Shown here piece after piece: positions 1 through 64,000 of a DNA stretch of 64,000 nt. This stretch comes from an uncultured Microbacterium sp. Its GTDB lineage: Bacteria > Actinomycetota > Actinomycetes > Actinomycetales > Microbacteriaceae. A program made the translations under genes and the position numbers. The stretch is taken from NCBI RefSeq assembly GCF_964244775.1, contig NZ_CAXTJR010000011.1, positions 20,751 through 84,750 on the forward strand. Direction: 5' to 3'. Position 1 is the stretch's first letter, and each line of letters begins with the position of its first letter. The notes under the pieces are model-generated. The model worked only from the letters and a program-made list of their open reading frames with translations. It had not been told where the DNA came from and searched no databases.

Positions 1-820
1 CCGGCAGCCACTCGAGGTACTCCGCCGTGCCCTCGCCGGTGAAGATCGCCGGCAGCGGCGACGGCACCCACGCCGACTCGAGGTTCGCCGACGAGTACGC
101 CTTCGAACCGACGAGAACGAGCCCGAACTCCTCGCCCGCGGCGATCAAGGCGTCCCGCACCTGCTCGCCCTCGGCCCACGGGCCGAACAGCTCGAAGCCG
201 GGCTGCCCGGCCATTCCGTGGCGGAGGGAACGCACCTCGAGGCCATCGATCGTGAAGGCGGCCATGTGGAAGAACTTCGTCGGCGGCACCGGCGCCCCGG
301 TGACCTTCTCCATGAGCGCGAGCGCCCGCGGTCCCTGGATCTCGTAGCGGTATAGGGTGGGGCTCTGCCCGGCCGCCCGCATGAGCGAGTTCGCGTCGCG
401 CTCGAACGTGACGTCGTAGTCACCGGTCTCGCCGATGAACTGCACCCAGTCGAGCACCATGAACCAGCCGACGAGGTCGAACGAGTCCTCTCCGAGATGG
501 AACAGGATCGCATCGCCGATCAGGTAGCCCTCGTGGTTGACGGCGATGAACTGCTTGGCCCGGTCGACCTCGAAGTTCGCGAACGAGTTCACCCCGGTGT
601 CCGAGAGCAAGCGGAGCGCATCGGGTCCGGAGATGAACAGGTCAGTCATGTGGTGCGACTGATCCAGCAGCGCGACCGAGTTGCGCCACGACAGCTGCTC
701 GGAGCGCCAGTTCGTGAACTCGGGCGTGACCGGGAAGATGGTCGGACGAGACTGCGCGTTGCGCAGCACCTCGACGGCGCTTCCCGCACGGGCGATGGCC
801 TGGGCAGCAGACTCTGTCAT
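1..820 (-). CDS. THF-dependent aryl O-demethylase, LigM/DesA-like (aminomethyltransferase fold); N-terminal part only, gene runs off the window edge
   Basis: The reverse frame is open to position 1 and is absent from the ORF track because it has no stop in the window. ATG is at 820 (cat 818-820). My translation MTESAAQAIARAGSAVEVLRNAQSRPTIFPVTPEFTNWRSEQLSWRNSVALLDQSHHM... is colinear with the two full-length paralogs at 885-2285 and 25650-27062. Confidence 0.75.
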   Translation of the reverse strand, partial: MTESAAQAIARAGSAVEVLRNAQSRPTIFPVTPEFTNWRSEQLSWRNSVALLDQSHHMTDLFISGPDALRLLSDTGVNSFANFEVDRAKQFIAVNHEGYLIGDAILFHLGEDSFDLVGWFMVLDWVQFIGETGDYDVTFERDANSLMRAAGQSPTLYRYEIQGPRALALMEKVTGAPVPPTKFFHMAAFTIDGLEVRSLRHGMAGQPGFELFGPWAEGEQVRDALIAAGEEFGLVLVGSKAYSSANLESAWVPSPLPAIFTGEGTAEYLEWLP

Positions 821-839
821 GCGAACTCCTTTTTCAGTT

Positions 840-865
840 GATGCGGATGCCGAGGCATCCGCATC
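840..865 (-). promoter_or_regulatory. Perfect 12-bp inverted repeat (GATGCGGATGCC ga GGCATCCGCATC) between two ligM-like genes; intercistronic stem-loop
   Basis: Read directly from the sequence. It lies in the 64-nt gap between the stop at 885 and the start at 820. No U-tract follows on the transcribed (minus) strand, so a processing or stability element is more likely than a terminator. Confidence 0.4.
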
Positions 866-884
866 CCGCTCACTTCAGGGGGTG

Positions 885-2471
<1,587 letters not shown>

Positions 2472-2498
2472 TCACGACGGCGCAGACAGGAGACTTCC

Positions 2499-3269
2499 TT
2501 GGCCGACACGCCCCCTTCCCTCTTGGTGGTGAGCGCGCACGCCGGTGATTTCGTGTGGCGCGCAGGCGGGGCGATCGCGGCGGCGACCCTGCGGGGCGAG
2601 CGGGCCACTGTGGTGTGCGTGTCGTACGGCGAGCGCGGCGAGTCGGCCTCGCAGTGGCTGGCGGGCAAGTCGCTCGATGAGATCAAGGCGATCCGTCGCG
2701 ATGAGGCCACGGCTGCAGCATCCGCTCTCGGTGCCGACATCGAATTCCTGGATGCCGGTGACTACCCGCTGCTCGAATCGACCGAGACCGTATCGGCGCT
2801 CGTGGACGTCTACCGCCGCACCCAGCCGACCGTGGTGCTGACCCACCCGCTCGCCGACCCGTACAACGGCGATCACCCGGCCGCCGCGCGGATGGCGCTG
2901 CAGGCACGCGTGCTCGCGCAGGCGATCGGGGTGGCGAACTCCGACGGGTCGTATCCGAAGGTCGATGAGATCATCGGGGCGCCCCCGGTTTTCTTCTTCG
3001 AGCCGCACCAGCCCGAGCAGTCCGACTTCAAGCCGAACGTGCTGCTGGACATCACCGCCGCGTTCGCGCTCAAGCAGAAGGCCATGGAGTGCCTGCCCGC
3101 CCAGAAGCACATGTGGGAGTACTACACCTCTCTCGCGATCCGTCGCGGCGTGCAGGTCAAGCGCAACGCCGGCCCCAACCTCGGCCTCCCGCCCGCAACG
3201 GACGGGTCGCCCACCATGGGCGAGGCGTACCAGCGGTACTACCCGCAGGTCACGGACGTGCTCGCGTGA
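2499..3269 (+). CDS. galB: 4-oxalomesaconate hydratase, GalB-type (PIG-L/LmbE-like zinc hydrolase fold)
   Basis: This is the C-terminal part of the spurious long ORF 681..3269. TTG is at 2499, 5 nt after AGGAGA (2488-2493). The N-terminus LLVVSAHAGDFVWRAGG is an LmbE/PIG-L-type motif. The gene is coupled to galC-like and galD-like genes. Confidence 0.65.
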   Translation: MADTPPSLLVVSAHAGDFVWRAGGAIAAATLRGERATVVCVSYGERGESASQWLAGKSLDEIKAIRRDEATAAASALGADIEFLDAGDYPLLESTETVSALVDVYRRTQPTVVLTHPLADPYNGDHPAAARMALQARVLAQAIGVANSDGSYPKVDEIIGAPPVFFFEPHQPEQSDFKPNVLLDITAAFALKQKAMECLPAQKHMWEYYTSLAIRRGVQVKRNAGPNLGLPPATDGSPTMGEAYQRYYPQVTDVLA

Positions 3270-3979
3270 CCCGCTTCCCGGTCGCCCACGTGGTCGTCAC
3301 CGACATCGCGCGGGCAGACCCCGCCATTGTCGACGCGCTCGCCCAGTACGGCTCGGCGACGGTGCACGAGGCGATGGGCCGGATCGGATACGCAGGCCCC
3401 CGCATCCGGCCGATCCAGCAGGATGCCGCCATCTCAGGCAGCGCGATCACCGTGCGGGTCGCGCCCGGTGACAACCTCATGGTCCACGCGGCGATCGAGC
3501 AGGCGCAGTCCGGCGATGTGATCGTCGTCGTGCCGGTCACGGATGCGCCGTTCGGATTCATCGGCGAACTCATGGCCACCCAGATGCAGGTGCGCGGCGT
3601 CCGCGCCTACGTGACCTCGGGGGGCGTGCGCGACACGCAGGAATTGCGCCGAATGGGGTTCCCGGTGTGGACCGCGCACGTCAGCGCGCAGGGGACGGTG
3701 AAAGACACCGCGGGATCCGTCAACATCTCCGTCGTGCTCGACGGCGTCGTCGTGCACCCCGGCGACATCGTGGTCGCCGACGATGACGGCGTCACGATCG
3801 TTCCGCGCGCCCTCGCGGCCGCGACCCTCGAGGCATCCCGCGCCCGCGCCGCCAAAGAGGCGGCAGGCCGCGCCCGCTACGCCGCCGGCGAGATCTCGAT
3901 GGACCTCAACGGCCTCCGGCCCGTCATCGCCGACCTCGGCGTGAGGTATATGTCACAGGCGGAATACGACGATGAGTGA
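3266..3979 (+). CDS. galC: 4-carboxy-4-hydroxy-2-oxoadipate aldolase / oxaloacetate decarboxylase (RraA-like; GalC/LigK type)
   Basis: GTG at 3266 overlaps the upstream stop (GTGA). The 237-aa product is RraA-like (SATVHEAMGR..., GELMATQMQVRGVRAYVTSGGVRD, DDDGVTIVP). Confidence 0.8.
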   Translation: MTRFPVAHVVVTDIARADPAIVDALAQYGSATVHEAMGRIGYAGPRIRPIQQDAAISGSAITVRVAPGDNLMVHAAIEQAQSGDVIVVVPVTDAPFGFIGELMATQMQVRGVRAYVTSGGVRDTQELRRMGFPVWTAHVSAQGTVKDTAGSVNISVVLDGVVVHPGDIVVADDDGVTIVPRALAAATLEASRARAAKEAAGRARYAAGEISMDLNGLRPVIADLGVRYMSQAEYDDE

Positions 3980-5093
3980 TCCGGTCCGTGACGGCATCCA
4001 CTGCATGATGCTCCGCGGCGGAACGTCGAAGGGCGCCTACTTCCTCGCAGAAGATGTGCCGGCCGACGCGGAGGAACGCGACGACCTCATGCTCCGCATC
4101 ATGGGCAGCCCCGATCCGGCGCAGATCGACGGACTCGGCGGCGCGCACCCCCTCACGAGCAAGGTCGCGATCGTGTCGCGATCGGCCGAGCCCGACGTCG
4201 ACATCGACTACCTGTTCCTGCAGATCGGCGTCGACCAGCCCACCGTGAGCGACGCGCAGACGTGCGGCAACCTCCTGGCGGGGGTCGGTCCGTTCGCGGT
4301 GGAACGCGGCCTCGTCACCGCGGGTGCGACGAGCACCACCGTGCGCATCCGGCTGATCAACACCGGCGACCTCGCGACCGAGACCTTCGCGACATCCGAC
4401 GGCCGGGTGGATTACGACGGGGGTGCGCGCATCGACGGCGTGCCCGGCACCGCAGGCGCGATCCACATCGAGCTCGCCGGTGGGGGGCGACTCCTCCCGA
4501 CCGGCAACGTCGTGGACGAACTCGACGGACACCGGGTCACACTCGTCGACAACGGGATGCCGGTGGCGCTGCTGCGCGCGGACGAGTTCGGCGTGAGCGG
4601 AGACGAGACTCCCGCCGACCTCGAAGAGCGTTCCGACCTCGCCGCGGCCGTCGAGCGTGTGCGGTTGCTGGCCGGCCCCCTCATGGGGCTGGGGGATGTC
4701 GCCGACGCCACGGTTCCGAAGATGTTCCTGCTCTCGCCCGCCCGCGCGGGTGGCGCGATCTCGACCCGCGCCTTCATCCCGGCTCGGGTGCACACGTCGA
4801 TCGGGGTGTTGATGGCGGCATCCGTGGCCGCAGGCATCCGTATCCCTGGAGCTGTCGGCAGCGACCTCGCCTCCGATGCCGGTCGCGATGCCGGTCGTGA
4901 TGCCGGTCGCGATGCCGGTCCGGTCGATATCGAGCATCCGAGCGGCACGTTCCCCGCCCGCGTCCGCGTCGTCCGACGCGACGACGGCACCTGGTCGGCC
5001 ACTTCGACCTCCCTCCGCACCGCCCGCAAGATCTTCGACGGCGTCGTGTTCCCGCGACCGCGCCGCCAGCCCTCAGAGAGGACCGCACGATGA
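3972..5093 (+). CDS. galD: 4-oxalomesaconate tautomerase (PrpF/GalD family)
   Basis: N-terminus MMLRGGTSKGAYF...MGSPDPAQIDGLGGAHPLTSKVAIV is typical of PrpF-family isomerases. The start overlaps the galC-like stop by 8 nt. Confidence 0.75.
   Translation: MSDPVRDGIHCMMLRGGTSKGAYFLAEDVPADAEERDDLMLRIMGSPDPAQIDGLGGAHPLTSKVAIVSRSAEPDVDIDYLFLQIGVDQPTVSDAQTCGNLLAGVGPFAVERGLVTAGATSTTVRIRLINTGDLATETFATSDGRVDYDGGARIDGVPGTAGAIHIELAGGGRLLPTGNVVDELDGHRVTLVDNGMPVALLRADEFGVSGDETPADLEERSDLAAAVERVRLLAGPLMGLGDVADATVPKMFLLSPARAGGAISTRAFIPARVHTSIGVLMAASVAAGIRIPGAVGSDLASDAGRDAGRDAGRDAGPVDIEHPSGTFPARVRVVRRDDGTWSATSTSLRTARKIFDGVVFPRPRRQPSERTAR
4875..4922 (+). repeat. In-frame 12-nt tandem repeat (gatgccggtcgc x4, 3 substitutions in total) encoding DAGRDAGRDAGRDAG inside the galD-like gene
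   Basis: Read directly: units start at 4875, 4887, 4899 and 4911. Confidence 0.95.
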
Positions 5094-6058
5094 CGGATTA
5101 CACCTCGTTCGATGTCGCCCACATCGGCAATATCGAACTGCTCACCCCCACGTTCGACAAGAGCCTCTGGTTCTTCCGGGATCTGCTGGCCATGCGCGTG
5201 GTCGCCGAAGACGGCGACTCGGTGTACCTGCGCACGTGGGACGAGTACCAGCGGTACACGATCAAGCTCACCGCCGCGGGCGCCGGCGGTGTGGGGCGCA
5301 CCACATTCCGCGCCTCCAGTCAGGAGGCCCTGGAGCGACGCGTCGCCGCGATCGACCGGTTCGGTCTCGGCGAGGGGTGGGTCGATGGCGAGCAGGGCAC
5401 CGGCCCCACCTACGCCTTCCGCGACCCTGACGGGCACGCGATGGGCATTTACTACGAGACCGAGCGCTACGTCGCGACCGATGACAAGCCGGCGCTGAAG
5501 AACCAGGCGTCCGCCTTCCCCGGCCGCGGGGTCAACGCGAGGCGGCTCGACCACATCAACTACCTCGCCAAGGATGTGGTCGCCAACGGCGAGTTCATCG
5601 CTCAGGCGCTCGGCGGCCGCGAGAGCGAACGCATCAAGCTCGACACCGCCGAGGGCGAGCCGATCGGCTACGCCGCGTGGTGGTTCCACTTCAACAACAA
5701 GTCGTACGACGTCGTCTACTCCGACGACTGGACCAAGCACGGCGACCGCCTGCATCACATCGCCTTCGCGCCCGACACTCGGGAAGACATCCTCAAGGCC
5801 GCCGACATCTTCCTCGAGAACGGGATCTACATCGAATCGGGCCCGCACAAGCATGCGATCAATCAGACCTTCTTCCTCTACGTGTGGGAGCCGGGCGGCA
5901 ACCGCATCGAATTCGCCAACGCCGGCGCCCGCCTGCTGCTCGATCCCGATCAGCCCGTCGTGGAGTGGACCGCCGAGGAACGCAAGAAGGGCCAGGCGTG
6001 GGGCATGAAGACGATCGAGAGCTTCCACACCCACGGAACCCCGGTGGTGGCGCAATGA
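5090..6058 (+). CDS. Type I (VOC-fold, two-domain) extradiol ring-cleavage dioxygenase
   Basis: 322 aa. There is an ATGA overlap with the galD-like stop. Metal-ligand context is typical of catechol 2,3-dioxygenase-like enzymes (LDHINY, LHHIAF, YVWEPGGNRIEF). Confidence 0.8.
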   Translation: MTDYTSFDVAHIGNIELLTPTFDKSLWFFRDLLAMRVVAEDGDSVYLRTWDEYQRYTIKLTAAGAGGVGRTTFRASSQEALERRVAAIDRFGLGEGWVDGEQGTGPTYAFRDPDGHAMGIYYETERYVATDDKPALKNQASAFPGRGVNARRLDHINYLAKDVVANGEFIAQALGGRESERIKLDTAEGEPIGYAAWWFHFNNKSYDVVYSDDWTKHGDRLHHIAFAPDTREDILKAADIFLENGIYIESGPHKHAINQTFFLYVWEPGGNRIEFANAGARLLLDPDQPVVEWTAEERKKGQAWGMKTIESFHTHGTPVVAQ

Positions 6059-6094
6059 GCTCCGCAGACGAGGCGCTCCCCGGCAGCAGAACGG

Positions 6095-6125
6095 GTTTAC
6101 AAGTAAACACACCTGGACGTACACT
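6095..6125 (+). promoter_or_regulatory. Perfect 14-bp palindrome GTTTACAAGTAAAC overlapping a candidate promoter TTTACA-N18-TACACT upstream of the aldehyde dehydrogenase gene
   Basis: The palindrome is at 6095-6108 and the identical 14-mer recurs at 23022-23035. The -35-like hexamer is at 6096-6101 and the -10-like TACACT at 6120-6125. It lies in the 145-nt gap between the dioxygenase and ALDH genes. Confidence 0.45.
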
Positions 6126-6203
6126 CGTGACGGGTGCGCAGTCGCTCCCGTCGCGCGGATGCCCGAAGCAATCAGTGCAAACACAGAGAGGTGCTTGATC
6201 TTC

Positions 6204-7691
6204 ATGAGTGGAACGTTGGAGTCGGTCCGTACCGGACTGTACATCGGAGGCGAGGAGCGCTTCACGGACGCCACCCTCGAGGTCGTCGACCCGGGCAAGC
6301 CAGGCGTCATCGTCGGGCACGCCGCAGCCGCGAGCGCGCAGGACGTCGACGACGCGATCGCCGCCGCGAAGGGTGCTTATCCGGCATGGTCGGCCCTTTC
6401 CGCGACCGAGCGCGCGGCGAAGATGACCGAGGCGATCGCCGGCATCGCCGATGACCGCGATGAGGATGCCGCGATCCTGTCGCAGGAGAACGGCAAGATC
6501 CGCTTCGAGTCGTGGATCGACGCCCTGGTGTTCGAGATCCGCTGGAACCTCGCGCTGATGATCGCCGACGAGGTCGACACGGGCAAGGTCCTCCCTGTCG
6601 CCCCCGGTATCCCCGTCGAGACGACGGTCACCTACCAGTCGCTGGGCGTGGTCACCGTGATCGTGCCCTTCAACTGGCCGATCGCGATCCTCGGCGCCGC
6701 CCTCCCGCACGCCCTGCTCGCGGGCAACACGGCGATCGTCAAGCCACCGCCGTCGGCGCCGCTGGCCACCACCCGGTTCGTGCAGCGCCTCGCCGCGAAG
6801 CTGCCCGCCGGCGTGCTCAACGTCGTCACGGGCAAGGACGCCGACATGGCGGCCCTGATCTCGAGCGACGACATCGCGAAGGTCTGCTTCACCGGTTCGG
6901 TGGGCGGCGGCAAGCGCATCATGGAGATGGCGTCGAAGTCGCTGACCCGCGTCACCCTGGAGCTCGGCGGCAACGACGCGGCGATCCTCCTCGAAGACGC
7001 GATCCTCGACGACGTGCACCTCGACCGCCTTTTCGCCGCCGTGTTCGACAGCACGGGGCAGATCTGCATGAATGCGAAGCGGCTGTACGTGCACCGCTCG
7101 CGCCTCGACGAGGTGGTCGACGGTATCGCCGCGCGCCTGCAGAAGACCGTGATCGGCTACGGCCTCGACGAGGGCACGACGATGGGCCCCCTGCACTCGC
7201 CCGTGCAGAAGGCGTTCGTCGCCGACATCATCCAGGAGGCGAAGGATGCCGGTGCCGACGTCCGCGAGTACGGCGAGCTGCCGGGTGGCGACCTGGCGGG
7301 CGGAAACTTCCTGCGCCCCGCGATCGTGGTCGACCCCGACCCGTCGCTGCGCGTGGTCACGCAGGAGCAGTTCGGTCCCGTCATCCCGATCATCCCCTTC
7401 GACACCGAGGACGAGGCGATTGCGGCCGCCAACGACACGTGGGCGGGTCTCGGCGGGTCGGTCTGGACGGCGGACGTGGATGCTGCCAACCGCGTCGGCG
7501 GCAAGCTCGAGTGCGGGTATGTCTGGGTCAACGACCACGGAGCCACCCGCCTCGACCTGCGCGCGCCGTTCGGCGGGATGAAGCAGTCGGGCTTCGGACG
7601 CGAGCAGGGGATCGAAGGCATCCGCGCGTTCCAGGACACGCGCTCCATCGCCCACATCGACGCGGCGGCACTGGCCGCGCAGGCGCACTGA
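6204..7691 (+). CDS. NAD(P)+-dependent aldehyde dehydrogenase (ALDH superfamily)
   Basis: ORF trimmed to ATG 6204 (MSGTLESVRTGLYIGG). The catalytic context is ELGGND and STGQICMNAKR. Confidence 0.85.
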   Translation: MSGTLESVRTGLYIGGEERFTDATLEVVDPGKPGVIVGHAAAASAQDVDDAIAAAKGAYPAWSALSATERAAKMTEAIAGIADDRDEDAAILSQENGKIRFESWIDALVFEIRWNLALMIADEVDTGKVLPVAPGIPVETTVTYQSLGVVTVIVPFNWPIAILGAALPHALLAGNTAIVKPPPSAPLATTRFVQRLAAKLPAGVLNVVTGKDADMAALISSDDIAKVCFTGSVGGGKRIMEMASKSLTRVTLELGGNDAAILLEDAILDDVHLDRLFAAVFDSTGQICMNAKRLYVHRSRLDEVVDGIAARLQKTVIGYGLDEGTTMGPLHSPVQKAFVADIIQEAKDAGADVREYGELPGGDLAGGNFLRPAIVVDPDPSLRVVTQEQFGPVIPIIPFDTEDEAIAAANDTWAGLGGSVWTADVDAANRVGGKLECGYVWVNDHGATRLDLRAPFGGMKQSGFGREQGIEGIRAFQDTRSIAHIDAAALAAQAH

Positions 7692-7707
7692 CGATCCCCG
7701 TCGTCAT

Positions 7708-7776
7708 CCGAGAAACCACATCCCGGTCGAGACATCACGCATTGCGTGGTGTCTCGGCACGGATGTGGTTTCTCGG
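7708..7776. repeat. 69-bp near-perfect palindrome (16-bp outer arms CCGAGAAACCACATCC/GGATGTGGTTTCTCGG plus 14-bp inner arms) between the ALDH and MFS genes
   Basis: Read directly. Outer arms are 7708-7723 and 7761-7776. Inner arms are 7728-7741 and 7743-7756, with one G.T position. No T-tract follows. Confidence 0.9.
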
Positions 7777-7800
7777 CGTGCGCCATGCGGGAGCGAGCCG

Positions 7801-9024
7801 ATGAATGCGCCGACGCCGACAGCATCCCGCTGGCTTCTCGGCGTCGCGGTGCTGCTCATCGCGCTCAACCTGCGCCCCACGATCACCGGAGTCGGACCGC
7901 TGCTCTCGCAGATCTCGGCGACGCTCGGCACGACCGAAGCGGCGCTGGGTGCACTGGCCGCCGTCCCGCTGATCGCTTTCGCGGTCGTCTCGCCCCTCGC
8001 TCACGGGCTGAGCGCCCGGTTCGGCATCCCCCGCACCGTGCTGTGGTCGCTGCTCTTGCTCGGCGTCGGCACGGTCGTGCGCTCTCTTCCGGGTTTCGCG
8101 GCGAACCTGTGGGTGGGTACCGCGCTGATCGGAGCATCCATCGCCATCGTGAACGTCCTCATGCCGGCCGTGATCAAGCGCGATTTCGCCGACCGGGTGC
8201 CGGCGATGACAGCCGTCTTCACCGCGTGCCTGTCGGGGATGGGCGCCGTGGCCTCGGGCGTGGTCGTGCCGATCTCGCTCATCGAGGTGAACGGAGCGGC
8301 GCTCGGCTGGCAGGTGGCGCTGGTGTGGACCGGAGCCCTGCTCCCCTTCGCCCTCGGCGCATGGGTCGCCTCGATGCGCCGGCAGCCGCGGCACGAGAAG
8401 CCGACCGAGCGCTCCGGTGCCACCGGCATCTGGCGCGACCGGCTCGCGTGGCAGGTCCTTCTCTACATGGGACTGCAGTCGATGACCTTCTACATGCTGG
8501 TCACCTGGTTGGCCCCCATCGCGCAGTCGCTCGGGCGCAGTGAGGTCGTCGCCGGCATCGACGTCATGATCTACCAGCTGTTCTGCTTCGGCGGCTCGCT
8601 CATCGTGCCGCTGATCCTTCGCGGGCGATTCCGTCGATTCGCGGCGGCCTTCGTCCCCGCGGTCACACTCATCGGCATTGCGGGGCTCATCGCGCTTCCC
8701 GAGCTCTTCACGCTGTGGGCGGTGCTCTGCGGAATCGGATGCGGTGCGGCGCTGGGCATGGCACTGAGCCTGTTCAGCCTTCGCGCGCGCACGCACCACG
8801 CCGCCGGCGCCCTCTCCGGCATGGCGCAGTCCGGCGGGTATCTCATCGCCGCCACCGGTCCGATCCTCTTCGGCGCGCTCGTGACCTGGAGCGGCGGATG
8901 GCTCGCCTCGCTGATCCTGGTCGCGCTGGTGCTCATCGGGCAGCTCGTGACCGGGCTGTTCGTCGGGCGCGACCGGTTCGTGCTGGAGCGGGCGTACTCG
9001 TCGCCGCCCGCCCGTCGGCCGTGA
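7801..9024 (+). CDS. MFS transporter (CynX/YeaN-like family)
   Basis: ATG is at 7801 (MNAPTPTASRWLLGVAVLLIALNLRP...). About 12 hydrophobic segments are visible in the translation. Confidence 0.8.
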   Translation: MNAPTPTASRWLLGVAVLLIALNLRPTITGVGPLLSQISATLGTTEAALGALAAVPLIAFAVVSPLAHGLSARFGIPRTVLWSLLLLGVGTVVRSLPGFAANLWVGTALIGASIAIVNVLMPAVIKRDFADRVPAMTAVFTACLSGMGAVASGVVVPISLIEVNGAALGWQVALVWTGALLPFALGAWVASMRRQPRHEKPTERSGATGIWRDRLAWQVLLYMGLQSMTFYMLVTWLAPIAQSLGRSEVVAGIDVMIYQLFCFGGSLIVPLILRGRFRRFAAAFVPAVTLIGIAGLIALPELFTLWAVLCGIGCGAALGMALSLFSLRARTHHAAGALSGMAQSGGYLIAATGPILFGALVTWSGGWLASLILVALVLIGQLVTGLFVGRDRFVLERAYSSPPARRP

Positions 9025-9040
9025 GCCGCACGGCGCGACG

Positions 9041-9982
9041 TCACAACTCGAGGACGAGCCGCTCTCCGACGCATCGCGAGACGCAGATCATCATGACCTC
9101 CGACTCCTCCCTCTCCTTCGCGCTCAGCACGGCGTCGCGGTGGTCGGGCTGTCCTTCCAGCACGAACGTCTCGCAGGTGCCGCAGGTTCCGCCGCGGCAC
9201 GACGACGGAGCCGGCACGCCGGCCTCGGCAACCCGATCGAGGATCGATTCGCCCGGCAGGATCGTCAGCGTGGTGCCGGTGATCGACAGTTCCACGTCGA
9301 ACGGCTGATCCGTGGCATCCACCAGAATGGTGTCGTTGGTGAACCGCTCGACGTGCAGCGCGACATCCGTCCCCGCCACCTCCCGCTCGAGCGCATCGAG
9401 CAGGCGGGAAGGTCCGCACGCATACACGACGGCCCCGGCGGCCTCGTGGACGATGCCGGTCAGCGCCATGCGCTCTCCCTCCGCGCTCACGTATACCCGC
9501 ACCTTGTCGCCGTACCGCGCCAGGTCGGCGCCGAAGGCCATCCTCGACGGCTCGCGGCCGGCATAGTGCAATCGCCAGTCGGCACCGGATGCCTCGGCCG
9601 CCGCGATCATCGGCAGGATCGGCGTTATCCCGATCCCGCCGGCGACGAAGACCATCCGCGGAGCGATCTCGTACCCGAACAGATCGCGGGGCGGCGAGAC
9701 CCGCACGAGCTGGCCCGTGCGGACGTGCGCGTGGAGGTGGCGGCTCCCGCCGAGCCCCTCGTCCTCCCGCAGGACCGCGATCCGATAGGTCGAGCGATCG
9801 GCGGGGTCACCGCAGAGGGAGTACTGGCGGACGAGCCCAGGCTCGCCCGGCCGGTCGATGTGCACATCGATGTGGGCACCTGGCTGCCACTCCGGCAGCG
9901 GCGTGCCCTGCGGGTTGGTCAGCACGAGGCCGGCCACCCCGCTCGCCTCGTCGATGCGCGACGCGACCTGCAGCGTGAGCAT
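9041..9982 (-). CDS. Phthalate-dioxygenase-reductase/VanB-type oxidoreductase (flavin + NAD + C-terminal 2Fe-2S domains)
   Basis: ORF trimmed to MLTLQVASR (cat 9980-9982). Motifs are RQYSL, GGIGITP and CRGGTCGTCE. The start overlaps the DAK stop (TGATG). Confidence 0.85.
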   Translation of the reverse strand: MLTLQVASRIDEASGVAGLVLTNPQGTPLPEWQPGAHIDVHIDRPGEPGLVRQYSLCGDPADRSTYRIAVLREDEGLGGSRHLHAHVRTGQLVRVSPPRDLFGYEIAPRMVFVAGGIGITPILPMIAAAEASGADWRLHYAGREPSRMAFGADLARYGDKVRVYVSAEGERMALTGIVHEAAGAVVYACGPSRLLDALEREVAGTDVALHVERFTNDTILVDATDQPFDVELSITGTTLTILPGESILDRVAEAGVPAPSSCRGGTCGTCETFVLEGQPDHRDAVLSAKEREESEVMMICVSRCVGERLVLEL

Positions 9983-11706
9983 CAGCGCTCCTCTCCCGCG
10001 AGCGCCTGGGCGACCGCGTCGAACTGCAGCGCGATGGCCACCGCTCCCGGGTCGGGAATGCCGACCGCACGCGCCCCGAGGTAGCTGCTGCGACCGAGGC
10101 TCGGGGTGAGCGCCGAGGTCGACTCGGCTCCGGCGTGGGCGGCCCGGGCAGCTCGGCGGGCGCGCTCTGCCCCCGAGGCTCCGTCGGCGGCCCTCAGCGC
10201 ATCGACGGCCGGCTGGAGCGCATCGATCATCGTGCTGTCTCCCGGGGCGGCGCCCCCCACCGACCGCACCCGCGCGCAGCCGGTGGTCACCGCCGCCGAC
10301 CACTCGTCTGCGGTCAGCGACTCCCCGAGACCGGTGACCGCTTCGGCCATGGCCAGCAGGAGGAGGCTGTACAGCGGGCCGGAGGTACCGCCCACCTCGC
10401 GCCGGACGATTTCAGCGACCGCGGTCAGGTAGCGCGCCGTGCCGCGGTGCGCGAGAAGCAGATCGGATGCTGCGACCATTGCTGCGGCGCCACGGGCGAG
10501 GTTCGTCCCGAGGTCTCCGTCACCGACCTGACGGTCGAGGTCGGTCAGCCGCTCCTCCGCGTCGATCAGCGCATGCGCGATCGTCGCGCCGACGGCGTGC
10601 GTGGCCGCGACGTGCGCCGAAACGGCGCCGGTGGCCGGCTCGGACGTCGGGTCGTCGTGTGTCGCCGGGGCGGGCACGACCGTCACCCGGTCGGGGTCCA
10701 GCTGGGGCGTCGACCTCGGGAAGGCCGCGACGAGGGCCACGTCTCCGAGCAGTTCGAGCAGCTCGTCATCGATCGCAGCGACGGTCAGCGATGCGCCGGG
10801 CATGTCGAGGGAGGTGAGGAAGGGCCCTGCCCACGTCATCCGAACGCGGAGGCCGCGCTCGGCGAGCGCGGCGAGCACGTCTGACTGCAGGATCCGCAGA
10901 TCGAGGTCGGGGGTGCCACCCAGCGAATTGACGAGCGCCACGACCTCGGTGCCGGGCGCGAGGTCGCGGTCGGCGACGATCACCTCCACCAGGCGCCGAG
11001 CGATCTGCGCAGAGGGAACGAGCGCACCCAGTTCGACGCCCGCTTCACCGTGGATGCCCAGACCCCATTCGATCTCCGATGCGTCGAGGCTGAAGTTGGG
11101 CGCATCGGAGCCGGGCAGGTAACAGGGCCCGAGCGCGACCCCCATGGTCGCGGCGCCGCCGAGGAAGCGCTCGACGGTCTCGACGATGCGCCCCAGCGTC
11201 CATCCCCGCTCCGCGGCGGCCCCCGCGATCTTGTGGACGAGCACCGTGGCGGTCAGGCCCCGGCGACCGGCACGGGACGCGTCGCCCAGCGCCGCGTCGT
11301 CCGCGACGACCACCATCTCGACCGGGATGCCGGCGGCACGGGCCATCTCGGCAGCCAGGCCGAAGTTCAACCGGTCGCCGGTGTAGTTCTTGACGATCAG
11401 CAGCACACCGGCGCTCGTCGCCGACGCGAGGATCGCCGCGAACACCGCATCGACGGAGGGCGACGTGAAGATCGGCCCCAGGACGGCGGCATCCAGCATC
11501 CCGGTCCCGACGTACCCGGCATGCGCGGGCTCGTTCCCGGATCCGCCGCCCGACACCACGGCGACACGGTCGGCGGGCTTGCGGGATCCCGGAGAGCGGA
11601 CGACGATCGGGAGTCCGTCCACGCGCGCGAGGTGCGGGGTGCCGGCGACCAGTCCGGCGATGTAGTCCTCGACGACCACATCCGGAGCGTTGATGATCTT
11701 CTTCAT
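9982..11706 (-). CDS. Dihydroxyacetone kinase family protein, fused DhaK-DhaL (ATP-dependent DAK/ketose kinase type)
   Basis: 574 aa. The N-terminus is MKKIINAPDVVVEDYIAGL... with GGGSGNEPAHAGYVG and VKNYTGDRLNF. The C-terminal DhaL-like half contains DRQVGDGDLGTN. Confidence 0.85.
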   Translation of the reverse strand: MKKIINAPDVVVEDYIAGLVAGTPHLARVDGLPIVVRSPGSRKPADRVAVVSGGGSGNEPAHAGYVGTGMLDAAVLGPIFTSPSVDAVFAAILASATSAGVLLIVKNYTGDRLNFGLAAEMARAAGIPVEMVVVADDAALGDASRAGRRGLTATVLVHKIAGAAAERGWTLGRIVETVERFLGGAATMGVALGPCYLPGSDAPNFSLDASEIEWGLGIHGEAGVELGALVPSAQIARRLVEVIVADRDLAPGTEVVALVNSLGGTPDLDLRILQSDVLAALAERGLRVRMTWAGPFLTSLDMPGASLTVAAIDDELLELLGDVALVAAFPRSTPQLDPDRVTVVPAPATHDDPTSEPATGAVSAHVAATHAVGATIAHALIDAEERLTDLDRQVGDGDLGTNLARGAAAMVAASDLLLAHRGTARYLTAVAEIVRREVGGTSGPLYSLLLLAMAEAVTGLGESLTADEWSAAVTTGCARVRSVGGAAPGDSTMIDALQPAVDALRAADGASGAERARRAARAAHAGAESTSALTPSLGRSSYLGARAVGIPDPGAVAIALQFDAVAQALAGEER

Positions 11707-11730
11707 GGCGCGAGGCGATCTCTCGAACGG

Positions 11731-12933
11731 CTATCGGAGGGTCACGCGAACGGGCAGCGCTTCGAAGCCGCGGAGCCAGTTGGAGTAGAACGGGACCGGC
11801 TCTCCGGCGAGCTCGATGGTCTGGACGCGCCGGGCGAGGGCCGAGAGCAGACACGACGCCTCCATGCGCGCCATCATCTGACCGACGCAGCCGTGGATGC
11901 CGGTGCCGAAGGCCAGGTGGCCGCTCGCATCGCGGGTGATGTCGTACTCATCCGGGTCGGTCCACCGTCGCGGGTCGCGGTTGGCAGCGCCCAGCGCCAT
12001 GATGACCTTCTCTCCCTCCCCGATCGAGGTGCCCGCGAGGTCGGTCGCGCACGCCGTCGTGCGCCCGATGTACGGGCTCGGCGGATTCCAGCGCAGTGCC
12101 TCCTCGAACGCCTTCCGTGCGAGCGCCGGATCGTCGCGCAGCGCCGACCATGCGTCCGGGTTCTCGGCGAGCGCTTTGAGGGCGAACTGGATGCCGAACA
12201 CGGTGGTGTCGATGCCCGCCGACAGAAACGTCCGCACCAGCATCCCCGCGTCTTCCTCGCTGATCTCACCTGCGTCCACGTACCCGTAGATCGTCTGGCC
12301 GAGGCCGCCCGGCGCGAGCGCGTCGCGACGCATCTGCCAGTTCACGAACGCGGATGCCTCCTCCGCGGCAGCGACAGCGGCGTCGTAGAACTCGTTGTGC
12401 GGCCCCATCGCCTGGAAGTTCAGGTTCGAGTACGGCAGCAGGTGCCGACGGCCTTCCGGCGCCACGCCGACGGCGTCGGGGAGAACCGTCAGCGGGAACG
12501 TCTCGGCGAGGTCGGCCGCGTCGAACTCACCTGCGCCCACGACCGAGTCCACGAGGTCGTCGGCCTGCCGTTGGAAGTCTTCGGTGAGTCGGCGCACGAC
12601 GCGCTGACTGAGGATCGAGGTCATCACCCGGCGGTACTTCGTGTGCCCGGGCGGATCGTTCTCGAGGATCACGCTGGGCGTCCGCCAGTTCTCGGACTTC
12701 TTGGTGTTGGTGAGCCCCGTGCCCGCGGACGACTCGAAGGTCTCGTAGTCACGGAAGACCTGCTCGACGATCTCGTGGCGTCCGGTGAACCAGACCCCGT
12801 ACTGCGGGCTCCACACCACGGCGGCCGTCTCGCGGATCGCGGTGTCGACGGCGGTCGGGTCGCTCAGCCCCGCACGGGAGAAGGGATCGACCCCCAGGAT
12901 CGCGGGGCCGCGCACGGCGGTGGGTCGGCTCAT
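11731..12933 (-). CDS. Cytochrome P450, CYP199-like (para-methoxybenzoate-type O-demethylase candidate)
   Basis: Heme loop is FGTGIHGCVGQ and ExxR is EEALRW. The C-terminal stretch SALARRVQTIELAGEPVPFYSNWLRGFEALPVRV resembles my recollection of CYP199A4. GAGGGAG lies upstream of ATG 12933. Confidence 0.85.
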   Translation of the reverse strand: MSRPTAVRGPAILGVDPFSRAGLSDPTAVDTAIRETAAVVWSPQYGVWFTGRHEIVEQVFRDYETFESSAGTGLTNTKKSENWRTPSVILENDPPGHTKYRRVMTSILSQRVVRRLTEDFQRQADDLVDSVVGAGEFDAADLAETFPLTVLPDAVGVAPEGRRHLLPYSNLNFQAMGPHNEFYDAAVAAAEEASAFVNWQMRRDALAPGGLGQTIYGYVDAGEISEEDAGMLVRTFLSAGIDTTVFGIQFALKALAENPDAWSALRDDPALARKAFEEALRWNPPSPYIGRTTACATDLAGTSIGEGEKVIMALGAANRDPRRWTDPDEYDITRDASGHLAFGTGIHGCVGQMMARMEASCLLSALARRVQTIELAGEPVPFYSNWLRGFEALPVRVTLR

Positions 12934-12966
12934 GATGAACTCCCTCTTTCGATCGCCGGGCGAACG

Positions 12967-14466
12967 CTAAAGCGGGTACTGTCCCGGCTCGCGGCGCATC
13001 GTGATCCACCGGGTGTCGGTGAACGCGTCGATGTTGGCCTGCGCTCCCCCGTGGCGCGACCCCGTGCCCGACGAGCCGGTGCCGCCGAACGGGGCGTTGG
13101 CCTCGTCGTTGACCGTCTGATCGTTGATGTGCACGATCCCGGTCGGGATGCGCTGGGCGAGGGCGAGCCCCGCGAACACGTCGGCGGTGACGATTCCGAG
13201 CGCGAGTCCGTACTCGGTGTCGGCGGCGAGGGCGGCGGCTTCGTCGTCGGTGGCGAAGGAGACGACCGATGCCACGGGGCCGAAGACCTCTTCGGCGTAG
13301 GCCGTGGCATCCTTCGGCGTGTTCGCCAGCACGGTCGGACGATAGAAGAGCTGGTCGTAGGTTCCGCCTGCGCGGAGCTCGGCGCCTTGCGCGACAGCAT
13401 CCTGCACGAGGGTGTGTACACGATCGCGCTGCACCTCGTCGATCAGCGGCCCGAGATGCACCTGGCCGGCCGCGGGGTCGCCGACGTGCATCGATTCGGC
13501 CTTCGCCGCGAGCTTGGTGACGTACTCGTCGAAGAGCGACTCGTGCACGATGTGCCGGCCGACGGTCATGCAGATCTGGCCCTGGTGCAGGAACGAGCCC
13601 CACGTCGCCAGGTTGACGGCCTTGTCGACATCGGCGTCGGCGCGGATGATGTACGCCGAGTTGCCGCCGAGCTCGAGGTGCACGCGGGTCAGGTGGCGCG
13701 CCGCGACCTCGCCGACAGCGCGACCGGCCCGAGTGGATCCGGTGAATGCGACGACACGGACTCGCGGGTCTGCGACGATCGCCTCGCCGACATCGGCGCC
13801 GCCGGGTACGAGCTGCAGCAGCCCGGCCGGCAGGCCCGCCTCCTGGAAGATCCGCACGAACGACACTCCGCCGGTGATGACCGTGCGCGGGTCGGGCTTG
13901 AGCAGCACGGCGTTGCCGAGCGCGAGCGCCGGCGCCACGGCGCGGATCGCGAGGATCAGGGGCACGTTGAACGGTGCGATGACGCCGACGACGCCGACGG
14001 GAACCTGCTGAGCGAGCGAGAGTCGCGGTTCTTCGCTGGCCAGGATGGATCCGAGCGGTGCCGACGGCAGCGCGGCGGCCTCATAGGTCTCGGCGGCCGT
14101 CACGTGCAGCGCGAAGCCGGCGAGCGGCGGGATCGCCCCGACCTCACGGATGTTCCAGCCGCCGATCTCGTCGGCGTACTGCTCCCACAGCTGGCCGGCC
14201 TTGCGCAGGACCGCGGCGCGGGCGGGGTGCGGCAGGGCTGCCCACTCCTTCTGCGCCCGCGCCGCGCCCTCCGCAGCGCGCGCGACATCCGCGGGATCCG
14301 CAATGCCCACCATCGCGAGCGTCTCGCCCGTCGCGGGCTCGACCGAGGCGACCTCGCCGCCGCCTCCGACGACCCATTCGCCGTCGATGAAGATCTTGCC
14401 GGCGAACACCGCCGGGTCGATCAGCGTGTCGGTCATGGTGTCTTTCGTCTGGATCGCGGTGCTCAT
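12967..14466 (-). CDS. Aryl-aldehyde (benzaldehyde/vanillin-type) dehydrogenase, ALDH superfamily
   Basis: 499 aa. AAGGAG lies 6 nt upstream of ATG 14466. Motifs are ELGGNS and HQGQICMTVGR. Confidence 0.85.
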   Translation of the reverse strand: MSTAIQTKDTMTDTLIDPAVFAGKIFIDGEWVVGGGGEVASVEPATGETLAMVGIADPADVARAAEGAARAQKEWAALPHPARAAVLRKAGQLWEQYADEIGGWNIREVGAIPPLAGFALHVTAAETYEAAALPSAPLGSILASEEPRLSLAQQVPVGVVGVIAPFNVPLILAIRAVAPALALGNAVLLKPDPRTVITGGVSFVRIFQEAGLPAGLLQLVPGGADVGEAIVADPRVRVVAFTGSTRAGRAVGEVAARHLTRVHLELGGNSAYIIRADADVDKAVNLATWGSFLHQGQICMTVGRHIVHESLFDEYVTKLAAKAESMHVGDPAAGQVHLGPLIDEVQRDRVHTLVQDAVAQGAELRAGGTYDQLFYRPTVLANTPKDATAYAEEVFGPVASVVSFATDDEAAALAADTEYGLALGIVTADVFAGLALAQRIPTGIVHINDQTVNDEANAPFGGTGSSGTGSRHGGAQANIDAFTDTRWITMRREPGQYPL

Positions 14467-14508
14467 GAGGACTCCTTCGTCGGATGCTGTCGGGGATGTT
14501 CGTGGGGT

Positions 14509-15435
14509 TCAGGCTGAGGTGCTGCGGGCGAGCCGCTGCGCGCGGCGCCCGACCGTACTGGCGGTCCAGCCGCGCTGGATGACCCGCATCGCGTCGGCCG
14601 TCAGCTCGGCTCCATCGTCATACGGTGAGCGCCAGATGGCCAGCATGTCGGCGGCCGGCGCGGGCAGCACCGAGCGCGAGAACGCCTCGACGCCCCACCG
14701 CCCTGCGTAGCCGTCGTCGAGCGCGGACCGGACGATGTCGGCGACGTCCACGGCGCCGGTGCTCAGCATCCCCCGCCCCGACTGACCCAGCTCGAGGTAG
14801 GCGAGCTTCGGAAGGGCGAGCCGGACGGCAGCAGCGATGTCGGCTTCTTCGATCGCCATATGGAAGGTGTCGAGATGGATGCTGAGATTGGCCGACCCGC
14901 TCAGCTCGACGAACGCCAGAGCCTGCGCCGCGGTGTTCAGAAGGGAGGTCTCGTAGCGGTTGAGCACCTCGAACGTCATCGTGATGCCGCGATCGTGGGC
15001 GTAATCGGCGACCGCGCCCACCTCGCGAGCAGCGCGCTCCACCGCCGCCGGCGAGGTCGGGCCGCCCGGCGCCCCGAAGGGTCCGTACGGCACGCCGTTC
15101 ATCTGATCACCGCCGAGTTCGACCGTCAGATCGACGACGGCGCGCAGGAGTGCTGCGCCTGCCGCACGCTCGGCCGCGTCAGCCGACGACACGTCCGCCG
15201 CCCCCGCCTGTCCGCCGGCGATCGTGATGGGTGCGACGGCCCGGTCGGCGAAGATGCGGCGAAGGGTCGCAGCATCCGTCGCCGCAGGGTCCAGCGGAGG
15301 CAGGACCACCCGCGAGTAGCCCTGCGCCGCGAGCACCTCGAGCGCGGAGGCCAGGGCGGTCGGCGTCGCGTCGGGCAGCAGCACGTTGATGTGTGCGGCC
15401 ACATCAAGGTGCGGAATGAGCGATTCGAGTGTCAT
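14509..15435 (-). CDS. Xylose-isomerase-like TIM-barrel protein (ketose 3-epimerase / sugar-phosphate isomerase family)
   Basis: 308 aa. FEVLNRYETSLLNTAAQALAFVE and HLDTFHM resemble tagatose/psicose 3-epimerase motifs. Confidence 0.7.
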   Translation of the reverse strand: MTLESLIPHLDVAAHINVLLPDATPTALASALEVLAAQGYSRVVLPPLDPAATDAATLRRIFADRAVAPITIAGGQAGAADVSSADAAERAAGAALLRAVVDLTVELGGDQMNGVPYGPFGAPGGPTSPAAVERAAREVGAVADYAHDRGITMTFEVLNRYETSLLNTAAQALAFVELSGSANLSIHLDTFHMAIEEADIAAAVRLALPKLAYLELGQSGRGMLSTGAVDVADIVRSALDDGYAGRWGVEAFSRSVLPAPAADMLAIWRSPYDDGAELTADAMRVIQRGWTASTVGRRAQRLARSTSA

Positions 15436-15448
15436 GCGCGTGCTCGGG

Positions 15449-16231
15449 TCAGAACGTCGGCAGGTCGAGGCGCTGCTTGTATGCCGAATAGCCGTCGTCC
15501 ACGTGCACGACCGTTCCGTTGATCACGTTGGATTCGTCGGAGGCGAGGAAGGCGACCACGTCGGCGATCTCCTCCGGAGCGGTCATCTTGCCCCGCAGCT
15601 GCTCGGACGCGAACAGCGCGCGGAGTTCTTCGCTGAACTGGTTGATGATCGGCGTCGACACGCGCCCGGGGGTGATCGCGACGGCGCGGACGCCGAATTC
15701 GGCGAGTTCGTACGCCGCCGATCGGGTGAAGGAGATCACGGCGGCCTTCGCGGCACTGTAGGTGAACGAGAGCTCGGCGGCCTGCTCGCCATAGATCGAC
15801 GAGGTGCTGATGATGACGCCGCCGGTGCCCTGGTCGCGGAACTGCCGGCCCGCGGCGAGGATGCCGTAGTACACGCCGTCCTGGTCGATGCGGATGAGGG
15901 GGGCGTAGTCGACCTCGGGGTCGTGGTCGAGCAGGGGCTTGCCGCCCGCGATGCCCGCATTGTTGAAGATCACGTCGAGCTTTCCGAAGACCGAGACCGC
16001 GCGCGCCACCGCCGCCTCGACCTCGCTGAACACCGCGACGTTCACGCCGACCGCGGCGACGCTGCCCTCGAAGCCCTCGCCCGAGATCTCGTCAGCGGCG
16101 GCCTGCGCCTGACCCAGGTTGATGTCGGCGATCATGACCTTGGCGCCCTCGCGGACGAACTTCCGTACCGTGGCGAGACCGATACCGCTTGCTCCGCCGG
16201 TGATGAGCGCGACTTTCCCGTCGAGACGCAT
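15449..16231 (-). CDS. Short-chain dehydrogenase/reductase (SDR)
   Basis: TGGASGIG, NNAG and YSAAK motifs. Confidence 0.85.
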   Translation of the reverse strand: MRLDGKVALITGGASGIGLATVRKFVREGAKVMIADINLGQAQAAADEISGEGFEGSVAAVGVNVAVFSEVEAAVARAVSVFGKLDVIFNNAGIAGGKPLLDHDPEVDYAPLIRIDQDGVYYGILAAGRQFRDQGTGGVIISTSSIYGEQAAELSFTYSAAKAAVISFTRSAAYELAEFGVRAVAITPGRVSTPIINQFSEELRALFASEQLRGKMTAPEEIADVVAFLASDESNVINGTVVHVDDGYSAYKQRLDLPTF

Positions 16232-16284
16232 GGGTGTTCCTGTTCCTGGAGAGTGTGTGTGCAGCGAAAGTGGAGGGTGGCGGA

Positions 16285-16306
16285 GGCGGATGCCGGAGCA
16301 TCCGCC
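16285..16306 (-). terminator. Stem-loop GGCGGATGC cgga GCATCCGCC just downstream of the solute-binding-protein gene (attenuator or mRNA-stabilising hairpin)
   Basis: Read directly. It is a 9-bp GC-rich stem with a 4-nt loop, followed on the minus strand by a weak CUUUCG tract. Confidence 0.35.
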
Positions 16307-16326
16307 CCCACCGGTGTTGCAGAAGG

Positions 16327-17322
16327 TCAGAGCTTGTCGGACGGCGTGGTCTGGGCCGCGTTGTCCTTGTTCACGAGCGTCACGTCGACGGCGACGAAGT
16401 TCTCCGCCGGCATCGCGCCGTCCTTCTGGTAGGCCTGCACGTCCGTGACGAGCATGTCGAGCACCTTCGGCCAGGGCTGGTCGATCGTGCCGAGCATGTT
16501 CCCGCCGGCCTCGATCGACGCGAGCGTCTCCGCGAGAGCGTCGACCCCTGTCACCGGTGCGGACGAGCCGCCCTCCGACAGGCCTTGTGCGGCGCCGAGC
16601 GCGGCGTCGTCCCAGCCCGCCCAGACGGCGTCAAGGCCGTCGGGGTTGGCCGAGAGGTAGTCGGAGACGAAGTTCAGCGCCTCGGTGCGACCCGTCGCCG
16701 GGTTGGTCACCTGCTGCGGCGCGCCGCCGACCACGGTGGCCCCGGCGGCCTCGAACGCCTTCACCGCGAGCGCGGAGCGCAGCCGGATACCGGCGTGCGG
16801 GTCGTGACCGATGACCATCACGGTCTTGCCCTTGAGGCTGCCGATCGACGTGTCGATCGCGTCGACCGTCTTGTCGACGATCTGCTGCTGGTTGGTGGTG
16901 ATGTTCGTGACGAAGGCGTCGGTGGCCTCGGTGCCCGCATCCATCGAGAAGATCGGGATGTCGGCATCCTTCGCCGCCGAGACGATCGACCCGATCGACG
17001 ACACGTCGGTGTACCCGTCGAGGATGACGTCAGCGCCCTGCCCGATCGCGCTCTCGACGGCGGGGTTCATCTTCTGGAAGTCGAAGTCGCCCTGGATCAT
17101 CGTGAGATCCCAGCCGAGCTCGGCCGCCTTCGCGGTGACGGCCTTGACCCACCATGCTCCGACCGGAGTCTGGTTGCCGGAAGTGAACGCGATGACCTTG
17201 AACGGCTCGTCGCCGGTGCCGCCGCTGCTGCCGCCGGAGCCCGAGCCCCCGCTCGAGCACCCCGTCAGCGCGAGAGCGGCCGCGACGGCGACCGCCGCGG
17301 CGATCTTGAAGTTGGTACGCAT
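16327..17322 (-). CDS. Sugar ABC transporter substrate-binding lipoprotein (RbsB-like)
   Basis: Lipobox LALTGCSS follows a signal peptide. The rest is a periplasmic-binding-protein type I pattern. Confidence 0.85.
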   Translation of the reverse strand: MRTNFKIAAAVAVAAALALTGCSSGGSGSGGSSGGTGDEPFKVIAFTSGNQTPVGAWWVKAVTAKAAELGWDLTMIQGDFDFQKMNPAVESAIGQGADVILDGYTDVSSIGSIVSAAKDADIPIFSMDAGTEATDAFVTNITTNQQQIVDKTVDAIDTSIGSLKGKTVMVIGHDPHAGIRLRSALAVKAFEAAGATVVGGAPQQVTNPATGRTEALNFVSDYLSANPDGLDAVWAGWDDAALGAAQGLSEGGSSAPVTGVDALAETLASIEAGGNMLGTIDQPWPKVLDMLVTDVQAYQKDGAMPAENFVAVDVTLVNKDNAAQTTPSDKL

Positions 17323-17428
17323 GTGTTACTCCTCTGTGTGAATGCGTTCGTGATTCTTGGGTTTGCTTGCTTCTTGCTTCTCGGTGCGCACGCGGGCGGT
17401 GGCCGCCTGGCGCTCAGCGGGGCGCGGG

Positions 17429-18418
17429 TTATCGCTCCCGCGTCTTGAGGCCCGACAGGACGACGGCCAGGATGATGATGATCCCGGTCACCACCTGTTG
17501 GACGTAGGCGTTCACGCCCAGGATGTTCAGCCCGTTGCTCATGACGCCGATGATGGCGACGCCGATCATCGTGCCGCCGAGGTTCGCCGCCCCTGAGCGG
17601 ATCACGGTCATGCCCAGGAAGACCGCGGCGACCGAGAACAGGGTGTTGTCGCCGCCCTGCTCGGCAGCCGCGCTGCCGAGCCGCGCGGCGAGCAGGATGC
17701 CGCCGATCGCGGAGATGAATCCGGCCATGGTGAAGGCGAGCAGGCGCGCCCAGCGCACATTGACGCCGGAGAGCCGGGCGACCTCCTCATTCCCGCCGAT
17801 CGCGTGCAGGCGCCGCCCCAGAGTCGTGAAGCGCAGCAGCGCCCAGATCAGCACCGAGATCACCACCGCGAAGTACACCGGAAGCGGGACGTTGAGGAAC
17901 TTGCCCTGACCCAGTTCGTTGAACGGGGCCGGCATGCCGAAGACCGTTGTGCCGCCGGTGACCAGATAGGCCAAGCCGATGACGGAGGTCATCGTGGCCA
18001 GTGTCGCGATGAACGCGGAGAGCCTAAGGTAGGCGATCAGCACGCCGTTGACCAGGCCCACCAGGAGTCCGACCGCCAGGCCCGCCAAGATGGCCATCGG
18101 CAGGGGGTTGTCGCCGAGCAGGAGCGCTGCGGTGACCGCGCCGGCGAGACTCGAGGTGGCGCCCACCGACAGGTCGAAGTCGCCGACGACCATCACGATG
18201 GTCTGCGCCCCCGCGATGATCGCCAGGATCGAGATCTGGTAGAGGATGTTCCGGACGTTCACGAACGACAGGAATGTGTCGGGTCGCATCGCGAAGAAGA
18301 AGAGGATGAGCAGGATCAGCGCCACGATCGTGCCACTCTGCACGAGCGCGCGGCCGGCCGTCCGCGACTGCTGGGCGATGATCGTCCCCGTCCGCGTCGG
18401 CTCCTTCTGAATCGTCAT
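17429..18418 (-). CDS. Sugar ABC transporter permease (RbsC-like)
   Basis: 329 aa, polytopic. There is a 4-nt overlap with the ATPase gene. Confidence 0.85.
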   Translation of the reverse strand: MTIQKEPTRTGTIIAQQSRTAGRALVQSGTIVALILLILFFFAMRPDTFLSFVNVRNILYQISILAIIAGAQTIVMVVGDFDLSVGATSSLAGAVTAALLLGDNPLPMAILAGLAVGLLVGLVNGVLIAYLRLSAFIATLATMTSVIGLAYLVTGGTTVFGMPAPFNELGQGKFLNVPLPVYFAVVISVLIWALLRFTTLGRRLHAIGGNEEVARLSGVNVRWARLLAFTMAGFISAIGGILLAARLGSAAAEQGGDNTLFSVAAVFLGMTVIRSGAANLGGTMIGVAIIGVMSNGLNILGVNAYVQQVVTGIIIILAVVLSGLKTRER

Positions 18419-19944
18419 GATGTCGACCTTCCGTAGGCGTATGAGAGGAGGAGTTCGTCGTCGGCGCCCGCCGCGGGGACGTCACCCGCGATCGAGCCCT
18501 CGTGCATGATGAGGATGCGATCGCACATCCCGATGAGTTCCGGCAGCTCCGAGCTGACTGCGATCACGGTCGTGCCGGTGGCGGCCAACTCACGGATGAG
18601 CCGGTAGATCTCCGCCTTCGTGCCGACGTCGATGCCGCGGGTGGGCTCGTCCATCAAGAGGACCTTGGGGCGGCGCGCGAGCATCTTGGCCAGCACGACC
18701 TTCTGCTGGTTGCCGCCGGAGAGCTCGCCGACGGTCTGACGCGGACTGCGCGCCTTGATCTGGAGGTCGGCCATGCCGCGGTTCGCGATCTGCGCGATGC
18801 GGCCACGCGAGACGAGGCCGCCGCGACTGACCGCCGAGATGTTGGCGAGGGCGATGTTGTCCTGGATGGATGACCCGAGGAGGACTCCCTGGCTGCGACG
18901 CTCTTCCGGTACGAGTGCCACTCCCGCCGCCAGTACCCGGCCGACGCCCGAACGACGAGGGATGACCTCGCCGGCGACGGTGACCGTGCCGGCCCGGTAA
19001 CCCTGCGCCCCGGCCAGGATGCGGAGCAGCTCGCTGCGTCCGGAGCCGGCGAGGCCCCCGATGCCGAGCACCTCGCCGACATGCGCCGTGAAAGAGACGT
19101 CCGTGACGCGGCGGCCTTCCAGCCCCTCGACGACGATCGCGACCTCGGTCGAGGTGTCGCCGCGGTCGGGATAGAGCGAGTCGGCGTTGCGGCCGACCAT
19201 CGTGGAGATGACCTCGCTGATCGTCGTGTCGCCGACATCCTTCGTCGTGATCGTCTCTCCGTTGCGCATGATCGTGAGGCGGTCGCAGAGCTCGAAGACC
19301 TCCTCCAGGCGATGCGAGACGTAGATGATGGCCACCCCGTCGTCGCGGAGGGAGCGCAGCACCGTGAAGACCTCGCGGATCTCGGTGTCGGTGAGGGATG
19401 CGGTCGGCTCATCGAGAATGAGGACGCGTGCGTCCGTTGCGAGGGCACGCGCGACGGCAACCATCGTCTGCTGGACCGGTGAGAGGTCTCCGGCGAGCTT
19501 GCGCATCGAGATCTTCTGGTTCAGCCGCTCGAGCTGCTCACGCGCACGACGGCGGAGCGCACGGCCGTCGACGAAGCCGAATCGACTCGGCAGCTGCTCC
19601 CCCAGCAGCACGTTCTCGGCGACGGACGTGGTCGGCACGATCGAGAGCTCCTGGTACAGCGCGACGATGCCCGCCTTGTGGGCCGCCCGTACATTGGCGA
19701 ACACGACTTCCTCGCCGTTGCGCCGGATCTGGCCCGAATCGGGGTCGTAGAGCCCGGTGATCACCTTGATGAGCGTCGACTTGCCCGCGCCGTTCTCACC
19801 GAGGAGCGCATGGATCTCGCCCGGCCTGACCGACAGGTGCACTCCCTTCAGAGCGTGCACCCCGTCGAAGCTCTTGACGATGTCGACGGCCTCGAGCGCG
19901 GGGATGGCCGCAGCGATCACGGGCGCGTCGCCCAGCAGGGTCAT
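18415..19944 (-). CDS. Sugar ABC transporter ATP-binding protein (duplicated ATPase, RbsA-like)
   Basis: Trimmed to MTLLGDAP (ATGA overlap with the ADH stop at 19941-19944). Walker A is GENGAGKST, and a second degenerate NBD is present. Confidence 0.85.
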   Translation of the reverse strand: MTLLGDAPVIAAAIPALEAVDIVKSFDGVHALKGVHLSVRPGEIHALLGENGAGKSTLIKVITGLYDPDSGQIRRNGEEVVFANVRAAHKAGIVALYQELSIVPTTSVAENVLLGEQLPSRFGFVDGRALRRRAREQLERLNQKISMRKLAGDLSPVQQTMVAVARALATDARVLILDEPTASLTDTEIREVFTVLRSLRDDGVAIIYVSHRLEEVFELCDRLTIMRNGETITTKDVGDTTISEVISTMVGRNADSLYPDRGDTSTEVAIVVEGLEGRRVTDVSFTAHVGEVLGIGGLAGSGRSELLRILAGAQGYRAGTVTVAGEVIPRRSGVGRVLAAGVALVPEERRSQGVLLGSSIQDNIALANISAVSRGGLVSRGRIAQIANRGMADLQIKARSPRQTVGELSGGNQQKVVLAKMLARRPKVLLMDEPTRGIDVGTKAEIYRLIRELAATGTTVIAVSSELPELIGMCDRILIMHEGSIAGDVPAAGADDELLLSYAYGRSTS

Positions 19945-21011
19945 GATGCACTCCCGGCGTCGTCGATGTCGTTGCATCGGATGATGACCTTCGGGAACCG
20001 CCCGCTGACGTGAACAGCGAACGCCTCCGTCGCCTCCTCGAGGTCGAACACCGACTGGGTCAGCTCATCCAGGTCGAGGTAGGGCAGAATCTGCAGCGCG
20101 CGCGGGAACGCGTACGGTGACACGAAGACCCCGGTGAGCGTGAGCTCTTTGAGGTAGAGGTAGTCAGAGAGGCCCAGGGGCATCTCGAAGTCGTGCGGGT
20201 ACATCGCGCCGTAGATCACCGTGGCCCCCTTGGCCGCGATGTCGAGCAGTCCGCGGACGGCACGAGGCGAACCGGATGCATCGATCACCACGTCGTAGCC
20301 CCGACCGTCGGTGATCTCGTCCGCCCGCAGGTACTGGTCTTCGCCCACCGGGTCGATGACGTGATCCGCACCGTGACGCTGCGCCATCTCACGACGCTCG
20401 GCGATCGGCTCGATCAGCGTGAGCGAGGTCGCGCCGTTCATCTTCATGACCTGCAGAGCCAGCTGGCCGATGGGTCCGCCGCCGCAGATCGCGACGCGGT
20501 CGCCGACCCTGATGCGGGTCTTGTCGGCGATGCGCACCGCCACCGAGGTCGGCTCGAGCAGGCATCCGTGCAGCAGTGACACCTCGTCGGGCAGCGCGTA
20601 CACCTGCGATTCGTGCCAGGTGACCGTCTCCGCCATTCCCGGCCGGTTGTAGTCCTGGATGTGCTCGCAGAACTGCTGCCGGCCCGCCCGGCAGGGCGTG
20701 CAGGTGCCGCAGAACCGCAGGAAGTTGCCGGCGACACGGTCGCCGACCTCCAGACCGTTGCGGTGGGCCTTCTCACCGATCGCCTCGACGACGCCCGACA
20801 GCTCGTGCCCCAGCCCGATCGGCACGTCGGTGCCGAAGAAGCCCTCGGCGAGGTGCGGATCCGAGCCGCAGATCGCCGAGTACGCGACGCGGATGCGCAC
20901 GTCCTCGGGGCCGAGCGGCTGGTCGGGGAAGTCGACGACGCCGATGCGTCCGCGAGTTGATTCGTCAGGATCGCGCAGGCTGCCGATCTTGGTGACGGCG
21001 ACTGTTCTCAT
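19941..21011 (-). CDS. Zinc-dependent medium-chain alcohol/polyol dehydrogenase (sorbitol/threonine dehydrogenase-like)
   Basis: CGSD, GHELSG, the structural-zinc cysteine cluster CGTCTPCRAGRQQFC, and GGGPIG. Confidence 0.85.
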   Translation of the reverse strand: MRTVAVTKIGSLRDPDESTRGRIGVVDFPDQPLGPEDVRIRVAYSAICGSDPHLAEGFFGTDVPIGLGHELSGVVEAIGEKAHRNGLEVGDRVAGNFLRFCGTCTPCRAGRQQFCEHIQDYNRPGMAETVTWHESQVYALPDEVSLLHGCLLEPTSVAVRIADKTRIRVGDRVAICGGGPIGQLALQVMKMNGATSLTLIEPIAERREMAQRHGADHVIDPVGEDQYLRADEITDGRGYDVVIDASGSPRAVRGLLDIAAKGATVIYGAMYPHDFEMPLGLSDYLYLKELTLTGVFVSPYAFPRALQILPYLDLDELTQSVFDLEEATEAFAVHVSGRFPKVIIRCNDIDDAGSAS

Positions 21012-21056
21012 TCGTCTCTCCGTTGAGCGAGGTTTCCGGCGGTGGGGGTGCGGGGG

Positions 21057-22022
21057 TCAGTCGCCGGCGGCGATGGCCCGGCGAGTGGCGGCGATCGTCG
21101 CAGACAGGCCGTAGCCGTGTTTGTCGCGCAACTGCTCGTCTTCGCCGAACCCGGCGTAGACCTGCGGGATGCCGAGGCGTTCGAAGGCGGTGAGGTGGAT
21201 GCCCCGGTCGGCGATGACGTCGGCCACGCGTGATGCGAGACCTCCATAGGCGAGGTGATCCTCGAGGATCACGAAGCGCCCGCCGGTCTCGTCCGCGCAC
21301 TGCGCGATCAGGTCCTGATCGATCGGCTTGAGCGTGAACATGTCGACCACCCGCACCGAGAAGCCCTCCCTCTCGAGCTCGTCCGCGGCCTCTAGCGCCT
21401 GCGCCACTACCGTCCCGTGCGTGAAGATCGTGGCATCCGTCCCCTGCCGGGCGATGATGCCCTTGCCGATGCGGATGTCGTGCTGGCCGGGCTCGTAGAG
21501 CACCTTGTCCTTCTTGCCGACGGCGAGGCGGATGTAGATGGGCCCCTCCATCGACATCGACTGCCGGAGGATCTCGCCGACCATCAGCGGGTCGCCGATG
21601 GAGGTGACGGTCATGTTCGTCAGGGCGCACATCAGCGCGAGGTCTTCGACCGCGTAGTGGGTCGAGCCACCGTTGCCGACGAGGCCGCCGTGGGTGCCGA
21701 TGATCTTCACCGGCAGATTCGGGTAGCAGACGTCGCTGCGCACCTGCTCGAGGGCGCGCATCGAGAGGAACGGGAGCATGCCCGAGACCACCGGGATGTT
21801 GCCGTCGTAGGCGAGGCCCGCGGCGATGCCGACGCTGACCTGCTCGGCGAGTCCGACATCGAGGAAGCGGTCGGGGTACTTGTCGCGGAACTCCACGAGC
21901 GTCGCGCCGATGTCCGGCGTGATGACCCAGAGGTTCGGATGCTCCTCGCCGAGCTCTGCGAGGGTCGACCCGATCACAGATCGGGCGGAGAGCATCTCTC
22001 CGAAGGTGAAGGTGACGGGCAT
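21057..22022 (-). CDS. Transketolase, C-terminal (pyrimidine-binding) subunit of a split transketolase
   Basis: Trimmed to MPVTFTFGE (cat 22020-22022; TGATG overlap with the upstream stop). 321 aa. Confidence 0.85.
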   Translation of the reverse strand: MPVTFTFGEMLSARSVIGSTLAELGEEHPNLWVITPDIGATLVEFRDKYPDRFLDVGLAEQVSVGIAAGLAYDGNIPVVSGMLPFLSMRALEQVRSDVCYPNLPVKIIGTHGGLVGNGGSTHYAVEDLALMCALTNMTVTSIGDPLMVGEILRQSMSMEGPIYIRLAVGKKDKVLYEPGQHDIRIGKGIIARQGTDATIFTHGTVVAQALEAADELEREGFSVRVVDMFTLKPIDQDLIAQCADETGGRFVILEDHLAYGGLASRVADVIADRGIHLTAFERLGIPQVYAGFGEDEQLRDKHGYGLSATIAATRRAIAAGD

Positions 22023-22900
22023 CAGACGGACTCCTTCTCGCGGGAGGCCTGCAGCGCGGCCATTGCGCGTTCCAGGTCGGCGGCGCCGAGCGAGCCGGCG
22101 TGCCAGGCGAGGTTGTGCTCCATGAAGTCCACGCCCTTGCCCTTGACGGTCTCGCAGATGACGACGGTCGGACGATCGGCGCTGGTCGGCGGCAGGGCAT
22201 CGATCGCCTCGACCAGCTCGCCCATGTCGTGGCCGTCGATGTGCACGACGTTCCACCCGAACGCCGCCCACTTGTCGGGATAGGGCTCGAACACGACCCG
22301 CTCCTCGGCGAAGCTCGTCATCATCTGCCGGTTCCGGTCGACGAACGCGACCAGGTTTCCGAGCTCGTTGCTGCGGGCTGCCATCGCGGCCTCCCACACC
22401 GATCCTTCGCCGGTCTCGCCGTCGCCCAGCAGGCACACGACCCGGTGCGACTCTCCGCGGCCTCGGGCGCTCAGGGCCATGCCCACCGCGATCGGCAGGC
22501 CGTGACCGAGCGATCCCGTCGAGCACTCCACACCCGGCAGCTGCACTTTGCACGGGTGCATCCCGTACGCGCTGTCGAGCTGTCCATAGGTGTCGACGAT
22601 CCCCTCGAACGAGAAGAAGCCGCGCATCGACATCGCGATGTACATGCAGACCGCCGCGTGGCCTTTGCTCAGCACGAAGCGATCGCGCGCCGGGTTGCGC
22701 AGGTCGGTGGGATCGACCTGCAGGCCGTAGTGGAAGAGGGCGGTGAAGATATCGGCCGCCGAGAGGTCGCCGCCGATGTGGACGGCTCCCTCGTAGTTGC
22801 CGCACAGGTACAGCAGTTTCGATCGCAGCTCGAATGCCAGGTCTTCCAGCTCTTCGACGGTGTGCGTATCACCCACTGTCTGCAGGGTCTGATCGCCCAT
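22022..22900 (-). CDS. Transketolase, N-terminal (TPP-binding) subunit of a split transketolase
   Basis: Trimmed to MGDQTLQ (cat 22898-22900, with GAGGAG upstream). The TPP motif is GDGETGEGSVWEA. Confidence 0.85.
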   Translation of the reverse strand: MGDQTLQTVGDTHTVEELEDLAFELRSKLLYLCGNYEGAVHIGGDLSAADIFTALFHYGLQVDPTDLRNPARDRFVLSKGHAAVCMYIAMSMRGFFSFEGIVDTYGQLDSAYGMHPCKVQLPGVECSTGSLGHGLPIAVGMALSARGRGESHRVVCLLGDGETGEGSVWEAAMAARSNELGNLVAFVDRNRQMMTSFAEERVVFEPYPDKWAAFGWNVVHIDGHDMGELVEAIDALPPTSADRPTVVICETVKGKGVDFMEHNLAWHAGSLGAADLERAMAALQASREKESV

Positions 22901-23005
22901 CACATGTCTCCTCGTCGTCGGAACGCGTCGACGAGGGGCCGGCTGTGCGGTCTCCATCGACATTCGCTCGTGATCTGATCCGGACTGCCGGATGCTCACG
23001 TTGCG

Positions 23006-23058
23006 ACAGTAACACGATACGGTTTACAAGTAAACAGGAATGTGTATAAACCTGTTTA
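23006..23058. promoter_or_regulatory. Divergent promoter/operator region: palindrome GTTTACAAGTAAAC (23022-23035) plus overlapping 8-bp inverted repeat TAAACAGG-N12-CCTGTTTA
   Basis: Plus-strand candidate is TTTACA (23023-28)-N16-TATAAA (23045-50), pointing towards marR. Minus-strand candidate is TTTACT (23034-29)-N17-TACTGT (23011-06), pointing towards the transketolase operon. The same 14-mer occurs at 6095. Confidence 0.45.
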
Positions 23059-23107
23059 GGGATGCTGCTATGCTCTCGTCACGGATTTCTCCGTGATCCG
23101 GCGCTGG

Positions 23108-23662
23108 ATGGGAGTGCGGTTGGCAGGCGAGGTGGATGACCTGGGCGGCCCTGTATTCCTCGGCGCCGCGGAAGTCATCACGGAGCCTCTGAGAGACGTC
23201 GTCGACAGCGAGAACTTCACGCCCCGCCTGCTGCACCTGATCTCGAATGCCCTGGTGTGGCGAGAGTCGCGACTGCTGCGCAACGAGTTCAACCTCGGCA
23301 CCAACGACTGGCGGGTGATCTCGGCCATCTCGATCCGGCCCGGGGCGACTTCCACCGAGATCTCGGAGTTCGTGGCCATGAACAAGGCCATCGTCTCCAA
23401 GAGCGTGAACACGCTGATCGCCCGCGAGCTCATCGTGCCCGCCGACGGCAGACGCGGATCACGTCACCTCTACCTCACCCGCGCCGGGGCGGACATGCAC
23501 GATCGGATGAAGCCGATCTCGCTGCAGGGTCAAGAGATCGTCCTGTCCGATCTCACCGCCGACGAAGTCGCGCAGCTCAACCATCTGCTGGTGCGCCTGC
23601 TGAAGCAGACACCGGATCTCTCGCCGACGCTCGACGCGGTCGGGAGCGCCGAGCAGGACTGA
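23108..23662 (+). CDS. MarR-family transcriptional regulator
   Basis: A winged-helix core is visible (DWRVISAISIRPGATSTEISEFVAMNKAIVSKSVNTLIARELIV...GRRGSRHLYLTRAG). The start is uncertain: ATG 23108 or GTG 23093. Confidence 0.75.
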   Translation: MGVRLAGEVDDLGGPVFLGAAEVITEPLRDVVDSENFTPRLLHLISNALVWRESRLLRNEFNLGTNDWRVISAISIRPGATSTEISEFVAMNKAIVSKSVNTLIARELIVPADGRRGSRHLYLTRAGADMHDRMKPISLQGQEIVLSDLTADEVAQLNHLLVRLLKQTPDLSPTLDAVGSAEQD

Positions 23663-23725
23663 TCGGGCCTCTCCCGGCGCCGCCACGACGGCGCTCGGGC
23701 GAGGTGATGCCTCTCTCTTTCCTTG

Positions 23726-23758
23726 CCTATGGACATTCCCTATGGCTATAGGTATATT
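23726..23758 (+). promoter_or_regulatory. AT-rich patch with direct repeat CCTATGG (23726, 23739), imperfect palindrome CCTATGGCTATAGG and a TATATT -10-like hexamer upstream of metF
   Basis: Read directly. It is the only AT-rich stretch in the 151-nt leader of the metF-purU-ligM unit. Confidence 0.3.
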
Positions 23759-23813
23759 CATCCTCAGGAGCGCGATGACGCGATCCGGCTGAGAGTGGAA
23801 AGGACCCCGATCA

Positions 23814-24689
23814 GTGGCACACACGACCCCCGCACCCGATAAGGCTGCAGCGCGAGCGCTCATCTCCGACTTCTCGCTGGAGATGACCGGCAAGGATGTG
23901 CCGGGCCTCCTCGAGGCGAAGGACTCGATTCCCCTCGGCACCCGGATCAACGTCACGTTTCTGGGCAACGAAGATCTCGGGATGCGCGTGTCCGCCGCCA
24001 AGACCGTGCGCGAACTCGGCTTCATCCCGGTGCCGCACATCTCCGCCCGTCGGCTGCAGTCGCGCGCGCAGCTGGAGGAGTTCCTCTCGGCCCTGCAGGA
24101 GGTGGGCGCGACCGACCAGGTATTCGTCGTCGGCGGTGATCCCAGCACTCCGGAAGGACCGTACGAGGATTCCTTCGACGTCATCCGCACCGGCCTGCTG
24201 CGCGACTACGGCGTCACGCACGTCAGCATCGCGGGCTACCCGGAGGGCCACCCCGACATCTCCGACGAGAAGCTCTGGAAAGCACTCGACGACAAGTCGT
24301 GGTCGCTGCGCGAGCAGGGACTGGATGCCACGATCCTGACGCAGTTCGCGTTCGACACCGATCCGGTGATCACGTGGATCAATGCGGTGCGAGCACGCGG
24401 CATCGACACCCAGATCCGGATCGGCACGCCGGGCCCCGCAGGTATCAAGCGGCTGCTCGGCTTCGCCCGCCGGTTCGGCATCGGAGCCAACGCGATGATC
24501 GTGAAGAAGTACGGCTTCTCGCTGACCAACCTGATGGGCACCGCCGGTCCCGACAAGTTCGTCACCGACCTGTCCGGACTCCTCGCCGCAGACCCTTCGG
24601 CCGGCACGGTGAAGCTGCACTTCTACACGTTCGGGGGCCTCAAGGCGACCGCCGACTGGGCACACGCCTACGCCGCCGTCCAGTCCTGA
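23814..24689 (+). CDS. metF: 5,10-methylenetetrahydrofolate reductase (MetF family)
   Basis: 291 aa. GTG 23814 follows GGAAAGGA. It has a MetF-like pattern and sits in the same neighbourhood as ligM-metF-ligH in Sphingobium. Confidence 0.8.
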   Translation: MAHTTPAPDKAAARALISDFSLEMTGKDVPGLLEAKDSIPLGTRINVTFLGNEDLGMRVSAAKTVRELGFIPVPHISARRLQSRAQLEEFLSALQEVGATDQVFVVGGDPSTPEGPYEDSFDVIRTGLLRDYGVTHVSIAGYPEGHPDISDEKLWKALDDKSWSLREQGLDATILTQFAFDTDPVITWINAVRARGIDTQIRIGTPGPAGIKRLLGFARRFGIGANAMIVKKYGFSLTNLMGTAGPDKFVTDLSGLLAADPSAGTVKLHFYTFGGLKATADWAHAYAAVQS

Positions 24690-24701
24690 CAGGGTTGTCT
24701 C

Positions 24702-25586
24702 ATGACTGTGCACACCACCGCGCTCGCAGATCGCGCCTGCCTGATCGTCCATGGCCCCGACCAGCCCGGAATCGTCGCCGCCGTGACGGCGCTGATCACC
24801 CGCAATGAGGCGAACATCGTCAGCCTCGACCAGTACTCCGACGACCCGGAGGGCGGCCACTTCTTCCAGCGGGTCGTGTTCCATCGCCGCGACCTCTCAG
24901 CCGTCCTCCCCGACATCGAGGCCGACCTGCAGAGCACCCTCGAGCCGTACGGCATGACCTGGCAGCTGACCGACCAGTCGATACCGAAACGGATGGCGAT
25001 CCTCGCCTCGACGAGCGATCACTGCTTGCTCGAGCTCCTCTGGCGCCACCGTCACGGCGAGCTGAACGTGACCATCCCGATGGTGATCTCCAACCACACC
25101 AACGTGGCCGACGACGTCCGCTCCTTCGGCATCCCGTTCTTCCACATCCCGTCGCAGGGGCCGGACAAATCCGAGGCCGAAGGTCGCATCCTCGAGCTGC
25201 TCACCGGCAACGTCGACTTCGTCGTGCTGGCCCGCTACATGCAGATCATCTCGGAGGATTTCCTGGACGCCGTCCAGGTGCCGGTGATCAACATCCACCA
25301 CTCCTTCCTGCCCGCCTTCATCGGCGCCGCCCCCTACCGCAAGGCCAAGGAGCGCGGCGTGAAGCTCATCGGCGCGACCTCGCACTATGTGACGAAAGAG
25401 CTCGACGAGGGCCCCATCATCGAGCAGGACGTCGCACGGGTGAACCACGCCATGGACGCCGCCGCCCTCCAGGCACGCGGGGCCTACGTCGAGCGCGCCG
25501 TGCTGTCGCGCGCCGTCCAATGGCACGCCGAAGACCGCGTCATCCGGCACGGCAACCAGACCATCGTCTTCACCGACCGACCCTGA
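24702..25586 (+). CDS. purU: Formyltetrahydrofolate deformylase
   Basis: N-terminal ACT domain (LIVHGPDQPGIVAAVTALI) followed by a formyltransferase core (INIHHSFLPAF, GATSHYVT). Confidence 0.9.
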   Translation: MTVHTTALADRACLIVHGPDQPGIVAAVTALITRNEANIVSLDQYSDDPEGGHFFQRVVFHRRDLSAVLPDIEADLQSTLEPYGMTWQLTDQSIPKRMAILASTSDHCLLELLWRHRHGELNVTIPMVISNHTNVADDVRSFGIPFFHIPSQGPDKSEAEGRILELLTGNVDFVVLARYMQIISEDFLDAVQVPVINIHHSFLPAFIGAAPYRKAKERGVKLIGATSHYVTKELDEGPIIEQDVARVNHAMDAAALQARGAYVERAVLSRAVQWHAEDRVIRHGNQTIVFTDRP

Positions 25587-27062
<1,476 letters not shown>

Positions 27063-27077
27063 ACCCGCCAATAGGCT

Positions 27078-27125
27078 CGAGGGGGTTCAGCGGCTGCGGT
27101 CACTGGACCCCCTCGCACTATTTTC
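27078..27125 (+). terminator. Candidate intrinsic terminator after the ligM-like gene (CGAGGGGGT ... ACCCCCTCG, then cacTATTTT)
   Basis: 9-bp GC stem (27078-27086 / 27107-27115), 20-nt loop, and a short T run at 27120-27124. Confidence 0.45.
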
Positions 27126-27153
27126 CGACCGATGAGCTGATCAAGGAGTGCCG

Positions 27154-27735
27154 GTGAGCCTGCGCTACGCCCTGCTCGCGCTGCTGCGCGTCGGCCCGCT
27201 CTCGGGCTACGACCTGCAGAAAGAGTTCACGCTGTCGGTCGGGCACGTGTGGCACGCCCCCGATTCCCAGATCTACCCCGAACTGCGCAAGATGCAGCTC
27301 GACGGCCTCATCGAGGGCGAGGAGCAGACCCGCGGAGTGCGCGGTGTGCGCCGGGTCTACCACGTGACGGATGCCGGAGAAGCGGCCTACCTCGACTGGC
27401 TCGAGTCGCCGCTGGACTATCAGCGCGTCCGTGATCCCGCCCACCTGCGCGCTGCCTATCTCGAGAGCGCGACCCCGGAGGGAGCACGCCGGTTCCTGCA
27501 GGCGCACATCGCCCAGTGGGAGAGCGAGCTCGAGCAGTGGGTCACCGAGCTCTCCCGCATCGACGCCCGCGCCAACCCGATGCTCAAGCGTCGCCTGGAG
27601 GCGACGCCCGAGTCCGAGCACGTGCGCACCGTCGCCTTCAAGCGCTTCGCGTACGAGGGCCTGGTCGAACGCGCCCGCATCGAGATCGAGTGGGCCCGTC
27701 GCGGCCTGGAGCTGATCGACCGGCTCGACGGTTAG
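27154..27735 (+). CDS. PadR-family transcriptional regulator
   Basis: GTG 27154 lies 5 nt after AAGGAG (27143-27148). The N-terminus is SLRYALLALLRVGPLSGYDL and a C-terminal dimerisation helix region is present. Confidence 0.8.
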   Translation: MSLRYALLALLRVGPLSGYDLQKEFTLSVGHVWHAPDSQIYPELRKMQLDGLIEGEEQTRGVRGVRRVYHVTDAGEAAYLDWLESPLDYQRVRDPAHLRAAYLESATPEGARRFLQAHIAQWESELEQWVTELSRIDARANPMLKRRLEATPESEHVRTVAFKRFAYEGLVERARIEIEWARRGLELIDRLDG

Positions 27736-28691
27736 AAGACGTACTCCATCAGGTCGAGGCCGAGCACGCGGAACGCCTCGTGCGCCCGCAGCCGGTGCGA
27801 GATCGACAGGTCGTCGAAGCACACGATCAGCGCGTACGAGACGCCTGCCCGAGGCCCCGCGAGCACACCCGCTTCGACGCGGATGCCGGCATCCCGCCCC
27901 GTCTTGTTGATGAAGAGCAGCCCGTGCTCGTCGTTCTCGTGCGTGAACGGGTCGAGCCCGGTCGCCGCGGCGACCAGCGACAGGTCGTGGTTGAGGCTCA
28001 ACCACTCGGCGACCTGCGCCGACACGCCGGCCGAGACGACCTGCGAGTTGACGAGCGCGGCGAAGATCTCGGCGAGCTCCCGCGCCGAGCCGAGCGCCAC
28101 CTGCGGTGCGTCATCGGGCCCGCGCTGATCACGGAAACCGTCCAGGAGTGCGAAGCGCGCAAGGCCGAGCTGCTCGATCCGCGCCCGGACCGCGGGAAGG
28201 CCCACGCGGTGGAGCAGCGCGTTGGCCGCGGTGGCGTCGCCCGCCGCGCCGGTGAGGACGGCGAGGTCGGCCAGCGGCAGTGCGGGCGCTTTGAGGTGCT
28301 GCCATATCCCGCCGACCGTGACCGGCGGCACCGAGCTGCGCTCGATGATCTCGAGCGGGTCGAGCGCGCCCGATTCGAAGGCGGCGGCGAGCTCGATGAG
28401 CAGCGGCACCACTCCGAGCCCGGCGACCGGCAGCGTGACGAAGTCGTCGCCGCTGAGCACCGAGGTGCCGCGATCGAGGTCGTTGATGCGCACCGAGACC
28501 TTCGCGCCGGAGGCGGCGAGCCCGTCGAGCGCGGTGAGGGTGGAGGTGAACGACCGGCGACCGGCGGCCGCGCGACGCGGCAGTCGTCTGTTGCCTCGGC
28601 GCGAGGTTCGCGCAGGGTCGTGCTCACGCGATGAAAGGGATGGTATCTGCAGGGGCGGCGAGGCCGGCGAGTCGAAGGGCTCAGGGGGCAT
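27732..28691 (-). CDS. Class-A beta-lactamase-fold (serine-hydrolase-like) protein that appears to lack the catalytic serine motifs
   Basis: GDATAANALL lines up with the class A SDNTAANLLL region and KTG is retained (INKTGRD). I see no SxxK where it is expected (LPVAGLGVVPLL). The start is uncertain: Met at 28691 or 28766. Confidence 0.5.
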   Translation of the reverse strand: MPPEPFDSPASPPLQIPSLSSREHDPARTSRRGNRRLPRRAAAGRRSFTSTLTALDGLAASGAKVSVRINDLDRGTSVLSGDDFVTLPVAGLGVVPLLIELAAAFESGALDPLEIIERSSVPPVTVGGIWQHLKAPALPLADLAVLTGAAGDATAANALLHRVGLPAVRARIEQLGLARFALLDGFRDQRGPDDAPQVALGSARELAEIFAALVNSQVVSAGVSAQVAEWLSLNHDLSLVAAATGLDPFTHENDEHGLLFINKTGRDAGIRVEAGVLAGPRAGVSYALIVCFDDLSISHRLRAHEAFRVLGLDLMEYVF

Positions 28692-28779
28692 GCCCACGAG
28701 CGGGGTCCTTCCGATGGGGGAACGCAGTGGCGGGGGTCGGGGAATCGGGAGTTCGGGTTCCGTCATCCTCGGTGTGCGA

Positions 28780-30741
28780 TCACCAGATCGTGACGCGCTT
28801 GCTCTCGTCGAGCCAGAGCTGGTCGGATTCGGTGACCCCGAAAGCATCGTAGAACGCGTCGATGTTGCGCACGATCTGATTGCATCTGAATTCGTTGGGA
28901 GAATGCGGGTCGATCGTCAGCAGGCGGATCGTCTCAGCATCCCGTCCCTTCTGCTGCCAGATCTGCCCCCAGCTGAGGAACAGTCTCTGGATGCCGGTGA
29001 ATCCGTCGATTTCCGGGGCTTCGGCGCCGCGCAGCGACAGCTCATAGGCCTTCAGCGCGATGCCCAGGCCGCCGAGGTCGCCGATGTTCTCGCCGATGGT
29101 CAACTCGCCGTTCACCGTATTTTCATCCGCGAGCCCCACGGGCACCAGCGCGTTGTACTGCTCTATCAGTGCCTTCGTGCGCTCCTCGAACGCCTCGCGA
29201 TCAGCATCCGTCCACCAGTCGCGCAGCGACCCGTCGCCGTCGAAGCGGCTGCCCTGGTCGTCGAAGCCGTGGCCGATCTCATGACCGATCACGGCGCCGA
29301 TCCCGCCGTAGTTGGCTGCGGCATCGCGATCGGGCTCGAAGAACGGGTACTGCAGGATCGCCGCCGGGAACACGATCTCGTTCATGAGCGGGTTGTAGTA
29401 GGCATTGACCGTCTGCGGCGTCATGAACCACTCGTCGCGGTCGATCGGCTGGCCGACCTTGCCGAGCTGCCTGTCGTGCTCCCAGATGTGCGCGCGACGC
29501 ACGTTGCCGACCAGGTCGGACGCGTCGATCTCGAGGGCCGCGTAGTCCTTCCAGGTGACGGGGAAGCCGATCTTCGGAGTGAAGGCGTCGAGCTTGGCGA
29601 GCGCACGCTCACGGGTCTCGGGGGTCATCCACTCGAGCGCCGCGATGCTCTGGCGGTACGCCTCGACGAGGTTGCCGACCAGCTCGTCCATCGCGACCTT
29701 GGCGGCCGGCGGGAAGTGGCGTTCGACGTAGACCTTGCCGACGGCTTCGCCGAGAGCCGCCTCGACCAGGCTCACGCCGCGCTTCCACCGCTCGCGGTTG
29801 ACCGGTACGCCGGTGAGCTGCGTGCCGTAGAAGGCGAAGTTCTCGGCGACGAACTCGTCCGAGAGGAACGCGGCGGCGGAGTGCACGATCTTGAACCGCA
29901 GCCACGCCTTCCAGTCATCGAGTCGCTCTTCCGCGAGCACCGCGCCGAGACCCTGGACGAAGCTCGGCTGGTACACGTTGACCTCGGTGAACGCGGCGGC
30001 GTGATCAGCGGCGATGCCTTCGAGCCACGGCTGGAGGTCGACGCCGGCGAGGGCCAGCAGGTCGTCCCACGACATGAGGTTGTACGTGGCGACGGCGTCG
30101 CGGCTGCGCACGTTGTCCCAGTGGTGGGTCGCGAGGTCGGCTTCGATCCCGACGACGCGGTCTGCGGCATCCGATGCGTTCTCGATGCCGGCGAGGGCGA
30201 GGATCCGCTCGATGTGCTCGCGGTACGCGATGCGCGTCTCGGTGAAGTTCTCGAGGCGGTAGTAGCTCTCGTCGGGCAGCGACAGGCCGCCCTGGATGAG
30301 GAACGGCACGTAGCGCTCGGGGTCACCCGGATCGGGTTCGACGTACAGCTCGATGAGGCCGCTGACGCCGTCGCGCTCGAGCGTGCCGATCGTGCGCAGG
30401 AGCGAGGGGATGCTGTCGATCCCGTCGACGAGCGCGAGGTTCTCCGCGAGCGGCGCGGCGCCCAGCTCGGCGATGCGCTCGGTGTCGAGGAAGCTCGCAT
30501 AGAGGTCGCCGATCTTGCGGGTCTCGGTGCCCGGTTCGGCGTCCTGCGACTCTTCGATGATCGTGCGAACGTGCTTCTCGGCCTGCTCGGCGATGAGGTG
30601 GAACGACCCCCAGCGCGCCTTGTCTTCGGGGATCTCGGTGCGCTCCAGCCACTGTCCGTTGACGTGGCGGAAGAGGTCGTCCTGCGGGCGGATCTCGGCG
30701 CTCAGATCGTCGAGCGCGAGACCGGTTCGGGGCTCGGTCAT
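28780..30741 (-). CDS. pepO: M13-family zinc metallopeptidase (PepO/neprilysin-like)
   Basis: 653 aa. Motifs are HEIGHGFDDQG, NAYYNP and GENIGDLGG. Confidence 0.9.
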   Translation of the reverse strand: MTEPRTGLALDDLSAEIRPQDDLFRHVNGQWLERTEIPEDKARWGSFHLIAEQAEKHVRTIIEESQDAEPGTETRKIGDLYASFLDTERIAELGAAPLAENLALVDGIDSIPSLLRTIGTLERDGVSGLIELYVEPDPGDPERYVPFLIQGGLSLPDESYYRLENFTETRIAYREHIERILALAGIENASDAADRVVGIEADLATHHWDNVRSRDAVATYNLMSWDDLLALAGVDLQPWLEGIAADHAAAFTEVNVYQPSFVQGLGAVLAEERLDDWKAWLRFKIVHSAAAFLSDEFVAENFAFYGTQLTGVPVNRERWKRGVSLVEAALGEAVGKVYVERHFPPAAKVAMDELVGNLVEAYRQSIAALEWMTPETRERALAKLDAFTPKIGFPVTWKDYAALEIDASDLVGNVRRAHIWEHDRQLGKVGQPIDRDEWFMTPQTVNAYYNPLMNEIVFPAAILQYPFFEPDRDAAANYGGIGAVIGHEIGHGFDDQGSRFDGDGSLRDWWTDADREAFEERTKALIEQYNALVPVGLADENTVNGELTIGENIGDLGGLGIALKAYELSLRGAEAPEIDGFTGIQRLFLSWGQIWQQKGRDAETIRLLTIDPHSPNEFRCNQIVRNIDAFYDAFGVTESDQLWLDESKRVTIW

Positions 30742-30809
30742 CCGTCAAGGATATGCGTCTGGATGTCGGACGCCGCCGGTATCGTCAGGAGAAATGAGAG
30801 GACCTTGCT

Positions 30810-31361
30810 ATGACGACGCTTCCCGACAGAGAGAACACCGCGCTGCTCGTGGTCGATGTGCAGCATGACGTGGTCTCCGACGCGTACGAGCGCGACGCGG
30901 TCGTGGGCCGGATCCGCGGGCTGGTCGATCGCGCGCGCGGCGCGGGCGTGCCGGTCGTGTGGGTGCAGCACTCCGACGAAGAGCTCGTGATCGACGAGGC
31001 CGGCTGGCAGATCGTGCCCGAGCTCGTGCCCGCCGAGGGCGACGCCCGGGTGCGCAAGGAGTACGGCGACTCGTTCGAGGGCACCGATCTCGAAGAAGTG
31101 CTCGCGCGCCTCGCAGTGGGGCGCCTCGTCGTCGCCGGTGCCGAGACCGACGCCTGCATCCGCTCGACGATCCACGGTGCGTTCGCGCGCGGCTACGACA
31201 CGATCCTGGTGGGCGACGCGCATACGAGCAACGACAAGTCGCAGTGGGGCGCGCCGTCACCGGCCGATGTCACCGCGCACACCAACCTGTACTGGTCGCA
31301 CCAGGCCGCGCCCGGTAAGACGGCAGGCGTCGTTGACGCGGAGGACGTCGAGTTCTCCTGA
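30810..31361 (+). CDS. Isochorismatase-family cysteine hydrolase
   Basis: LLVVDVQHD and the catalytic Cys context AETDACIRST. Confidence 0.8.
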   Translation: MTTLPDRENTALLVVDVQHDVVSDAYERDAVVGRIRGLVDRARGAGVPVVWVQHSDEELVIDEAGWQIVPELVPAEGDARVRKEYGDSFEGTDLEEVLARLAVGRLVVAGAETDACIRSTIHGAFARGYDTILVGDAHTSNDKSQWGAPSPADVTAHTNLYWSHQAAPGKTAGVVDAEDVEFS

Positions 31362-31384
31362 CCCACCCCGCTTAGGCTCAGACC

Positions 31385-32707
31385 GTGAGCACCGGCCACA
31401 CGCTGAACCGCGACATCCTGCGGCTCGCGGTGCCCGCGCTCGGGGCGCTGATCGCCGAGCCGCTGTTTCTCATCGTCGACTCGGCGCTCGTCGGGCACCT
31501 AGGCGTCGTGCCGCTCGCGGGGCTCGGAATCGCCTCGGCGGTGCTCCAGACGATCGTCGGGCTCATGGTGTTCTTGGCCTACTCCACCACCCCGGCGGTC
31601 GCCCGGCGGTTCGGCGGGGGCGATCCCTCGCGCGCAGTGTCGGTGGGGATAGACGGGATGTGGCTGGCCCTCGGGCTCGGTGCGGTGCTCGCGCTCGTCG
31701 GGTATGTGACGACACCGTTCCTCGTCGGGCTCTTCGGCGCGGGTGCTGAGGTCTCGGAACAGGCCGAGATCTACCTCGGCCTGTCGATGTGGGGCCTGCC
31801 CGCGATGCTGATCGTGTTCGCGGCCACCGGTCTCCTCCGCGGCATGCAGGACACCGTCACTCCCCTGTGGATCGCCGGCCTCGGCTTCGCCGCCAACGCG
31901 CTGCTCAACTGGCTCCTGATCTACGGGTTCGGCTGGGGTATCGCAGGATCGGCCGCCGGAACGGTGCTGGCCCAGTGGGGCATGGTCGGCGCCTATGCGT
32001 ACGTCATCGGGCGTCTCGCGCGGCGGCACTCGGCATCCATCCGTCCGCAGCGCGATTCAGTACGCGCATCGGCGCGGTCAGGCGGGTGGCTCTTCCTGCG
32101 CACGCTGTCGCTCCGGACGGCGCTGCTCGCGACGGTTGCGGTAGCGGTGGGGCTCGGCACCGGCGAGCTCGCCGGATGGCAGGTCGTGTTCACGATTTTC
32201 ACGACCACCGCGTTCGCCCTCGACGCCCTCGCGATCGCCGCGCAGGCGCTCATCGGAAAGGGCCTCGGTGCCGGCGACCAGCCGCTCGTGCGGCGCGTGC
32301 TCGGCCGCACGGTCGCGTGGGGGGCGTGGTTCGGCGTCGCGGTCGGGCTCGTGGTCGGTGCGCTGTCGGGAGTCATCGGGATCGTCTTCACCGGGGATGC
32401 GGGGGTCGCCGCCCTGATCCAGCCCGCGCTCATCGTGCTGGCCGTGGCCCAGCCGATCTGCGGCATCGTGTTCGTGCTCGACGGCGTGCTCATCGGCGCG
32501 GGCGACGGCCGGTACCTCGCGGTGGCCGGCGTCATCAATCTCGTCGTCTTCGCCCCCGCACTGGCACTCGTGGCCGTGCTCTCACCGGACGGGTGGGCGG
32601 GCCTCGCCTGGCTCTCGGCGTCGTTCTTCGGCGTGTACATGCTCGCCCGGCTGGCGACGCTCGGCTGGCGCATCCGGGGCGCCGCCTGGATGACCGCGGG
32701 CGCCTGA
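31385..32707 (+). CDS. MATE-family efflux transporter (DinF-like)
   Basis: 440 aa with 12 hydrophobic segments. The N-terminus LAVPALGALIAEPLFLIVDSALVGHLG is typical of MATE proteins. Confidence 0.85.
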   Translation: MSTGHTLNRDILRLAVPALGALIAEPLFLIVDSALVGHLGVVPLAGLGIASAVLQTIVGLMVFLAYSTTPAVARRFGGGDPSRAVSVGIDGMWLALGLGAVLALVGYVTTPFLVGLFGAGAEVSEQAEIYLGLSMWGLPAMLIVFAATGLLRGMQDTVTPLWIAGLGFAANALLNWLLIYGFGWGIAGSAAGTVLAQWGMVGAYAYVIGRLARRHSASIRPQRDSVRASARSGGWLFLRTLSLRTALLATVAVAVGLGTGELAGWQVVFTIFTTTAFALDALAIAAQALIGKGLGAGDQPLVRRVLGRTVAWGAWFGVAVGLVVGALSGVIGIVFTGDAGVAALIQPALIVLAVAQPICGIVFVLDGVLIGAGDGRYLAVAGVINLVVFAPALALVAVLSPDGWAGLAWLSASFFGVYMLARLATLGWRIRGAAWMTAGA

Positions 32708-32712
32708 GCCGG

Positions 32713-33360
32713 CTACGCCCAGCGGCGACACCACTCGTACATCACGACGGCGGCCGCCGCACTCGCGTTGATCGAGCGGGTCGAGCCGTACTGGGTGATC
32801 TCGACGATCCCGGATGCCGCGGCCAGCGCCTCATCGCTGAGCCCGGGCCCCTCCTGACCGAACAGCAGCACGCAGCGCTGGGGGAGGTCAGCGCGGTCGA
32901 CCGGCACCGACCCGCCGACGTTGTCGACCGCGACGACGGGCAGCCCGGCCTCGGCCGCCCATGCGGCGAAGGACGCGACATCCGGATGATGCACGACGTG
33001 CTGATACCGGTCGGTGACCATCGCGCCCCGGCGGTTCCAGCGGCGGCGGCCGATGATGTGGACCGTGTCGGCGAGGAACGCGTTGGCGCTGCGCACGATC
33101 GAGCCGATGTTCATGTCGTGCTGCCAGTTCTCGATCGCCACGTGGAACGGGTGCCGGCGCTCATCGAGATCGGCCACGATCGCGTCCATCCGCCAGTAGC
33201 GGTAGCGGTCGATCACGTTGCGGGCGTCGCCGCCGGCGAGCAGGTCGGGGTCGTACCGCTCGTCGTCGGGCCACTCGTCGGGCCCGCCGGGCCACGGCCC
33301 GACGCCGACCGGAGCACTCGGCTCGTCCGGCTCTGCGGCGATCCGTTCGGTGTGACCCAT
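32713..33360 (-). CDS. TrmH/SpoU-family RNA 2'-O-methyltransferase
   Basis: This is the C-terminal part of the spurious 734-aa ORF. ATG is at 33360 (MGHTERI). Motifs are LLFGQEGPGLS and STRSINASAAAAVVMYE. Confidence 0.8.
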   Translation of the reverse strand: MGHTERIAAEPDEPSAPVGVGPWPGGPDEWPDDERYDPDLLAGGDARNVIDRYRYWRMDAIVADLDERRHPFHVAIENWQHDMNIGSIVRSANAFLADTVHIIGRRRWNRRGAMVTDRYQHVVHHPDVASFAAWAAEAGLPVVAVDNVGGSVPVDRADLPQRCVLLFGQEGPGLSDEALAAASGIVEITQYGSTRSINASAAAAVVMYEWCRRWA

Positions 33361-33404
33361 CCGTCCACGGTATCGCGCGCGCCCGGCGTCTTCTCGCGGC
33401 GGGG

Positions 33405-33506
33405 TGTGCCATAACTCCGCCTGGGGCAGCGGCGGGAGGCGGGCCCTCGAGGTGCGGTGGGGTGAGCCCGCCGATGGCCGAGAAGTCGAGGAGGAGTTAT
33501 GGCACA
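33405..33506. repeat. 14-bp perfect inverted repeat TGTGCCATAACTCC (33405-33418) / GGAGTTATGGCACA (33493-33506), separated by 74 nt, in the trmH-mntH divergent region
   Basis: Read directly. Confidence 0.85.
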
Positions 33507-33524
33507 ACGACGCGGCGTAGCCGC

Positions 33525-33548
33525 CATATTTCGGTGACCCGAAATATG
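33525..33548. promoter_or_regulatory. Perfect palindrome CATATTTCGG-tgac-CCGAAATATG, 20 nt upstream of mntH; candidate MntR/DtxR-family operator
   Basis: Read directly. It is AT-rich and lies immediately upstream of the NRAMP gene; the DtxR-family regulator is encoded just downstream. Confidence 0.55.
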
Positions 33549-33567
33549 AAGGGTATAGGATTTCGGT

Positions 33568-34878
33568 ATGCCGAAAACTGCCGGGATGGAAGGACGGGTC
33601 GCCTCTGCCCGGCGCACCTCCGTGCCGCGGGTGGCCTGGCTCATCGGTCCCGCGCTGGTGGCCGGGGTCGCCTATCTCGACCCCGGCAACGTCGCGAGCA
33701 ACATGACCGCAGGCGCGCGGTTCGGCTACCTCCTCGTGTGGGTCGTCGTGCTCGGCAACGTCATGGCGTGGCTCATCCAGTACCTCTCCGCCAAACTGGG
33801 CATCGTCACGGGTCAGAGCCTGCCGGAGGCGCTGGGCCGTCGCATCCGCAATCCCTGGGGCCGTCGCGCGTACTGGCTGCAGGCCGAACTCGTGGCGATG
33901 GCCACCGACATCGCCGAAGTGATCGGCGGCGCCGTGGCCCTGAACCTGCTCTTCGGGCTCCCCCTGGTCCTCGGCGGCGTGATCACCGGCGTCGTCTCGC
34001 TGGGCCTCCTGATCCTGCAGTCGCGTCACGGCGCACGCACGTTCGAGGTCGTCGTCATCGGCCTGATCGCGATCATCGCGATCGGGTTCACGTTCGGAGT
34101 CTTCGTCGCCCCGCCCGACGGCGCCGCCGTGCTCGGCGGGCTGGTTCCCCGCTTCGAGGGGTCCGGCTCGGTGCTGCTGGCAGCATCCATCCTCGGCGCG
34201 ACCATCATGCCGCACGCCATCTATGCGCACTCCGCCCTCGCCCGCGACCGATTCCCCGCGCCGGCGGATGTCATGGGTGCGGAGCAGACCACGGATGCTG
34301 CGCTCGCACTCGCCCGCGGCATCCCCACCGCTCGCCTGCTCCGCGCGACCCGCTGGGACGTGAGCATCGCGATGATCATCGCGGGGACCGTGAATCTGTG
34401 CATCCTGCTGCTGGCCGCCGCCAACCTCGCGGGGGTCCGCGGGACGGATTCGCTGGAGGGCGCGTACGCCGCGCTCAGCGCCGGCATCGGTCCGGTCGTG
34501 GCCACCCTGTTCGCGGTGGGGCTGCTCGCCAGCGGACTGGCGAGCACCTCGGTGGGCGCCTACGCCGGCGCCGAGATCATGCGCGGCCTCCTCCATGTGC
34601 GCGTGCCGCTCCTCGCCCGCCGGCTGGTCACGCTGATCCCGGCGCTCATCCTGCTCGGCATCGGCGTCGATCCCACCGTGGCCCTGGTGCTGAGCCAGGT
34701 CGTGCTGTCGTTCGGCATTCCGTTCGCGCTGATCCCGCTCGTCGCGCTCACTGCGCGCGGCGACGTGCTCGGGCCCTTCCGCAACCGGTGGGGTACGACG
34801 GCGGCGGGGGTCGCAGCATCCGTCTTCCTCATCGCGCTCAACGGCGTGCTGCTGTGGCTCGTGATCAGCGGAACCTGA
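33568..34878 (+). CDS. mntH: NRAMP-family divalent metal (Mn2+/Fe2+) transporter
   Basis: AYLDPGNVASN (DPGN motif). 436 aa, polytopic. Confidence 0.9.
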   Translation: MPKTAGMEGRVASARRTSVPRVAWLIGPALVAGVAYLDPGNVASNMTAGARFGYLLVWVVVLGNVMAWLIQYLSAKLGIVTGQSLPEALGRRIRNPWGRRAYWLQAELVAMATDIAEVIGGAVALNLLFGLPLVLGGVITGVVSLGLLILQSRHGARTFEVVVIGLIAIIAIGFTFGVFVAPPDGAAVLGGLVPRFEGSGSVLLAASILGATIMPHAIYAHSALARDRFPAPADVMGAEQTTDAALALARGIPTARLLRATRWDVSIAMIIAGTVNLCILLLAAANLAGVRGTDSLEGAYAALSAGIGPVVATLFAVGLLASGLASTSVGAYAGAEIMRGLLHVRVPLLARRLVTLIPALILLGIGVDPTVALVLSQVVLSFGIPFALIPLVALTARGDVLGPFRNRWGTTAAGVAASVFLIALNGVLLWLVISGT

Positions 34879-34910
34879 AGCACGCAGGTGCCGACCGGTA
34901 GCCTGAAACC

Positions 34911-35546
34911 GTGGCATCTCCTGCGGTCGACGACTACCTCAAGACGATCTACCACCACACCGAGTGGCAGAGCGAGCACATCACCCCGTCGCAGCTCGCG
35001 CTCGAACTCGGCCTCGCCCCCTCGAGCGTCACCGAGATGGTGCAGAAGCTCGCCGCACAGGGGCTCGTCACCCACCGGCCCTACGGCCCGGTCTCGCTCA
35101 CGCCGGCCGGCGAGCGGCGCGCGGCCGAAGTGGTCCGCCGGCACCGGCTCATCGAGACGTGGCTCGTGCAGGAGTACGGCTACGCGTGGGACGAAGTGCA
35201 CGATGAGGCCGAGGTGCTCGAGCACACCGTGAGCGACCGGCTGCTCGACGGCATCGACGCCCGGCTCGGTCGCCCGGCGTTCGACCCGCACGGCGACGCG
35301 ATTCCGGATGCCGCCGGCAGCGTCCATCGCGAGCCCTTCGTCCTGCTCGCCGACGCCGCGCCGGGCCATCGGGGCAGGGTGCTGCGGGTGAGCGACCGCA
35401 ACCCCGCGGTCCTGCGCGGACTCGACGATGCCGGGGTGCGCCCCGGCACGGAGGTGACGGTGCAGGATGCCGCGGCCCTCGTGGTCGACGGCGCGACGCT
35501 CGATCTGCCCGAGGGAGCGGCCCAGGCGGTCTGGCTCAGCGCCTGA
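34911..35546 (+). CDS. mntR: DtxR/MntR-family metal-dependent transcriptional regulator
   Basis: VDDYLKTIYHH, an HTH, RRHRLIETWL, and a C-terminal SH3-like/FeoA-like domain. Confidence 0.85.
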   Translation: MASPAVDDYLKTIYHHTEWQSEHITPSQLALELGLAPSSVTEMVQKLAAQGLVTHRPYGPVSLTPAGERRAAEVVRRHRLIETWLVQEYGYAWDEVHDEAEVLEHTVSDRLLDGIDARLGRPAFDPHGDAIPDAAGSVHREPFVLLADAAPGHRGRVLRVSDRNPAVLRGLDDAGVRPGTEVTVQDAAALVVDGATLDLPEGAAQAVWLSA

Positions 35547-35596
35547 CCCGCAGTGCCCTCAGACCCGTAGGGCCCTCGGACCCGGAGTGCCCCTCA
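35545..35596. repeat. Three tandem 17-18-bp units (GACCCGCAGTGCCCTCA / GACCCGTAGGGCCCTCG / GACCCGGAGTGCCCCTCA) filling the convergent intergenic gap
   Basis: Read directly. The units abut both stop codons (35544-46 and 35594-96). Unit 2 contains the palindrome AGGGCCCT. Confidence 0.85.
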
Positions 35597-36538
35597 CAGT
35601 CGAGCGGCGGACTCGAACGGCCAGTGCACGCCGGCGGCCTCTTCGCACACGCCCCACAGGCGCTCCGCGATCTCGGTGCTGCGTGTGATCTTCGCCGGCT
35701 TCGCTGCGCGCGGCTCTCCGTGCAAGCCGAAACGAGGACCCAGGAACTGACCGCCCTCGACCCCGGGGTCGACGAGTGCACGCACGAGGGGCCACGCCCC
35801 GTGGTCTTTCGATTGCGTGATCGCCGCCTGCAGGTTATCGGCGAAGCGGGTCATCCGCCCCGGTTCGTTCACGCCTCGGATGCCGACGGTGCGTCCGCTC
35901 GTGGAGTATCCGGGGTGGGCGATGACGCTCGCGACGGGAACGTCGGCGGCGCGCAGGCGGCGGTCGGCCTCGAGCCCCAGCGCTGTGGTCGCGACCTTCG
36001 ACTGCACGTACGCGCGCCACGGGCTGTACCCCTCGGCGAGCTGCGGGTCGACCGGGTCATATGCCCACATCGAGGTCGACATGCTGCCGAGCCACACCAT
36101 GCGACCGGATGCTGCGGCCAGGGTCAGCAGCAGCGCCCCGGCGAGCGCGAAATGGCCGAGGGCGTTCGTCGCGAACACGACCTCGTTGTCGTCGAGGGTG
36201 CACTCGCGGGTCTTCGGAGGATGGACGATCCCGGCGTTCAGCAGCAGACCGTCGAGCGCTCCGCGCGCGCCGACCGTCGCGGCGGCGGCACGCACCGAGC
36301 CGAGATTGCTCGTGTCGAGCAAGAGGGTCTCGACCGAGGCATCCGGCACCCGTCGCGTGAGCGCAGCCTTGGCCGCCATGAGTCGGTTGGGGCTGCGGCC
36401 GGTCATGATCACGTGCGCCCCGGCGCCGGTGAGCTGCTCGGTGGAGAAATACCCCAGCCCGGCGTTGGAGCCGGTCACGAGGTAAGTGCGTCCCGCCAGA
36501 TCGGGCAGTTCGCGCGGATTCCAGTCGTGTCGGGCCAC
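35594..36538 (-). CDS. Short-chain dehydrogenase/reductase (retinol-dehydrogenase-like SDR)
   Basis: VTGSNAGLG, NAG and YVQSK motifs. The start is taken as GTG 36538 and is uncertain. Confidence 0.7.
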   Translation of the reverse strand: MARHDWNPRELPDLAGRTYLVTGSNAGLGYFSTEQLTGAGAHVIMTGRSPNRLMAAKAALTRRVPDASVETLLLDTSNLGSVRAAAATVGARGALDGLLLNAGIVHPPKTRECTLDDNEVVFATNALGHFALAGALLLTLAAASGRMVWLGSMSTSMWAYDPVDPQLAEGYSPWRAYVQSKVATTALGLEADRRLRAADVPVASVIAHPGYSTSGRTVGIRGVNEPGRMTRFADNLQAAITQSKDHGAWPLVRALVDPGVEGGQFLGPRFGLHGEPRAAKPAKITRSTEIAERLWGVCEEAAGVHWPFESAARL

Positions 36539-36637
36539 GACTTCGAGACTAGGCCCCGCCCGACGCTCCGAAGACCAGTTCGCGCCGCGTCGCCCCCGGT
36601 CGCGGTACGCTCGCGCCCCGCCGCTCGCGCGCCCCGC

Positions 36638-36866
36638 GGTGATCGAGTAGCGAGCTTGCGAGCGTATCGAGATCCCCCGGACCAACGAACTACGCAGGCT
36701 CGGCGCCGGGTCTCGATACGGCGCTGGCGCGCCTACTCGACCTCCGCCGGGGCGCTCGCGCGCCTACTCGACCTCCGCCGGGGCGCTCGCGCGCCTACTC
36801 GACCTCCGCATCAAGGCCGTGGTGATCGAGTAGCGAGCTTGCGAGCGTATCGAGATCCCCCGGACC
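36638..36866 (-). repeat. Composite intergenic repeat, locus I: A(rc) - spacer - C - three tandem 31-bp B units - A(rc)
   Basis: A is GGTGATCGAGTAGCGAGCTTGCGAGCGTATCGAGATCCCCCGGACC at 36638-36683 and 36821-36866. B is CGCGCCTACTCGACCTCCGCCGGGGCGCTCG, starting at 36728, 36759 and 36790. The same modules recur at about 39.9, 45.5 and 46.4 kb. Confidence 0.9.
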
Positions 36867-36881
36867 GGCGAATCACGCAGG

Positions 36882-37721
36882 CTAGAAGATCATCGGGCGA
36901 TCGTCGTCGTCCGGGCCGGTCAGATCCAGGTCGACGACGACCGGCACGTGGTCGCTCGGCGCCTCGCCCTTGCGCTCGTTGCGATGGATCGCCGCGCCGG
37001 TGACAGCATCCGCGAACGCATGAGAGCCGAGGATGAAGTCGATCCGCATCCCCTCGTTCTTCGGGAAGCGGAGGCGCTTGTAGTCCCAGTACGTGTAGCC
37101 GGTCGGCACGAGCGGGCGCACCACGTCGACGAGGCCGGCCGCTTCGAGTGCCGCGTACGCCTCGCGCTCGGGGGGCGAGACGTGCGTCGCAAAGCCCTCG
37201 ACGACGGCCGGGTCGCCGTTGTCGGCGTTCGTCGGGGCGATCTTGAAGTCGCCGACGAGGGCGAGCGCCTGATCGGGCGTGTCGTTCAGGGTCTGCCGCA
37301 CGTGCTGCTCGAGGGCGCCCAGCCAGTCGAGCTTGTAGAAGTAGTGCGGGTCTCCCAGCGCCCGTCCGTTCGGCACGTACAGGCTCCATACCCGTACGCC
37401 GCCGACCGTCGCGCCGAGCGCCCGCGCCTCGAGCGGTGAATCGGGTCCTGAGACGTTGCCTGCGAACCCGGGCATACCGGGGAACGATGTCTCGACCCCC
37501 GTCAGCGGCTCACGGCTGGCGATCGCGACGCCGTTCCACTGCGAGAAGCCGTGCGCCTCGACGTGGTAGCCGGCCTCGGCGAACGCGTCGAACGGGAACT
37601 GCGCGACGGTGCATTTGATCTCCTGCATCGCGAGCACATCGACGCTCTCGCGCACGGCGAAATCGACGATGCGGTCCACGCGGGCACGGACGGAGTTGAC
37701 GTTCCAAGTGGCCAGACGCAT
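36882..37721 (-). CDS. xthA: Exodeoxyribonuclease III
   Basis: Trimmed to MRLATWNVNS (cat 37719-37721). Contains QEIK and SDHVPVVVDL. Confidence 0.9.
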   Translation of the reverse strand: MRLATWNVNSVRARVDRIVDFAVRESVDVLAMQEIKCTVAQFPFDAFAEAGYHVEAHGFSQWNGVAIASREPLTGVETSFPGMPGFAGNVSGPDSPLEARALGATVGGVRVWSLYVPNGRALGDPHYFYKLDWLGALEQHVRQTLNDTPDQALALVGDFKIAPTNADNGDPAVVEGFATHVSPPEREAYAALEAAGLVDVVRPLVPTGYTYWDYKRLRFPKNEGMRIDFILGSHAFADAVTGAAIHRNERKGEAPSDHVPVVVDLDLTGPDDDDRPMIF

Positions 37722-37809
37722 AGCATCCAGCCTAAGGCGGCCCACCGACGGCACCGCGTACTGCCGACCGCAGATCGGCCCCCACGGGCGCGCCCGTACA
37801 CTCGGAGCC

Positions 37810-38388
37810 ATGACCGCAGCATCCACACCTGAGATCGAAGCCGACCGCCGGGCGCTCATCGACCTGATCAAGACCGAGGCGGTGTTCCACGGCGACTTCG
37901 TGCTCTCCAGCGGCAATCGCGCGACCTACTACGTCGATATGCGCAAGCTCACGCTCGACCACCGCGCCGCCCCGGCCATCGGCCGCATCATGCTCGATCT
38001 GATCGGCGGGATCGACGGCATCGTCGCCGTCGGCGGACTGACGCTCGGCGCCGACCCGATCGCGAACTCGGTCATGCACGAGTCGACCCGCACCGATCGG
38101 CCCCTGAACGCGTTCGTCGTGCGCAAAGAGCCGAAAGACCACGGTCGCGGTCGCCAGATCGAGGGAGCGGATGTCGCGGGCACGCGCGTCGTCGTCGTCG
38201 AAGACACCTCGACCACGGGTCAGTCCGCGTTGAAGGCGGTCGAGGCGCTCCGCCGCGAAGGCGCCGAGCCGGTGGCCGTCGCCGTGATCGTCGACCGCAA
38301 GACCGGCGCCCAGGCCGCCGTCGAAGCCGCCGGGCTGCAATGGCTCGCCGCGATCGACCTCGACGACCTCGGCCTGGATCCGCAGTAG
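37810..38388 (+). CDS. pyrE: Orotate phosphoribosyltransferase
   Basis: ATG is at 37810. The PRPP-binding loop is VVVVEDTSTTGQS. Confidence 0.9.
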   Translation: MTAASTPEIEADRRALIDLIKTEAVFHGDFVLSSGNRATYYVDMRKLTLDHRAAPAIGRIMLDLIGGIDGIVAVGGLTLGADPIANSVMHESTRTDRPLNAFVVRKEPKDHGRGRQIEGADVAGTRVVVVEDTSTTGQSALKAVEALRREGAEPVAVAVIVDRKTGAQAAVEAAGLQWLAAIDLDDLGLDPQ

Positions 38389-38398
38389 CGGAGCCTGA

Positions 38399-38506
38399 TC
38401 AGTCCTTGCGGTTGTTGCGGCGGTACTGGATCACGAACGCGATCAGCGTGCCGAGCAGGATGATCACCGTGACGCCGTAGAGCAGGTTCTGCTCGAGCGA
38501 GTTCAC
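38399..38506 (-). CDS. Possible 35-aa single-pass membrane peptide (VNSLEQNLLYGVTVIILLGTLIAFVIQYRRNNRKD)
   Basis: The GTG start overlaps the ydeI-like stop (GTGA at 38503-38506). It has a hydrophobic core followed by a basic tail. There is no homology evidence. Confidence 0.3.
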   Translation of the reverse strand: MNSLEQNLLYGVTVIILLGTLIAFVIQYRRNNRKD

Positions 38507-39087
38507 GGGCGCTTCCCCTCTGCGGCGTCGGCGGTGACCTTGGCGATGCGGGCCGCCGTGGTCTCGGGCCTGCGGGCCATCGCGATGTTCGTGAGCCCCA
38601 TCTTGCGCGCCGACGGCGGAAAGGCGTCCCAGTTCGCGCGCGCCGCGGGCACCGCGTCGAGGGCGGCCGTGAGCGCCGGCGGCTCGACGAGGGCCTCCGG
38701 ACCGTCGAGCACCTCCCACATCCCGCTGGCCTTGGCGGCGTCGATGACGCGGCGTCCAGCATCCGTCATCTCTCCCGAAGCCTCCAGCAGCGCCACGCGC
38801 GCCTTATTCGTGGCAGCCCAGCCGCTCATCGGGCGCCGCGGAGCGAACCACAGCCCACCGGTCTCGTCGTCGAACGTGCGCACCGGGCCGTCGATCCACC
38901 CGAAGCACAGCGCCTGCATGATGGCGGGCTCGTACTCGACGTGCAGGTGCGTGAAGCCGGGCCGCCCGCGGACGAGCCAGGCGCCCTTCGAGGTCGTGTG
39001 GTTCGCCTCGAGCCACGCGCGCCAGGTCGCGGCATCCGGGGCGAAGACCTTCTCGCCGCGGTCGAGAGCACCTCCGGTGGCGCTCAT
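38503..39087 (-). CDS. YdeI/OmdA-family protein (DUF1801-related)
   Basis: 194 aa. WRAWLEANH...GWIDG pattern. The start overlaps the HAD stop (TGATG). Confidence 0.7.
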   Translation of the reverse strand: MSATGGALDRGEKVFAPDAATWRAWLEANHTTSKGAWLVRGRPGFTHLHVEYEPAIMQALCFGWIDGPVRTFDDETGGLWFAPRRPMSGWAATNKARVALLEASGEMTDAGRRVIDAAKASGMWEVLDGPEALVEPPALTAALDAVPAARANWDAFPPSARKMGLTNIAMARRPETTAARIAKVTADAAEGKRP

Positions 39088-39905
39088 CAGATCAGTTCGG
39101 GAAGTTCGGGAATCTCGCTCTCGAACGGGTCGTCGCGGATGAGGTCGGCGACGGAGTCGAGCACCTCGTCGGGGCGGAAGGGGTAGCGCTCGATCTCGGC
39201 GAGGTCGCTGATGCCGGTCATGACGAGCACGGTGTGCAGGCCCGCCTCGATGCCAGCGACGATGTCGGTGTCCATCCGGTCGCCGATCATGCCGGTGGTC
39301 TCGGAGTGGGCGCCGATACGGTTCAGCGCCGAGCGGAACATCATCGGATTCGGCTTGCCGACCACGTAAGGCTCCATGCCCGTGGCCTTGGTGATGAGCG
39401 CCGAGATCGCGCCGGTCGCGGGCAGCACGCCGTCGACCGACGGGCCCGTCGCGTCGGGATTAGTGGCGATGAACCGCGAGCCCGCGCCGATGAACCGGAT
39501 CGCCTTCGTGATCGCCTCGAACGAGTAGTTGCGCGTCTCGCCGACCACGACGTAGTCGGGCTCGGTCTCGGTCATGATGAAGCCGGCCTCGTGGAGGGCG
39601 GTCGTCAGCCCCGCCTCGCCGATCACGAAGGCCGATCCTCCCGGCGCCTGGCTGCGGAGGAAGTCGGCGGTCGCGAGCGCGGAGGTCCAGATGGATGCCT
39701 CGGGCACGACGAGTCCGGATTGCCTCAGCCGCGCGCTGAGGTCGCGGGGCGTGAAGATCGAGTTGTTCGTGAGCACGAGGAAGGGCGTGCCCTCTTCGCG
39801 CCACTGCTCCAGCAGCTGGGCGGCGCCGGGGATCGGGGTGTTCTCGTGCACGAGGACACCGTCCATGTCGGTGAGCCAGCACTCGATCTCGGCGCGTGTC
39901 CGCAT
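39087..39905 (-). CDS. HAD-IIA family phosphatase (NagD-like)
   Basis: DMDGVL, LTNNS and GDRMDTD motifs. Confidence 0.85.
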   Translation of the reverse strand: MRTRAEIECWLTDMDGVLVHENTPIPGAAQLLEQWREEGTPFLVLTNNSIFTPRDLSARLRQSGLVVPEASIWTSALATADFLRSQAPGGSAFVIGEAGLTTALHEAGFIMTETEPDYVVVGETRNYSFEAITKAIRFIGAGSRFIATNPDATGPSVDGVLPATGAISALITKATGMEPYVVGKPNPMMFRSALNRIGAHSETTGMIGDRMDTDIVAGIEAGLHTVLVMTGISDLAEIERYPFRPDEVLDSVADLIRDDPFESEIPELPELI

Positions 39906-39940
39906 GGGGCCAGCCTAGCCAGGCGGGCCGCACTGCTGCG

Positions 39941-40133
39941 GATTCTCGATCAGCGCCCCGCTGCGGCGGAGGTCGAGTAGGCGCGCCGCTTCGCGGCGGC
40001 GGGGTCGAGTAGGCTCCCCCTTTTGCGGCGGAGGTCGAGTAGGCGCGCCAGCGCCGTATCGAGACCCGGGCCAACGCCACCCGTCGATCCGAGGGATCTC
40101 GAGACGCTCGCTGGCGCTCGCTACTCGATCACC
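39941..40133 (+). repeat. Composite intergenic repeat, locus II: three B(rc) units - C(rc) - spacer - A
   Basis: GGCGGAGGTCGAGTAGGCGCGCC is at 39965-39987 and 40027-40049, with a degenerate copy at about 39998. A is GATCTCGAGACGCTCGCTGGCGCTCGCTACTCGATCACC at 40095-40133. Confidence 0.9.
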
Positions 40134-40156
40134 GGCTTCAGGCGATCATTTCGCGA

Positions 40157-40771
40157 TCACGAACTCACGTAGCGCAGGTGCACCGTCGCGTACTTGCACG
40201 CGTCTTGGTTCGCCGCGGTGTCGCTGAGGCTGAGCTGTGCGCCGCTGAACTGCACCGACCCCTCGGGGTCGAGTGTTCGAGCGACCGGCATCGAGGCGTA
40301 CGTCAACACGTAGTCGGCGGCATCGCATTGCCCCTCCACGGCATCGGGCGCTTTCGTCACAGAGTCGATCGACACGGTGACCTCAGCGACGAAGGTGCTG
40401 GTCGTGCCGTGGTTCGTGATCTCGCCCGCGAGCATCGTCGGCGCGGCGCCGGGCTTGATTCCCGTATTGACGGAGGTCTGGATGATGGTGAGCCCGCCAT
40501 CTGCGTCGCCCCCGCCGCCCTGCTGGTCGGGGGGGCAGGCTTGGGCGGCCTCGACGGCTGATCCAGATGCCGCCTGCGCGGCAACCGTGCCGCCGGTACC
40601 GGCGACGACCGCGGCGAACAGAATCACCAGGATCAGAGTGCGCCCGGCTTTCGCCCGGTGTCCTCGCCCGACCAGCAGAACCGCGCCGAGGCCGAGCAGC
40701 ACGAGCGCCACGAGACACACCGCAAGGACGGGGAAATATGCGCCGGTGACGGCCAGATCGCAGGGGTTCAC
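40157..40771 (-). CDS. Membrane-tethered TasA/camelysin-like domain protein (paralog of 44669-45166 without the W-STG N-terminal motif)
   Basis: The start is taken as GTG 40771, 22 nt after the upstream stop; ATG 40867 would overlap the upstream gene by 74 nt. It has two hydrophobic segments. The C-terminal domain is colinear with gene 44669-45166 (GQCDAADYVL..., AANQDACKYATVHLRYVSS). Confidence 0.55.
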   Translation of the reverse strand: MNPCDLAVTGAYFPVLAVCLVALVLLGLGAVLLVGRGHRAKAGRTLILVILFAAVVAGTGGTVAAQAASGSAVEAAQACPPDQQGGGGDADGGLTIIQTSVNTGIKPGAAPTMLAGEITNHGTTSTFVAEVTVSIDSVTKAPDAVEGQCDAADYVLTYASMPVARTLDPEGSVQFSGAQLSLSDTAANQDACKYATVHLRYVSS

Positions 40772-40793
40772 CTCATCACTCTCACGATCGGCA

Positions 40794-43700
40794 TCAGGTG
40801 ACGTTGAACGAGGTGCTGGTGATGAAAGCGCCGCTGGTAGACGCTTGAATGATGTAGCCGTTGCCAACTGCGCCGCTTGTCGAGCCGAAAGAGGTCGTGA
40901 CGCCTAGCCCGGTGAAGGTCGCCACACCGGTCGCATCCGTCGTCGCGACGATCGTTGTCACGACTCCGTTCACGGCGAGAAGGCCACTACTGCCGGTGGG
41001 TTGGTTCGAGATGAACAGAGTTACCGACACCCCGGCGTTCCCGTTGTCGAACTGGTCCGACGCCTTGACTGTCACGACCGGGCTGAACATTCCGGCCCTC
41101 ACGATGTTGCCGGGCTGCTGGACGAACACCACCTTGGAAGTGGCGCCGGGGGTGACTGTCTCCGCTTGAGTCGCTGAGGTGAGGCCGGCGAGTGAGGCGG
41201 TGATGGTGGGTGTGCCCGCCACCTTGTCACCGTAGTAGAAGGTCGCCGTGCTCTGGTTCGCCGGGATGCTGACGGTCGCCGTCACGCTCGCTCCGCTGCC
41301 AGGCGCGAAGATGAATTTTCCGGTCGTCGAAGTCGATGTCACGTTTATCGTGGTGAGTGTGGTCGCGGTGACGGGGTTGCCGTAGAGGTCCTGCCGCTGC
41401 ACCGTGATCGCGGAGCCGTTGGTCGTGGCGGAGGCTACAGCCGACCTGCTGACCGACGTGAATGCGAGCTTCGACGCAACCAGTGCGGTGACTGTCTCGA
41501 CCTGCGTCGCCGAGGTGAGCCCCGACACCGCGGCAGTGATGGTGGGTGAGCCTGCTCTGGTGTCGCCGTAGTAGAACGTCACCGTGCTCGACCCCGCCGC
41601 AATGGTTACCGTCGCGGTCGCCGACCCGCTGGTCGGCGCGAAGGTGACGGTCCCGGTCGAATTCGAGGTGAGCGAGACCGTGGTGGCGGTCGCGACGTTG
41701 ACGATGTTGCCATACGGGTCCTGCACCTGAACCGTGATGGCAGTGCCGTTCGTCGTCGCCGACGCGGGCGCCGAACGGCTGACTGAGGTGAAGACCAGCT
41801 TCGAGGCCACAGCGTTCACGGTCTCGACCTGCGTCGCCGAGGTGAGACCCGAGAGAGTCGCGGTGATCGTGGGCGTTCCCGGCGTCGTGTCGCCGTAGTA
41901 GAACGTGGCGATGCTGGTGCCGGCCAGGATGTTGACGGTAGCGGTCGCGGTCGCGCCGCTGGTCGGGGAGAAGATCTTCGTTCCCGTCGAGGTCGACGTC
42001 AACCCGATGGGGGTATCCACGCCAACGGGGACGGCATTGCCGAATTGGTCTTGCTGCTGCACGGTGATCGCGCTGCTGTTCGCGGTGTTCGAGGTGGACG
42101 CCGTGCTGCTCGCTGAGGTGAATGCGAGCTTCGACGCAGCCAAAGCGGTCACCGTCTCGCCCTGGGTCGCGGAGGTGAGGCCCGACGCGGCGGCGGTGAT
42201 GGTGGGTGAGCCTGCTTTGGTGTCGCCGTAATAGAAGGTGGCCGTGTTCGACCCGACCGGGACCGTCACGGCTGTCGCGGCCGTACCGCTGGTCGTCGCG
42301 AAGATCGCGGTGCCGGTTGAGGTCGACGTGAGTGTGAGCGTCGTGGCCGTCGCGACATTGACCGGGTTGCCGTACGTGTCCTGTACCTGCACGGTGATCG
42401 CGGTGCCATTCGTCGTCGCCGACGCGGGCGCGGAACGAGTCGTCGACGTGAATGCGAGCTTCGCCGCGGCCGCCGCGGTCACCGTCTCGCCCTGCGTTGC
42501 GGAGGTGAGTCCCGACGCGGCGGCGGTGATGGTGGGTGAGCCGACCTTGGTGTCGCCGTAGTAGAAAGTGCCGGTATTCGACCCGGACGCAATCGTCACG
42601 GTGGTCGCTGCGGATCCAGTGCTGGGCGCGAAGACCGCCGTGCCGGTCGTATTGGAGGTGAGGGTGAGCGTAGTGGTGGTGCCGACGTTGACGGGGTTGC
42701 CGTACGTGTCCTGCACCTGCACCGTGATCGCAGTGCCGTTCGTTGTCGCCGACGCGGGCGCCGAGCGGGTGGATGACGTGAATATGAGCTTTGCCGCGGC
42801 CGCCGCGCTTACTGTCTCACCCTGCGTTGCGGACGTGAGGGCCGACGCGGCGGCGGTGATGGTGGGGGAGCCCGCTTTGGTGTCGCCGTAGTAGAACGTG
42901 GCTGTGTTCGACCCGACCGCGATCGTCACGGCGGTGGTAGCCGACCCGCTGGTGGGCGCGAACGTGTAAGTGCCGGTCGAGGTCGACGTGAGGGTGAGCG
43001 TGGTGGCGGTCGAGACATTGACCGGATTGCCATACGGATCCTGCACCTGCACCGTGATGGCAGCGCCGTTGGTCGTCGCCGACGCGGACGCCGAGCGGGT
43101 GGTTGAAGTGAAGACGAGCTGGGATGCCGCGATCGCCGTCACCGTTTCAACCTGCGTCGCCGAGGTGAGCCCCGACGCAGCTGCGGTGATCGTCGGCGAT
43201 CCCGGCTTCGTGTCGCCGTAGTAAAACGTGGCCGTGCTCGATCCGGCCGTGATCGTCACGGGCGTTGTCACTGCACCACTGGTGGGTGCGAAGACCGCGG
43301 TGCCGGTCGTGTTGGAGGTGAGCGTGAGGGTGGTGGTCGTGGCGACGTTGACGGGATTGCCGTACGTGTCCTGCACCTGCACCGTGATCGCACTGCCGTT
43401 CGTCGTCGCCGACGCGGGCGCCGAGCGCGTCGTCGACGTGAACACGAGCTTCGATGCGGTCGCGGTGGTGACTGTCTCGCCCTGGGCTGCCGAGGTGAGG
43501 CCCGACGCGGCGGCGGTGATCGTCGGGGAGCCCGCTTTGGTGTCGCCGTAGTAGAACGTGGCCGTGTTCGACCCGACCGCGATCGTCACGGGCGTTGCCG
43601 CCGACCCGCTGGTCGGGGCGAAGACCGTGGTCCCGGTCGAATTCGAGGTGAGCGAGACCGTGGTGGTCGTGGCAACGTTGGCCGGGTTGCCGTATGCGTC

Positions 43701-44573
43701 CTGCACCTGCACCGTGATGGCAGCGCCATTCGTCGTCGCCGACGCTGGCGCCGAGCGGGATGCTGTGGTGAAGATCAGCTTCGAGGCCGCCGCTGCGGTG
43801 ATGTTGAATGCTGCGCTGGTCGCCGAAGTCAGCCCGCTGCCCGATGCGATCAGCGTGTAACCGGTGCCGAGCTTGTCGATGGAGAGGTCCGAGAACGTCG
43901 CCACGCCGTTGGTGGTCGTTGCGGTCCGAGTGCCCGACAATGTCCCCGACGCCGGGTTGGTTCCGATGGCGACGGTGATCGAGAAGCCGGTAGTGGTCAC
44001 GGTGGCCCCGGCCGCGGTCTGCAGCGTGACGGTCACGGCGGACGAGACCGCGGCGCCCGCGACGGTGTTCGTGGGCGGTGCGGTGAAGGCGAGTTTCGCG
44101 GCTGCGATGACGACGCTGTTACTCGGGATGCTGGGGGCGCTCCACGTGCGAAAAACCGCCGTGACGGCGTAGGTATAGCTGCCGACGGGAACGCCGGTGT
44201 CGGCGCACGACGTCGTCGTCAGCAGGGTGGTGGCCGAGGAAGAACACGCGGCCACTGTCGTGCCGCCCGATGTGCGGGTGACGTAATAGCCGGTCGGCAC
44301 GGTGGCGCCGCTGGACGCAGTCCAGCTCACCGAGACGGATGACCCGCTCGAGGGCGGGACGGTGACGGCGGTCGGAGGATTGAGTGTGCCCGTCAAGGCC
44401 GAACCGGTGCCTGTGCCAGTCGAACTCCACGAGGCTTCGGCCGGAGTCGCTCCTGCAATCAGCGCCAGCACCATCACCGCAGACAGGAAAGCCATGACCC
44501 ATCCGCGCGCGACATACGGCAGCCGGTTCCATGTGTGGAACTGGCTGCCGTGCCGCAGCGTTGAAATGGTCAT
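40794..44573 (-). CDS. 1259-aa secreted/surface repeat protein: signal-like N-terminus + W-STG motif, FN3-like domain, about 10 Big(Ig)-like domains; no LPXTG
   Basis: N-terminus is ...AFLSAVMVLALIAGATPAEASWSSTGTGTGSALTGT. It has an FN3-like segment (VSVSWTASSG...GYYVTR...YTYAVTAV). Eight near-identical 110-aa units (ITVQVQDTYGNPVNV...ATFYYGDTKAGSPTITAAASGLTSATQ) sit between divergent first and last units. Confidence 0.85.
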   Translation of the reverse strand: MTISTLRHGSQFHTWNRLPYVARGWVMAFLSAVMVLALIAGATPAEASWSSTGTGTGSALTGTLNPPTAVTVPPSSGSSVSVSWTASSGATVPTGYYVTRTSGGTTVAACSSSATTLLTTTSCADTGVPVGSYTYAVTAVFRTWSAPSIPSNSVVIAAAKLAFTAPPTNTVAGAAVSSAVTVTLQTAAGATVTTTGFSITVAIGTNPASGTLSGTRTATTTNGVATFSDLSIDKLGTGYTLIASGSGLTSATSAAFNITAAAASKLIFTTASRSAPASATTNGAAITVQVQDAYGNPANVATTTTVSLTSNSTGTTVFAPTSGSAATPVTIAVGSNTATFYYGDTKAGSPTITAAASGLTSAAQGETVTTATASKLVFTSTTRSAPASATTNGSAITVQVQDTYGNPVNVATTTTLTLTSNTTGTAVFAPTSGAVTTPVTITAGSSTATFYYGDTKPGSPTITAAASGLTSATQVETVTAIAASQLVFTSTTRSASASATTNGAAITVQVQDPYGNPVNVSTATTLTLTSTSTGTYTFAPTSGSATTAVTIAVGSNTATFYYGDTKAGSPTITAAASALTSATQGETVSAAAAAKLIFTSSTRSAPASATTNGTAITVQVQDTYGNPVNVGTTTTLTLTSNTTGTAVFAPSTGSAATTVTIASGSNTGTFYYGDTKVGSPTITAAASGLTSATQGETVTAAAAAKLAFTSTTRSAPASATTNGTAITVQVQDTYGNPVNVATATTLTLTSTSTGTAIFATTSGTAATAVTVPVGSNTATFYYGDTKAGSPTITAAASGLTSATQGETVTALAASKLAFTSASSTASTSNTANSSAITVQQQDQFGNAVPVGVDTPIGLTSTSTGTKIFSPTSGATATATVNILAGTSIATFYYGDTTPGTPTITATLSGLTSATQVETVNAVASKLVFTSVSRSAPASATTNGTAITVQVQDPYGNIVNVATATTVSLTSNSTGTVTFAPTSGSATATVTIAAGSSTVTFYYGDTRAGSPTITAAVSGLTSATQVETVTALVASKLAFTSVSRSAVASATTNGSAITVQRQDLYGNPVTATTLTTINVTSTSTTGKFIFAPGSGASVTATVSIPANQSTATFYYGDKVAGTPTITASLAGLTSATQAETVTPGATSKVVFVQQPGNIVRAGMFSPVVTVKASDQFDNGNAGVSVTLFISNQPTGSSGLLAVNGVVTTIVATTDATGVATFTGLGVTTSFGSTSGAVGNGYIIQASTSGAFITSTSFNVT
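41150..43790 (-). repeat. Tandem array of about eight 330-bp (110-codon) units inside the giant gene (boundaries approximate)
   Basis: The protein is periodic. Antisense ORFs in the track recur every 330 nt (41905, 42238, 42568, 43228, 43558) with near-identical translations. Confidence 0.85.
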
Positions 44574-44668
44574 GGCTCCCCAGCCAATATGTATTGCTGC
44601 GCAGCTGGGGCTGGGCCCGTGTGGCTACCGCCACCGCGCTATCTCGTACTTGATGCGTACCGGTCGAT

Positions 44669-45166
44669 TTAGCTGGCTTCGAAGTAGATCGGAACGGTCA
44701 GGCCTTTGCAATCGTTCTGGTTGGCCGCTGCATTAACCATCGATACAGTGACGCTGCCGGTCGCGGTTCCGTTGGCCACAATATCTCCGTAGGACGTAAC
44801 GGCACCAACGACGAGCGTGTAGTCGTCGGCCGAGCAATTGAGGGCGACAGCACCGGCGGTCGGCTCCCACGGGGTGCCGTCCGCATTTGCGACCACAGCG
44901 GTGACGGCGGTGAGGTTCTGCGTTCCCGTTCCGGGGTTCGTGACCGTGAACGCGACTGATTGGCTCGGCCCACCGGGCGTGAGCACCGGGCCAGTGGCTG
45001 CAGTCGAGGTGATCTCGAATGGCGTGTCGGTTCCTGTCGTTGCGCTCCCTGACCCGTTGCCGGTGGAAGTCCAGTACGCGAACGCGGCCGCGCCGCCACC
45101 GATCAGAAGGACTGAGGCGGCAACAATGGCCGCGATGCGTTGCTTTTTGGTGATTTTCCGAGACAT
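44669..45166 (-). CDS. TasA/camelysin-like secreted protein with SipW-dependent (alternate-type) signal-peptide pattern
   Basis: Trimmed to MSRKITKKQRIAAIVAASVLLIGGGAAAFAYWTSTGNGSGS (cat 45164-45166). The C-terminus AANQNDCKGLTVPIYFEAS resembles the TasA-family terminal strand (N.YQG.S..L.F.FEA.Q, as I recall it). Confidence 0.65.
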   Translation of the reverse strand: MSRKITKKQRIAAIVAASVLLIGGGAAAFAYWTSTGNGSGSATTGTDTPFEITSTAATGPVLTPGGPSQSVAFTVTNPGTGTQNLTAVTAVVANADGTPWEPTAGAVALNCSADDYTLVVGAVTSYGDIVANGTATGSVTVSMVNAAANQNDCKGLTVPIYFEAS

Positions 45167-45199
45167 GGTTTCCCCGATGATTATGTGTGTGTGAAACAT

Positions 45200-45483
45200 C
45201 GACGGTGTCTCATCATTTTCTAATGTACTCCTGAATAATGTGAATAGGATGTTATTTTACATTCTCGAAATACTTGGCGTGACGCGGGGTTTGTATGAAA
45301 TGGAGCGTAAATCGATGCTTCGAAACCGTTAATCCAGCGCCGACGAATTTCTTGAGAAATCCTCCCAGAGATAGCCAAACGATTTTCGCCACAGTTGAAT
45401 CGCAAATTGCGGCCTGGGCCGCCTATATGGAATATGAATAACCGGTATAAATCAGTTTGATGTTTCGGAAAGTAAATTGGTTT
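45200..45483 (-). promoter_or_regulatory. Strikingly AT-rich (~40% G+C by eye) 284-bp upstream region of the TasA-like operon
   Basis: Read directly, for example ttctaatgtactcctgaataatgtgaataggatgttattttacattctcgaaatactt. It has no convincing ORF and is bounded by repeat element A at 45484. Confidence 0.6.
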
Positions 45484-45778
45484 GTCCGGGGGATCTCGAT
45501 ACGCTCGCTGGCGCTCGCTACTCGATCACCGCGGCGCGCCGGCCGCCACCCTGCGGAGGTCGAGGCGGCGCGCCAGCGCCACCCTGCGGAGGTCGAGGCG
45601 GCGCGCCAGCGCCACCCTGCGGGGGTCGAGTAGGCGCCCCAGCGCCGTACCGAGACCATGGCGCCAAACCTGCGTAGTACGTCGGCCCGGGCGATCTCGA
45701 TACGCTCGCTGGCGCTCGCTACTCGATCACCGCGACGCGCGCTCGCTGGCGCTCGCTACTCGATCACCGCGACGCGGC
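45484..45778 (+). repeat. Composite intergenic repeat, locus III: A - three 33-bp B(rc)-like units - C(rc) - spacer - A - partial A
   Basis: A is at 45484-45530 and 45683-45730, with a partial copy at 45740-45768. B-like units start at 45545, 45578 and 45611. Confidence 0.9.
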
Positions 45779-45781
45779 GGG

Positions 45782-46360
45782 CTACGGAGTCTCGATCGGC
45801 GCGGGCGTGCACCCGGGCGGCTCGGAGTTGCCGCTGATCGTGAAGTCCTCGCAGGTGAGGAAGCGCGACTGATTCAGGCCCAGCACGAACGACGCGGCCG
45901 CGACCCCGAGCACGACCAGCACGATCAGCCATTTCGTCCGGCCGGGCATCCCCGTGCCGAAATCCGGCCAGATGATGCGCACGAGCACCCAGATCGTGAA
46001 CGGCATGCCGATGAAGACGGCCAGCAGCGCAGAGAGCTGCACGAGGACGACGAACACGTCCTGCGTCTCGTCGCCGATGAAGAACATCAGCACGACCCAT
46101 AGCGAGGGCAGCAGCAGCGCGAACGCGCGGGCGAGCCGTCCGCGCACCGGCCGATGCTCGACCAGCACGAACACGAATGCCGCGATCGACGCCGCCCACA
46201 GCGCCATGAGCTGATCGAAGAAGATCTCGCCCCACGCGCCGAGTGTGAACGCCGGCCACCACGTGACGACCGCCATACCGACCATGACGACCCCGACGGG
46301 GATGTCGCGCCGCCGTCGATCGACGACTGGAGAACCGCCGGTCGGGGTGTCTGCACTCAC
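45782..46360 (-). CDS. Hypothetical polytopic membrane protein
   Basis: Four to five hydrophobic segments (VGVVMVGMAVVTWWPAF..., LWVVLMFFIG..., LIVLVVLGVAAASFVLG). The start GTG 46360 is tentative. The gene is flanked on both sides by repeat loci III and IV. Confidence 0.5.
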   Translation of the reverse strand: MSADTPTGGSPVVDRRRRDIPVGVVMVGMAVVTWWPAFTLGAWGEIFFDQLMALWAASIAAFVFVLVEHRPVRGRLARAFALLLPSLWVVLMFFIGDETQDVFVVLVQLSALLAVFIGMPFTIWVLVRIIWPDFGTGMPGRTKWLIVLVVLGVAAASFVLGLNQSRFLTCEDFTISGNSEPPGCTPAPIETP

Positions 46361-46435
46361 GCGCCGCACGCTACCGCGCGGATGCCGACCCATTGGGCCG
46401 CCACGCTGGCGCGGATGAGTGTGCGTTGTCCGCAG

Positions 46436-46511
46436 ATCCGGGCGATCTCGATACGCTCGCAAGCTCGCTACTCGATCACCGCAGCACTCGCTGGCGCTCG
46501 CTACTCGATCA
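46436..46511 (+). repeat. Intergenic repeat, locus IV: A (CAAG variant) + partial A
   Basis: ATCCGGGCGATCTCGATACGCTCGCAAGCTCGCTACTCGATCACC is at 46436-46480, followed by CACTCGCTGGCGCTCGCTACTCGATCA at 46485-46511. Confidence 0.9.
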
Positions 46512-47126
46512 GGTCATGTCGCCCGTCGTCGGGGCGCCGGCAGGCGCGTAGCGCAGCCGCAGCGCTCCGCTCGGCCCGGTGAGGGCGGGCTCGGTCAGCC
46601 GGAGCTTCGCGGGTGTCGCCCCGTCGGGGAACACCTTCTTACCCTCGCCGAGCACGACCGGGTACACCCAGAGGTTCAGGATGTCGTACAGCTCGCCGGC
46701 CAGCAGGGTCTGCACGAAGTCGATGCTGCCGATCACGTGGATGTCCGAATGACGCTCGCGGAGAGCATCCATCTCGGCCGCGATGTCGGTGCCGAGCTGC
46801 GTCGTGCCCTGCCACTCGGGCGTCAGGATGCGGCGCGAGGCCACATACTTCGGGATGCTGTCGAACTTCTGCCCGATCGGCCCCTCGGGCCCGGTCGTGT
46901 GATGCGGCCAGTAGCCGGCGAAGATGTCGTATGTGCGGCGGCCGAGCAGCAGCGCATCCATCGCCTCGATGCCCTCACCGATCGTCGCCCCGAGCACGTC
47001 GTCGTCGAGCGGTGCCTGCCAGCCGCCCCAGCGGAAGCCGCCCGAGGTGTCTTCCTCGGGTCCGCCCGGAGCCTGGGCGACGCCGTCCAGGGTCGTGAAC
47101 AGATCGATCGTGATGCGACCGGTCAT
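46509..47126 (-). CDS. Dihydrofolate-reductase-family protein (RibD C-terminal domain type)
   Basis: MTGRITIDLFTTLDGV...LLLGRRTYDIFAGYW...VIGSIDFVQTLL pattern. Confidence 0.8.
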   Translation of the reverse strand: MTGRITIDLFTTLDGVAQAPGGPEEDTSGGFRWGGWQAPLDDDVLGATIGEGIEAMDALLLGRRTYDIFAGYWPHHTTGPEGPIGQKFDSIPKYVASRRILTPEWQGTTQLGTDIAAEMDALRERHSDIHVIGSIDFVQTLLAGELYDILNLWVYPVVLGEGKKVFPDGATPAKLRLTEPALTGPSGALRLRYAPAGAPTTGDMT

Positions 47127-47162
47127 GATGATCTCCTTTTCGCTTCTCCCCGCGAGGGGGCC

Positions 47163-47873
47163 TCAGGCAGCGCGTTCATCTGCCAGGTCGGTGCCGGTGT
47201 CGATATGGAAAGTGGCCGCGAACCGCTCGAGCAGCGACTCGTCGCCGCTGACGACCGCGAGCACGTCCTGCTCGATCGCGTCGGCGGGAGTGAGCTCGCC
47301 CGAGATGATGCGACGGATGCCGGGGCCGGCCGCGAAGACGAGGTCCGGCTCGCCTGCGGGCAGGCGCCCCCCGACGGGTGATGCGGGAGGCGCGATCTGC
47401 GTCACGTGCAGCCGGATGCCGTCGACCTGTGCCCGCAGCACCACGTCGCCCACGTGCAGCTCGTAGTCTGCAGGATCCAGGGCGGCCGCAGCATCCGCTC
47501 GGAATGATGTCCGCAGCGCCATCGTGAGCGAGTCCGGTGTCACGATGTCACCCGGCCCGGGCTCGCCCATCCGCGCGAAGCCCCATCGACCGAGCGCGAG
47601 CACGATCGGCTCGAGCTGACGACCGTAGGGCGTGAGCTCGTAGACGAGCCCGGTCCGGTACAGAGGCGCGCGGCGGATCACCCCACCCTCCTGCAGCTCT
47701 TTGAGCCGCGTCGAGAGGATGTTGGTGGGGATCTTGGGCAGTCCCTGCTTGAGGTCGGTGAAGCGGCGGGGGCCGACGAGCAGATCGCGGATGATGAGCA
47801 GCGCCCATCGCTCGCCGATCAGCTCAACGGCGGTCGTGACTCCGCAGTACTGTCCGTAGCTGCGCGTGGCCAC
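47163..47873 (-). CDS. HxlR-family transcriptional regulator with C-terminal SCP2-like extension
   Basis: CGVTTAVELIGERWALLIIRDLLVGPRRFTDL is an HxlR winged helix. Confidence 0.85.
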   Translation of the reverse strand: MATRSYGQYCGVTTAVELIGERWALLIIRDLLVGPRRFTDLKQGLPKIPTNILSTRLKELQEGGVIRRAPLYRTGLVYELTPYGRQLEPIVLALGRWGFARMGEPGPGDIVTPDSLTMALRTSFRADAAAALDPADYELHVGDVVLRAQVDGIRLHVTQIAPPASPVGGRLPAGEPDLVFAAGPGIRRIISGELTPADAIEQDVLAVVSGDESLLERFAATFHIDTGTDLADERAA

Positions 47874-47876
47874 CTG

Positions 47877-48314
47877 CTACGCCTGGGCGTGCTCGGCCAG
47901 GTAGGCCTCTGGCCCCTGCTCGGCGGCCTGCGGCTCCATGAAGAGGAATCCGAGGCTGTTGCCGTCGGGGTCGTCGAGGTCGCGCGAGTACATGAATCCG
48001 AAGTCCTGCGCCGGCTTGGGCTCGGTGCCGCCGTTGGCCAGCCCCCGCGCCATGATCGCGTCGACCTCTTCGCGCGAGTCGCGGCTGAGTCCGATGCTCG
48101 TCTGGGCGTGGGTCTTCGGGTCGATGATCTGCTTGTCGGTGAACGTCGCGAAGTACTCCTTGGTGAGCACCATGAAGAACACGTTCTCGTCCCACACGAT
48201 GCACGCCGCGTTCTCGTCGGTGAAGTTCGGGTTGATGCCGGCGCCGAGCGCCGTGTAGAAGGCCTTCGACCGCTCGAGATCGGTCGTGGGCACGTTCACG
48301 AAGATGCTGGTCAT
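47877..48314 (-). CDS. VOC/glyoxalase-family protein
   Basis: Trimmed to MTSIFVNVPTTDLERSKAFY, with AAGGAG upstream of ATG 48314. It is 3 nt upstream of the HxlR gene. Confidence 0.8.
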   Translation of the reverse strand: MTSIFVNVPTTDLERSKAFYTALGAGINPNFTDENAACIVWDENVFFMVLTKEYFATFTDKQIIDPKTHAQTSIGLSRDSREEVDAIMARGLANGGTEPKPAQDFGFMYSRDLDDPDGNSLGFLFMEPQAAEQGPEAYLAEHAQA

Positions 48315-48358
48315 TTCCGTCTCCTTGTCAGGTGCCGGCCGTCTGTCCGACAGTTGAT

Positions 48359-48394
48359 ACTTGCAAAAAGCAACTGTACTTGGCAATAGCAAGT
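48359..48394. promoter_or_regulatory. Two tandem pseudo-palindromic sites ACTTGCAAAAAGCAACT (48359-48375) and ACTTGGCAATAGCAAGT (48378-48394); candidate HxlR operator
   Basis: Read directly, in the AT-rich divergent region between the VOC-hxlR operon and the histidine kinase gene. Confidence 0.4.
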
Positions 48395-48456
48395 TAGATT
48401 TCCGTCTCAACCGCGCGGGGGATGCCGGAGCCCAGCCTCCGCCATAGCGTGGAGGC

Positions 48457-49758
48457 GTGGCATCCCTCCAACCGCTCCCCGTGCGACCCGCACCCACCGC
48501 CCGCGAGTTGCGCAGCGACCTCTACCTCGCCGCGGTGATCCTGATCGGCGCGATCCTCAGCTCGGTGCTCAGCTCGATCGCGGGCTTCTACGGCACGGAG
48601 CAGGGGTCGATGCAGCTGACGCTCGTCTACGCCGTCGTGCTGGCCGCGCCGCTCGCAGTGCGCAGGCGTTGGCCGGCGACGGTTGCCGTGATCGTCTGCA
48701 CGGCGTACTTCGCCGCCGTCACACTTCGCCTTCCCGAGGTCTATGTCGGCAACATCGCGATGTTCATCGCCCTGTACACGGTTGGCGCCTGGTCGTTCGA
48801 CCGCCGCCGCGCACTCATCGTGCGCGTTGCCATCATCATCGGCATGTTCGTCTGGCTGCTGTTCACGATGTATCGCGACGCAATCGATCATGCCGAAGAC
48901 GGCGGCGTGATCGCCGGGGCATTCTCACCGTTCATCGCGCAGGCGATGCTCTCGATCCTGGTCAATGCGCTCTACTTCGGGGGCGCGTACTACTTCGGCG
49001 AGCGCGCCTGGGTGTCGGCGGCGCAGGTCGAGGCCCTCGAGCTGCGCACCGCCGAGCTGGAGCGCGAGCGCGAGCTGACCGCAGCCCAGGCCGTCGCCCT
49101 CGATCGCGTGCGCATCGCGCGCGAGCTGCACGACGTCGTCGCGCATCACGTCTCGGTCATGGGCGTGCAAGCCGGTGCCGCGCGGGTCGTGCTCGACACC
49201 GATCCGGCGGCTGCACGCGACATGCTCAGCGGGGTCGAGTCATCGGCGCGGGTCGCGATCGACGAGCTGCACCGCCTGCTCGGCACCCTGCGCACCCCCG
49301 GCGAGGGCGATGAGGCGCCGGCGTCGACGGTGAACCTCGACGCCCTGCCGCAGCTGATCGCGGCATCGGATGCCGCGGGTCTGCCCACCACCTTCACCGT
49401 CGTCGGCGATGCCGCACCCGTGCCGCAGGTGACCCAGGTGAACCTCTACCGCATCGCGCAGGAGGCGCTGACCAACGCACGCCGGCACGGCGGCCCTGGA
49501 GTGACGGCCGACGTGCGTCTGCGCTACACCGACGATCGGATGCTCGAGCTCGAGGTCATCAACACGGGTCGCACCGTGCGCGAGCCCCGGCCCGGGCTCG
49601 GGCAGCTCGGCATGCGGGAGAGAGCGGCGGCATCCGGGGGCACGATCGAGATCGCGCCCCGCGATCGCGGAGGATTCCGCGTTCGGGTCGCCGTGCCGCT
49701 CACGCATGAGCCCGTGGACGCCGCCGGCGCCGTCGACCCCGTGGACGCCGTCCGATGA
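48457..49758 (+). CDS. Sensor histidine kinase (HisKA_3 / NarX-DesK type)
   Basis: N-terminal TM segments, then ARELHDVVAHHVS (H-box) and EALTNARRHG (N-box). The start could instead be GTG 48481. Confidence 0.85.
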   Translation: MASLQPLPVRPAPTARELRSDLYLAAVILIGAILSSVLSSIAGFYGTEQGSMQLTLVYAVVLAAPLAVRRRWPATVAVIVCTAYFAAVTLRLPEVYVGNIAMFIALYTVGAWSFDRRRALIVRVAIIIGMFVWLLFTMYRDAIDHAEDGGVIAGAFSPFIAQAMLSILVNALYFGGAYYFGERAWVSAAQVEALELRTAELERERELTAAQAVALDRVRIARELHDVVAHHVSVMGVQAGAARVVLDTDPAAARDMLSGVESSARVAIDELHRLLGTLRTPGEGDEAPASTVNLDALPQLIAASDAAGLPTTFTVVGDAAPVPQVTQVNLYRIAQEALTNARRHGGPGVTADVRLRYTDDRMLELEVINTGRTVREPRPGLGQLGMRERAAASGGTIEIAPRDRGGFRVRVAVPLTHEPVDAAGAVDPVDAVR

Positions 49759-50417
49759 TCCGCGTGCTGCTGGTCGATGACCATGCCGTCATGCGCGCGG
49801 GATTCCGCACGATCCTCGAGGCGGCCGGCGACATCACCGTCGTCGGCGAGGCGGCGACCGGGCGGGAGGCGGTGGCGGCAGCATCCGTCGTCCGTCCCGA
49901 CGTGATCTGCATGGACGTGCAGATGCCCGACATGGACGGTCTCGAGGCGACCCGGCTCATCGTCGCCGACCCGGGGGTCGCTGCCGGCGTGATCGTCGTC
50001 ACGACCTTCGATCGCGACGACTACCTCTTCTCGGCGCTGCAGTCGGGCGCCAGCGGCTTCCTGCTCAAGAACGCCGGGTCGGACGAGCTCGTCGCCGCCG
50101 TGCGGGTCGTGGCTGCGGGGGACGCGCTCCTGGCGCCCGAGGTCACCCGCCGCGTGATCGAGCGGTTCGCCGGCGGGTCGGTCCCTAGCGCTGTGACGAC
50201 CGTCGACTCACGGTGGGCCCCCGCCGATGCGCTCACCGACCGTGAGGCCGAGGTGCTGCGGCTGCTCGCCCAGGCGCGCAGCAATGCCGAGATCGCCCAA
50301 GAGCTGTTCATCGGCGAGGCGACGGTGAAGACGCACGTGTCGAACGTGCTGCAGAAGCTCGGCGCCCGTGACCGGGTGCACGCCGCCGTTCTCGCGCACC
50401 TGCACGGCCTGACCTGA
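49755..50417 (+). CDS. Response regulator, NarL/LuxR family
   Basis: VLLVDDH, DVQMPDMDG, and a LuxR HTH (EIAQELFIGEATVKTHVSNVLQKLG). There is an ATGA overlap with the kinase gene. Confidence 0.9.
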   Translation: MIRVLLVDDHAVMRAGFRTILEAAGDITVVGEAATGREAVAAASVVRPDVICMDVQMPDMDGLEATRLIVADPGVAAGVIVVTTFDRDDYLFSALQSGASGFLLKNAGSDELVAAVRVVAAGDALLAPEVTRRVIERFAGGSVPSAVTTVDSRWAPADALTDREAEVLRLLAQARSNAEIAQELFIGEATVKTHVSNVLQKLGARDRVHAAVLAHLHGLT

Positions 50418-50621
50418 CCGGCGCTGAACCGGGCGTGCGGCGCCCGGGTCCGACGCACAGCCAGCGCATGTCCGCGAGATGGTCGAGAGCCCGGGCCATG
50501 TCCGCCAGCTGGCGGGCACGAGCGCGGACGCGGAGTCACCCCCGCCGCGCCGCGCGGAGGAGGCCGGATCTCCGCCTCCCGGGGGATCCGCCGCACCGCA
50601 TGCGTCCGTAGCGTGAGTCGC

Positions 50622-51506
50622 ATGCTGCAACTGCGAAATCTCGATAAGAGCTACGGCACGCACCGCGTGCTCACGGATGTGTCGTTCGACGTCAGCCCCG
50701 GCCGCCTCACCGGCTTCGTCGGGGGCAACGGCGCCGGCAAGACGACGACGATGCGCATCACTCTGGGGGTGCTCGCCGCCGACTCGGGCACCGTCTCGCT
50801 CGACCGAGGACCGGTCAGCACCGACGATCGACGACGCTTCGGATACATGCCCGAAGAGCGCGGGCTGTACCCCAAGATGAAGGTGCTCGAGCAGATCGTG
50901 TACCTCGCGCGACTGCACGGATTCTCGCGGGCGGATGCCACGGCCTCCGCCACCACACTGCTCGAACGCCTCGGACTCGGCGAGCGCCTGGGCGACAACG
51001 TCGAGACGCTCTCGCTCGGCAACCAGCAGCGCGCGCAGATCGCGGCGGCCCTCGTGCACGACCCCGAGGTGCTGATCCTCGACGAGCCGTTCTCGGGCCT
51101 TGACCCGATGGCCGTCGACGTCGTCGCCGCGGTGCTCCAGGAGCGCGCGGCCAACGGCACGGCGGTGCTGTTCTCATCGCACCAGCTCGAACTCGTCGAA
51201 CGGCTCTGCGATGACCTCGTGATCATCGCCGGTGGCACGATCCGCGCGGCCGGCGAGCGCGAGGCGCTGCGTGCGCAGCACTCCAGCCCGCGGTACGAAC
51301 TCGTCTCATCCGGCGACGCCGGGTGGCTGCGCACCGAACCGGGCGTGCAGATCGTCGACTTCGACGGCGGCTACGCCGTGTTCGACGTCGACTCCCCCGA
51401 GACGGCCCAGCGGGTCTTGCGCGAAGCCGTCTCACGCGGAGACGTCGGCAGCTTCGCGCCCCAGCATCCGACCCTCGCTCAGATCTTCCGGGAGGTAGTC
51501 CAGTGA
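50622..51506 (+). CDS. ABC transporter ATP-binding protein (ABC-2 exporter type)
   Basis: Walker A GGNGAGKTT, signature LSLGNQQR, Walker B LILDEP. The start is ATG 50622 or GTG 50613. Confidence 0.85.
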   Translation: MLQLRNLDKSYGTHRVLTDVSFDVSPGRLTGFVGGNGAGKTTTMRITLGVLAADSGTVSLDRGPVSTDDRRRFGYMPEERGLYPKMKVLEQIVYLARLHGFSRADATASATTLLERLGLGERLGDNVETLSLGNQQRAQIAAALVHDPEVLILDEPFSGLDPMAVDVVAAVLQERAANGTAVLFSSHQLELVERLCDDLVIIAGGTIRAAGEREALRAQHSSPRYELVSSGDAGWLRTEPGVQIVDFDGGYAVFDVDSPETAQRVLREAVSRGDVGSFAPQHPTLAQIFREVVQ

Positions 51507-52648
51507 GCACCTCAACGACCCAAACCCGCACCGCACCCACGCCCCGCACCCCCGCGGAGCGCCCCGCGGCGCCCAGCGAGGCATCCGCCATGTGGCTCGT
51601 CGCCGAACGCGAGATCAGCACCAAGCTGCGCAGCAAGGTGTTCCTGATCTCGACCGCGATCCTGTTCGTCGCGGCGCTGGTCGGGCTCATCTTCGGCGGG
51701 CTCGCCGCACAGAACCAGAGCGGCACCCCCGTCGCGGTCACGGCGGATGCGGCACCGCTCCTCCCCTCGACCGAAGGCCTCGAGATCACCGAGGTCGCAG
51801 ACCGGTCAGCCGCCGAGAAGCTCGTCTCGGACGGCACGGTGGATGCCGCGATCGTCGCCGATCCCTCGGCAGCGCCGTTCGGTTTCACGGTGATCGCCGA
51901 TTCGTCGGCCCCGACGTCGCTGATGCTGCGGTTCGCGCAGGTGCCGCCGGTCGAACTGCTCGACCCTGCGCAGACCGATGAAGCGATCCGCTACTTCGTC
52001 GCGATCGGGTTCGGCATCGTCTTCCTCATGGCGGCGAGCATCTTCGGCTCGACGATCGCCGCGAGCGTGGTCGAAGAGAAGCAGACGCGAGTCGTCGAGA
52101 TCCTCATCTCGGCCATCAGGGCGCGGACGCTGCTGGCCGGAAAGGTGATCGGCAACACGATCCTCGCGATGGCCCAGATCCTGGTGCTGGCCGCGATCGC
52201 GATCGTCGGGCTCACCGTCATCGGGCAGACTCAGCTGCTGGGCCTGCTCGGAGCGCCGATCCTGTGGTTCGCGGTGTTCTTCCTCTTCGGGTTCATCCTG
52301 CTCGCGGCGCTGTTCGCGGCGGCCGGAGCGATGGTGTCGCGCCAGGAGGACATCGGCTCGACGACGTTCCCGATCACGATCTTGATCATGGCGCCGTACT
52401 TCCTCGTGATCTTCTTCAACGACAACCCCGTCGTGCTCACGATCATGTCGTACGTGCCGTTCTCGGCTCCGGTCGGAATGCCCATGCGGCTGTTCCTCGG
52501 TGAGGCGCAGTGGTGGGAGCCGATCATCTCGCTTCTGATCCTGCTCGCCACGTGCGTGGGAGCGATCCTGGTCGGCGCGAGGATCTACCAGAACTCGCTG
52601 CTGCGCATGGGCGCCCGCGTCAAGCTGAACGAGGCGCTCCGGGGGTAG
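51503..52648 (+). CDS. ABC-2 family transporter permease
   Basis: GTG 51503 overlaps the upstream stop (GTGA). It has one N-terminal TM, an extracytoplasmic loop and five C-terminal TM segments. Confidence 0.8.
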   Translation: MSTSTTQTRTAPTPRTPAERPAAPSEASAMWLVAEREISTKLRSKVFLISTAILFVAALVGLIFGGLAAQNQSGTPVAVTADAAPLLPSTEGLEITEVADRSAAEKLVSDGTVDAAIVADPSAAPFGFTVIADSSAPTSLMLRFAQVPPVELLDPAQTDEAIRYFVAIGFGIVFLMAASIFGSTIAASVVEEKQTRVVEILISAIRARTLLAGKVIGNTILAMAQILVLAAIAIVGLTVIGQTQLLGLLGAPILWFAVFFLFGFILLAALFAAAGAMVSRQEDIGSTTFPITILIMAPYFLVIFFNDNPVVLTIMSYVPFSAPVGMPMRLFLGEAQWWEPIISLLILLATCVGAILVGARIYQNSLLRMGARVKLNEALRG

Positions 52649-52657
52649 CCAGCCGCC

Positions 52658-54457
52658 TCAGCATCGTCTGCGGTGGCCGGCGCGACCCGTCTGACCGACG
52701 AGCGCGTCGGCCGCCCGCACGAGCGCCAGGTGCGAGAACGCCTGCGGGGTGTTGCCCGCGTGCCGCTGCAGGGTCACGTCGTACTCTTCGCTCAGCAGCC
52801 CGACGTCGTTGGCGAGACCGCAGACCAGGTCCATGAGTGCCGCCGCCTCGAGGTCGCGGCCGGTGGCCGCGTACTGCTCGACGAGCCAGAACGAACACGC
52901 CAGGAATGGATGCTCGTCGCCCGGCACTCCGTCCACCCGCGACTGCGTCCGATAGCGGTGCAGCAGCCCGTCGTGCATCAGCACGCGCTCGATCTCGGCG
53001 ACTGTGCCGAGCATCCGCGGGTCATCCGCCTTGCAGAACCCCACCAGCGGCAGCAGGAGCAGCGACGCATCGACCTCGGCTGAGCCGTAGCACTGCACGA
53101 AGTGCCCACGCTCGGCGTCGAACCCCTTGTCGTCGATCTCGGCCCGGAGGCGATCGCGCAGCGCCTCCCATTGCTCGACGGGCCCGTCCAGCCCGTGCCG
53201 ACGCACCGCGCGCACGCCGCAGTCGAACGCCGCCCAGACCATGACGCGGGAGTGCGTGAACCACCGCGGCTCGCCGCGTATCTCCCAGATGCCGTTGTCG
53301 CGCCGGTCGATGTTCTCCTCGACGAAAGCCAGCAGCGCGCGCTGCAGCGGCCACGAGAACTCCGACTCCTCGACGCCGGCGAGGCGTGCCGCCTCGAGCG
53401 CCAGCATCACCTCGCCGATCACATCGGCCTGATACTGCTCCACGGCGCCGTTGCCGATGCGCACCGGCGCCGCTCCGTCGTACCCCGGCAGGCTCGTCAG
53501 CACCCGTTCGGTGAGCTCGCGCTCACCCCCGAGCCCGTACATGATCTGCACGTCGTCGGGTGATCCGGCGATCGCGCGCAGCAACCAGCGCCGCCACTCC
53601 TGCGCTTCGGCGGTGAATCCGTGGTCCAGCAGCGCCTCGAGCGTGAGCGAGGCATCCCTCAGCCAGACATAGCGGTAGTCCCAGTTGCGGACGCCGCCGA
53701 AATCCTCCGGGAGGGATGTCGTGGCCGCCGCCACGATCCCGCCGGTGTCTTCGTGCGTGAGCGCGCGCAGCACGAGCAGCGACCGCACGACTTCGTCATG
53801 ATGGGGTCCGTCGTGCTCGATCCCCTCGGCCCACCCCGCCCACCACGCGCGCGTGCTCTCCAGGGCCTTGTCGATGTCGATCGGCTCAGGGGTGGGGCGG
53901 TGCGAGGGGAACCAGGTCATCGTCAGGTCGACGGTCTCGCCGGCGGCGACGGTGAACACCCCGACGTGGGCGCGATCGTCCGCGGTCAAGCGGGCGCCGC
54001 GCACGACCAGCGCATCGGGCCCGGCGATCGCGATCAGCGCCGGGTCATCGTCGGTGCCCGCCTGCCGCATCCACGGCATCGCGCGGGCGTAGTCGAAGCG
54101 CACTCGCAGCTCCTGCCGGAACTCGATCCGGCCCGAGACCCCTCGGGTGCGCCGGATCACGTCCGCCCGCCGGTCGGCGTGCGGCATCAGGTCGATGACC
54201 TCGGCCACCCCGTCTGCGGTCTGCCACCGCGTGACCAGCACGAACCCGTCGCCGTCGTATTCGCGGCTCGTGCGGGCCGCCGGATCGGTGGGGCGCAGCA
54301 TCCACCTGCCGTGATCCTCGCTGCCCAGCAGGGCGCCGAACGTCGATGCCGAGTCGTACCGCGGCAGGCAGAGCCAGTCGATGCTCCCCTCGCGTGAGAC
54401 GAGCGCGGCGGTGTGACAGTCGCTGAGAACGGCGTAGTCCTCGATGGGTGAAGCCAT
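52658..54457 (-). CDS. Glycoside hydrolase family 15 (glucoamylase/trehalase-like)
   Basis: 599 aa. The N-terminus IEDYAVLSDCHTAALVSREGSIDWLCLPRYDS and an (alpha/alpha)6-type C-terminal region are as recalled for actinobacterial GH15. Confidence 0.8.
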   Translation of the reverse strand: MASPIEDYAVLSDCHTAALVSREGSIDWLCLPRYDSASTFGALLGSEDHGRWMLRPTDPAARTSREYDGDGFVLVTRWQTADGVAEVIDLMPHADRRADVIRRTRGVSGRIEFRQELRVRFDYARAMPWMRQAGTDDDPALIAIAGPDALVVRGARLTADDRAHVGVFTVAAGETVDLTMTWFPSHRPTPEPIDIDKALESTRAWWAGWAEGIEHDGPHHDEVVRSLLVLRALTHEDTGGIVAAATTSLPEDFGGVRNWDYRYVWLRDASLTLEALLDHGFTAEAQEWRRWLLRAIAGSPDDVQIMYGLGGERELTERVLTSLPGYDGAAPVRIGNGAVEQYQADVIGEVMLALEAARLAGVEESEFSWPLQRALLAFVEENIDRRDNGIWEIRGEPRWFTHSRVMVWAAFDCGVRAVRRHGLDGPVEQWEALRDRLRAEIDDKGFDAERGHFVQCYGSAEVDASLLLLPLVGFCKADDPRMLGTVAEIERVLMHDGLLHRYRTQSRVDGVPGDEHPFLACSFWLVEQYAATGRDLEAAALMDLVCGLANDVGLLSEEYDVTLQRHAGNTPQAFSHLALVRAADALVGQTGRAGHRRRC

Positions 54458-54495
54458 CTGCTGAGTCTGTCACCCGAGGGGAATAGTCTGGCCGC

Positions 54496-55869
54496 ATGAC
54501 CGCCCCCCAGACCACCCTCATCGTGCTCGGCGCCTCGGGCGACCTCACCTCGCGCCTGCTCATGCCGGCGCTCGGCCAGCTGCTCACGCGCGAGCCAGAG
54601 CGCAGCATCCGCCTCATCGGTGCGGGGATGGACGACTGGGACGACGCGCACTGGCGCGAGGTGGTGACGACGTCGTTCACGACGGTGGATGCCGGGGGCC
54701 CGGCGGTCGAGGCGGTGCTGGCCGGAGCGATCTACCGCAAGGCCGACATCACCCAGCCCGCCGACCTGACCGCTCTGCTCGGGCTGGCTGAGGGTCGAGT
54801 CGCGTTCTACTTCGCCGTTCCGCCGGCGATCGCGGCGAAGGCCTGCACCGCGCTCGAGTCGGTCGAGCTTCCGGAGGGACTGATCCTCGCCCTGGAGAAG
54901 CCGTTCGGCGTCGACGAGGCGAGCGCGCACACGCTCAACCTCCAGCTCGCGAAGCTCGTGCCCGAAGACCAGGTGCACCGGATCGACCACTTCCTGGGCC
55001 GCTCCACCGTGCTTAACGTGCTGGGCGTGCGGTTCACCAACCGGGTGTTCGAGCCGGTGTGGTCGTCCGAGCACATCGAATCGGTCGTGATCCGCTACGA
55101 CGAGGCACTCGGGCTCGAAGGCCGAGCGGGCTACTACGACCGCGCCGGCGCGCTGATCGACATGATCCAGAGCCACCTGCTGCAGGTGCTCGCCGTCGTC
55201 GCGATGGACCCGCCCTCGACGCTCGGCGCGATCGACCTGCGCGATGCGAAGGGCATGGTGCTCCGGGCCACCCGCGTGTGGCAGGGCGATCCTGTCGCCT
55301 CGTCGCGTCGCGCCCGGTATGGCGCCGGCGAGGTCGGCGACCGGAAGCTCCCCGCCTACGCCGATGAGCCGGGCGTCGATCCGGCGCTCGAGACCGAGAC
55401 CCTCGCCGAGATGACGGTGGGCATCGCCACCACGCGCTGGGAGGGCGTGCCCTTCACACTGCGGTCGGGCAAGGCCCTGGGTGATCGGCGCAGTGAGATC
55501 GTCATCAAGTTCAAGCCCGTCTCGCACCTGCCGAGCGGCTTCAGCGGGTCGGCCGATCCTTCGGTGCTCCGGCTGACTCTCGGCCCCGACCGGATGGCGC
55601 TCGAGGTCAATCTGAACGGCCCCGGCGATCCGTTCCAGCTCGACCGCGCCTCGCTCGAAGCCGAGTTCGGCGAGGGGGAGCTCCTGGCCTATGCCGAAGT
55701 GCTGCAGGGCATCCTCGACGGTGATCCGACGCTGTCGGTGCGCGGCGACACCGCCGAAGAGTGCTGGCGGATCGTGCAGCCGGTGCTCGACGCGTGGCGG
55801 AGCGACGCGGTGCCGCTCGACGAATACCCGGCGGGTACGCCGGGTCCGGCATCCTGGCCCGTGATCTGA
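54496..55869 (+). CDS. zwf: Glucose-6-phosphate dehydrogenase
   Basis: LGASGDLT, RIDHFLGR and DMIQSHLLQ motifs. Confidence 0.85.
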   Translation: MTAPQTTLIVLGASGDLTSRLLMPALGQLLTREPERSIRLIGAGMDDWDDAHWREVVTTSFTTVDAGGPAVEAVLAGAIYRKADITQPADLTALLGLAEGRVAFYFAVPPAIAAKACTALESVELPEGLILALEKPFGVDEASAHTLNLQLAKLVPEDQVHRIDHFLGRSTVLNVLGVRFTNRVFEPVWSSEHIESVVIRYDEALGLEGRAGYYDRAGALIDMIQSHLLQVLAVVAMDPPSTLGAIDLRDAKGMVLRATRVWQGDPVASSRRARYGAGEVGDRKLPAYADEPGVDPALETETLAEMTVGIATTRWEGVPFTLRSGKALGDRRSEIVIKFKPVSHLPSGFSGSADPSVLRLTLGPDRMALEVNLNGPGDPFQLDRASLEAEFGEGELLAYAEVLQGILDGDPTLSVRGDTAEECWRIVQPVLDAWRSDAVPLDEYPAGTPGPASWPVI

Positions 55870-55955
55870 CCCGGGAATACATGCAGTCACATAGTGTTTG
55901 AGTGAGTAAGGCCAATGGCGGCCGTTCTGTCGACACACCCCGGAAAGAGGCCGCC

Positions 55956-56555
55956 ATGAGCGACACCGCACTGCTGTCCACCACCGATCGTCGCGCCGCG
56001 ACCGACAGCCCCCTGCTCGGCGTCCTGGCCGACCGCTGGAGCCCGCGTGGTTTCGACGCCGACGCATCGATCGACGAGGTCAAGCTCGCGAGCGCGCTCG
56101 AAGCCGCTCGCTGGTCGCCGTCGGCCAACAACAGCCAGCCCTGGCGCTTCATCGTCGCCCGCCGCGGCACCGGCGAGTTCGACAGCATCGTTCTGAACCT
56201 CCGTGGCTTCAACCGCGAGTGGGCCGAGCGCGCCGGTGCGCTCGTGGTCGCGGTCGCCGAGACCGAGACGGCCGACGGCACTCCCGTGCATTTCGCCGCG
56301 TACGACCTCGGTCAGGCAATGGCCCACTTCTCGGTGCAGGCGCATCACGATGGACTCCACGTGCACCAGATGGGCGGGATCGAGCGCGAGGGCTTGAGCG
56401 CCGCTTTCGGGCTCGAGAGCCGTTTCGTACCGCTCACCGTTACCGCGGTCGGCACGCTCGGCGGCGTCGAGTCGCTTTCTGACGCGGTGCAGGAGCGCGA
56501 ATCCGCTCCGCGCGTGCGTCGTCCGCTTGCCGAGTCGGTCGTTCTCTCGGCTTAG
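55956..56555 (+). CDS. Nitroreductase-family protein
   Basis: ATG 55956 follows GGAAAGAGG. Contains RWSPSANNSQPWRF. Confidence 0.8.
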   Translation: MSDTALLSTTDRRAATDSPLLGVLADRWSPRGFDADASIDEVKLASALEAARWSPSANNSQPWRFIVARRGTGEFDSIVLNLRGFNREWAERAGALVVAVAETETADGTPVHFAAYDLGQAMAHFSVQAHHDGLHVHQMGGIEREGLSAAFGLESRFVPLTVTAVGTLGGVESLSDAVQERESAPRVRRPLAESVVLSA

Positions 56556-56623
56556 CGGTCGGTAGCTGTAGGTAGCGTCGTCCGCGTGCGGCAGACGCTG
56601 CGCGCGGTCGAACTGAGCCGGGC

Positions 56624-57001
56624 TCAGCCCTTGAACACCGCGAGCACGTTGCCGGCAGGATCCGTGAACCACGCGATGTCGGGCCCGCGGCCGCGCGAGA
56701 TGCCCTTCTCGTCGGTGCCCAGATCGGGATCGCTGTAGATCTTCGTCACGACTCCGCGGGAGTTCAGGTCGTCGACGGCGGCCTCGACGTCGTCCACCGG
56801 GAAGTTCAGGATCGTGAAGCTCGCCGGCTCGTGGTTGGGCTTGGTGTAGATCAGCACCGAGGCCCCGGACGGCAGCTTCAGATCGAGGAATCCCATCCCG
56901 TTCAGCGTGACATCCAGCCCGAGCAGATCACCGTAGAAGTGCTGGGCTGCGTCGATGTCGTCGACCGAGAAGCCGCTGAACGCGTCGTCGGTGCGGAACA
57001 T
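56624..57001 (-). CDS. VOC/glyoxalase-family protein
   Basis: 125 aa with GGAGGT upstream. Contains FYGDLLGL...PAGNVLAV. Confidence 0.75.
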   Translation of the reverse strand: MFRTDDAFSGFSVDDIDAAQHFYGDLLGLDVTLNGMGFLDLKLPSGASVLIYTKPNHEPASFTILNFPVDDVEAAVDDLNSRGVVTKIYSDPDLGTDEKGISRGRGPDIAWFTDPAGNVLAVFKG

Positions 57002-57082
57002 GTGTACCTCCGTGCAGTCGATGGATGCCGGAATCCACCCTGTCCCGCCGGACGACTCGTGTCCAGGGGCGAGGTGGAACCC

Positions 57083-57328
57083 TCAGGCCTGTTCGTCCTC
57101 TTCAGGCTCGAAGGTGGACGGCTCGCCGGTGTGGCCGGCGACGACACCGTCCGGGTCGCTGGGGATCGTGCCGTCCGCACCCAGTCCGCCAGGCTTCGCC
57201 GTTCCCTCGCCGTCGTTGTCGCCGATGCCCTCGTGGCCGCCGGTGGCGTCGACTTCGTCTGCGCCTGTCGACTTTTCCACATCAGGACCCTCGAGGGATC
57301 CGTCGTCGGCGTGGGTGGTGTCGGACAT
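57083..57328 (-). CDS. Hypothetical 81-aa highly acidic, Gly/Asp-rich protein
   Basis: AAGGAG lies 6 nt upstream of ATG 57328 (MSDTTHADDGSLEGPDVEK...EPEEDEQA). No recognisable domain. Confidence 0.5.
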   Translation of the reverse strand: MSDTTHADDGSLEGPDVEKSTGADEVDATGGHEGIGDNDGEGTAKPGGLGADGTIPSDPDGVVAGHTGEPSTFEPEEDEQA

Positions 57329-57486
57329 GAGTGCTCCTTTGCTCCGTGCCCCGACACTACGCCGAACCCTCGACATCGTCCCCGGGGCTGGACGACGTCC
57401 GCCGGCGGGTGTAGCGGCCGGTCGGCGCTCCACAAATGTCGTCAAGCCCACCCCGGCCCGATGATGGGCGAACTAGGGTGAACGCA

Positions 57487-58614
57487 ATGAGCGCGCGCAT
57501 CCTCTCCATCGGCACAGCGGTGCCGGCCACGACGCTCACGCAGCACGAGGTGCGCGACTTCTTCGTCCGGCAGCCCGGGTACGACCGGCTCGCGCAGCGG
57601 CTGGTGCACGCCGCTTTCGACGCGTCGGCGATCGACACGCGGCACACGGTCATCGACGAGCTCGCGCACGGCGGCACATCCGGTGAGGCCGCCCTGTTCG
57701 TCGGGGCCGACGGCCTGTTGATCTCGCCTTCGACGGGCGTGCGCAACGCCGTCTACGCCACCGCCGCGCCGCCGCTCTTCGCCGCGGCTGCGCGGAGCGC
57801 TCTCGAGCAGGCGGGAGTCGCAGCATCCGCCGTCACGCACGTCGTGACCGCCTCGTGCACCGGATTCTTCGCTCCCGGCCCCGATTACCGCCTCGTGCGC
57901 GACCTCGGTCTGCCGGTCACGACCGAGCGCTACCACCTCGGATTCCTCGGCTGCTCTGCCGCATTCCCCGCGCTGCGCGCCGCCGCCCGCATCTGCGCCG
58001 CCCAGCCCGAGGCCGTCGTGCTCGTCGTGTGCGGCGAGCTGTGCACTCTTCACATCCGCGGGTCGGGCGACCCCGAGCAGATCGTCGCGTCCTCCGTCTT
58101 CGCCGACGGAGCGGCCGCGGCGGTCGTGTCCGAGGTCGGCGGAATCGGTCAGGGCCCCTCCCTCGAGCTCGAACGCTTCGGCACGACCCTGACGACCCAG
58201 GGCGAGTCCGACATGGTGTGGATCATCGGCGACGAGGGGTTCGAGATGACCCTGACCGCCGAGGTGCCGCGGATCATCGGGCGCGAGATTCGCGGTGCGG
58301 TGGAGGCGTTCCTCGATGTCGAGCCGGGGGCGACGGACTGGGGCGTGGATCGGTGGGCGGTGCATCCGGGCGGGCGCAGCGTGCTGGATCGCGTCGAGTC
58401 GGGTCTCGGTCTCGACGGCGACGCCCTCGACGCATCCCGCGCCGTGCTGCGGGAGCGGGGCAACATGTCGAGCGCGACCGTGCTGTTCATCCTGGCCGCG
58501 CTGCTCGCCGACGACGCCGTCATGGCGGGCGCGAGCATCGCCGGGCTCGCCTTCGGCCCGGGCCTGACGGTCGAGTCCGCGCTCTTCGTCAAGCACATGC
58601 CGGATTCGGCATGA
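57487..58614 (+). CDS. Type III polyketide synthase (chalcone-synthase superfamily; SrsA/AgqA-like alkylresorcinol synthase candidate)
   Basis: Catalytic triad contexts are TASCTGFFAPG, WAVHPGG and GNMSSATV. ATG is at 57487. Confidence 0.9.
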   Translation: MSARILSIGTAVPATTLTQHEVRDFFVRQPGYDRLAQRLVHAAFDASAIDTRHTVIDELAHGGTSGEAALFVGADGLLISPSTGVRNAVYATAAPPLFAAAARSALEQAGVAASAVTHVVTASCTGFFAPGPDYRLVRDLGLPVTTERYHLGFLGCSAAFPALRAAARICAAQPEAVVLVVCGELCTLHIRGSGDPEQIVASSVFADGAAAAVVSEVGGIGQGPSLELERFGTTLTTQGESDMVWIIGDEGFEMTLTAEVPRIIGREIRGAVEAFLDVEPGATDWGVDRWAVHPGGRSVLDRVESGLGLDGDALDASRAVLRERGNMSSATVLFILAALLADDAVMAGASIAGLAFGPGLTVESALFVKHMPDSA

Positions 58615-59309
58615 CTCTCTCGGCACGCGACGAGCACCTGCTCGAGATCATGGACGACCCGTCGTGCGACGAGCGCCGCCTGCAGGCCACCTATCGCCGG
58701 TTCGGAACGGTCAACCGGCTCATCTCGGCGTGGGGCACGGTGTACCGCACGCTCTTGCGCCCTCACCTGAGGTCACTGGGGCGCCCGGCACGCGTGCTCG
58801 ATCTGGGATCCGGCGGCGGCGACGTCGTGACCCGGCTCGCGGGGCTCGCCGAGCGCGACCGCCTCGCCGTCTCGTGGGTCGGCGCCGATCCGGATCCGCG
58901 CGCCTACGCCGCCGCGCGGCTGCGGCATGCCCCCGGCGTCGAGTTCCGGGCGACCGATTCGACCGCGCTGATCGCGGCAGGGGAACGGTTCGACGCGGTG
59001 ATCTCGAACCACGTCCTGCACCACCTCTCTCCGGAAGGCTTGCGCACCTTCGCGGATGATTCGCGGATGCTGTCCTCCGGCCCCGTACTCCACTCCGACA
59101 TCGCTCGCGGGCGCCTCGCCTACGGGTTGTACGCCATCGGGATCACCCCCTTCGCGCCCGGCACATTCCTCCGCACCGACGGCCTCCGTTCGATCCGCCG
59201 CAGCTACCGGGCCGATGAACTCGCGGCTGCCCTGCCCGACGGGTGGACGGTGACGCGGCCGGCGCCGTTCCGCCTGGTGGCGACTGCGGAGGGGCTCGCG
59301 GATGCCTGA
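58611..59309 (+). CDS. SAM-dependent methyltransferase
   Basis: ATGA overlap with the PKS stop. Motif I is VLDLGSGGGD. Confidence 0.8.
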   Translation: MTLSARDEHLLEIMDDPSCDERRLQATYRRFGTVNRLISAWGTVYRTLLRPHLRSLGRPARVLDLGSGGGDVVTRLAGLAERDRLAVSWVGADPDPRAYAAARLRHAPGVEFRATDSTALIAAGERFDAVISNHVLHHLSPEGLRTFADDSRMLSSGPVLHSDIARGRLAYGLYAIGITPFAPGTFLRTDGLRSIRRSYRADELAAALPDGWTVTRPAPFRLVATAEGLADA

Positions 59310-59347
59310 GTCATGCAGCGCGGCGCGGTCACGCCGGAGGACACCGG

Positions 59348-60496
59348 ATGCGTGAGGTCATCGTCGTCGGTGCCGGGCCGGTGGGGCTGCTGATCGCGGG
59401 CCTGCTGGCCGCGCGCGGCGTCGACGTGTCCGTGCTCGAGCGTCGCGAGCGCGCGGGCGCGGGCACCAGGGCGATCGGCGTGCACGCGCCGGTCCTGGCA
59501 GCGCTCGAGGCATCCGGAGTCACGGAGTCACTGCTCGCCCATGCGCTGCGCGTCGCGCGCGGCGAGGCCCGCTCGGCCGGACGCACCCTCGGGGTCGTGC
59601 GCTTCGACCGACTCTCGACACGCTTCCCCTTCGTGGCGACTCTGCCGCAGGCGGCGACCGAGAGTGTGCTGACGGCCTTCGCCCCGACTCCCGAGCGCGG
59701 CGCCACGGTCACCTCGATCGCACCCGGTCGCGATGCGGTGCGGGTGAGGGTGTCGACGGCAGCCGGTGAACGCGAGGAGTCGGCGCGGGTCGTGGTGACA
59801 GCATCCGGCTGGACGGGCCGCTCGCTCGTGTTCCGCGATGTGCCGACCCATATGTACCCCGACCGGTATCTGATGTCGGACGTTGATGTTCCGGATCGTC
59901 CCGACGCCGACATCGCGTTGGTGAACCTCGATCCGGACGGGGTTCTCGAGTCGTTCCCGCTCCCCGCGGGCCGACGGCGCTTGGTGGCATGGGATCACGC
60001 GGGCGACCTGCCGCCGGAGGAGGATTCGGACGCCGCGCGGGTCGAGCGTCTCGCCACCGCGGTCGCGCGGCGGGGCGAGCCGGAGGCGGCGGCCGCAGTG
60101 GAGGATGCCGCCGCATTCGGCGTCCGCCGCGTGATCGCGCCGCAGCTGAGGCACGGCCGCCTCTTCGCGATCGGAGATGCCGCGCACGAGGTGAGTCCGA
60201 TCGGCGGACAGGGCATGAACCTCGGGCTCTTGGATGCTGCGACCCTCGCGCCGCTCATCGCCCAGTGGGTGCGCACCGGCGAGTCGCCCGACGCCGCGCT
60301 GCAGGCGTGGGAGCGGCGGCGGGTGCGCTCGGCGGCGACCGCCGCGCGGCTGGCCGCGGTCAATACGGCACTCGGGCGCCCGCTCGGACCCGCGGCGGAT
60401 GCCGCGCGCCGCGCCGCCCTCCGCCTTGCGCTGTCGAGGGTCGCCGGGATGGCGTTCGCGTCGGCGTACGCGATGGGCCTGGACGCCGACGCCTGA
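59348..60496 (+). CDS. FAD-dependent aromatic monooxygenase (UbiH/PheA-type)
   Basis: GGAGG lies 7 nt upstream of ATG 59348. Contains VVGAGPVGL and GDAAHEVSPIGGQGMNLGLLDA. Confidence 0.85.
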   Translation: MREVIVVGAGPVGLLIAGLLAARGVDVSVLERRERAGAGTRAIGVHAPVLAALEASGVTESLLAHALRVARGEARSAGRTLGVVRFDRLSTRFPFVATLPQAATESVLTAFAPTPERGATVTSIAPGRDAVRVRVSTAAGEREESARVVVTASGWTGRSLVFRDVPTHMYPDRYLMSDVDVPDRPDADIALVNLDPDGVLESFPLPAGRRRLVAWDHAGDLPPEEDSDAARVERLATAVARRGEPEAAAAVEDAAAFGVRRVIAPQLRHGRLFAIGDAAHEVSPIGGQGMNLGLLDAATLAPLIAQWVRTGESPDAALQAWERRRVRSAATAARLAAVNTALGRPLGPAADAARRAALRLALSRVAGMAFASAYAMGLDADA

Positions 60497-60520
60497 CCGG
60501 CGACCCCGCACCCCGCACCC

Positions 60521-60595
60521 CGCAATGCACCCTCGACCGTCGCAATGCACCCTCGACCGTCGCAATGCACCCTCGACCGTCACAATGCACCCTCG
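60521..60595 (+). repeat. Tandem array of 20-bp units CGCAATGCACCCTCGACCGT (3 perfect + 1 partial), preceded by 3 x CCCCGCA
   Basis: Read directly. Units are at 60521, 60541, 60561 and 60581. Confidence 0.95.
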
Positions 60596-60624
60596 GTGAG
60601 CGAGAGCCCGGCCGACCGCGCAGC

Positions 60625-61464
60625 TCAGCCGACCAACGACTGACCTGTTGCCGCGAGCGCGACGCAGAGCATGAGTGCCGCGAGCATCACGAGCCGGAAC
60701 ACCCAGCGCCCCGGCGCCCGCACGAGCGCGAGCACCATTCCGCCCACCGCGATGCCCGTCGCGAGCACGAACGCCGTCCAGGCGATGGGCGTCGGCGGGC
60801 CCGTGGTCGAGATGGGGCCGATGAGGACGGCGAGCGCGCCGACGATGAGCGCGCCGGCCGCGATCACGGCCGACGCCGTGCGTCCGAGCCGATGCGGCAG
60901 CCCGCGCACACCGGTCTTCGCGTCTTCGTCGAGGTCGGGCAGCACGTTCGTGAGGTGCACCGCGATACCGATTGCACCGCCGGCGATCCAGGCCCACCCG
61001 GCCGCCGGCCGCGGCTGCGCCGCCGACAGCGTCACGAGCGACGGAAGCAGCCCGAAGCTCAGGATGAACGGCACGACCGACACCGGCGTCGACTTGAGCC
61101 ACGCGTTGTACGACCACGCCGAGGCGAGCGCGACAGCGTGGGCTACCAGCATCCACCACGACAGCAGAGCCGACAGCACCAGCGCGATGACCACGCAGGC
61201 GACGGCCGCGATCCACGCGGATCGGACGGATGCCTCACCCCGCGCCAGCGGCTTGTCGAGGCGTTCGGACAGGAGGTCGCGGCGCGCGTCGATCGCGTCG
61301 TTCGAGAGGCCGACGGAGAGCTGTCCGAAGAGGATCGCGAGGCCGAGGGCGACGATCCGCCAGGGCTCGAGCCCGGTCGCGACGCCGAGCGCTGTCGCGA
61401 TGGCGGTGACGACGAGGCTCGGGCCGGGGTGGGTCGAACGCAGGAGCGCGCCTACCCTCGTCAT
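60625..61464 (-). CDS. UbiA-family aromatic prenyltransferase
   Basis: NDAIDARRD and DLDED aspartate-rich motifs. 279 aa, polytopic. Confidence 0.85.
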   Translation of the reverse strand: MTRVGALLRSTHPGPSLVVTAIATALGVATGLEPWRIVALGLAILFGQLSVGLSNDAIDARRDLLSERLDKPLARGEASVRSAWIAAVACVVIALVLSALLSWWMLVAHAVALASAWSYNAWLKSTPVSVVPFILSFGLLPSLVTLSAAQPRPAAGWAWIAGGAIGIAVHLTNVLPDLDEDAKTGVRGLPHRLGRTASAVIAAGALIVGALAVLIGPISTTGPPTPIAWTAFVLATGIAVGGMVLALVRAPGRWVFRLVMLAALMLCVALAATGQSLVG

Positions 61465-61505
61465 CGCCGTGCCGCCATGCTCCGACCGTAGCCGCCGCGC
61501 GCCCC

Positions 61506-61597
61506 GTAGTGCACCCTCGCCGAGGGTGCACTACGGCAGCCGAGGGTGCATTGCGGCAGCCGAGGGTGCACTACGGCAGCCGAGGGTGCATTGCGGA
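61506..61597 (-). repeat. Palindrome GTAGTGCACCCTCG-c-CGAGGGTGCACTAC followed by a tandem 20-bp array CGAGGGTGCA(CTAC/TTGC)GGCAGC; reverse complement of the 60521 array core
   Basis: Read directly. Units are at 61521, 61541, 61561 and 61581. CGAGGGTGCATTGC is the reverse complement of GCAATGCACCCTCG. Confidence 0.95.
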
Positions 61598-61616
61598 CCG
61601 CGGAAGGCGAAACTGC

Positions 61617-63785
<2,169 letters not shown>

Positions 63786-63817
63786 GTGTCTCCTGAAATC
63801 TGTGCCAGCCCATTCGT

Positions 63818-63844
63818 AAACTTGAGCCGTGTTGACTCAAGTTT
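63818..63844. promoter_or_regulatory. HAIR element (HspR-associated inverted repeat) CTTGAGC-N7-ACTCAAG upstream of clpB
   Basis: AAACTTGAG (63818-26) and CTCAAGTTT (63836-44) form a perfect 9-bp inverted repeat. This matches the actinobacterial HAIR consensus CTTGAGT-N7-ACTCAAG. Confidence 0.8.
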
Positions 63845-63912
63845 AGCAGAGCTCGGGTTCACCGGCAATCAGGGCGCCCGGACGGGGCGGTGCCGAGCGC
63901 ACGACTTGGTGT

Positions 63913-63972
63913 CGAGTGCACGGCTTGGACGACGGTGGCAGGCCGTGCACTCGGCGGGATGCCGTGCACTCG
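63913..63972. repeat. GTGCAC-core repeats: CGAGTGCACGGC (63913-24), then two copies of its complement GCCGTGCACTCG (63942, 63961) 19 bp apart
   Basis: Read directly. The architecture (one inverted copy followed by about 20-bp-spaced direct copies) mirrors 61506-61597. Confidence 0.8.
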
Positions 63973-64000
63973 ACGAAAACCCCGCCGCACCTGGCCGTAC

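Follow-up and report, generated by a model that had tools for sequence, protein, structure and literature searches.

A putative gallate-type operon of a Microbacterium-like soil actinobacterium with a VOC-fold dioxygenase at the ring-opening step

Introduction

In published systems, the ring-opening step ahead of the 4-oxalomesaconate (OMA) lower pathway is held by LigB-fold enzymes such as GalA, DesB and LigAB, the last of which accepts both protocatechuate and gallate. To our knowledge, gallate is the only substrate that yields OMA without a further enzyme, and we know of no published enzyme for gallate ring opening with the fold of the VOC dioxygenase described here.

A precedent for a VOC dioxygenase in gallate use is found in R. 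opacus PD630, in which a VOC catechol 2,3-dioxygenase is needed for gallate consumption (PMC8442903). A paper describing a VOC fold swap within a gallate-type operon was not found in the literature. The window analysed here (64,000 nucleotides) originates from a Microbacterium-like soil actinobacterium and carries a four-gene operon predicted to serve the use of gallate-type aromatics from lignin or tannin.

Gene content and proposed route

The operon comprises the following genes:

2499-3269, plus strand: GalB-type 4-oxalomesaconate/4-carboxy-2-hydroxymuconate hydratase, PIG-L fold (PF02585; E 2.7e-73 to PDB 5cgz)
3266-3979, plus strand: GalC/LigK aldolase for CHA (4-carboxy-4-hydroxy-2-oxoadipate) and oxaloacetate decarboxylase, RraA-like (NF006731, PDB 3noj)
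3972-5093, plus strand: GalD/LigU OMA tautomerase, PrpF fold (NF033377, PDB 6p3j)
5090-6058, plus strand: type I (VOC) extradiol dioxygenase with two domains, 322 aa, distinct subfamily, proposed gallate dioxygenase (PF00903)

The original prediction of domains, coordinates and coupling for these genes was confirmed in the sequence, from which overlaps of GTGA (3266-3269), 8 nt (3972-3979) and ATGA (5090-5093) were read. The GalB gene starts with TTG at 2499, with AGGAG upstream. Judged by sequence comparison, GalB, GalC and GalD each match solved or curated counterparts strongly. PDB 5cgz is GalB of P. putida. GalC scores 284 bits against the CHA aldolase model NF006731 (cutoff 179) and E 9.5e-67 against PDB 3noj, while GalD reaches 435.8 bits against the OMA tautomerase model NF033377, just under the cutoff of 440, and E 4e-101 against LigU (PDB 6p3j). 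The folds of LigB, LigC and LigI had been reported as missing, which is in line with 0 matches to PF02900 (LigB), PF01408 (Gfo/Idh/MocA) and PF04909 (Amidohydro_2) in the window ORFs scanned (a few short ORFs lay outside the scan). Among the scanned ORFs, the VOC dioxygenase was the sole ring-cleavage enzyme found.

We consider it fairly probable that the genes from 2499 to 6058, coupled in translation, are a single operon for the conversion of gallate into pyruvate and oxaloacetate. The dioxygenase would bind the 3,4-diol of gallate and cleave the C4-C5 bond. Since C5 of gallate carries a hydroxyl, the product would be the tricarboxylate OMA and not an aldehyde. GalD would interconvert OMA tautomers, GalB would add water to give CHA and GalC would split the latter into pyruvate and oxaloacetate. 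We infer the substrate from the genomic context; the cleavage regiochemistry and the regulation of the operon are likewise proposals. In this position, the dioxygenase would stand in, as a non-orthologous enzyme, for GalA, DesB and LigAB, all of the LigB fold.

The VOC dioxygenase

The best NCBIfam match of the dioxygenase is the catechol 2,3-dioxygenase model TIGR03211, at 293.9 bits below the cutoff of 320.2. The closest solved structure is PDB 9wgj (E 1.4e-101), labelled catechol 1,2-dioxygenase, for which a literature search found no paper; AphC follows with E 1e-56. The predicted structure has a pTM of 0.85 and a TM score of 0.87 to AphC, with low confidence in the C-terminal lid that carries Gln302 to His313. 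A published activity for any member of the subfamily was not found in the literature.

The metal ligands are kept (H155/H223/E274). Characterised type I extradiol enzymes conserve a second-sphere catalytic (acid/base) His, at the position of which the window enzyme has Tyr206, as do all subfamily members examined (22/22). Tyr206, Arg298, Gln302, Trp304 and His313 are invariant among these 22 sequences from four phyla. By its residue pattern, the enzyme falls into a type I subfamily of its own, marked by Tyr in place of the acid/base His. The hydrophobic alkyl pocket of AphC (Met205, Leu296, Phe309) is replaced by Ser, Gln and His, which would fit a carboxylated catechol as substrate, and the 4-substituent pocket would be polar and basic (Arg298, Gln302, Lys307, His313).

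The TIGR03211 match and the database names of relatives would agree with an ordinary catechol/alkylcatechol 2,3-dioxygenase whose place beside OMA genes is functionally meaningless. We regard this as very improbable, given the score under the family cutoff, the overlap of the dioxygenase start with the GalD stop, the synteny across four phyla and the pocket and catalytic residues unlike those of AphC. Furthermore, the hydrolase, tautomerase and decarboxylase of the catechol meta-cleavage pathway are absent from the vicinity.

Conservation of the cluster

Synteny was counted in 73 Micrococcales loci related to the window and with enough flanking sequence. The genes for GalB, GalC and GalD immediately precede that of the dioxygenase in 61 of them, an arrangement that chance would hardly produce. 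The OMA lower pathway is the constant partner of the dioxygenase subfamily, also in Agrobacterium, Thioclava, Roseibium and Thermus. The original claim of a type I enzyme in the LigAB/GalA position feeding GalD, GalB and GalC is thus supported by a linkage kept in Actinomycetota, Alpha- and Gammaproteobacteria and Thermus.

Complete clusters without any ALDH, LigC or LigI were observed in a Corynebacterium-labelled locus (GntR, aromatic-acid MFS, then tautomerase, Amidohydro_2, LigK and VOC), in Brevibacterium, Brachybacterium and a Propionibacteriales MAG, and also in Thioclava, A. vitis and on A. tumefaciens pAt (walnut). Such clusters fit a direct conversion of gallate to OMA. On pAt, a tannase gene (PF07519, 438 bits) lies directly downstream. 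With clusters lacking an ALDH and one beside a tannase, the simplest reading is therefore that gallate would be converted to OMA without an aldehyde intermediate.

Demethylases and C1 recycling

Genes for demethylation and C1 recycling were found at two sites of the window:

2-874, minus strand: DesA-like tetrahydrofolate (THF)-dependent aryl O-demethylase of the syringate type, truncated at the window edge (PF01571)
885-2306, minus strand: LigM-like O-demethylase for vanillate/3-O-methylgallate, transcribed divergently to the operon (NF047885, 910.8 bits, cutoff 580)
2307-2498, no strand: divergent intergenic region
23739-23752, plus strand: palindrome CCTATGGCTATAGG, probable PadR operator, upstream of the MTHFR gene
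23793-24689, plus strand: MTHFR-like (PF02219)
24690-25586, plus strand: PurU (PF00551 and ACT; TIGR00655, 355.6 bits)
25587-27062, plus strand: second LigM-like demethylase (PF01571; NF047885, 867.8 bits)
27136-27735, plus strand: PadR regulator (PF03551)

Three LigM-like demethylases had been placed next to the operon. One of them stands (885 to about 2306), whereas the partial protein at 2-874 is DesA-like (NF047633 DesA, 371 bits, its best NCBIfam match, versus LigM, 338 bits) and the third gene lies 19 kb downstream. The ORF at 885 is open to 2447, with the likely start at an ATG near 2306; the longer reading frame aligns to the family from residue 59 onwards. A promoter-like site at 2356-2328 (minus strand, consensus scan) presumably serves this demethylase gene. 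The plus-strand genes from 23793 to 27735 form a C1-recycling and demethylase unit. The motif CCTAT-N4-ATAGG was found in 20 related loci, in most of them just 5' of MTHFR, and CCTATGGCTATAGG probably acts as a PadR operator.

The DesA-like and LigM-like genes flanking the operon count in favour of the gallate route. Both THF-dependent demethylases would convert syringate to gallate, with methyl-THF recycled by MTHFR and PurU. The DesA-like enzyme alone would yield 3-O-methylgallate, which the dioxygenase could cleave like DesZ; the methyl-ester product would then be turned into OMA by an esterase or cyclise spontaneously to 2-pyrone-4,6-dicarboxylate (PDC). In Roseomonas, an alpha/beta hydrolase gene indeed overlaps the VOC gene start, but neither an esterase nor a PDC hydrolase (Amidohydro_2) was found in the window ORFs scanned or in most clusters. 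LigM-type enzymes for removal of the second methyl group are present, and clusters with a tannase or without a demethylase point to gallate itself, so that we judge this route improbable.

The ALDH gene and its surroundings

Downstream of the operon, the following features were found:

6095-6108, plus strand: GTTTACAAGTAAAC, perfect palindrome, probable MarR-type operator that overlaps a promoter-like site (6096-6125) at its -35; both lie upstream of the ALDH gene
6204-7691 (longer ORF from 6159), plus strand: ALDH-superfamily dehydrogenase, uncharacterised subfamily (PF00171, 410 bits)
7708-7776, plus strand: terminator-like hairpin with 34-bp arms between the ALDH and MFS genes (folding and inverted repeat)
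7765-9024, plus strand: MFS transporter, CynX/NimT family, below cutoff (PF07690; TIGR00896, 297 bits, cutoff 406)
23022-23035, plus strand: second GTTTACAAGTAAAC copy, identical 14-mer, with a minus-strand transketolase cluster on one side and the MarR gene on the other
23060-23662, plus strand: MarR-family regulator (PF12802)

The order of operon, ALDH and MFS was given correctly in the original prediction, but the most likely start codon of the ALDH is ATG 6204 (RBS GAGAGG; database protein P0121, 495 aa), which leaves a gap of 145 nt to the dioxygenase, and the hairpin separates the ALDH from the MFS gene. The hairpin has a dG of -64.8 kcal/mol (z -10.3; 0/200 shuffles as stable), and its inverted repeat is 88% complementary. 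The first MFS start codon lies inside it, making the start uncertain, possibly near 7801. The two GTTTACAAGTAAAC copies (chance expectation 0.11 matches) are about 17 kb apart, one upstream of the ALDH and one in the MarR/transketolase region. M. album and M. lushaniae carry variants in their MarR/transketolase regions, as does M. rhizomatis upstream of its ALDH gene, and GTTTACAAGTAAAC is probably a MarR-type operator. With its own promoter-like site, this operator and the strong hairpin downstream, the window ALDH appears to be a unit apart.

The ALDH had been proposed to bypass LigC and LigI. The dioxygenase would then be mainly a protocatechuate 4,5-dioxygenase, with protocatechuate made from vanillate by LigM-type enzymes, two of which are encoded in the window, and the ALDH would take the open-chain semialdehyde directly to OMA and so bypass PDC. 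In Arthrobacter, Pseudarthrobacter and Sinomonas, 20/20 loci have an ALDH orthologue immediately behind the dioxygenase (gaps 11-100 nt) as the final gene of this Micrococcaceae operon, with the PadR-type palindrome only downstream of it. Such an order is the classical one, in which the gene of a semialdehyde dehydrogenase comes after that of an extradiol dioxygenase. Gallate cleavage alone leaves this pairing unexplained. The VOC-ALDH pair is kept in Sinomonas even where GalBCD is missing, and the Roseibium operon carries a third, unrelated ALDH. The Thermus oshimai cluster combines PobA, VOC, an unrelated, HpaE-like ALDH, a PIG-L hydratase and an aldolase. The product of PobA is protocatechuate, not gallate, and this pairing counts against a gallate-only reading. 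The window ALDH has the catalytic motifs ELGG and GQIC and an Arg aligned with AMSDH Arg464 (motif ATRLDLRAPFGG), which XylC lacks.

On the other side, Val stands opposite AMSDH Arg120 in the alignment. No NCBIfam equivalog reached its cutoff for the ALDH, including the ring-fission semialdehyde dehydrogenase models (TIGR03216, 279 versus 693; HpaE, 277 versus 638). Its nearest non-orthologous relatives (43-49% identity) occur in other contexts, one of them beside LigC. The conserved core exists without any ALDH in many lineages; the ALDH adjoins the dioxygenase in 37/73 Micrococcales loci and in 5/29 of those from Microbacterium, where its position shifts (in cx-55 it is 15 kb away from the dioxygenase, in M. 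album it is last in the transketolase cluster and in M. lushaniae it belongs to an ALDH-MarR operon). In the window, it shares its MarR-type operator with a sugar-like cluster and is followed by the hairpin. The bypass is only partly supported, and we consider it clearly less probable than the gallate route.

Protocatechuate and gallate cleavage could coexist if the VOC enzyme accepts both substrates, as LigAB does.

In the gallate route, the ALDH of the window organism would be a separate gene under its own regulation and dispensable. It is a candidate accessory to the operon, either as CHMS dehydrogenase or as a dehydrogenase of aromatic or other aldehydes.

Conclusion

Taken together, we propose gallate as substrate of the VOC dioxygenase, possibly with protocatechuate (4,5-cleavage) in addition. 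The fold swap was found in four bacterial phyla. The operon would represent a known pathway with a different ring-opening fold, in which a VOC enzyme takes the step held by LigB-fold enzymes in published systems.

Genes of the operon

The operon at 2499-6058 consists of four genes whose identities, as assigned in the original prediction, are borne out by Pfam, NCBIfam and solved-structure searches. The claimed gene overlaps (GTGA, 8 nt and ATGA) are likewise present in the sequence. The G + C content of the window is about 68%.

Genes of the operon (OMA, 4-oxalomesaconate; CHA, 4-carboxy-4-hydroxy-2-oxoadipate)
2499-3269, +, GalB-type OMA hydratase, PIG-L fold; E 2.7e-73 to P. putida GalB (PDB 5cgz)
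3266-3979, +, GalC/LigK CHA aldolase; NF006731 284 bits (cutoff 179); E 1e-66 to PDB 3noj
3972-5093, +, GalD/LigU OMA tautomerase; E 4e-101 to LigU (PDB 6p3j); NF033377 435.8 bits, just below the cutoff of 440
5090-6058, +, two-domain VOC extradiol dioxygenase, 322 aa; PF00903

All three lower-pathway activities (tautomerase, hydratase and aldolase) are thereby represented by family or structure matches. Folds of the LigB, LigC and LigI types had been described as absent from the window, and Pfam scans of nearly all sizeable ORFs agree: PF02900 (LigB) was not found on the dioxygenase or on any other window ORF scanned, nor were Gfo/Idh/MocA (LigC) and Amidohydro_2 (LigI) domains.

The three neighbouring demethylases had all been taken to be LigM-like. 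This holds for two of them, since both full-length GCV_T demethylase genes pass the NCBIfam LigM equivalog cutoff of 580 (910.8 and 867.8 bits). The third, which is cut by the window edge, is DesA-like; it scores highest on the DesA model, whose cutoff its partial length cannot reach. The second LigM-type gene belongs to a group at 23793-27735 that also includes MTHFR-like, PurU and PadR genes. The DesA-like and LigM-like demethylases would convert syringate to gallate and thus feed the operon. Among public reads, fragments of the region were found only in three soil-metagenome DNA runs, with no RNA among them.

Sequence and structure of the dioxygenase

The dioxygenase shares 95% identity with that of M. 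rhizomatis JCM 30598, which points to a near relative of this Microbacterium as the source of the window. The solved structures matched were, in order, PDB 9wgj (E 1.4e-101, ~50% identity), AphC of R. jostii RHA1 (E 1e-56, ~35% identity), and MndD and HPCD. The AlphaFold model (pTM 0.85) gave Foldseek TM values of 0.87 to AphC and 0.78-0.83 to XylE and HPCD; the fold library used ends in April 2026 and does not contain 9wgj. The top NCBIfam match is the catechol 2,3-dioxygenase family TIGR03211, but the score of 293.9 bits is under the cutoff of 320.2, and it is very improbable that the protein is an unrelated catechol dioxygenase.

The closest published relative is AphC, a 4-alkylcatechol 2,3-dioxygenase (PDB 7q2a, 3lm4; PMC9062432), which shares the two-domain fold and the His/His/Glu metal ligands. 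The AphC residues described there were transferred by alignment onto the dioxygenase of the window. The metal triad H155/H223/E274, aligned with AphC and HPCD, is retained, as are His255 and Tyr264 (AphC His249 and Tyr258), and all five residues are invariant in the subfamily. The second-sphere acid/base histidine (His200 of HPCD and AphC) is replaced by Tyr206, in the context SYD as opposed to GHE or VHD. Three independent alignments agree on this assignment, and tyrosine occupies the position in 22/22 subfamily members. The residues Met205, Leu296 and Phe309, which form the hydrophobic alkyl pocket of AphC, correspond to Ser211, Gln302 and His313, accompanied by the invariant Arg298 and Lys307.

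Tyr206, Arg298, Gln302, Trp304 and His313 are invariant in the 22 sequences compared, which cover Actinomycetota, Alpha- and Gammaproteobacteria, Thermus and 9wgj. These enzymes therefore form a discrete subfamily. Judged by its residues, the pocket is polar and basic and would suit a carboxylated catechol. Both AphC and, by prediction, the window dioxygenase act on 4-substituted catechols, while their gene contexts differ, namely an alkylcatechol meta-cleavage pathway for AphC and the OMA pathway in the window.

The position equivalent to His200 of HPCD is the best-studied catalytic position of extradiol dioxygenases. To our knowledge, all characterised type I extradiol enzymes use histidine as the acid/base, and the invariant exchange to tyrosine offers a natural test of alternative O2 activation and proton delivery. 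Our literature search found no description of the subfamily, whether as VOC-fold gallate dioxygenase or as protocatechuate 4,5-dioxygenase, and no paper on 9wgj. The latter carries all five signature residues, and its deposited name, 'Catechol 1,2-dioxygenase', is at odds with its extradiol fold; the recent deposit suggests that some group is working on the subfamily. BLC23O of Bacillus ligniniphilus (PMC9925492) was considered as the same enzyme and rejected, as it has 283 aa and is a different enzyme.

Gene context and predicted substrate

For relatives of the dioxygenase, 80 genome loci were collected and the window proteins located on them; 73 loci had enough flanking sequence. GalD adjoins the dioxygenase in 66 of these, and GalB, GalC and GalD all do so in 61. 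Distant subfamily members keep the partnership with the OMA pathway, although their accessory genes differ.

Clusters of distant subfamily members
Locus labelled Corynebacterium glutamicum by NCBI: GntR and aromatic-acid MFS genes; tautomerase, Amidohydro_2 protein (in the LigJ position), LigK, VOC dioxygenase
Brevibacterium, Brachybacterium: one LigM-type gene added, with MTHFR and PurU
Propionibacteriales MAG: TRAP transporter as accessory
Thioclava, Methylobacterium, A. vitis: pattern alike
A. tumefaciens pAt (walnut): tannase (PF07519, 438 bits) directly downstream

None of the clusters in this list contains an ALDH, LigC or LigI. Cleavage next to the 3,4-diol yields OMA directly from gallate only, because C5 of gallate bears a hydroxyl group, and cleavage of protocatechuate would give the semialdehyde CHMS. 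We infer the conversion of gallate to OMA from the clusters that have no further enzyme between cleavage and OMA, and from the adjacent tannase. The simplest reading is that the subfamily represents a gallate dioxygenase which stands, by non-orthologous replacement, in the place of GalA, DesB or LigAB. For the window, a self-sufficient operon leading from gallate to central metabolism, with a VOC-fold gallate dioxygenase and fed from syringate by the demethylases, is the reading we favour as somewhat probable. Substrate, regiochemistry, metal and regulation are all predicted. Cleavage of 3-O-methylgallate by the VOC enzyme is considered improbable.

Several other genes were observed in or beside such clusters. 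A Roseomonas gilardii plasmid (L090, 7411-9963) carries a LigB-type dioxygenase, an alpha/beta hydrolase and a VOC-subfamily enzyme as consecutive genes, the hydrolase gene overlapping the VOC start, with VanA/VanB-like genes near; both dioxygenase folds thus share one cluster. A DUF1932/NAD_binding_2 (6-phosphogluconate-dehydrogenase-like) protein recurs beside VOC/OMA clusters of Proteobacteria and Thermus (L091 2414-3301; L097 1382-2266; L099 6846-7904; L100 6161-7003; L096 11855-12622), and also adjoins LigC-LigAB in Nitratireductor (L094). DUF6282 genes lie in or beside the clusters of Thermus oshimai (L096 9588-10508) and the Propionibacteriales MAG (L089 16204-17181); when DUF6282 was tried as a LigI analogue, no relative was found among solved structures, and there was a faint match to a TIM barrel (AP_endonuc_2).

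The aldehyde dehydrogenase

According to the original prediction, the VOC enzyme may cleave protocatechuate (or gallate or 3-O-methylgallate) and the ALDH-superfamily dehydrogenase may oxidise the open-chain product, so that LigAB, LigC and LigI would be replaced and 2-pyrone-4,6-dicarboxylate (PDC) bypassed. We regard the route from protocatechuate by way of the ALDH as unlikely; with a dioxygenase that takes both substrates, it could operate alongside the gallate route. The ALDH had been described as following the dioxygenase; its probable start, ATG 6204, leaves a gap of 145 nt. In the window the ALDH forms a stand-alone unit, with a promoter-like site and a palindrome on its 5' side and a hairpin on its 3' side.

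Features around the ALDH
6096-6125, promoter-like site, overlapping the palindrome GTTTACAAGTAAAC at 6095-6108
6204-7691, ALDH-superfamily dehydrogenase
7708-7776, hairpin with a 34-bp arm after the ALDH stop; dG -64.8 kcal/mol, z -10.3
7765-9024, MFS transporter

The first possible start codon of the MFS gene lies within the 3' arm of the hairpin. The perfect palindrome GTTTACAAGTAAAC has two identical copies in the window, at 6095-6108 and 23022-23035, with 0.11 expected by chance. Its second copy is located between a MarR gene and a divergent transketolase cluster, and it is probably a MarR operator that ties the ALDH to this sugar-like cluster.

HMM scores place the ALDH about equidistant from betaine-aldehyde, succinate-semialdehyde, phenylacetaldehyde and muconate-semialdehyde dehydrogenases, and it reached no NCBIfam equivalog cutoff (HMSDH/AMSDH TIGR03216, 279 bits, cutoff 693; HpaE TIGR02299, 277 bits, cutoff 638). 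In AMSDH, Arg120 and Arg464 are the two carboxylate-binding arginines. Opposite Arg464 the alignment places an arginine of the ALDH, across an insertion of 2 residues; valine takes the position of Arg120, with a conserved arginine four residues later. ALDH relatives at 43-49% identity are found next to an aerobic reductive dehalogenase for 3,5-dibromo-4-hydroxybenzoate or in an alcohol/ketone oxidation cluster, and the cluster of one such relative also contains LigC. These contexts would fit an aromatic-aldehyde dehydrogenase equally well.

Across the loci with enough flank, the ALDH adjoins the dioxygenase in 37 of 73, and within Microbacterium in 5 of 29. In this genus the putative operator is conserved (variants of GTTTACAAGTAAAC occur in M. 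rhizomatis, M. album and M. lushaniae) and the position of the ALDH relative to the dioxygenase varies.

Arrangement of the ALDH in Microbacterium
M. lushaniae: transketolase cluster, ATTTACAAGTAAAC, ALDH and MarR (overlapping genes), MTHFR
M. album: GTTTACAGCTAAAC in the MarR/transketolase region; ALDH orthologue (80% identity) at the end of that cluster
Strain cx-55: ALDH orthologue 15 kb off the dioxygenase; hairpin preceding MTHFR
M. lemovicicum: gene order GalBCD-VOC-ALDH-MFS

The proposed role of the ALDH as a stand-in for LigC and LigI is supported only in part: its separate unit in the window and the ALDH-free clusters elsewhere speak against it, its placement in Micrococcaceae for it. 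All 20 loci of Arthrobacter, Pseudarthrobacter and Sinomonas have the ALDH after the dioxygenase, with gaps down to 11 nt. A second palindrome, CCTAT-N4-ATAGG (CCTATGGCTATAGG in the window, 23739-23752), lies just 5' of the MTHFR-PurU-LigM-PadR unit; of the 20 related loci in which it occurs (among L010-L084), most have it directly 5' of MTHFR, and it is likely a PadR operator. In the three genera it consequently falls after the ALDH, so that the GalBCD-VOC operon there ends with the ALDH, in the classical position of a semialdehyde dehydrogenase. Because the palindrome sits after the ALDH, assignment of the latter as first gene of a PadR-controlled demethylase operon was rejected for Micrococcaceae.

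In Sinomonas, the VOC-ALDH pair is retained even at loci that have no GalBCD close by. On plasmid pTHEOS01 of Thermus oshimai, a subfamily member (53% identity) occurs with PobA, a PIG-L hydratase, an aldolase and an HpaE-like ALDH with only 30% identity to that of the window, and the Roseibium operon contains a third, unrelated ALDH. That unrelated ALDHs were recruited more than once suggests that an aldehyde is made by some members, which would then cleave protocatechuate. The subfamily could tentatively be seen as a dual gallate/protocatechuate 4,5-dioxygenase with tyrosine in the place of the acid/base histidine, a proposal we hold to be doubtful. Where an ALDH adjoins (Micrococcaceae, the present organism, Thermus and Roseibium), open-chain CHMS would then be oxidised directly to OMA without PDC, LigC or LigI, in a pathway assembled independently with at least three unrelated ALDHs.

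Other features of the region

The ALDH-MFS and MTHFR-LigM units are separated by an inserted cluster at 9041-23023 (-). This cluster specifies a Fer2/NAD-binding reductase, a DhaK/DhaL kinase, a P450, a second ALDH (ALDH2), a xylose-isomerase-like TIM barrel, an SDR, a sugar ABC transporter, a Zn-ADH and a split transketolase, and resembles catabolic clusters for branched pentoses or tetritols, but with an added P450 system. The flanking genes at 27732-35546 (beta-lactamase-like, M13 peptidase, MatE, Nramp and iron-dependent repressor) are ordered as in Microbacterium sp. cx-55 (L083); the stretch 6059-27735, from the dioxygenase to the beta-lactamase-like gene, is therefore variable cargo.

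The 1259-aa ORF at 40794-44573 (-), which gives faint fn3 and invasin matches, contains a 330-nt tandem repeat (41369-43759; 7.2 copies with 75% matches). Seven consecutive ORFs of ~108 aa with high GC3 at 41905-44172 (+) were discarded as most likely shadows of this repeat protein. Genes for a type III polyketide synthase (57415-58614), an FAD monooxygenase (59219-60496) and, on the - strand, a UbiA prenyltransferase (60625-61530) lie together and may constitute a small gene set for a phenolic lipid or prenylated polyketide.

Comparison with known pathways

The gallate pathway of P. putida KT2440 (GalA, GalD, GalB and GalC) has the same three lower enzymes as the operon, with the same folds (PIG-L hydratase, 5cgz; RraA-fold aldolase, 3noj; PrpF-fold tautomerase), and a similar logic, as OMA arises straight from ring cleavage. 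The two differ in the cleaving enzyme, which is of the LigB fold (type II) in GalA and a two-domain VOC protein (type I) in the window. The cluster of the window is joined to THF-dependent demethylases, whereas that of KT2440 is accompanied by gallate transporter, porin and regulator genes.

The syringate/vanillate route of Sphingobium sp. SYK-6 comprises DesA, LigM, DesB/DesZ/LigAB, LigC, LigI, LigU, LigJ, LigK and MetF/LigH. It has in common with the window the DesA- and LigM-like demethylases, MTHFR and formyl-THF deformylase for C1 recycling, the LigU-type tautomerase and the LigK-type aldolase. In contrast to SYK-6, the window lacks a LigB-fold dioxygenase, LigC and LigI, and its hydratase is GalB-type instead of LigJ-type; the Corynebacterium and Brevibacterium relatives have an Amidohydro_2 protein in that place.

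For action of a type I enzyme on gallate, the literature search found a single precedent, namely the catechol 2,3-dioxygenase AHK27425.1 of R. opacus PD630, an extradiol enzyme of the VOC fold which is required for the consumption of gallate (PMC8442903). The authors did not identify its product and proposed 2,3-cleavage, not formation of OMA (PMC8442903). The enzyme is probably AphC-like and outside the subfamily, because its ligand numbering (His158, His221, Glu272) fits the AphC spacing.

A model for the ALDH bypass is provided by HPCD/MndD, a VOC dioxygenase, with the ALDH HpaE: a carboxylated catechol is cleaved and the open-chain semialdehyde oxidised. The dioxygenase of the window is ~26% identical to HPCD, its ALDH fails the HpaE cutoff, and the downstream enzymes of the homoprotocatechuate pathway are wholly unlike those of the operon.

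Significance

Carbon from lignin and tannins is funnelled centrally through gallate, syringate and protocatechuate. All published routes to OMA known to us begin with a LigB-fold dioxygenase, and for that reason genome surveys for ligAB, galA and desB miss carriers of the present system, among them Thermus, many Micrococcales from soil, and plasmids of plant-associated Agrobacterium and Rhizobium. For engineering the conversion of syringyl lignin, a compact cassette of four genes originating from Gram-positive hosts would be of use. Should the ALDH branch prove real, it would in addition give control over the formation of the polymer precursor PDC.

Follow-up and report, generated by a model that had tools for sequence, protein, structure and literature searches.

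The closest described counterparts of the locus analysed here fall into several groups. Streptococcal M26 zinc metalloproteases (IgA1 protease, ZmpB/C/D) are anchored through an N-terminal LPXTG domain. The domain combines the LPXTG motif with a pair of TM segments and an additional site for signal peptidase (PMC3518915, PMC9637739), and is termed "atypical" and needed for localisation (PMC3518915, PMC9637739, PMC2225412, all three citing Bender & Weiser 2006). Canonical substrates of class E sortases, e.g. the Streptomyces chaplins, have an LAxTG motif together with a hydrophobic helix and a tail rich in Arg, and the specificity of these sortases is described in PMC5148588. In the small TapA-SipW-TasA operon of secreted proteins from Bacillus subtilis, the fibre subunit and the accessory protein have a mature N-terminal strand in common (PMC9674648), and TasA fibres grow by N-terminal donor-strand complementation (PMC9674648, PMC10151520). 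In chaperone-usher pili, polarity is set by Nte-less tip adhesins. Cohesin-dockerin and WxL/WxLIP clusters co-encode a small anchored receptor and interchangeable cargo bearing a short docking module.

In the window (the whole 64-kb stretch of DNA analysed), three unannotated minus-strand genes encode proteins of 165, 1259, and 204 residues, with gaps of 95 and 22 nt, an arrangement given by the initial annotation and borne out by the ORF coordinates (Table 1). The gene 1 ORF reaches further, to an ATG at 45199; the start at 45166 is preferred because homologues begin MSR. A sigma-70-like promoter match (TTCACA-18-GAAAAT) is located upstream of gene 1 at 45244-45215, and no Rfam family matches the operon upstream region. 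Neither an S26 peptidase motif nor a sortase motif was found anywhere in the window, and no sortase gene is present in the window or in the flanks of any of 71 related loci.

Table 1. Features of the three-gene locus, in the direction of transcription (window coordinates).
Feature	Coordinates	Strand	Basis or remark
REP-like composite repeat cluster	45477..45780	.	directly upstream of operon; direct orientation relative to downstream cluster
AT-rich upstream/regulatory region of operon	45167..45480	-	42% GC vs 69% GC genome
Gene 1	44669-45166	-	165 aa
Gene 1 signal peptide, residues 1-30, A28-F29-A30 then Y31	45077..45166	-	translation
Gene 1 mature N-terminal segment YWTSTGNGSGSATTGT, residues 31-46	45029..45076	-	putative plug/donor strand
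Gene 1 two-Cys β-sandwich, residues 47-165, and stop codon	44669..45028	-	AF2
Gene 2	40794-44573	-	1259 aa
Gene 2 signal peptide, residues 1-47, A45-E46-A47 then S48	44433..44573	-	translation
Gene 2 mature N-terminal segment SWSSTGTGTGSALTGT, residues 48-63	44385..44432	-	BLASTP, homologue alignment
Gene 2 FN3-like adaptor, residues 64-159, invariant C110 and C123	44097..44384	-	Pfam fn3
Gene 2 passenger, 10 Ig-like (invasin/Big-like) units, and stop codon	40794..44096	-	repeat analysis
Gene 3	40157-40771	-	204 aa, GTG start; same M-x-C start in homologues
Gene 3 residues 1-10, M-N-P-C4-D-L-A-V-T-G: Cys and class-E-type sortase motif LAVTG	40742..40771	-	
Gene 3 first hydrophobic helix, residues 11-34	40670..40741	-	AF2 helix 15-35; alignment
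Gene 3 positive loop GRGHRAKAGR, residues 35-44, predicted cytoplasmic	40640..40669	-	homologue charge pattern
Gene 3 second hydrophobic helix, residues 45-67, to A65-Q66-A67	40571..40639	-	AF2 helix 43-58
Gene 3 linker, residues 68-93, second AQA site and invariant Cys79	40493..40570	-	alignment
Gene 3 two-Cys β-sandwich, residues 94-204, and stop codon; putative socket	40157..40492	-	AF2
REP-like composite repeat cluster	39945..40142	.	directly downstream of gene 3; edge of lower-GC island

By its sequence, gene 3 opens with a tripartite sortase sorting signal, which sits at the N-terminal instead of the C-terminal end of the protein. The pattern M-x-C-x-x-[LI][PA]xTG is found at residues 5-11 in all 49 full-length gene-3 homologues; T9 and G10 do not vary, and L6 and C3 hardly do, in proteins that elsewhere are 35-55% identical. 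Sortase-signal HMMs match 11 of 20 homologues (NF058582, Microco_LAVTG, 2e-6; TIGR01167, 7e-5) and PF00746 matches five of the 20, while five homologues bear the JGI label "LPXTG-motif cell wall-anchored protein". The motif, helix, and Arg-rich loop of gene 3 are indistinguishable in sequence from the canonical C-terminal sorting signals of the same loci, which look alike but lack the Cys. Read-through does not account for this signal, because gene 3 forms a cistron of its own, and both its reading frame and its distance from gene 2 are variable. Among close gene-3 pairs, synonymous changes are at least as numerous as non-synonymous ones, with none within the motif. K or R occurs in the N-tail of only 5/49 homologues, and the loop holds 2-7 R/K and no D/E in 49/49. 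The second helix resembles a signal peptide with an SPase I-type site; its AxA is kept in homologues, and a Cys follows 1-5 residues past it. The initial annotation had taken gene 3 as membrane-tethered and named no sortase-type anchor, a view not supported in light of the predicted N-terminal LAVTG signal. The "TM segments" it recorded in gene 3 begin with LAVTG, the main feature it overlooked.

The N-terminal LPXTG domain of the streptococcal IgA1/Zmp proteases is the sole precedent found for such a placement, and the two systems display no sequence homology. Zmp proteins possess a first signal peptide (often YSIRK) and a longer stretch ahead of LPXTG, whereas gene 3 starts directly with M-x-C, so that no signal peptide would be available to take its short, K/R-free N-tail across the membrane. 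Its motif belongs to the LAxTG (class E) type, and the passenger is a 110-aa sandwich instead of a 1900-aa protease. The actinobacterial module also has two conserved Cys around the hairpin, which would thus imply a disulfide tether; no such Cys pair is known from the Zmp domain. In contrast to canonical sortase E substrates, the signal is N-terminal, precedes another helix that bears an AxA site, and is flanked by the two Cys, so that the nonapeptide alone would be wall-attached after cleavage. A profile of this module matches 283 representative proteins over residues 1-75 at E<=1e-3. Both Cys, the motif, and AxA are present in 131 of the best 150 of these 283, a near-universality of Cys that is partly ascertainment, as the profile included the Cys columns. 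Among the 131 complete module proteins, 65 have passengers other than that of gene 3, which makes at least 65 carriers of unrelated passengers with both flanking Cys kept. Judging from these matches, the module is portable and widespread, despite its rare layout.

Genes 1 and 3 have one fold in common, a ~110-aa two-Cys β-sandwich, and genes 1 and 2 a mature N-terminal segment. Both likenesses had been proposed earlier and are confirmed by BLASTP: 28% over 105 aa (E 2e-6) for the C-terminal domains of genes 1 and 3, and 46% identity over 46 aa (E 2e-6) for the N-terminal segments of genes 1 and 2, which follow the predicted cleavage sites. The sandwich of gene 1 is modelled by AF2 with 7-8 strands and pLDDT above 90 over most of its length, that of gene 3 with 7 strands and pLDDT above 90; C111 and C153 of gene 1 are invariant in 30 homologues, as are C149 and C192 of gene 3 in its homologue alignment. 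The gene 1 site reads AFA followed by YWTSTGNGSGSATTGT. In the 30 homologues A28, A30, and W32 are invariant, and the segment, including its G-x-G-x-G and TGT positions, is nearly so. The gene 2 site reads AEA followed by SWSSTGTGTGSALTGT, with A45 and A47 nearly invariant in 45 gene-2 homologues, essentially all of which carry the segment. The FN3-like adaptor of gene 2 matches Pfam fn3 at E 5e-4, under the gathering score. Its passenger comprises 10 Ig-like units of 105-113 aa each, eight of which are ~110-aa tandem repeats about 80% identical, with a weak Invasin_D3 match. The FN3-like domain and about 10 Big-like domains of the initial annotation are thus borne out, as is, on the protein sequence, its statement that gene 2 has neither LPXTG nor C-terminal TM. 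Across all homologues, only the N-terminal module (segment and FN3-like domain) is kept and the remainder is swapped, the passengers including Ice_binding (17/45), Big_13 (18/45), Big_3_5, and Laminin_G_3.

We interpret the three genes, with a probability of roughly 45%, as a plug-and-socket display cassette in which gene 3 would be wall-anchored, gene 1 would serve as extender, and gene 2 would be a plug with its passenger. Gene 3 would enter the membrane as a hairpin of two helices, leaving both of its termini on the outer side. The bond between Thr and Gly of LAVTG would be cut by a housekeeping class E sortase, which would join the N-terminal nonapeptide to peptidoglycan, and a signal peptidase I cut after AxA would free the hairpin. 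A Cys4-Cys79 disulfide would then tie the mature sandwich covalently to the wall-linked peptide, so that gene 3 would be wall-anchored by its N-terminal end. Both cleavages and the disulfide are predicted from sequence rules. The segment at the mature N-terminus of gene 1 and of gene 2 would dock on a sandwich of the gene-3/gene-1 type, probably as an added β-strand. Gene 3, with a socket alone, would thus be the base of the assembly; gene 1, having both plug and socket, would be stackable and extend it through the wall; and gene 2, with a plug alone, would carry the distal passenger, which in the window may be a 10-domain Ig stalk or adhesin. The logic of polymer or extender, giant passenger, and base put forward by the initial annotation is still the best reading. 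A comparable polarity is known from chaperone-usher pili; the cassette, however, has no chaperone or usher and belongs to a Gram-positive envelope, and both sandwiches are modelled with a full 7-strand set and no obvious missing strand (AF2). Foldseek finds no significant likeness to Fim pilins or PapD-like domains. Cohesin-dockerin and WxL/WxLIP clusters are likewise not homologous, the putative docking element here being a 16-residue N-terminal segment; Foldseek gives a weak match to WxLIP 9i1y (E 0.05).

That the genes encode three co-expressed envelope or secreted proteins with no mutual assembly, the [YF]W-STG-x-G-x-G segment being a processing, O-glycosylation, or export tag, is doubtful. 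Such a tag would agree with several features that also speak against the docking step: a segment that is Gly/Ser/Thr-rich, not alternating hydrophobic, predicted as disordered, and left undocked with low pLDDT in the AF2 monomer model of gene 1, sandwiches that look complete, and a marginal, non-significant covariation between the segments that gene 1 and gene 2 carry in one locus (p=0.05). However, 24-25 of 71 related actinobacterial genome loci contain the trio with its gene order unchanged despite the variable passengers, which upholds the earlier reading of the genes as a functional unit; gene 2 itself carries no anchor, and the near-invariant G-x-G-x-G and TGT exceed the needs of a glycosylation tract.

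It is unlikely that the gene 3 hairpin is a mere two-helix membrane anchor, with LAxTG as a relic of an ancestral C-terminal sorting signal or bound uncut, and the complex tethered to the membrane instead of the wall. The lack of a linked sortase, the plain N-terminal TM or signal of the base protein in distant loci, and the poor score of the window gene 3 against the LAVTG model (E 4.4) are in line with this proposal, the first and last of these also counting against the wall-anchored reading. The conservation of T9, G10, L6, and C3 in otherwise divergent proteins, and the recurrence of the motif and the same two Cys on the unrelated passengers, argue instead for selection on the motif itself, not on mere hydrophobicity.

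The initial annotation favoured a TasA/camelysin-type fibre with SipW-class signal peptides and no involvement of sortase, in which gene 1 would be a donor-strand polymer, gene 2 its cap, and gene 3 a membrane-tethered base; this we consider improbable. TasA/TapA provide a precedent (PMC9674648), an "L.PG....F.V.N.G" stretch aligns with TasA residues 58-85, and the signal and N-terminal region resemble the SipW class weakly. TIGR04088 and Peptidase_M73 are each the commonest weak match in their own library among gene-1 homologues (13/30, best 8e-4, and 10/30, best 0.007), and one homologue is named [quoted passage not shown] in UniRef. These matches point only weakly to a TasA/camelysin/SipW reading. 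No window protein reaches a curated threshold, gene 1 scoring 8.4 bits against a cut-off of 19 for TIGR04088 and having no match to Peptidase_M73. The proposed fold is not recovered by hhalign against TasA (probability 0.9%) or by the Foldseek top 50 and PDB profile searches, which return generic β-sandwiches and no TasA, camelysin, or archaeal bundling pilin. The domain, about 115 aa with a disulfide, is half the size of the about 230-aa TasA jellyroll. Nor is SipW dependence supported: the cleavage sites are ordinary AxA, and SipW is missing from the window and from 70/71 loci, the lone exception being a distant locus (L030) with SipW-type peptidase ORFs directly upstream. The giant variable passenger of the middle gene differs from TapA-SipW-TasA, and the model leaves the conserved LAxTG signal of gene 3 out of account.

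Ligation by sortase of the gene 3 nonapeptide to gene 1 or gene 2, whose free N-terminal amine after maturation would be the nucleophile, with Cys cross-links to gene 3, would use all conserved elements (LAxTG, Cys pair, mature N-termini), but is very improbable: the module is found on many proteins without gene-1/gene-2 partners, its function being therefore generic, and no sortase is known to use a Tyr or Ser alpha-amine in vivo.

The locus had been labelled an orphan, a label that no longer applies, the cassette being widespread in Actinomycetota. The flanks of trio loci are not shared, every neighbourhood being unrelated. In distant loci, the base protein starts with a TM or signal, continues with Ig spacers, and has the same domain at its C-terminus; the conserved logic would therefore be anchoring at the N-terminus combined with a putative C-terminal socket. 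The three genes are thus probably a surface-display cassette common to many actinobacteria, in which a large interchangeable protein would be displayed on a small base protein.

The cassette consists of three co-directional genes on the minus strand of the window, separated by gaps of 95 and 22 nt, as the initial annotation had described. The ORF of gene 1 reaches back to an ATG at 45199, and the downstream start is preferred because homologues begin with MSR or MAK..KKR. Two parts, both noticed at the outset, link the three products. Genes 1 and 2 have in common a [YF]W-STG stretch (the "segment", 46% identity over 46 residues, E 2e-6) located after the signal-peptide cleavage site, with AFA followed by YWTSTGNGSGSATTGT in gene 1 and AEA followed by SWSSTGTGTGSALTGT in gene 2. 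Genes 1 and 3 have in common a C-terminal domain of ~110 residues with two Cys (the "sandwich", 28% identity over 105 residues, E 2e-6). Gene 2 indeed opens with a signal peptide, the segment and an FN3-like domain containing two Cys; ten Ig-like units of 105-113 aa make up the rest, and eight of these are ~80% identical. This gene structure and the shared parts exceed chance expectation and are conserved in relatives. The AF2 models of gene 1 (pLDDT 82.5) and gene 3 (pLDDT 79, above 90 in the domain) are both small seven-strand sandwiches. Pfam and NCBIfam scans of the three window proteins returned nothing above threshold, and no family covers any of them. At the DNA level, the 110-aa Ig units of gene 2 correspond to eight tandem repeats of 330 nt (64-83% identical), where changes in copy number are likely to arise; a sub-threshold Rfam match to "CRISPR-DR20" inside these repeats (41596-41650) is probably due to chance.

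Features of the cassette and its surroundings in the window
Feature	Position	Strand	Description
Gene 1	44669-45166	minus	165 aa
Gene 2	40794-44573	minus	1259 aa
Gene 3	40157-40771	minus	204 aa; GTG start, homologues beginning at the equivalent M-x-C
Tandem repeats within gene 2	41320-43790		eight 330-nt repeats
Leader 5' of gene 1	45167-45480		314 bp
Sigma-70-like site in the leader	45244-45215		single site
REP-like composite GC-rich repeat clusters	36620-36880, 39945-40142, 45477-45780, 46417-46522		four intergenic clusters, nowhere else in the window

Homologues of gene 1 form 93 clusters of ~157-160 aa, all actinobacterial and none with a Pfam domain. Scanning one genome per species yielded 71 related loci, and in 24-25 of these a gene 1 homologue, a protein with the N-terminal part of gene 2 (segment and FN3-like domain) and a gene 3 homologue occur in the same order; the three genes thus behave as the unit that had been proposed, and the locus is not the orphan it had been taken for. 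The trio is found in Microbacteriaceae (Subtercola, Microbacterium, Compostimonas, Mycetocola, Salinibacterium, Schumannella) as well as in Actinokineospora, Amycolatopsis, Promicromonospora, Kribbella, and Arthrobacter. No synteny is shared around the cassette, the flanks differing in every locus examined. More distant loci, in Nocardioidaceae, Intrasporangiaceae, and Thermoleophilia, retain gene 1 and this part of gene 2 together with a third partner in which the C-terminal two-Cys domain recurs, alongside Ig spacers and a TM or signal at the N-terminus. Gene 1 is present as two to four tandem paralogues in some loci (L011, L049, L052). A further protein of 464 aa, which bears a canonical LATTG signal at its C-terminus (L010, 12490-13881), lies directly 3' of the gene 3 homologue in Actinokineospora sp. 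HUAS TT18 and may be a fourth component of the cassette in this lineage.

The cassette stands out in the window as an island of lower GC: gene 1 has 62% GC and a GC3 of 0.72 against 0.86-0.93 in its neighbours, and the leader 5' of gene 1 has 42% GC in a 69% GC genome. This suggests either horizontal acquisition or an AT-rich regulatory region. The leader carries one sigma-70-like site, and no Rfam family, riboswitch or other known RNA, matches it. Two of the REP-like clusters, built of units such as GGCGCGCCTACTCGACCTCCGC and GCGAGCGTATCGAGATCCCCCGGAC, flank the cassette exactly and in direct orientation; such flanking repeats are absent from the 71 related loci.

Across 45 gene 2 homologues, conservation is confined to the first ~160 residues, which comprise a signal ending in AxA, the segment in the form [YF]W..G.G..A.TGTL.APT.V, and the FN3-like domain, whose C110 and C123 are invariant. 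The remainder is variable: Pfam assigns Ice_binding to 17 of the homologues, Big_13 to 18, Big_3_5 to four and Laminin_G_3 to one. None of the 45 possesses an anchor of its own. In the 17 cassettes with Ice_binding (DUF3494), as exemplified by L002/L073 at 10636-12687, this domain replaces the Ig repeats of the middle protein. Many of their hosts are cold-environment Microbacteriaceae, and these gene 2 homologues could be wall-mounted ice-binding proteins.

A putative wall anchor of the cassette was found in gene 3, which the initial annotation had taken for a membrane-tethered base with TM segments. Alignment of homologues reveals there the three parts of a cell-wall sorting signal: the first TM has a conserved M-[NTD]-C-x-x-L-[PA]-x-T-G ahead of it and an Arg-rich cluster after it. 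Window gene 3 starts with M-N-P-C-D-LAVTG, continues with AYFPVLAVCLVALVLLGLGAVLLV and then reads GRGHRAKAGR, the three parts of the signal being LAVTG (residues 6-10), a hydrophobic stretch (11-34) and the basic cluster (35-44). The LAxTG form is typical of class E sortases (PMC5148588). The signal thus spans residues 1-44, not the C-terminus, and 160 residues come after it: a second hydrophobic helix ending in AxA, a Cys one to a few residues further on (C79, directly after the second AQA, in the window protein), a short linker, and the sandwich. All 49 full-length, independently called database homologues have the motif at residues 5-11, followed by AxA and then Cys, and in all 49 the loop between the helices contains 2-7 R/K and no D/E. 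T9, G10, and C79 are invariant in the family, and M1, C3, and L6 are at least 90% conserved. In close gene 3 pairs, the first 36 codons show as many synonymous as non-synonymous changes, none of them in the motif. Canonical C-terminal signals in the same loci are alike but lack the Cys.

Curated models recognise the same signal. NF058582 ("LAVTG motif-containing sortase-dependent surface protein") matches 11 of 20 gene 3 homologues (2e-6), TIGR01167 also 11 of 20 (7e-5) and Pfam Gram_pos_anchor (PF00746) five of 20, while window gene 3 itself matches the LAVTG model weakly (E 4.4); five homologues bear the JGI label "LPXTG-motif cell wall-anchored protein". Matches are also seen to NF033207 ("midcut-by-XrtH protein", seven of 20) and NF058595 ("lipo-invert putative C-terminal anchoring domain", four of 20), both being other curated sorting signals in non-standard positions. 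No ORF with a TLxTC sortase motif occurs in the window or in the 71 flanks. A LAVTG signal serving as the tail of gene 2, through programmed read-through or frameshift, was also considered and rejected: the gaps range from -52 to +30 nt and the frames vary, an ATGA overlap of the gene 2 stop and gene 3 start being the commonest arrangement across loci.

The N-terminal part of gene 3, Cys-L[PA]xTG-TM-Arg loop-TM-AxA-Cys (the "module"), is not restricted to this cassette. When 1.84 billion representatives were searched exhaustively by HMMER with a 74-position module profile, 283 proteins were returned at E<=1e-3, nearly all matching at residues 1-75. Among the best 150 of the 283, 135 display Cys..L[PA]xTG..TM..R-rich and 131 also AxA..Cys, only 76 have the gene 3 domain, and 65 are full-module proteins with other passengers, of 119-730 aa. 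These passengers include P/T-rich linkers, DUF11-like repeats, Ca-binding repeats, a GDSL-like enzyme, and a protein-arginine deiminase (Actinomycetaceae MAG). Cluster look-ups place module carriers in Rathayibacter, Cellulomonas and the Actinomycetaceae MAG; the Rathayibacter protein WP_129588124.1 is annotated as an LPXTG anchor protein only. A profile of the module gave one uninformative 50-aa match in a 5.8-billion word-indexed database. Both Cys persist with every kind of passenger and are thus part of the module, although the hit sample is somewhat biased towards having them, as they are columns of the search profile. One metagenomic protein (P0266, 651 aa) has two complete module copies, at residues 1-75 and 190-251, before a GDSL-like domain, and is either a natural tandem or a fused gene call.

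These elements can be combined into a model of wall-anchored display. Gene 3 would be a membrane hairpin with both ends outside, as its N-tail is short and poor in K/R (present in five of 49 homologues), its loop carries a strong positive charge and two helices are predicted by AF2; LAVTG would then lie on the outer face of the membrane, exactly as it does in an ordinary sortase substrate. Sortase retains what is N-terminal to the Thr of its motif, and would here fix to peptidoglycan only a nonapeptide, which includes Cys4. Cleavage by signal peptidase I after AxA would leave a mature gene 3 that begins a few residues before Cys79, and the hairpin would be discarded. With Cys4 on the retained nonapeptide and Cys79 just inside the mature protein, a Cys4-Cys79 disulfide would tie the mature domain covalently to the wall-linked peptide. 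That exported proteins of Actinobacteria fold oxidatively is well established. The net outcome would be N-terminal wall anchoring, which is unattainable with a normal C-terminal signal.

The distribution of segment and sandwich among the three genes would further define a polarity. Gene 3, with the sandwich but not the segment, would be a socket only and form the base; gene 1, having both, would be an extender; gene 2, with the segment but not the sandwich, would be a plug only and represent the cargo. Such an order of base, extender(s), and cargo would explain the anchorless gene 2, the swappable cargo and the two to four gene 1 paralogues of some loci. Ig stalks, ice-binding domains, and lectin-like domains would then be exchangeable cargo of gene 2 on an anchored socket. 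Docking of plug into socket is the weakest link of this model. In the gene 1 AF2 monomer the segment is undocked and of low pLDDT, both sandwiches are already complete with seven strands, the segment is rich in Gly, Ser and Thr, and the segments of genes 1 and 2 covary marginally within loci (p=0.05). The overall probability of the plug-and-socket, wall-anchored display model is estimated at about 0.45. Its wider form is rather doubtful: a general and hitherto undescribed actinobacterial mode of N-terminal covalent wall attachment, by an excisable hairpin signal and a disulfide staple reversible by reduction, which here would hold a socket with extender and exchangeable cargo joined through a shared N-terminal strand.

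The initial annotation had instead read the locus as a fibre operon of the TasA/camelysin type with SipW-dependent signal peptides. Its unit of three genes and its division of roles stand; the TasA fold and the SipW dependence, like the orphan status and the missing anchor, do not. The N-terminal region may be remotely related to the SipW class, because this class is the commonest weak match in both libraries. TIGR04088 weakly matches 13 of 30 gene 1 homologues (best 8e-4) and TIGR04089 two of 30, while window gene 1 scores 8.4 bits (E 2.4) against a TIGR04088 cut-off of 19 and gene 2 has no match. Every predicted cleavage site is a plain AxA, and a special peptidase is not needed. Loss of the W-STG segment along with the signal peptide, which the initial annotation had named as a refuting outcome, is not predicted: by the -3,-1 rule the segment begins the mature protein. 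No S26 motif or homologue occurs within the 64-kb window, in agreement with the earlier remark that the locus lacks a SipW-type peptidase, and one lies beside a single one of the 71 related loci. In this distant locus (L030, 7323-9605), which comes from a Marmoricola MAG, the gene 1 homologue is directly preceded on its 5' side by a pair of ER/SipW-type signal-peptidase-like ORFs (SGSMSP...THRV...KGDGN) and an FN3 protein with an AYAAW motif.

Membership in the TasA family is not supported. Genes 1 and 3 have no Peptidase_M73 (PF12389) match at E<=1, the family being weakly matched by 10 of 30 gene 1 homologues (best E 0.0072). Foldseek comparison of both AF2 models with the PDB gave no match at E<=1e-3 and no TasA-type jellyroll; the matches listed are generic beta-sandwiches (ApaG, adaptin ear, CBM3, TRAP, PapD-like domains), and the TasA entries 8aur and 5of1 are not in the top 50 for either model. 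PDB searches with single sequences and profiles returned nothing. The hhalign probability between the gene 1 family profile and TasA, whose sequence was checked against PDB 8aur, is 0.9%, the alignment being limited to an "L.PG....F.V.N.G" stretch. The cassette also differs from a sortase-assembled pilus of the SpaA type, which has an adjacent class C sortase and pilins with a C-terminal LPXTG and a pilin-motif Lys: genes 1 and 2 lack a sorting signal at the C-terminus, the single Lys of mature gene 1 varies among homologues (K or Q), and no sortase adjoins.

Precedents exist for both halves of the model. For streptococcal IgA1 protease and ZmpB/C/D, an "atypical" N-terminal LPXTG domain with two TM and a second signal-peptidase site, needed for localisation, has been described (PMC3518915, PMC9637739, PMC2225412). 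Gene 3 likewise has an N-terminal LPXTG-type motif, two TM and a second signal-peptidase site. The Zmp proteins, however, have a first signal peptide before the LPXTG and a giant M26 protease downstream, whereas gene 3 starts directly at M-N-P-C-D-LAVTG with no prior signal peptide and has the 110-aa sandwich alone downstream. We know of no conserved Cys pair in the Zmp N-terminal LPXTG domain. Gene 3 thus has the logic of a Zmp-type domain and is not a member. In TasA/TapA, fibre subunit and accessory protein have their donor-strand sequence in common (PMC9674648, PMC10151520). The Zmp domain is the nearest precedent for the anchor, and TasA/TapA for the logic of the plug. Literature searches found no N-terminal or inverted sortase signals in Actinobacteria. 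Given these two precedents, the lack of actinobacterial literature and the lack of a covering family, the cassette is regarded as a new variation on known systems, not as categorically new.

The three proteins and their homologues are currently annotated as "hypothetical" or, uncommented, as "LPXTG cell wall anchor". Of greatest interest are the N-terminal sortase module of gene 3, with its flanking Cys, and the generality of this module. If the proposed mechanism is true, N-terminal sortase anchoring would be a widespread portable module (at least 283 representative clusters) and not just a curiosity of streptococcal IgA1/Zmp proteases, with the disulfide tether as the module's own answer to a sortase that keeps only the residues N-terminal to its motif. 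Genome annotation would be affected, as pipelines presume C-terminal LPXTG signals, and the module would offer a redox-releasable N-terminal anchoring tag for surface-display engineering. For soil and cold-environment actinobacteria, the cassette would represent a modular display system for large surface proteins, including surface-mounted ice-binding proteins.
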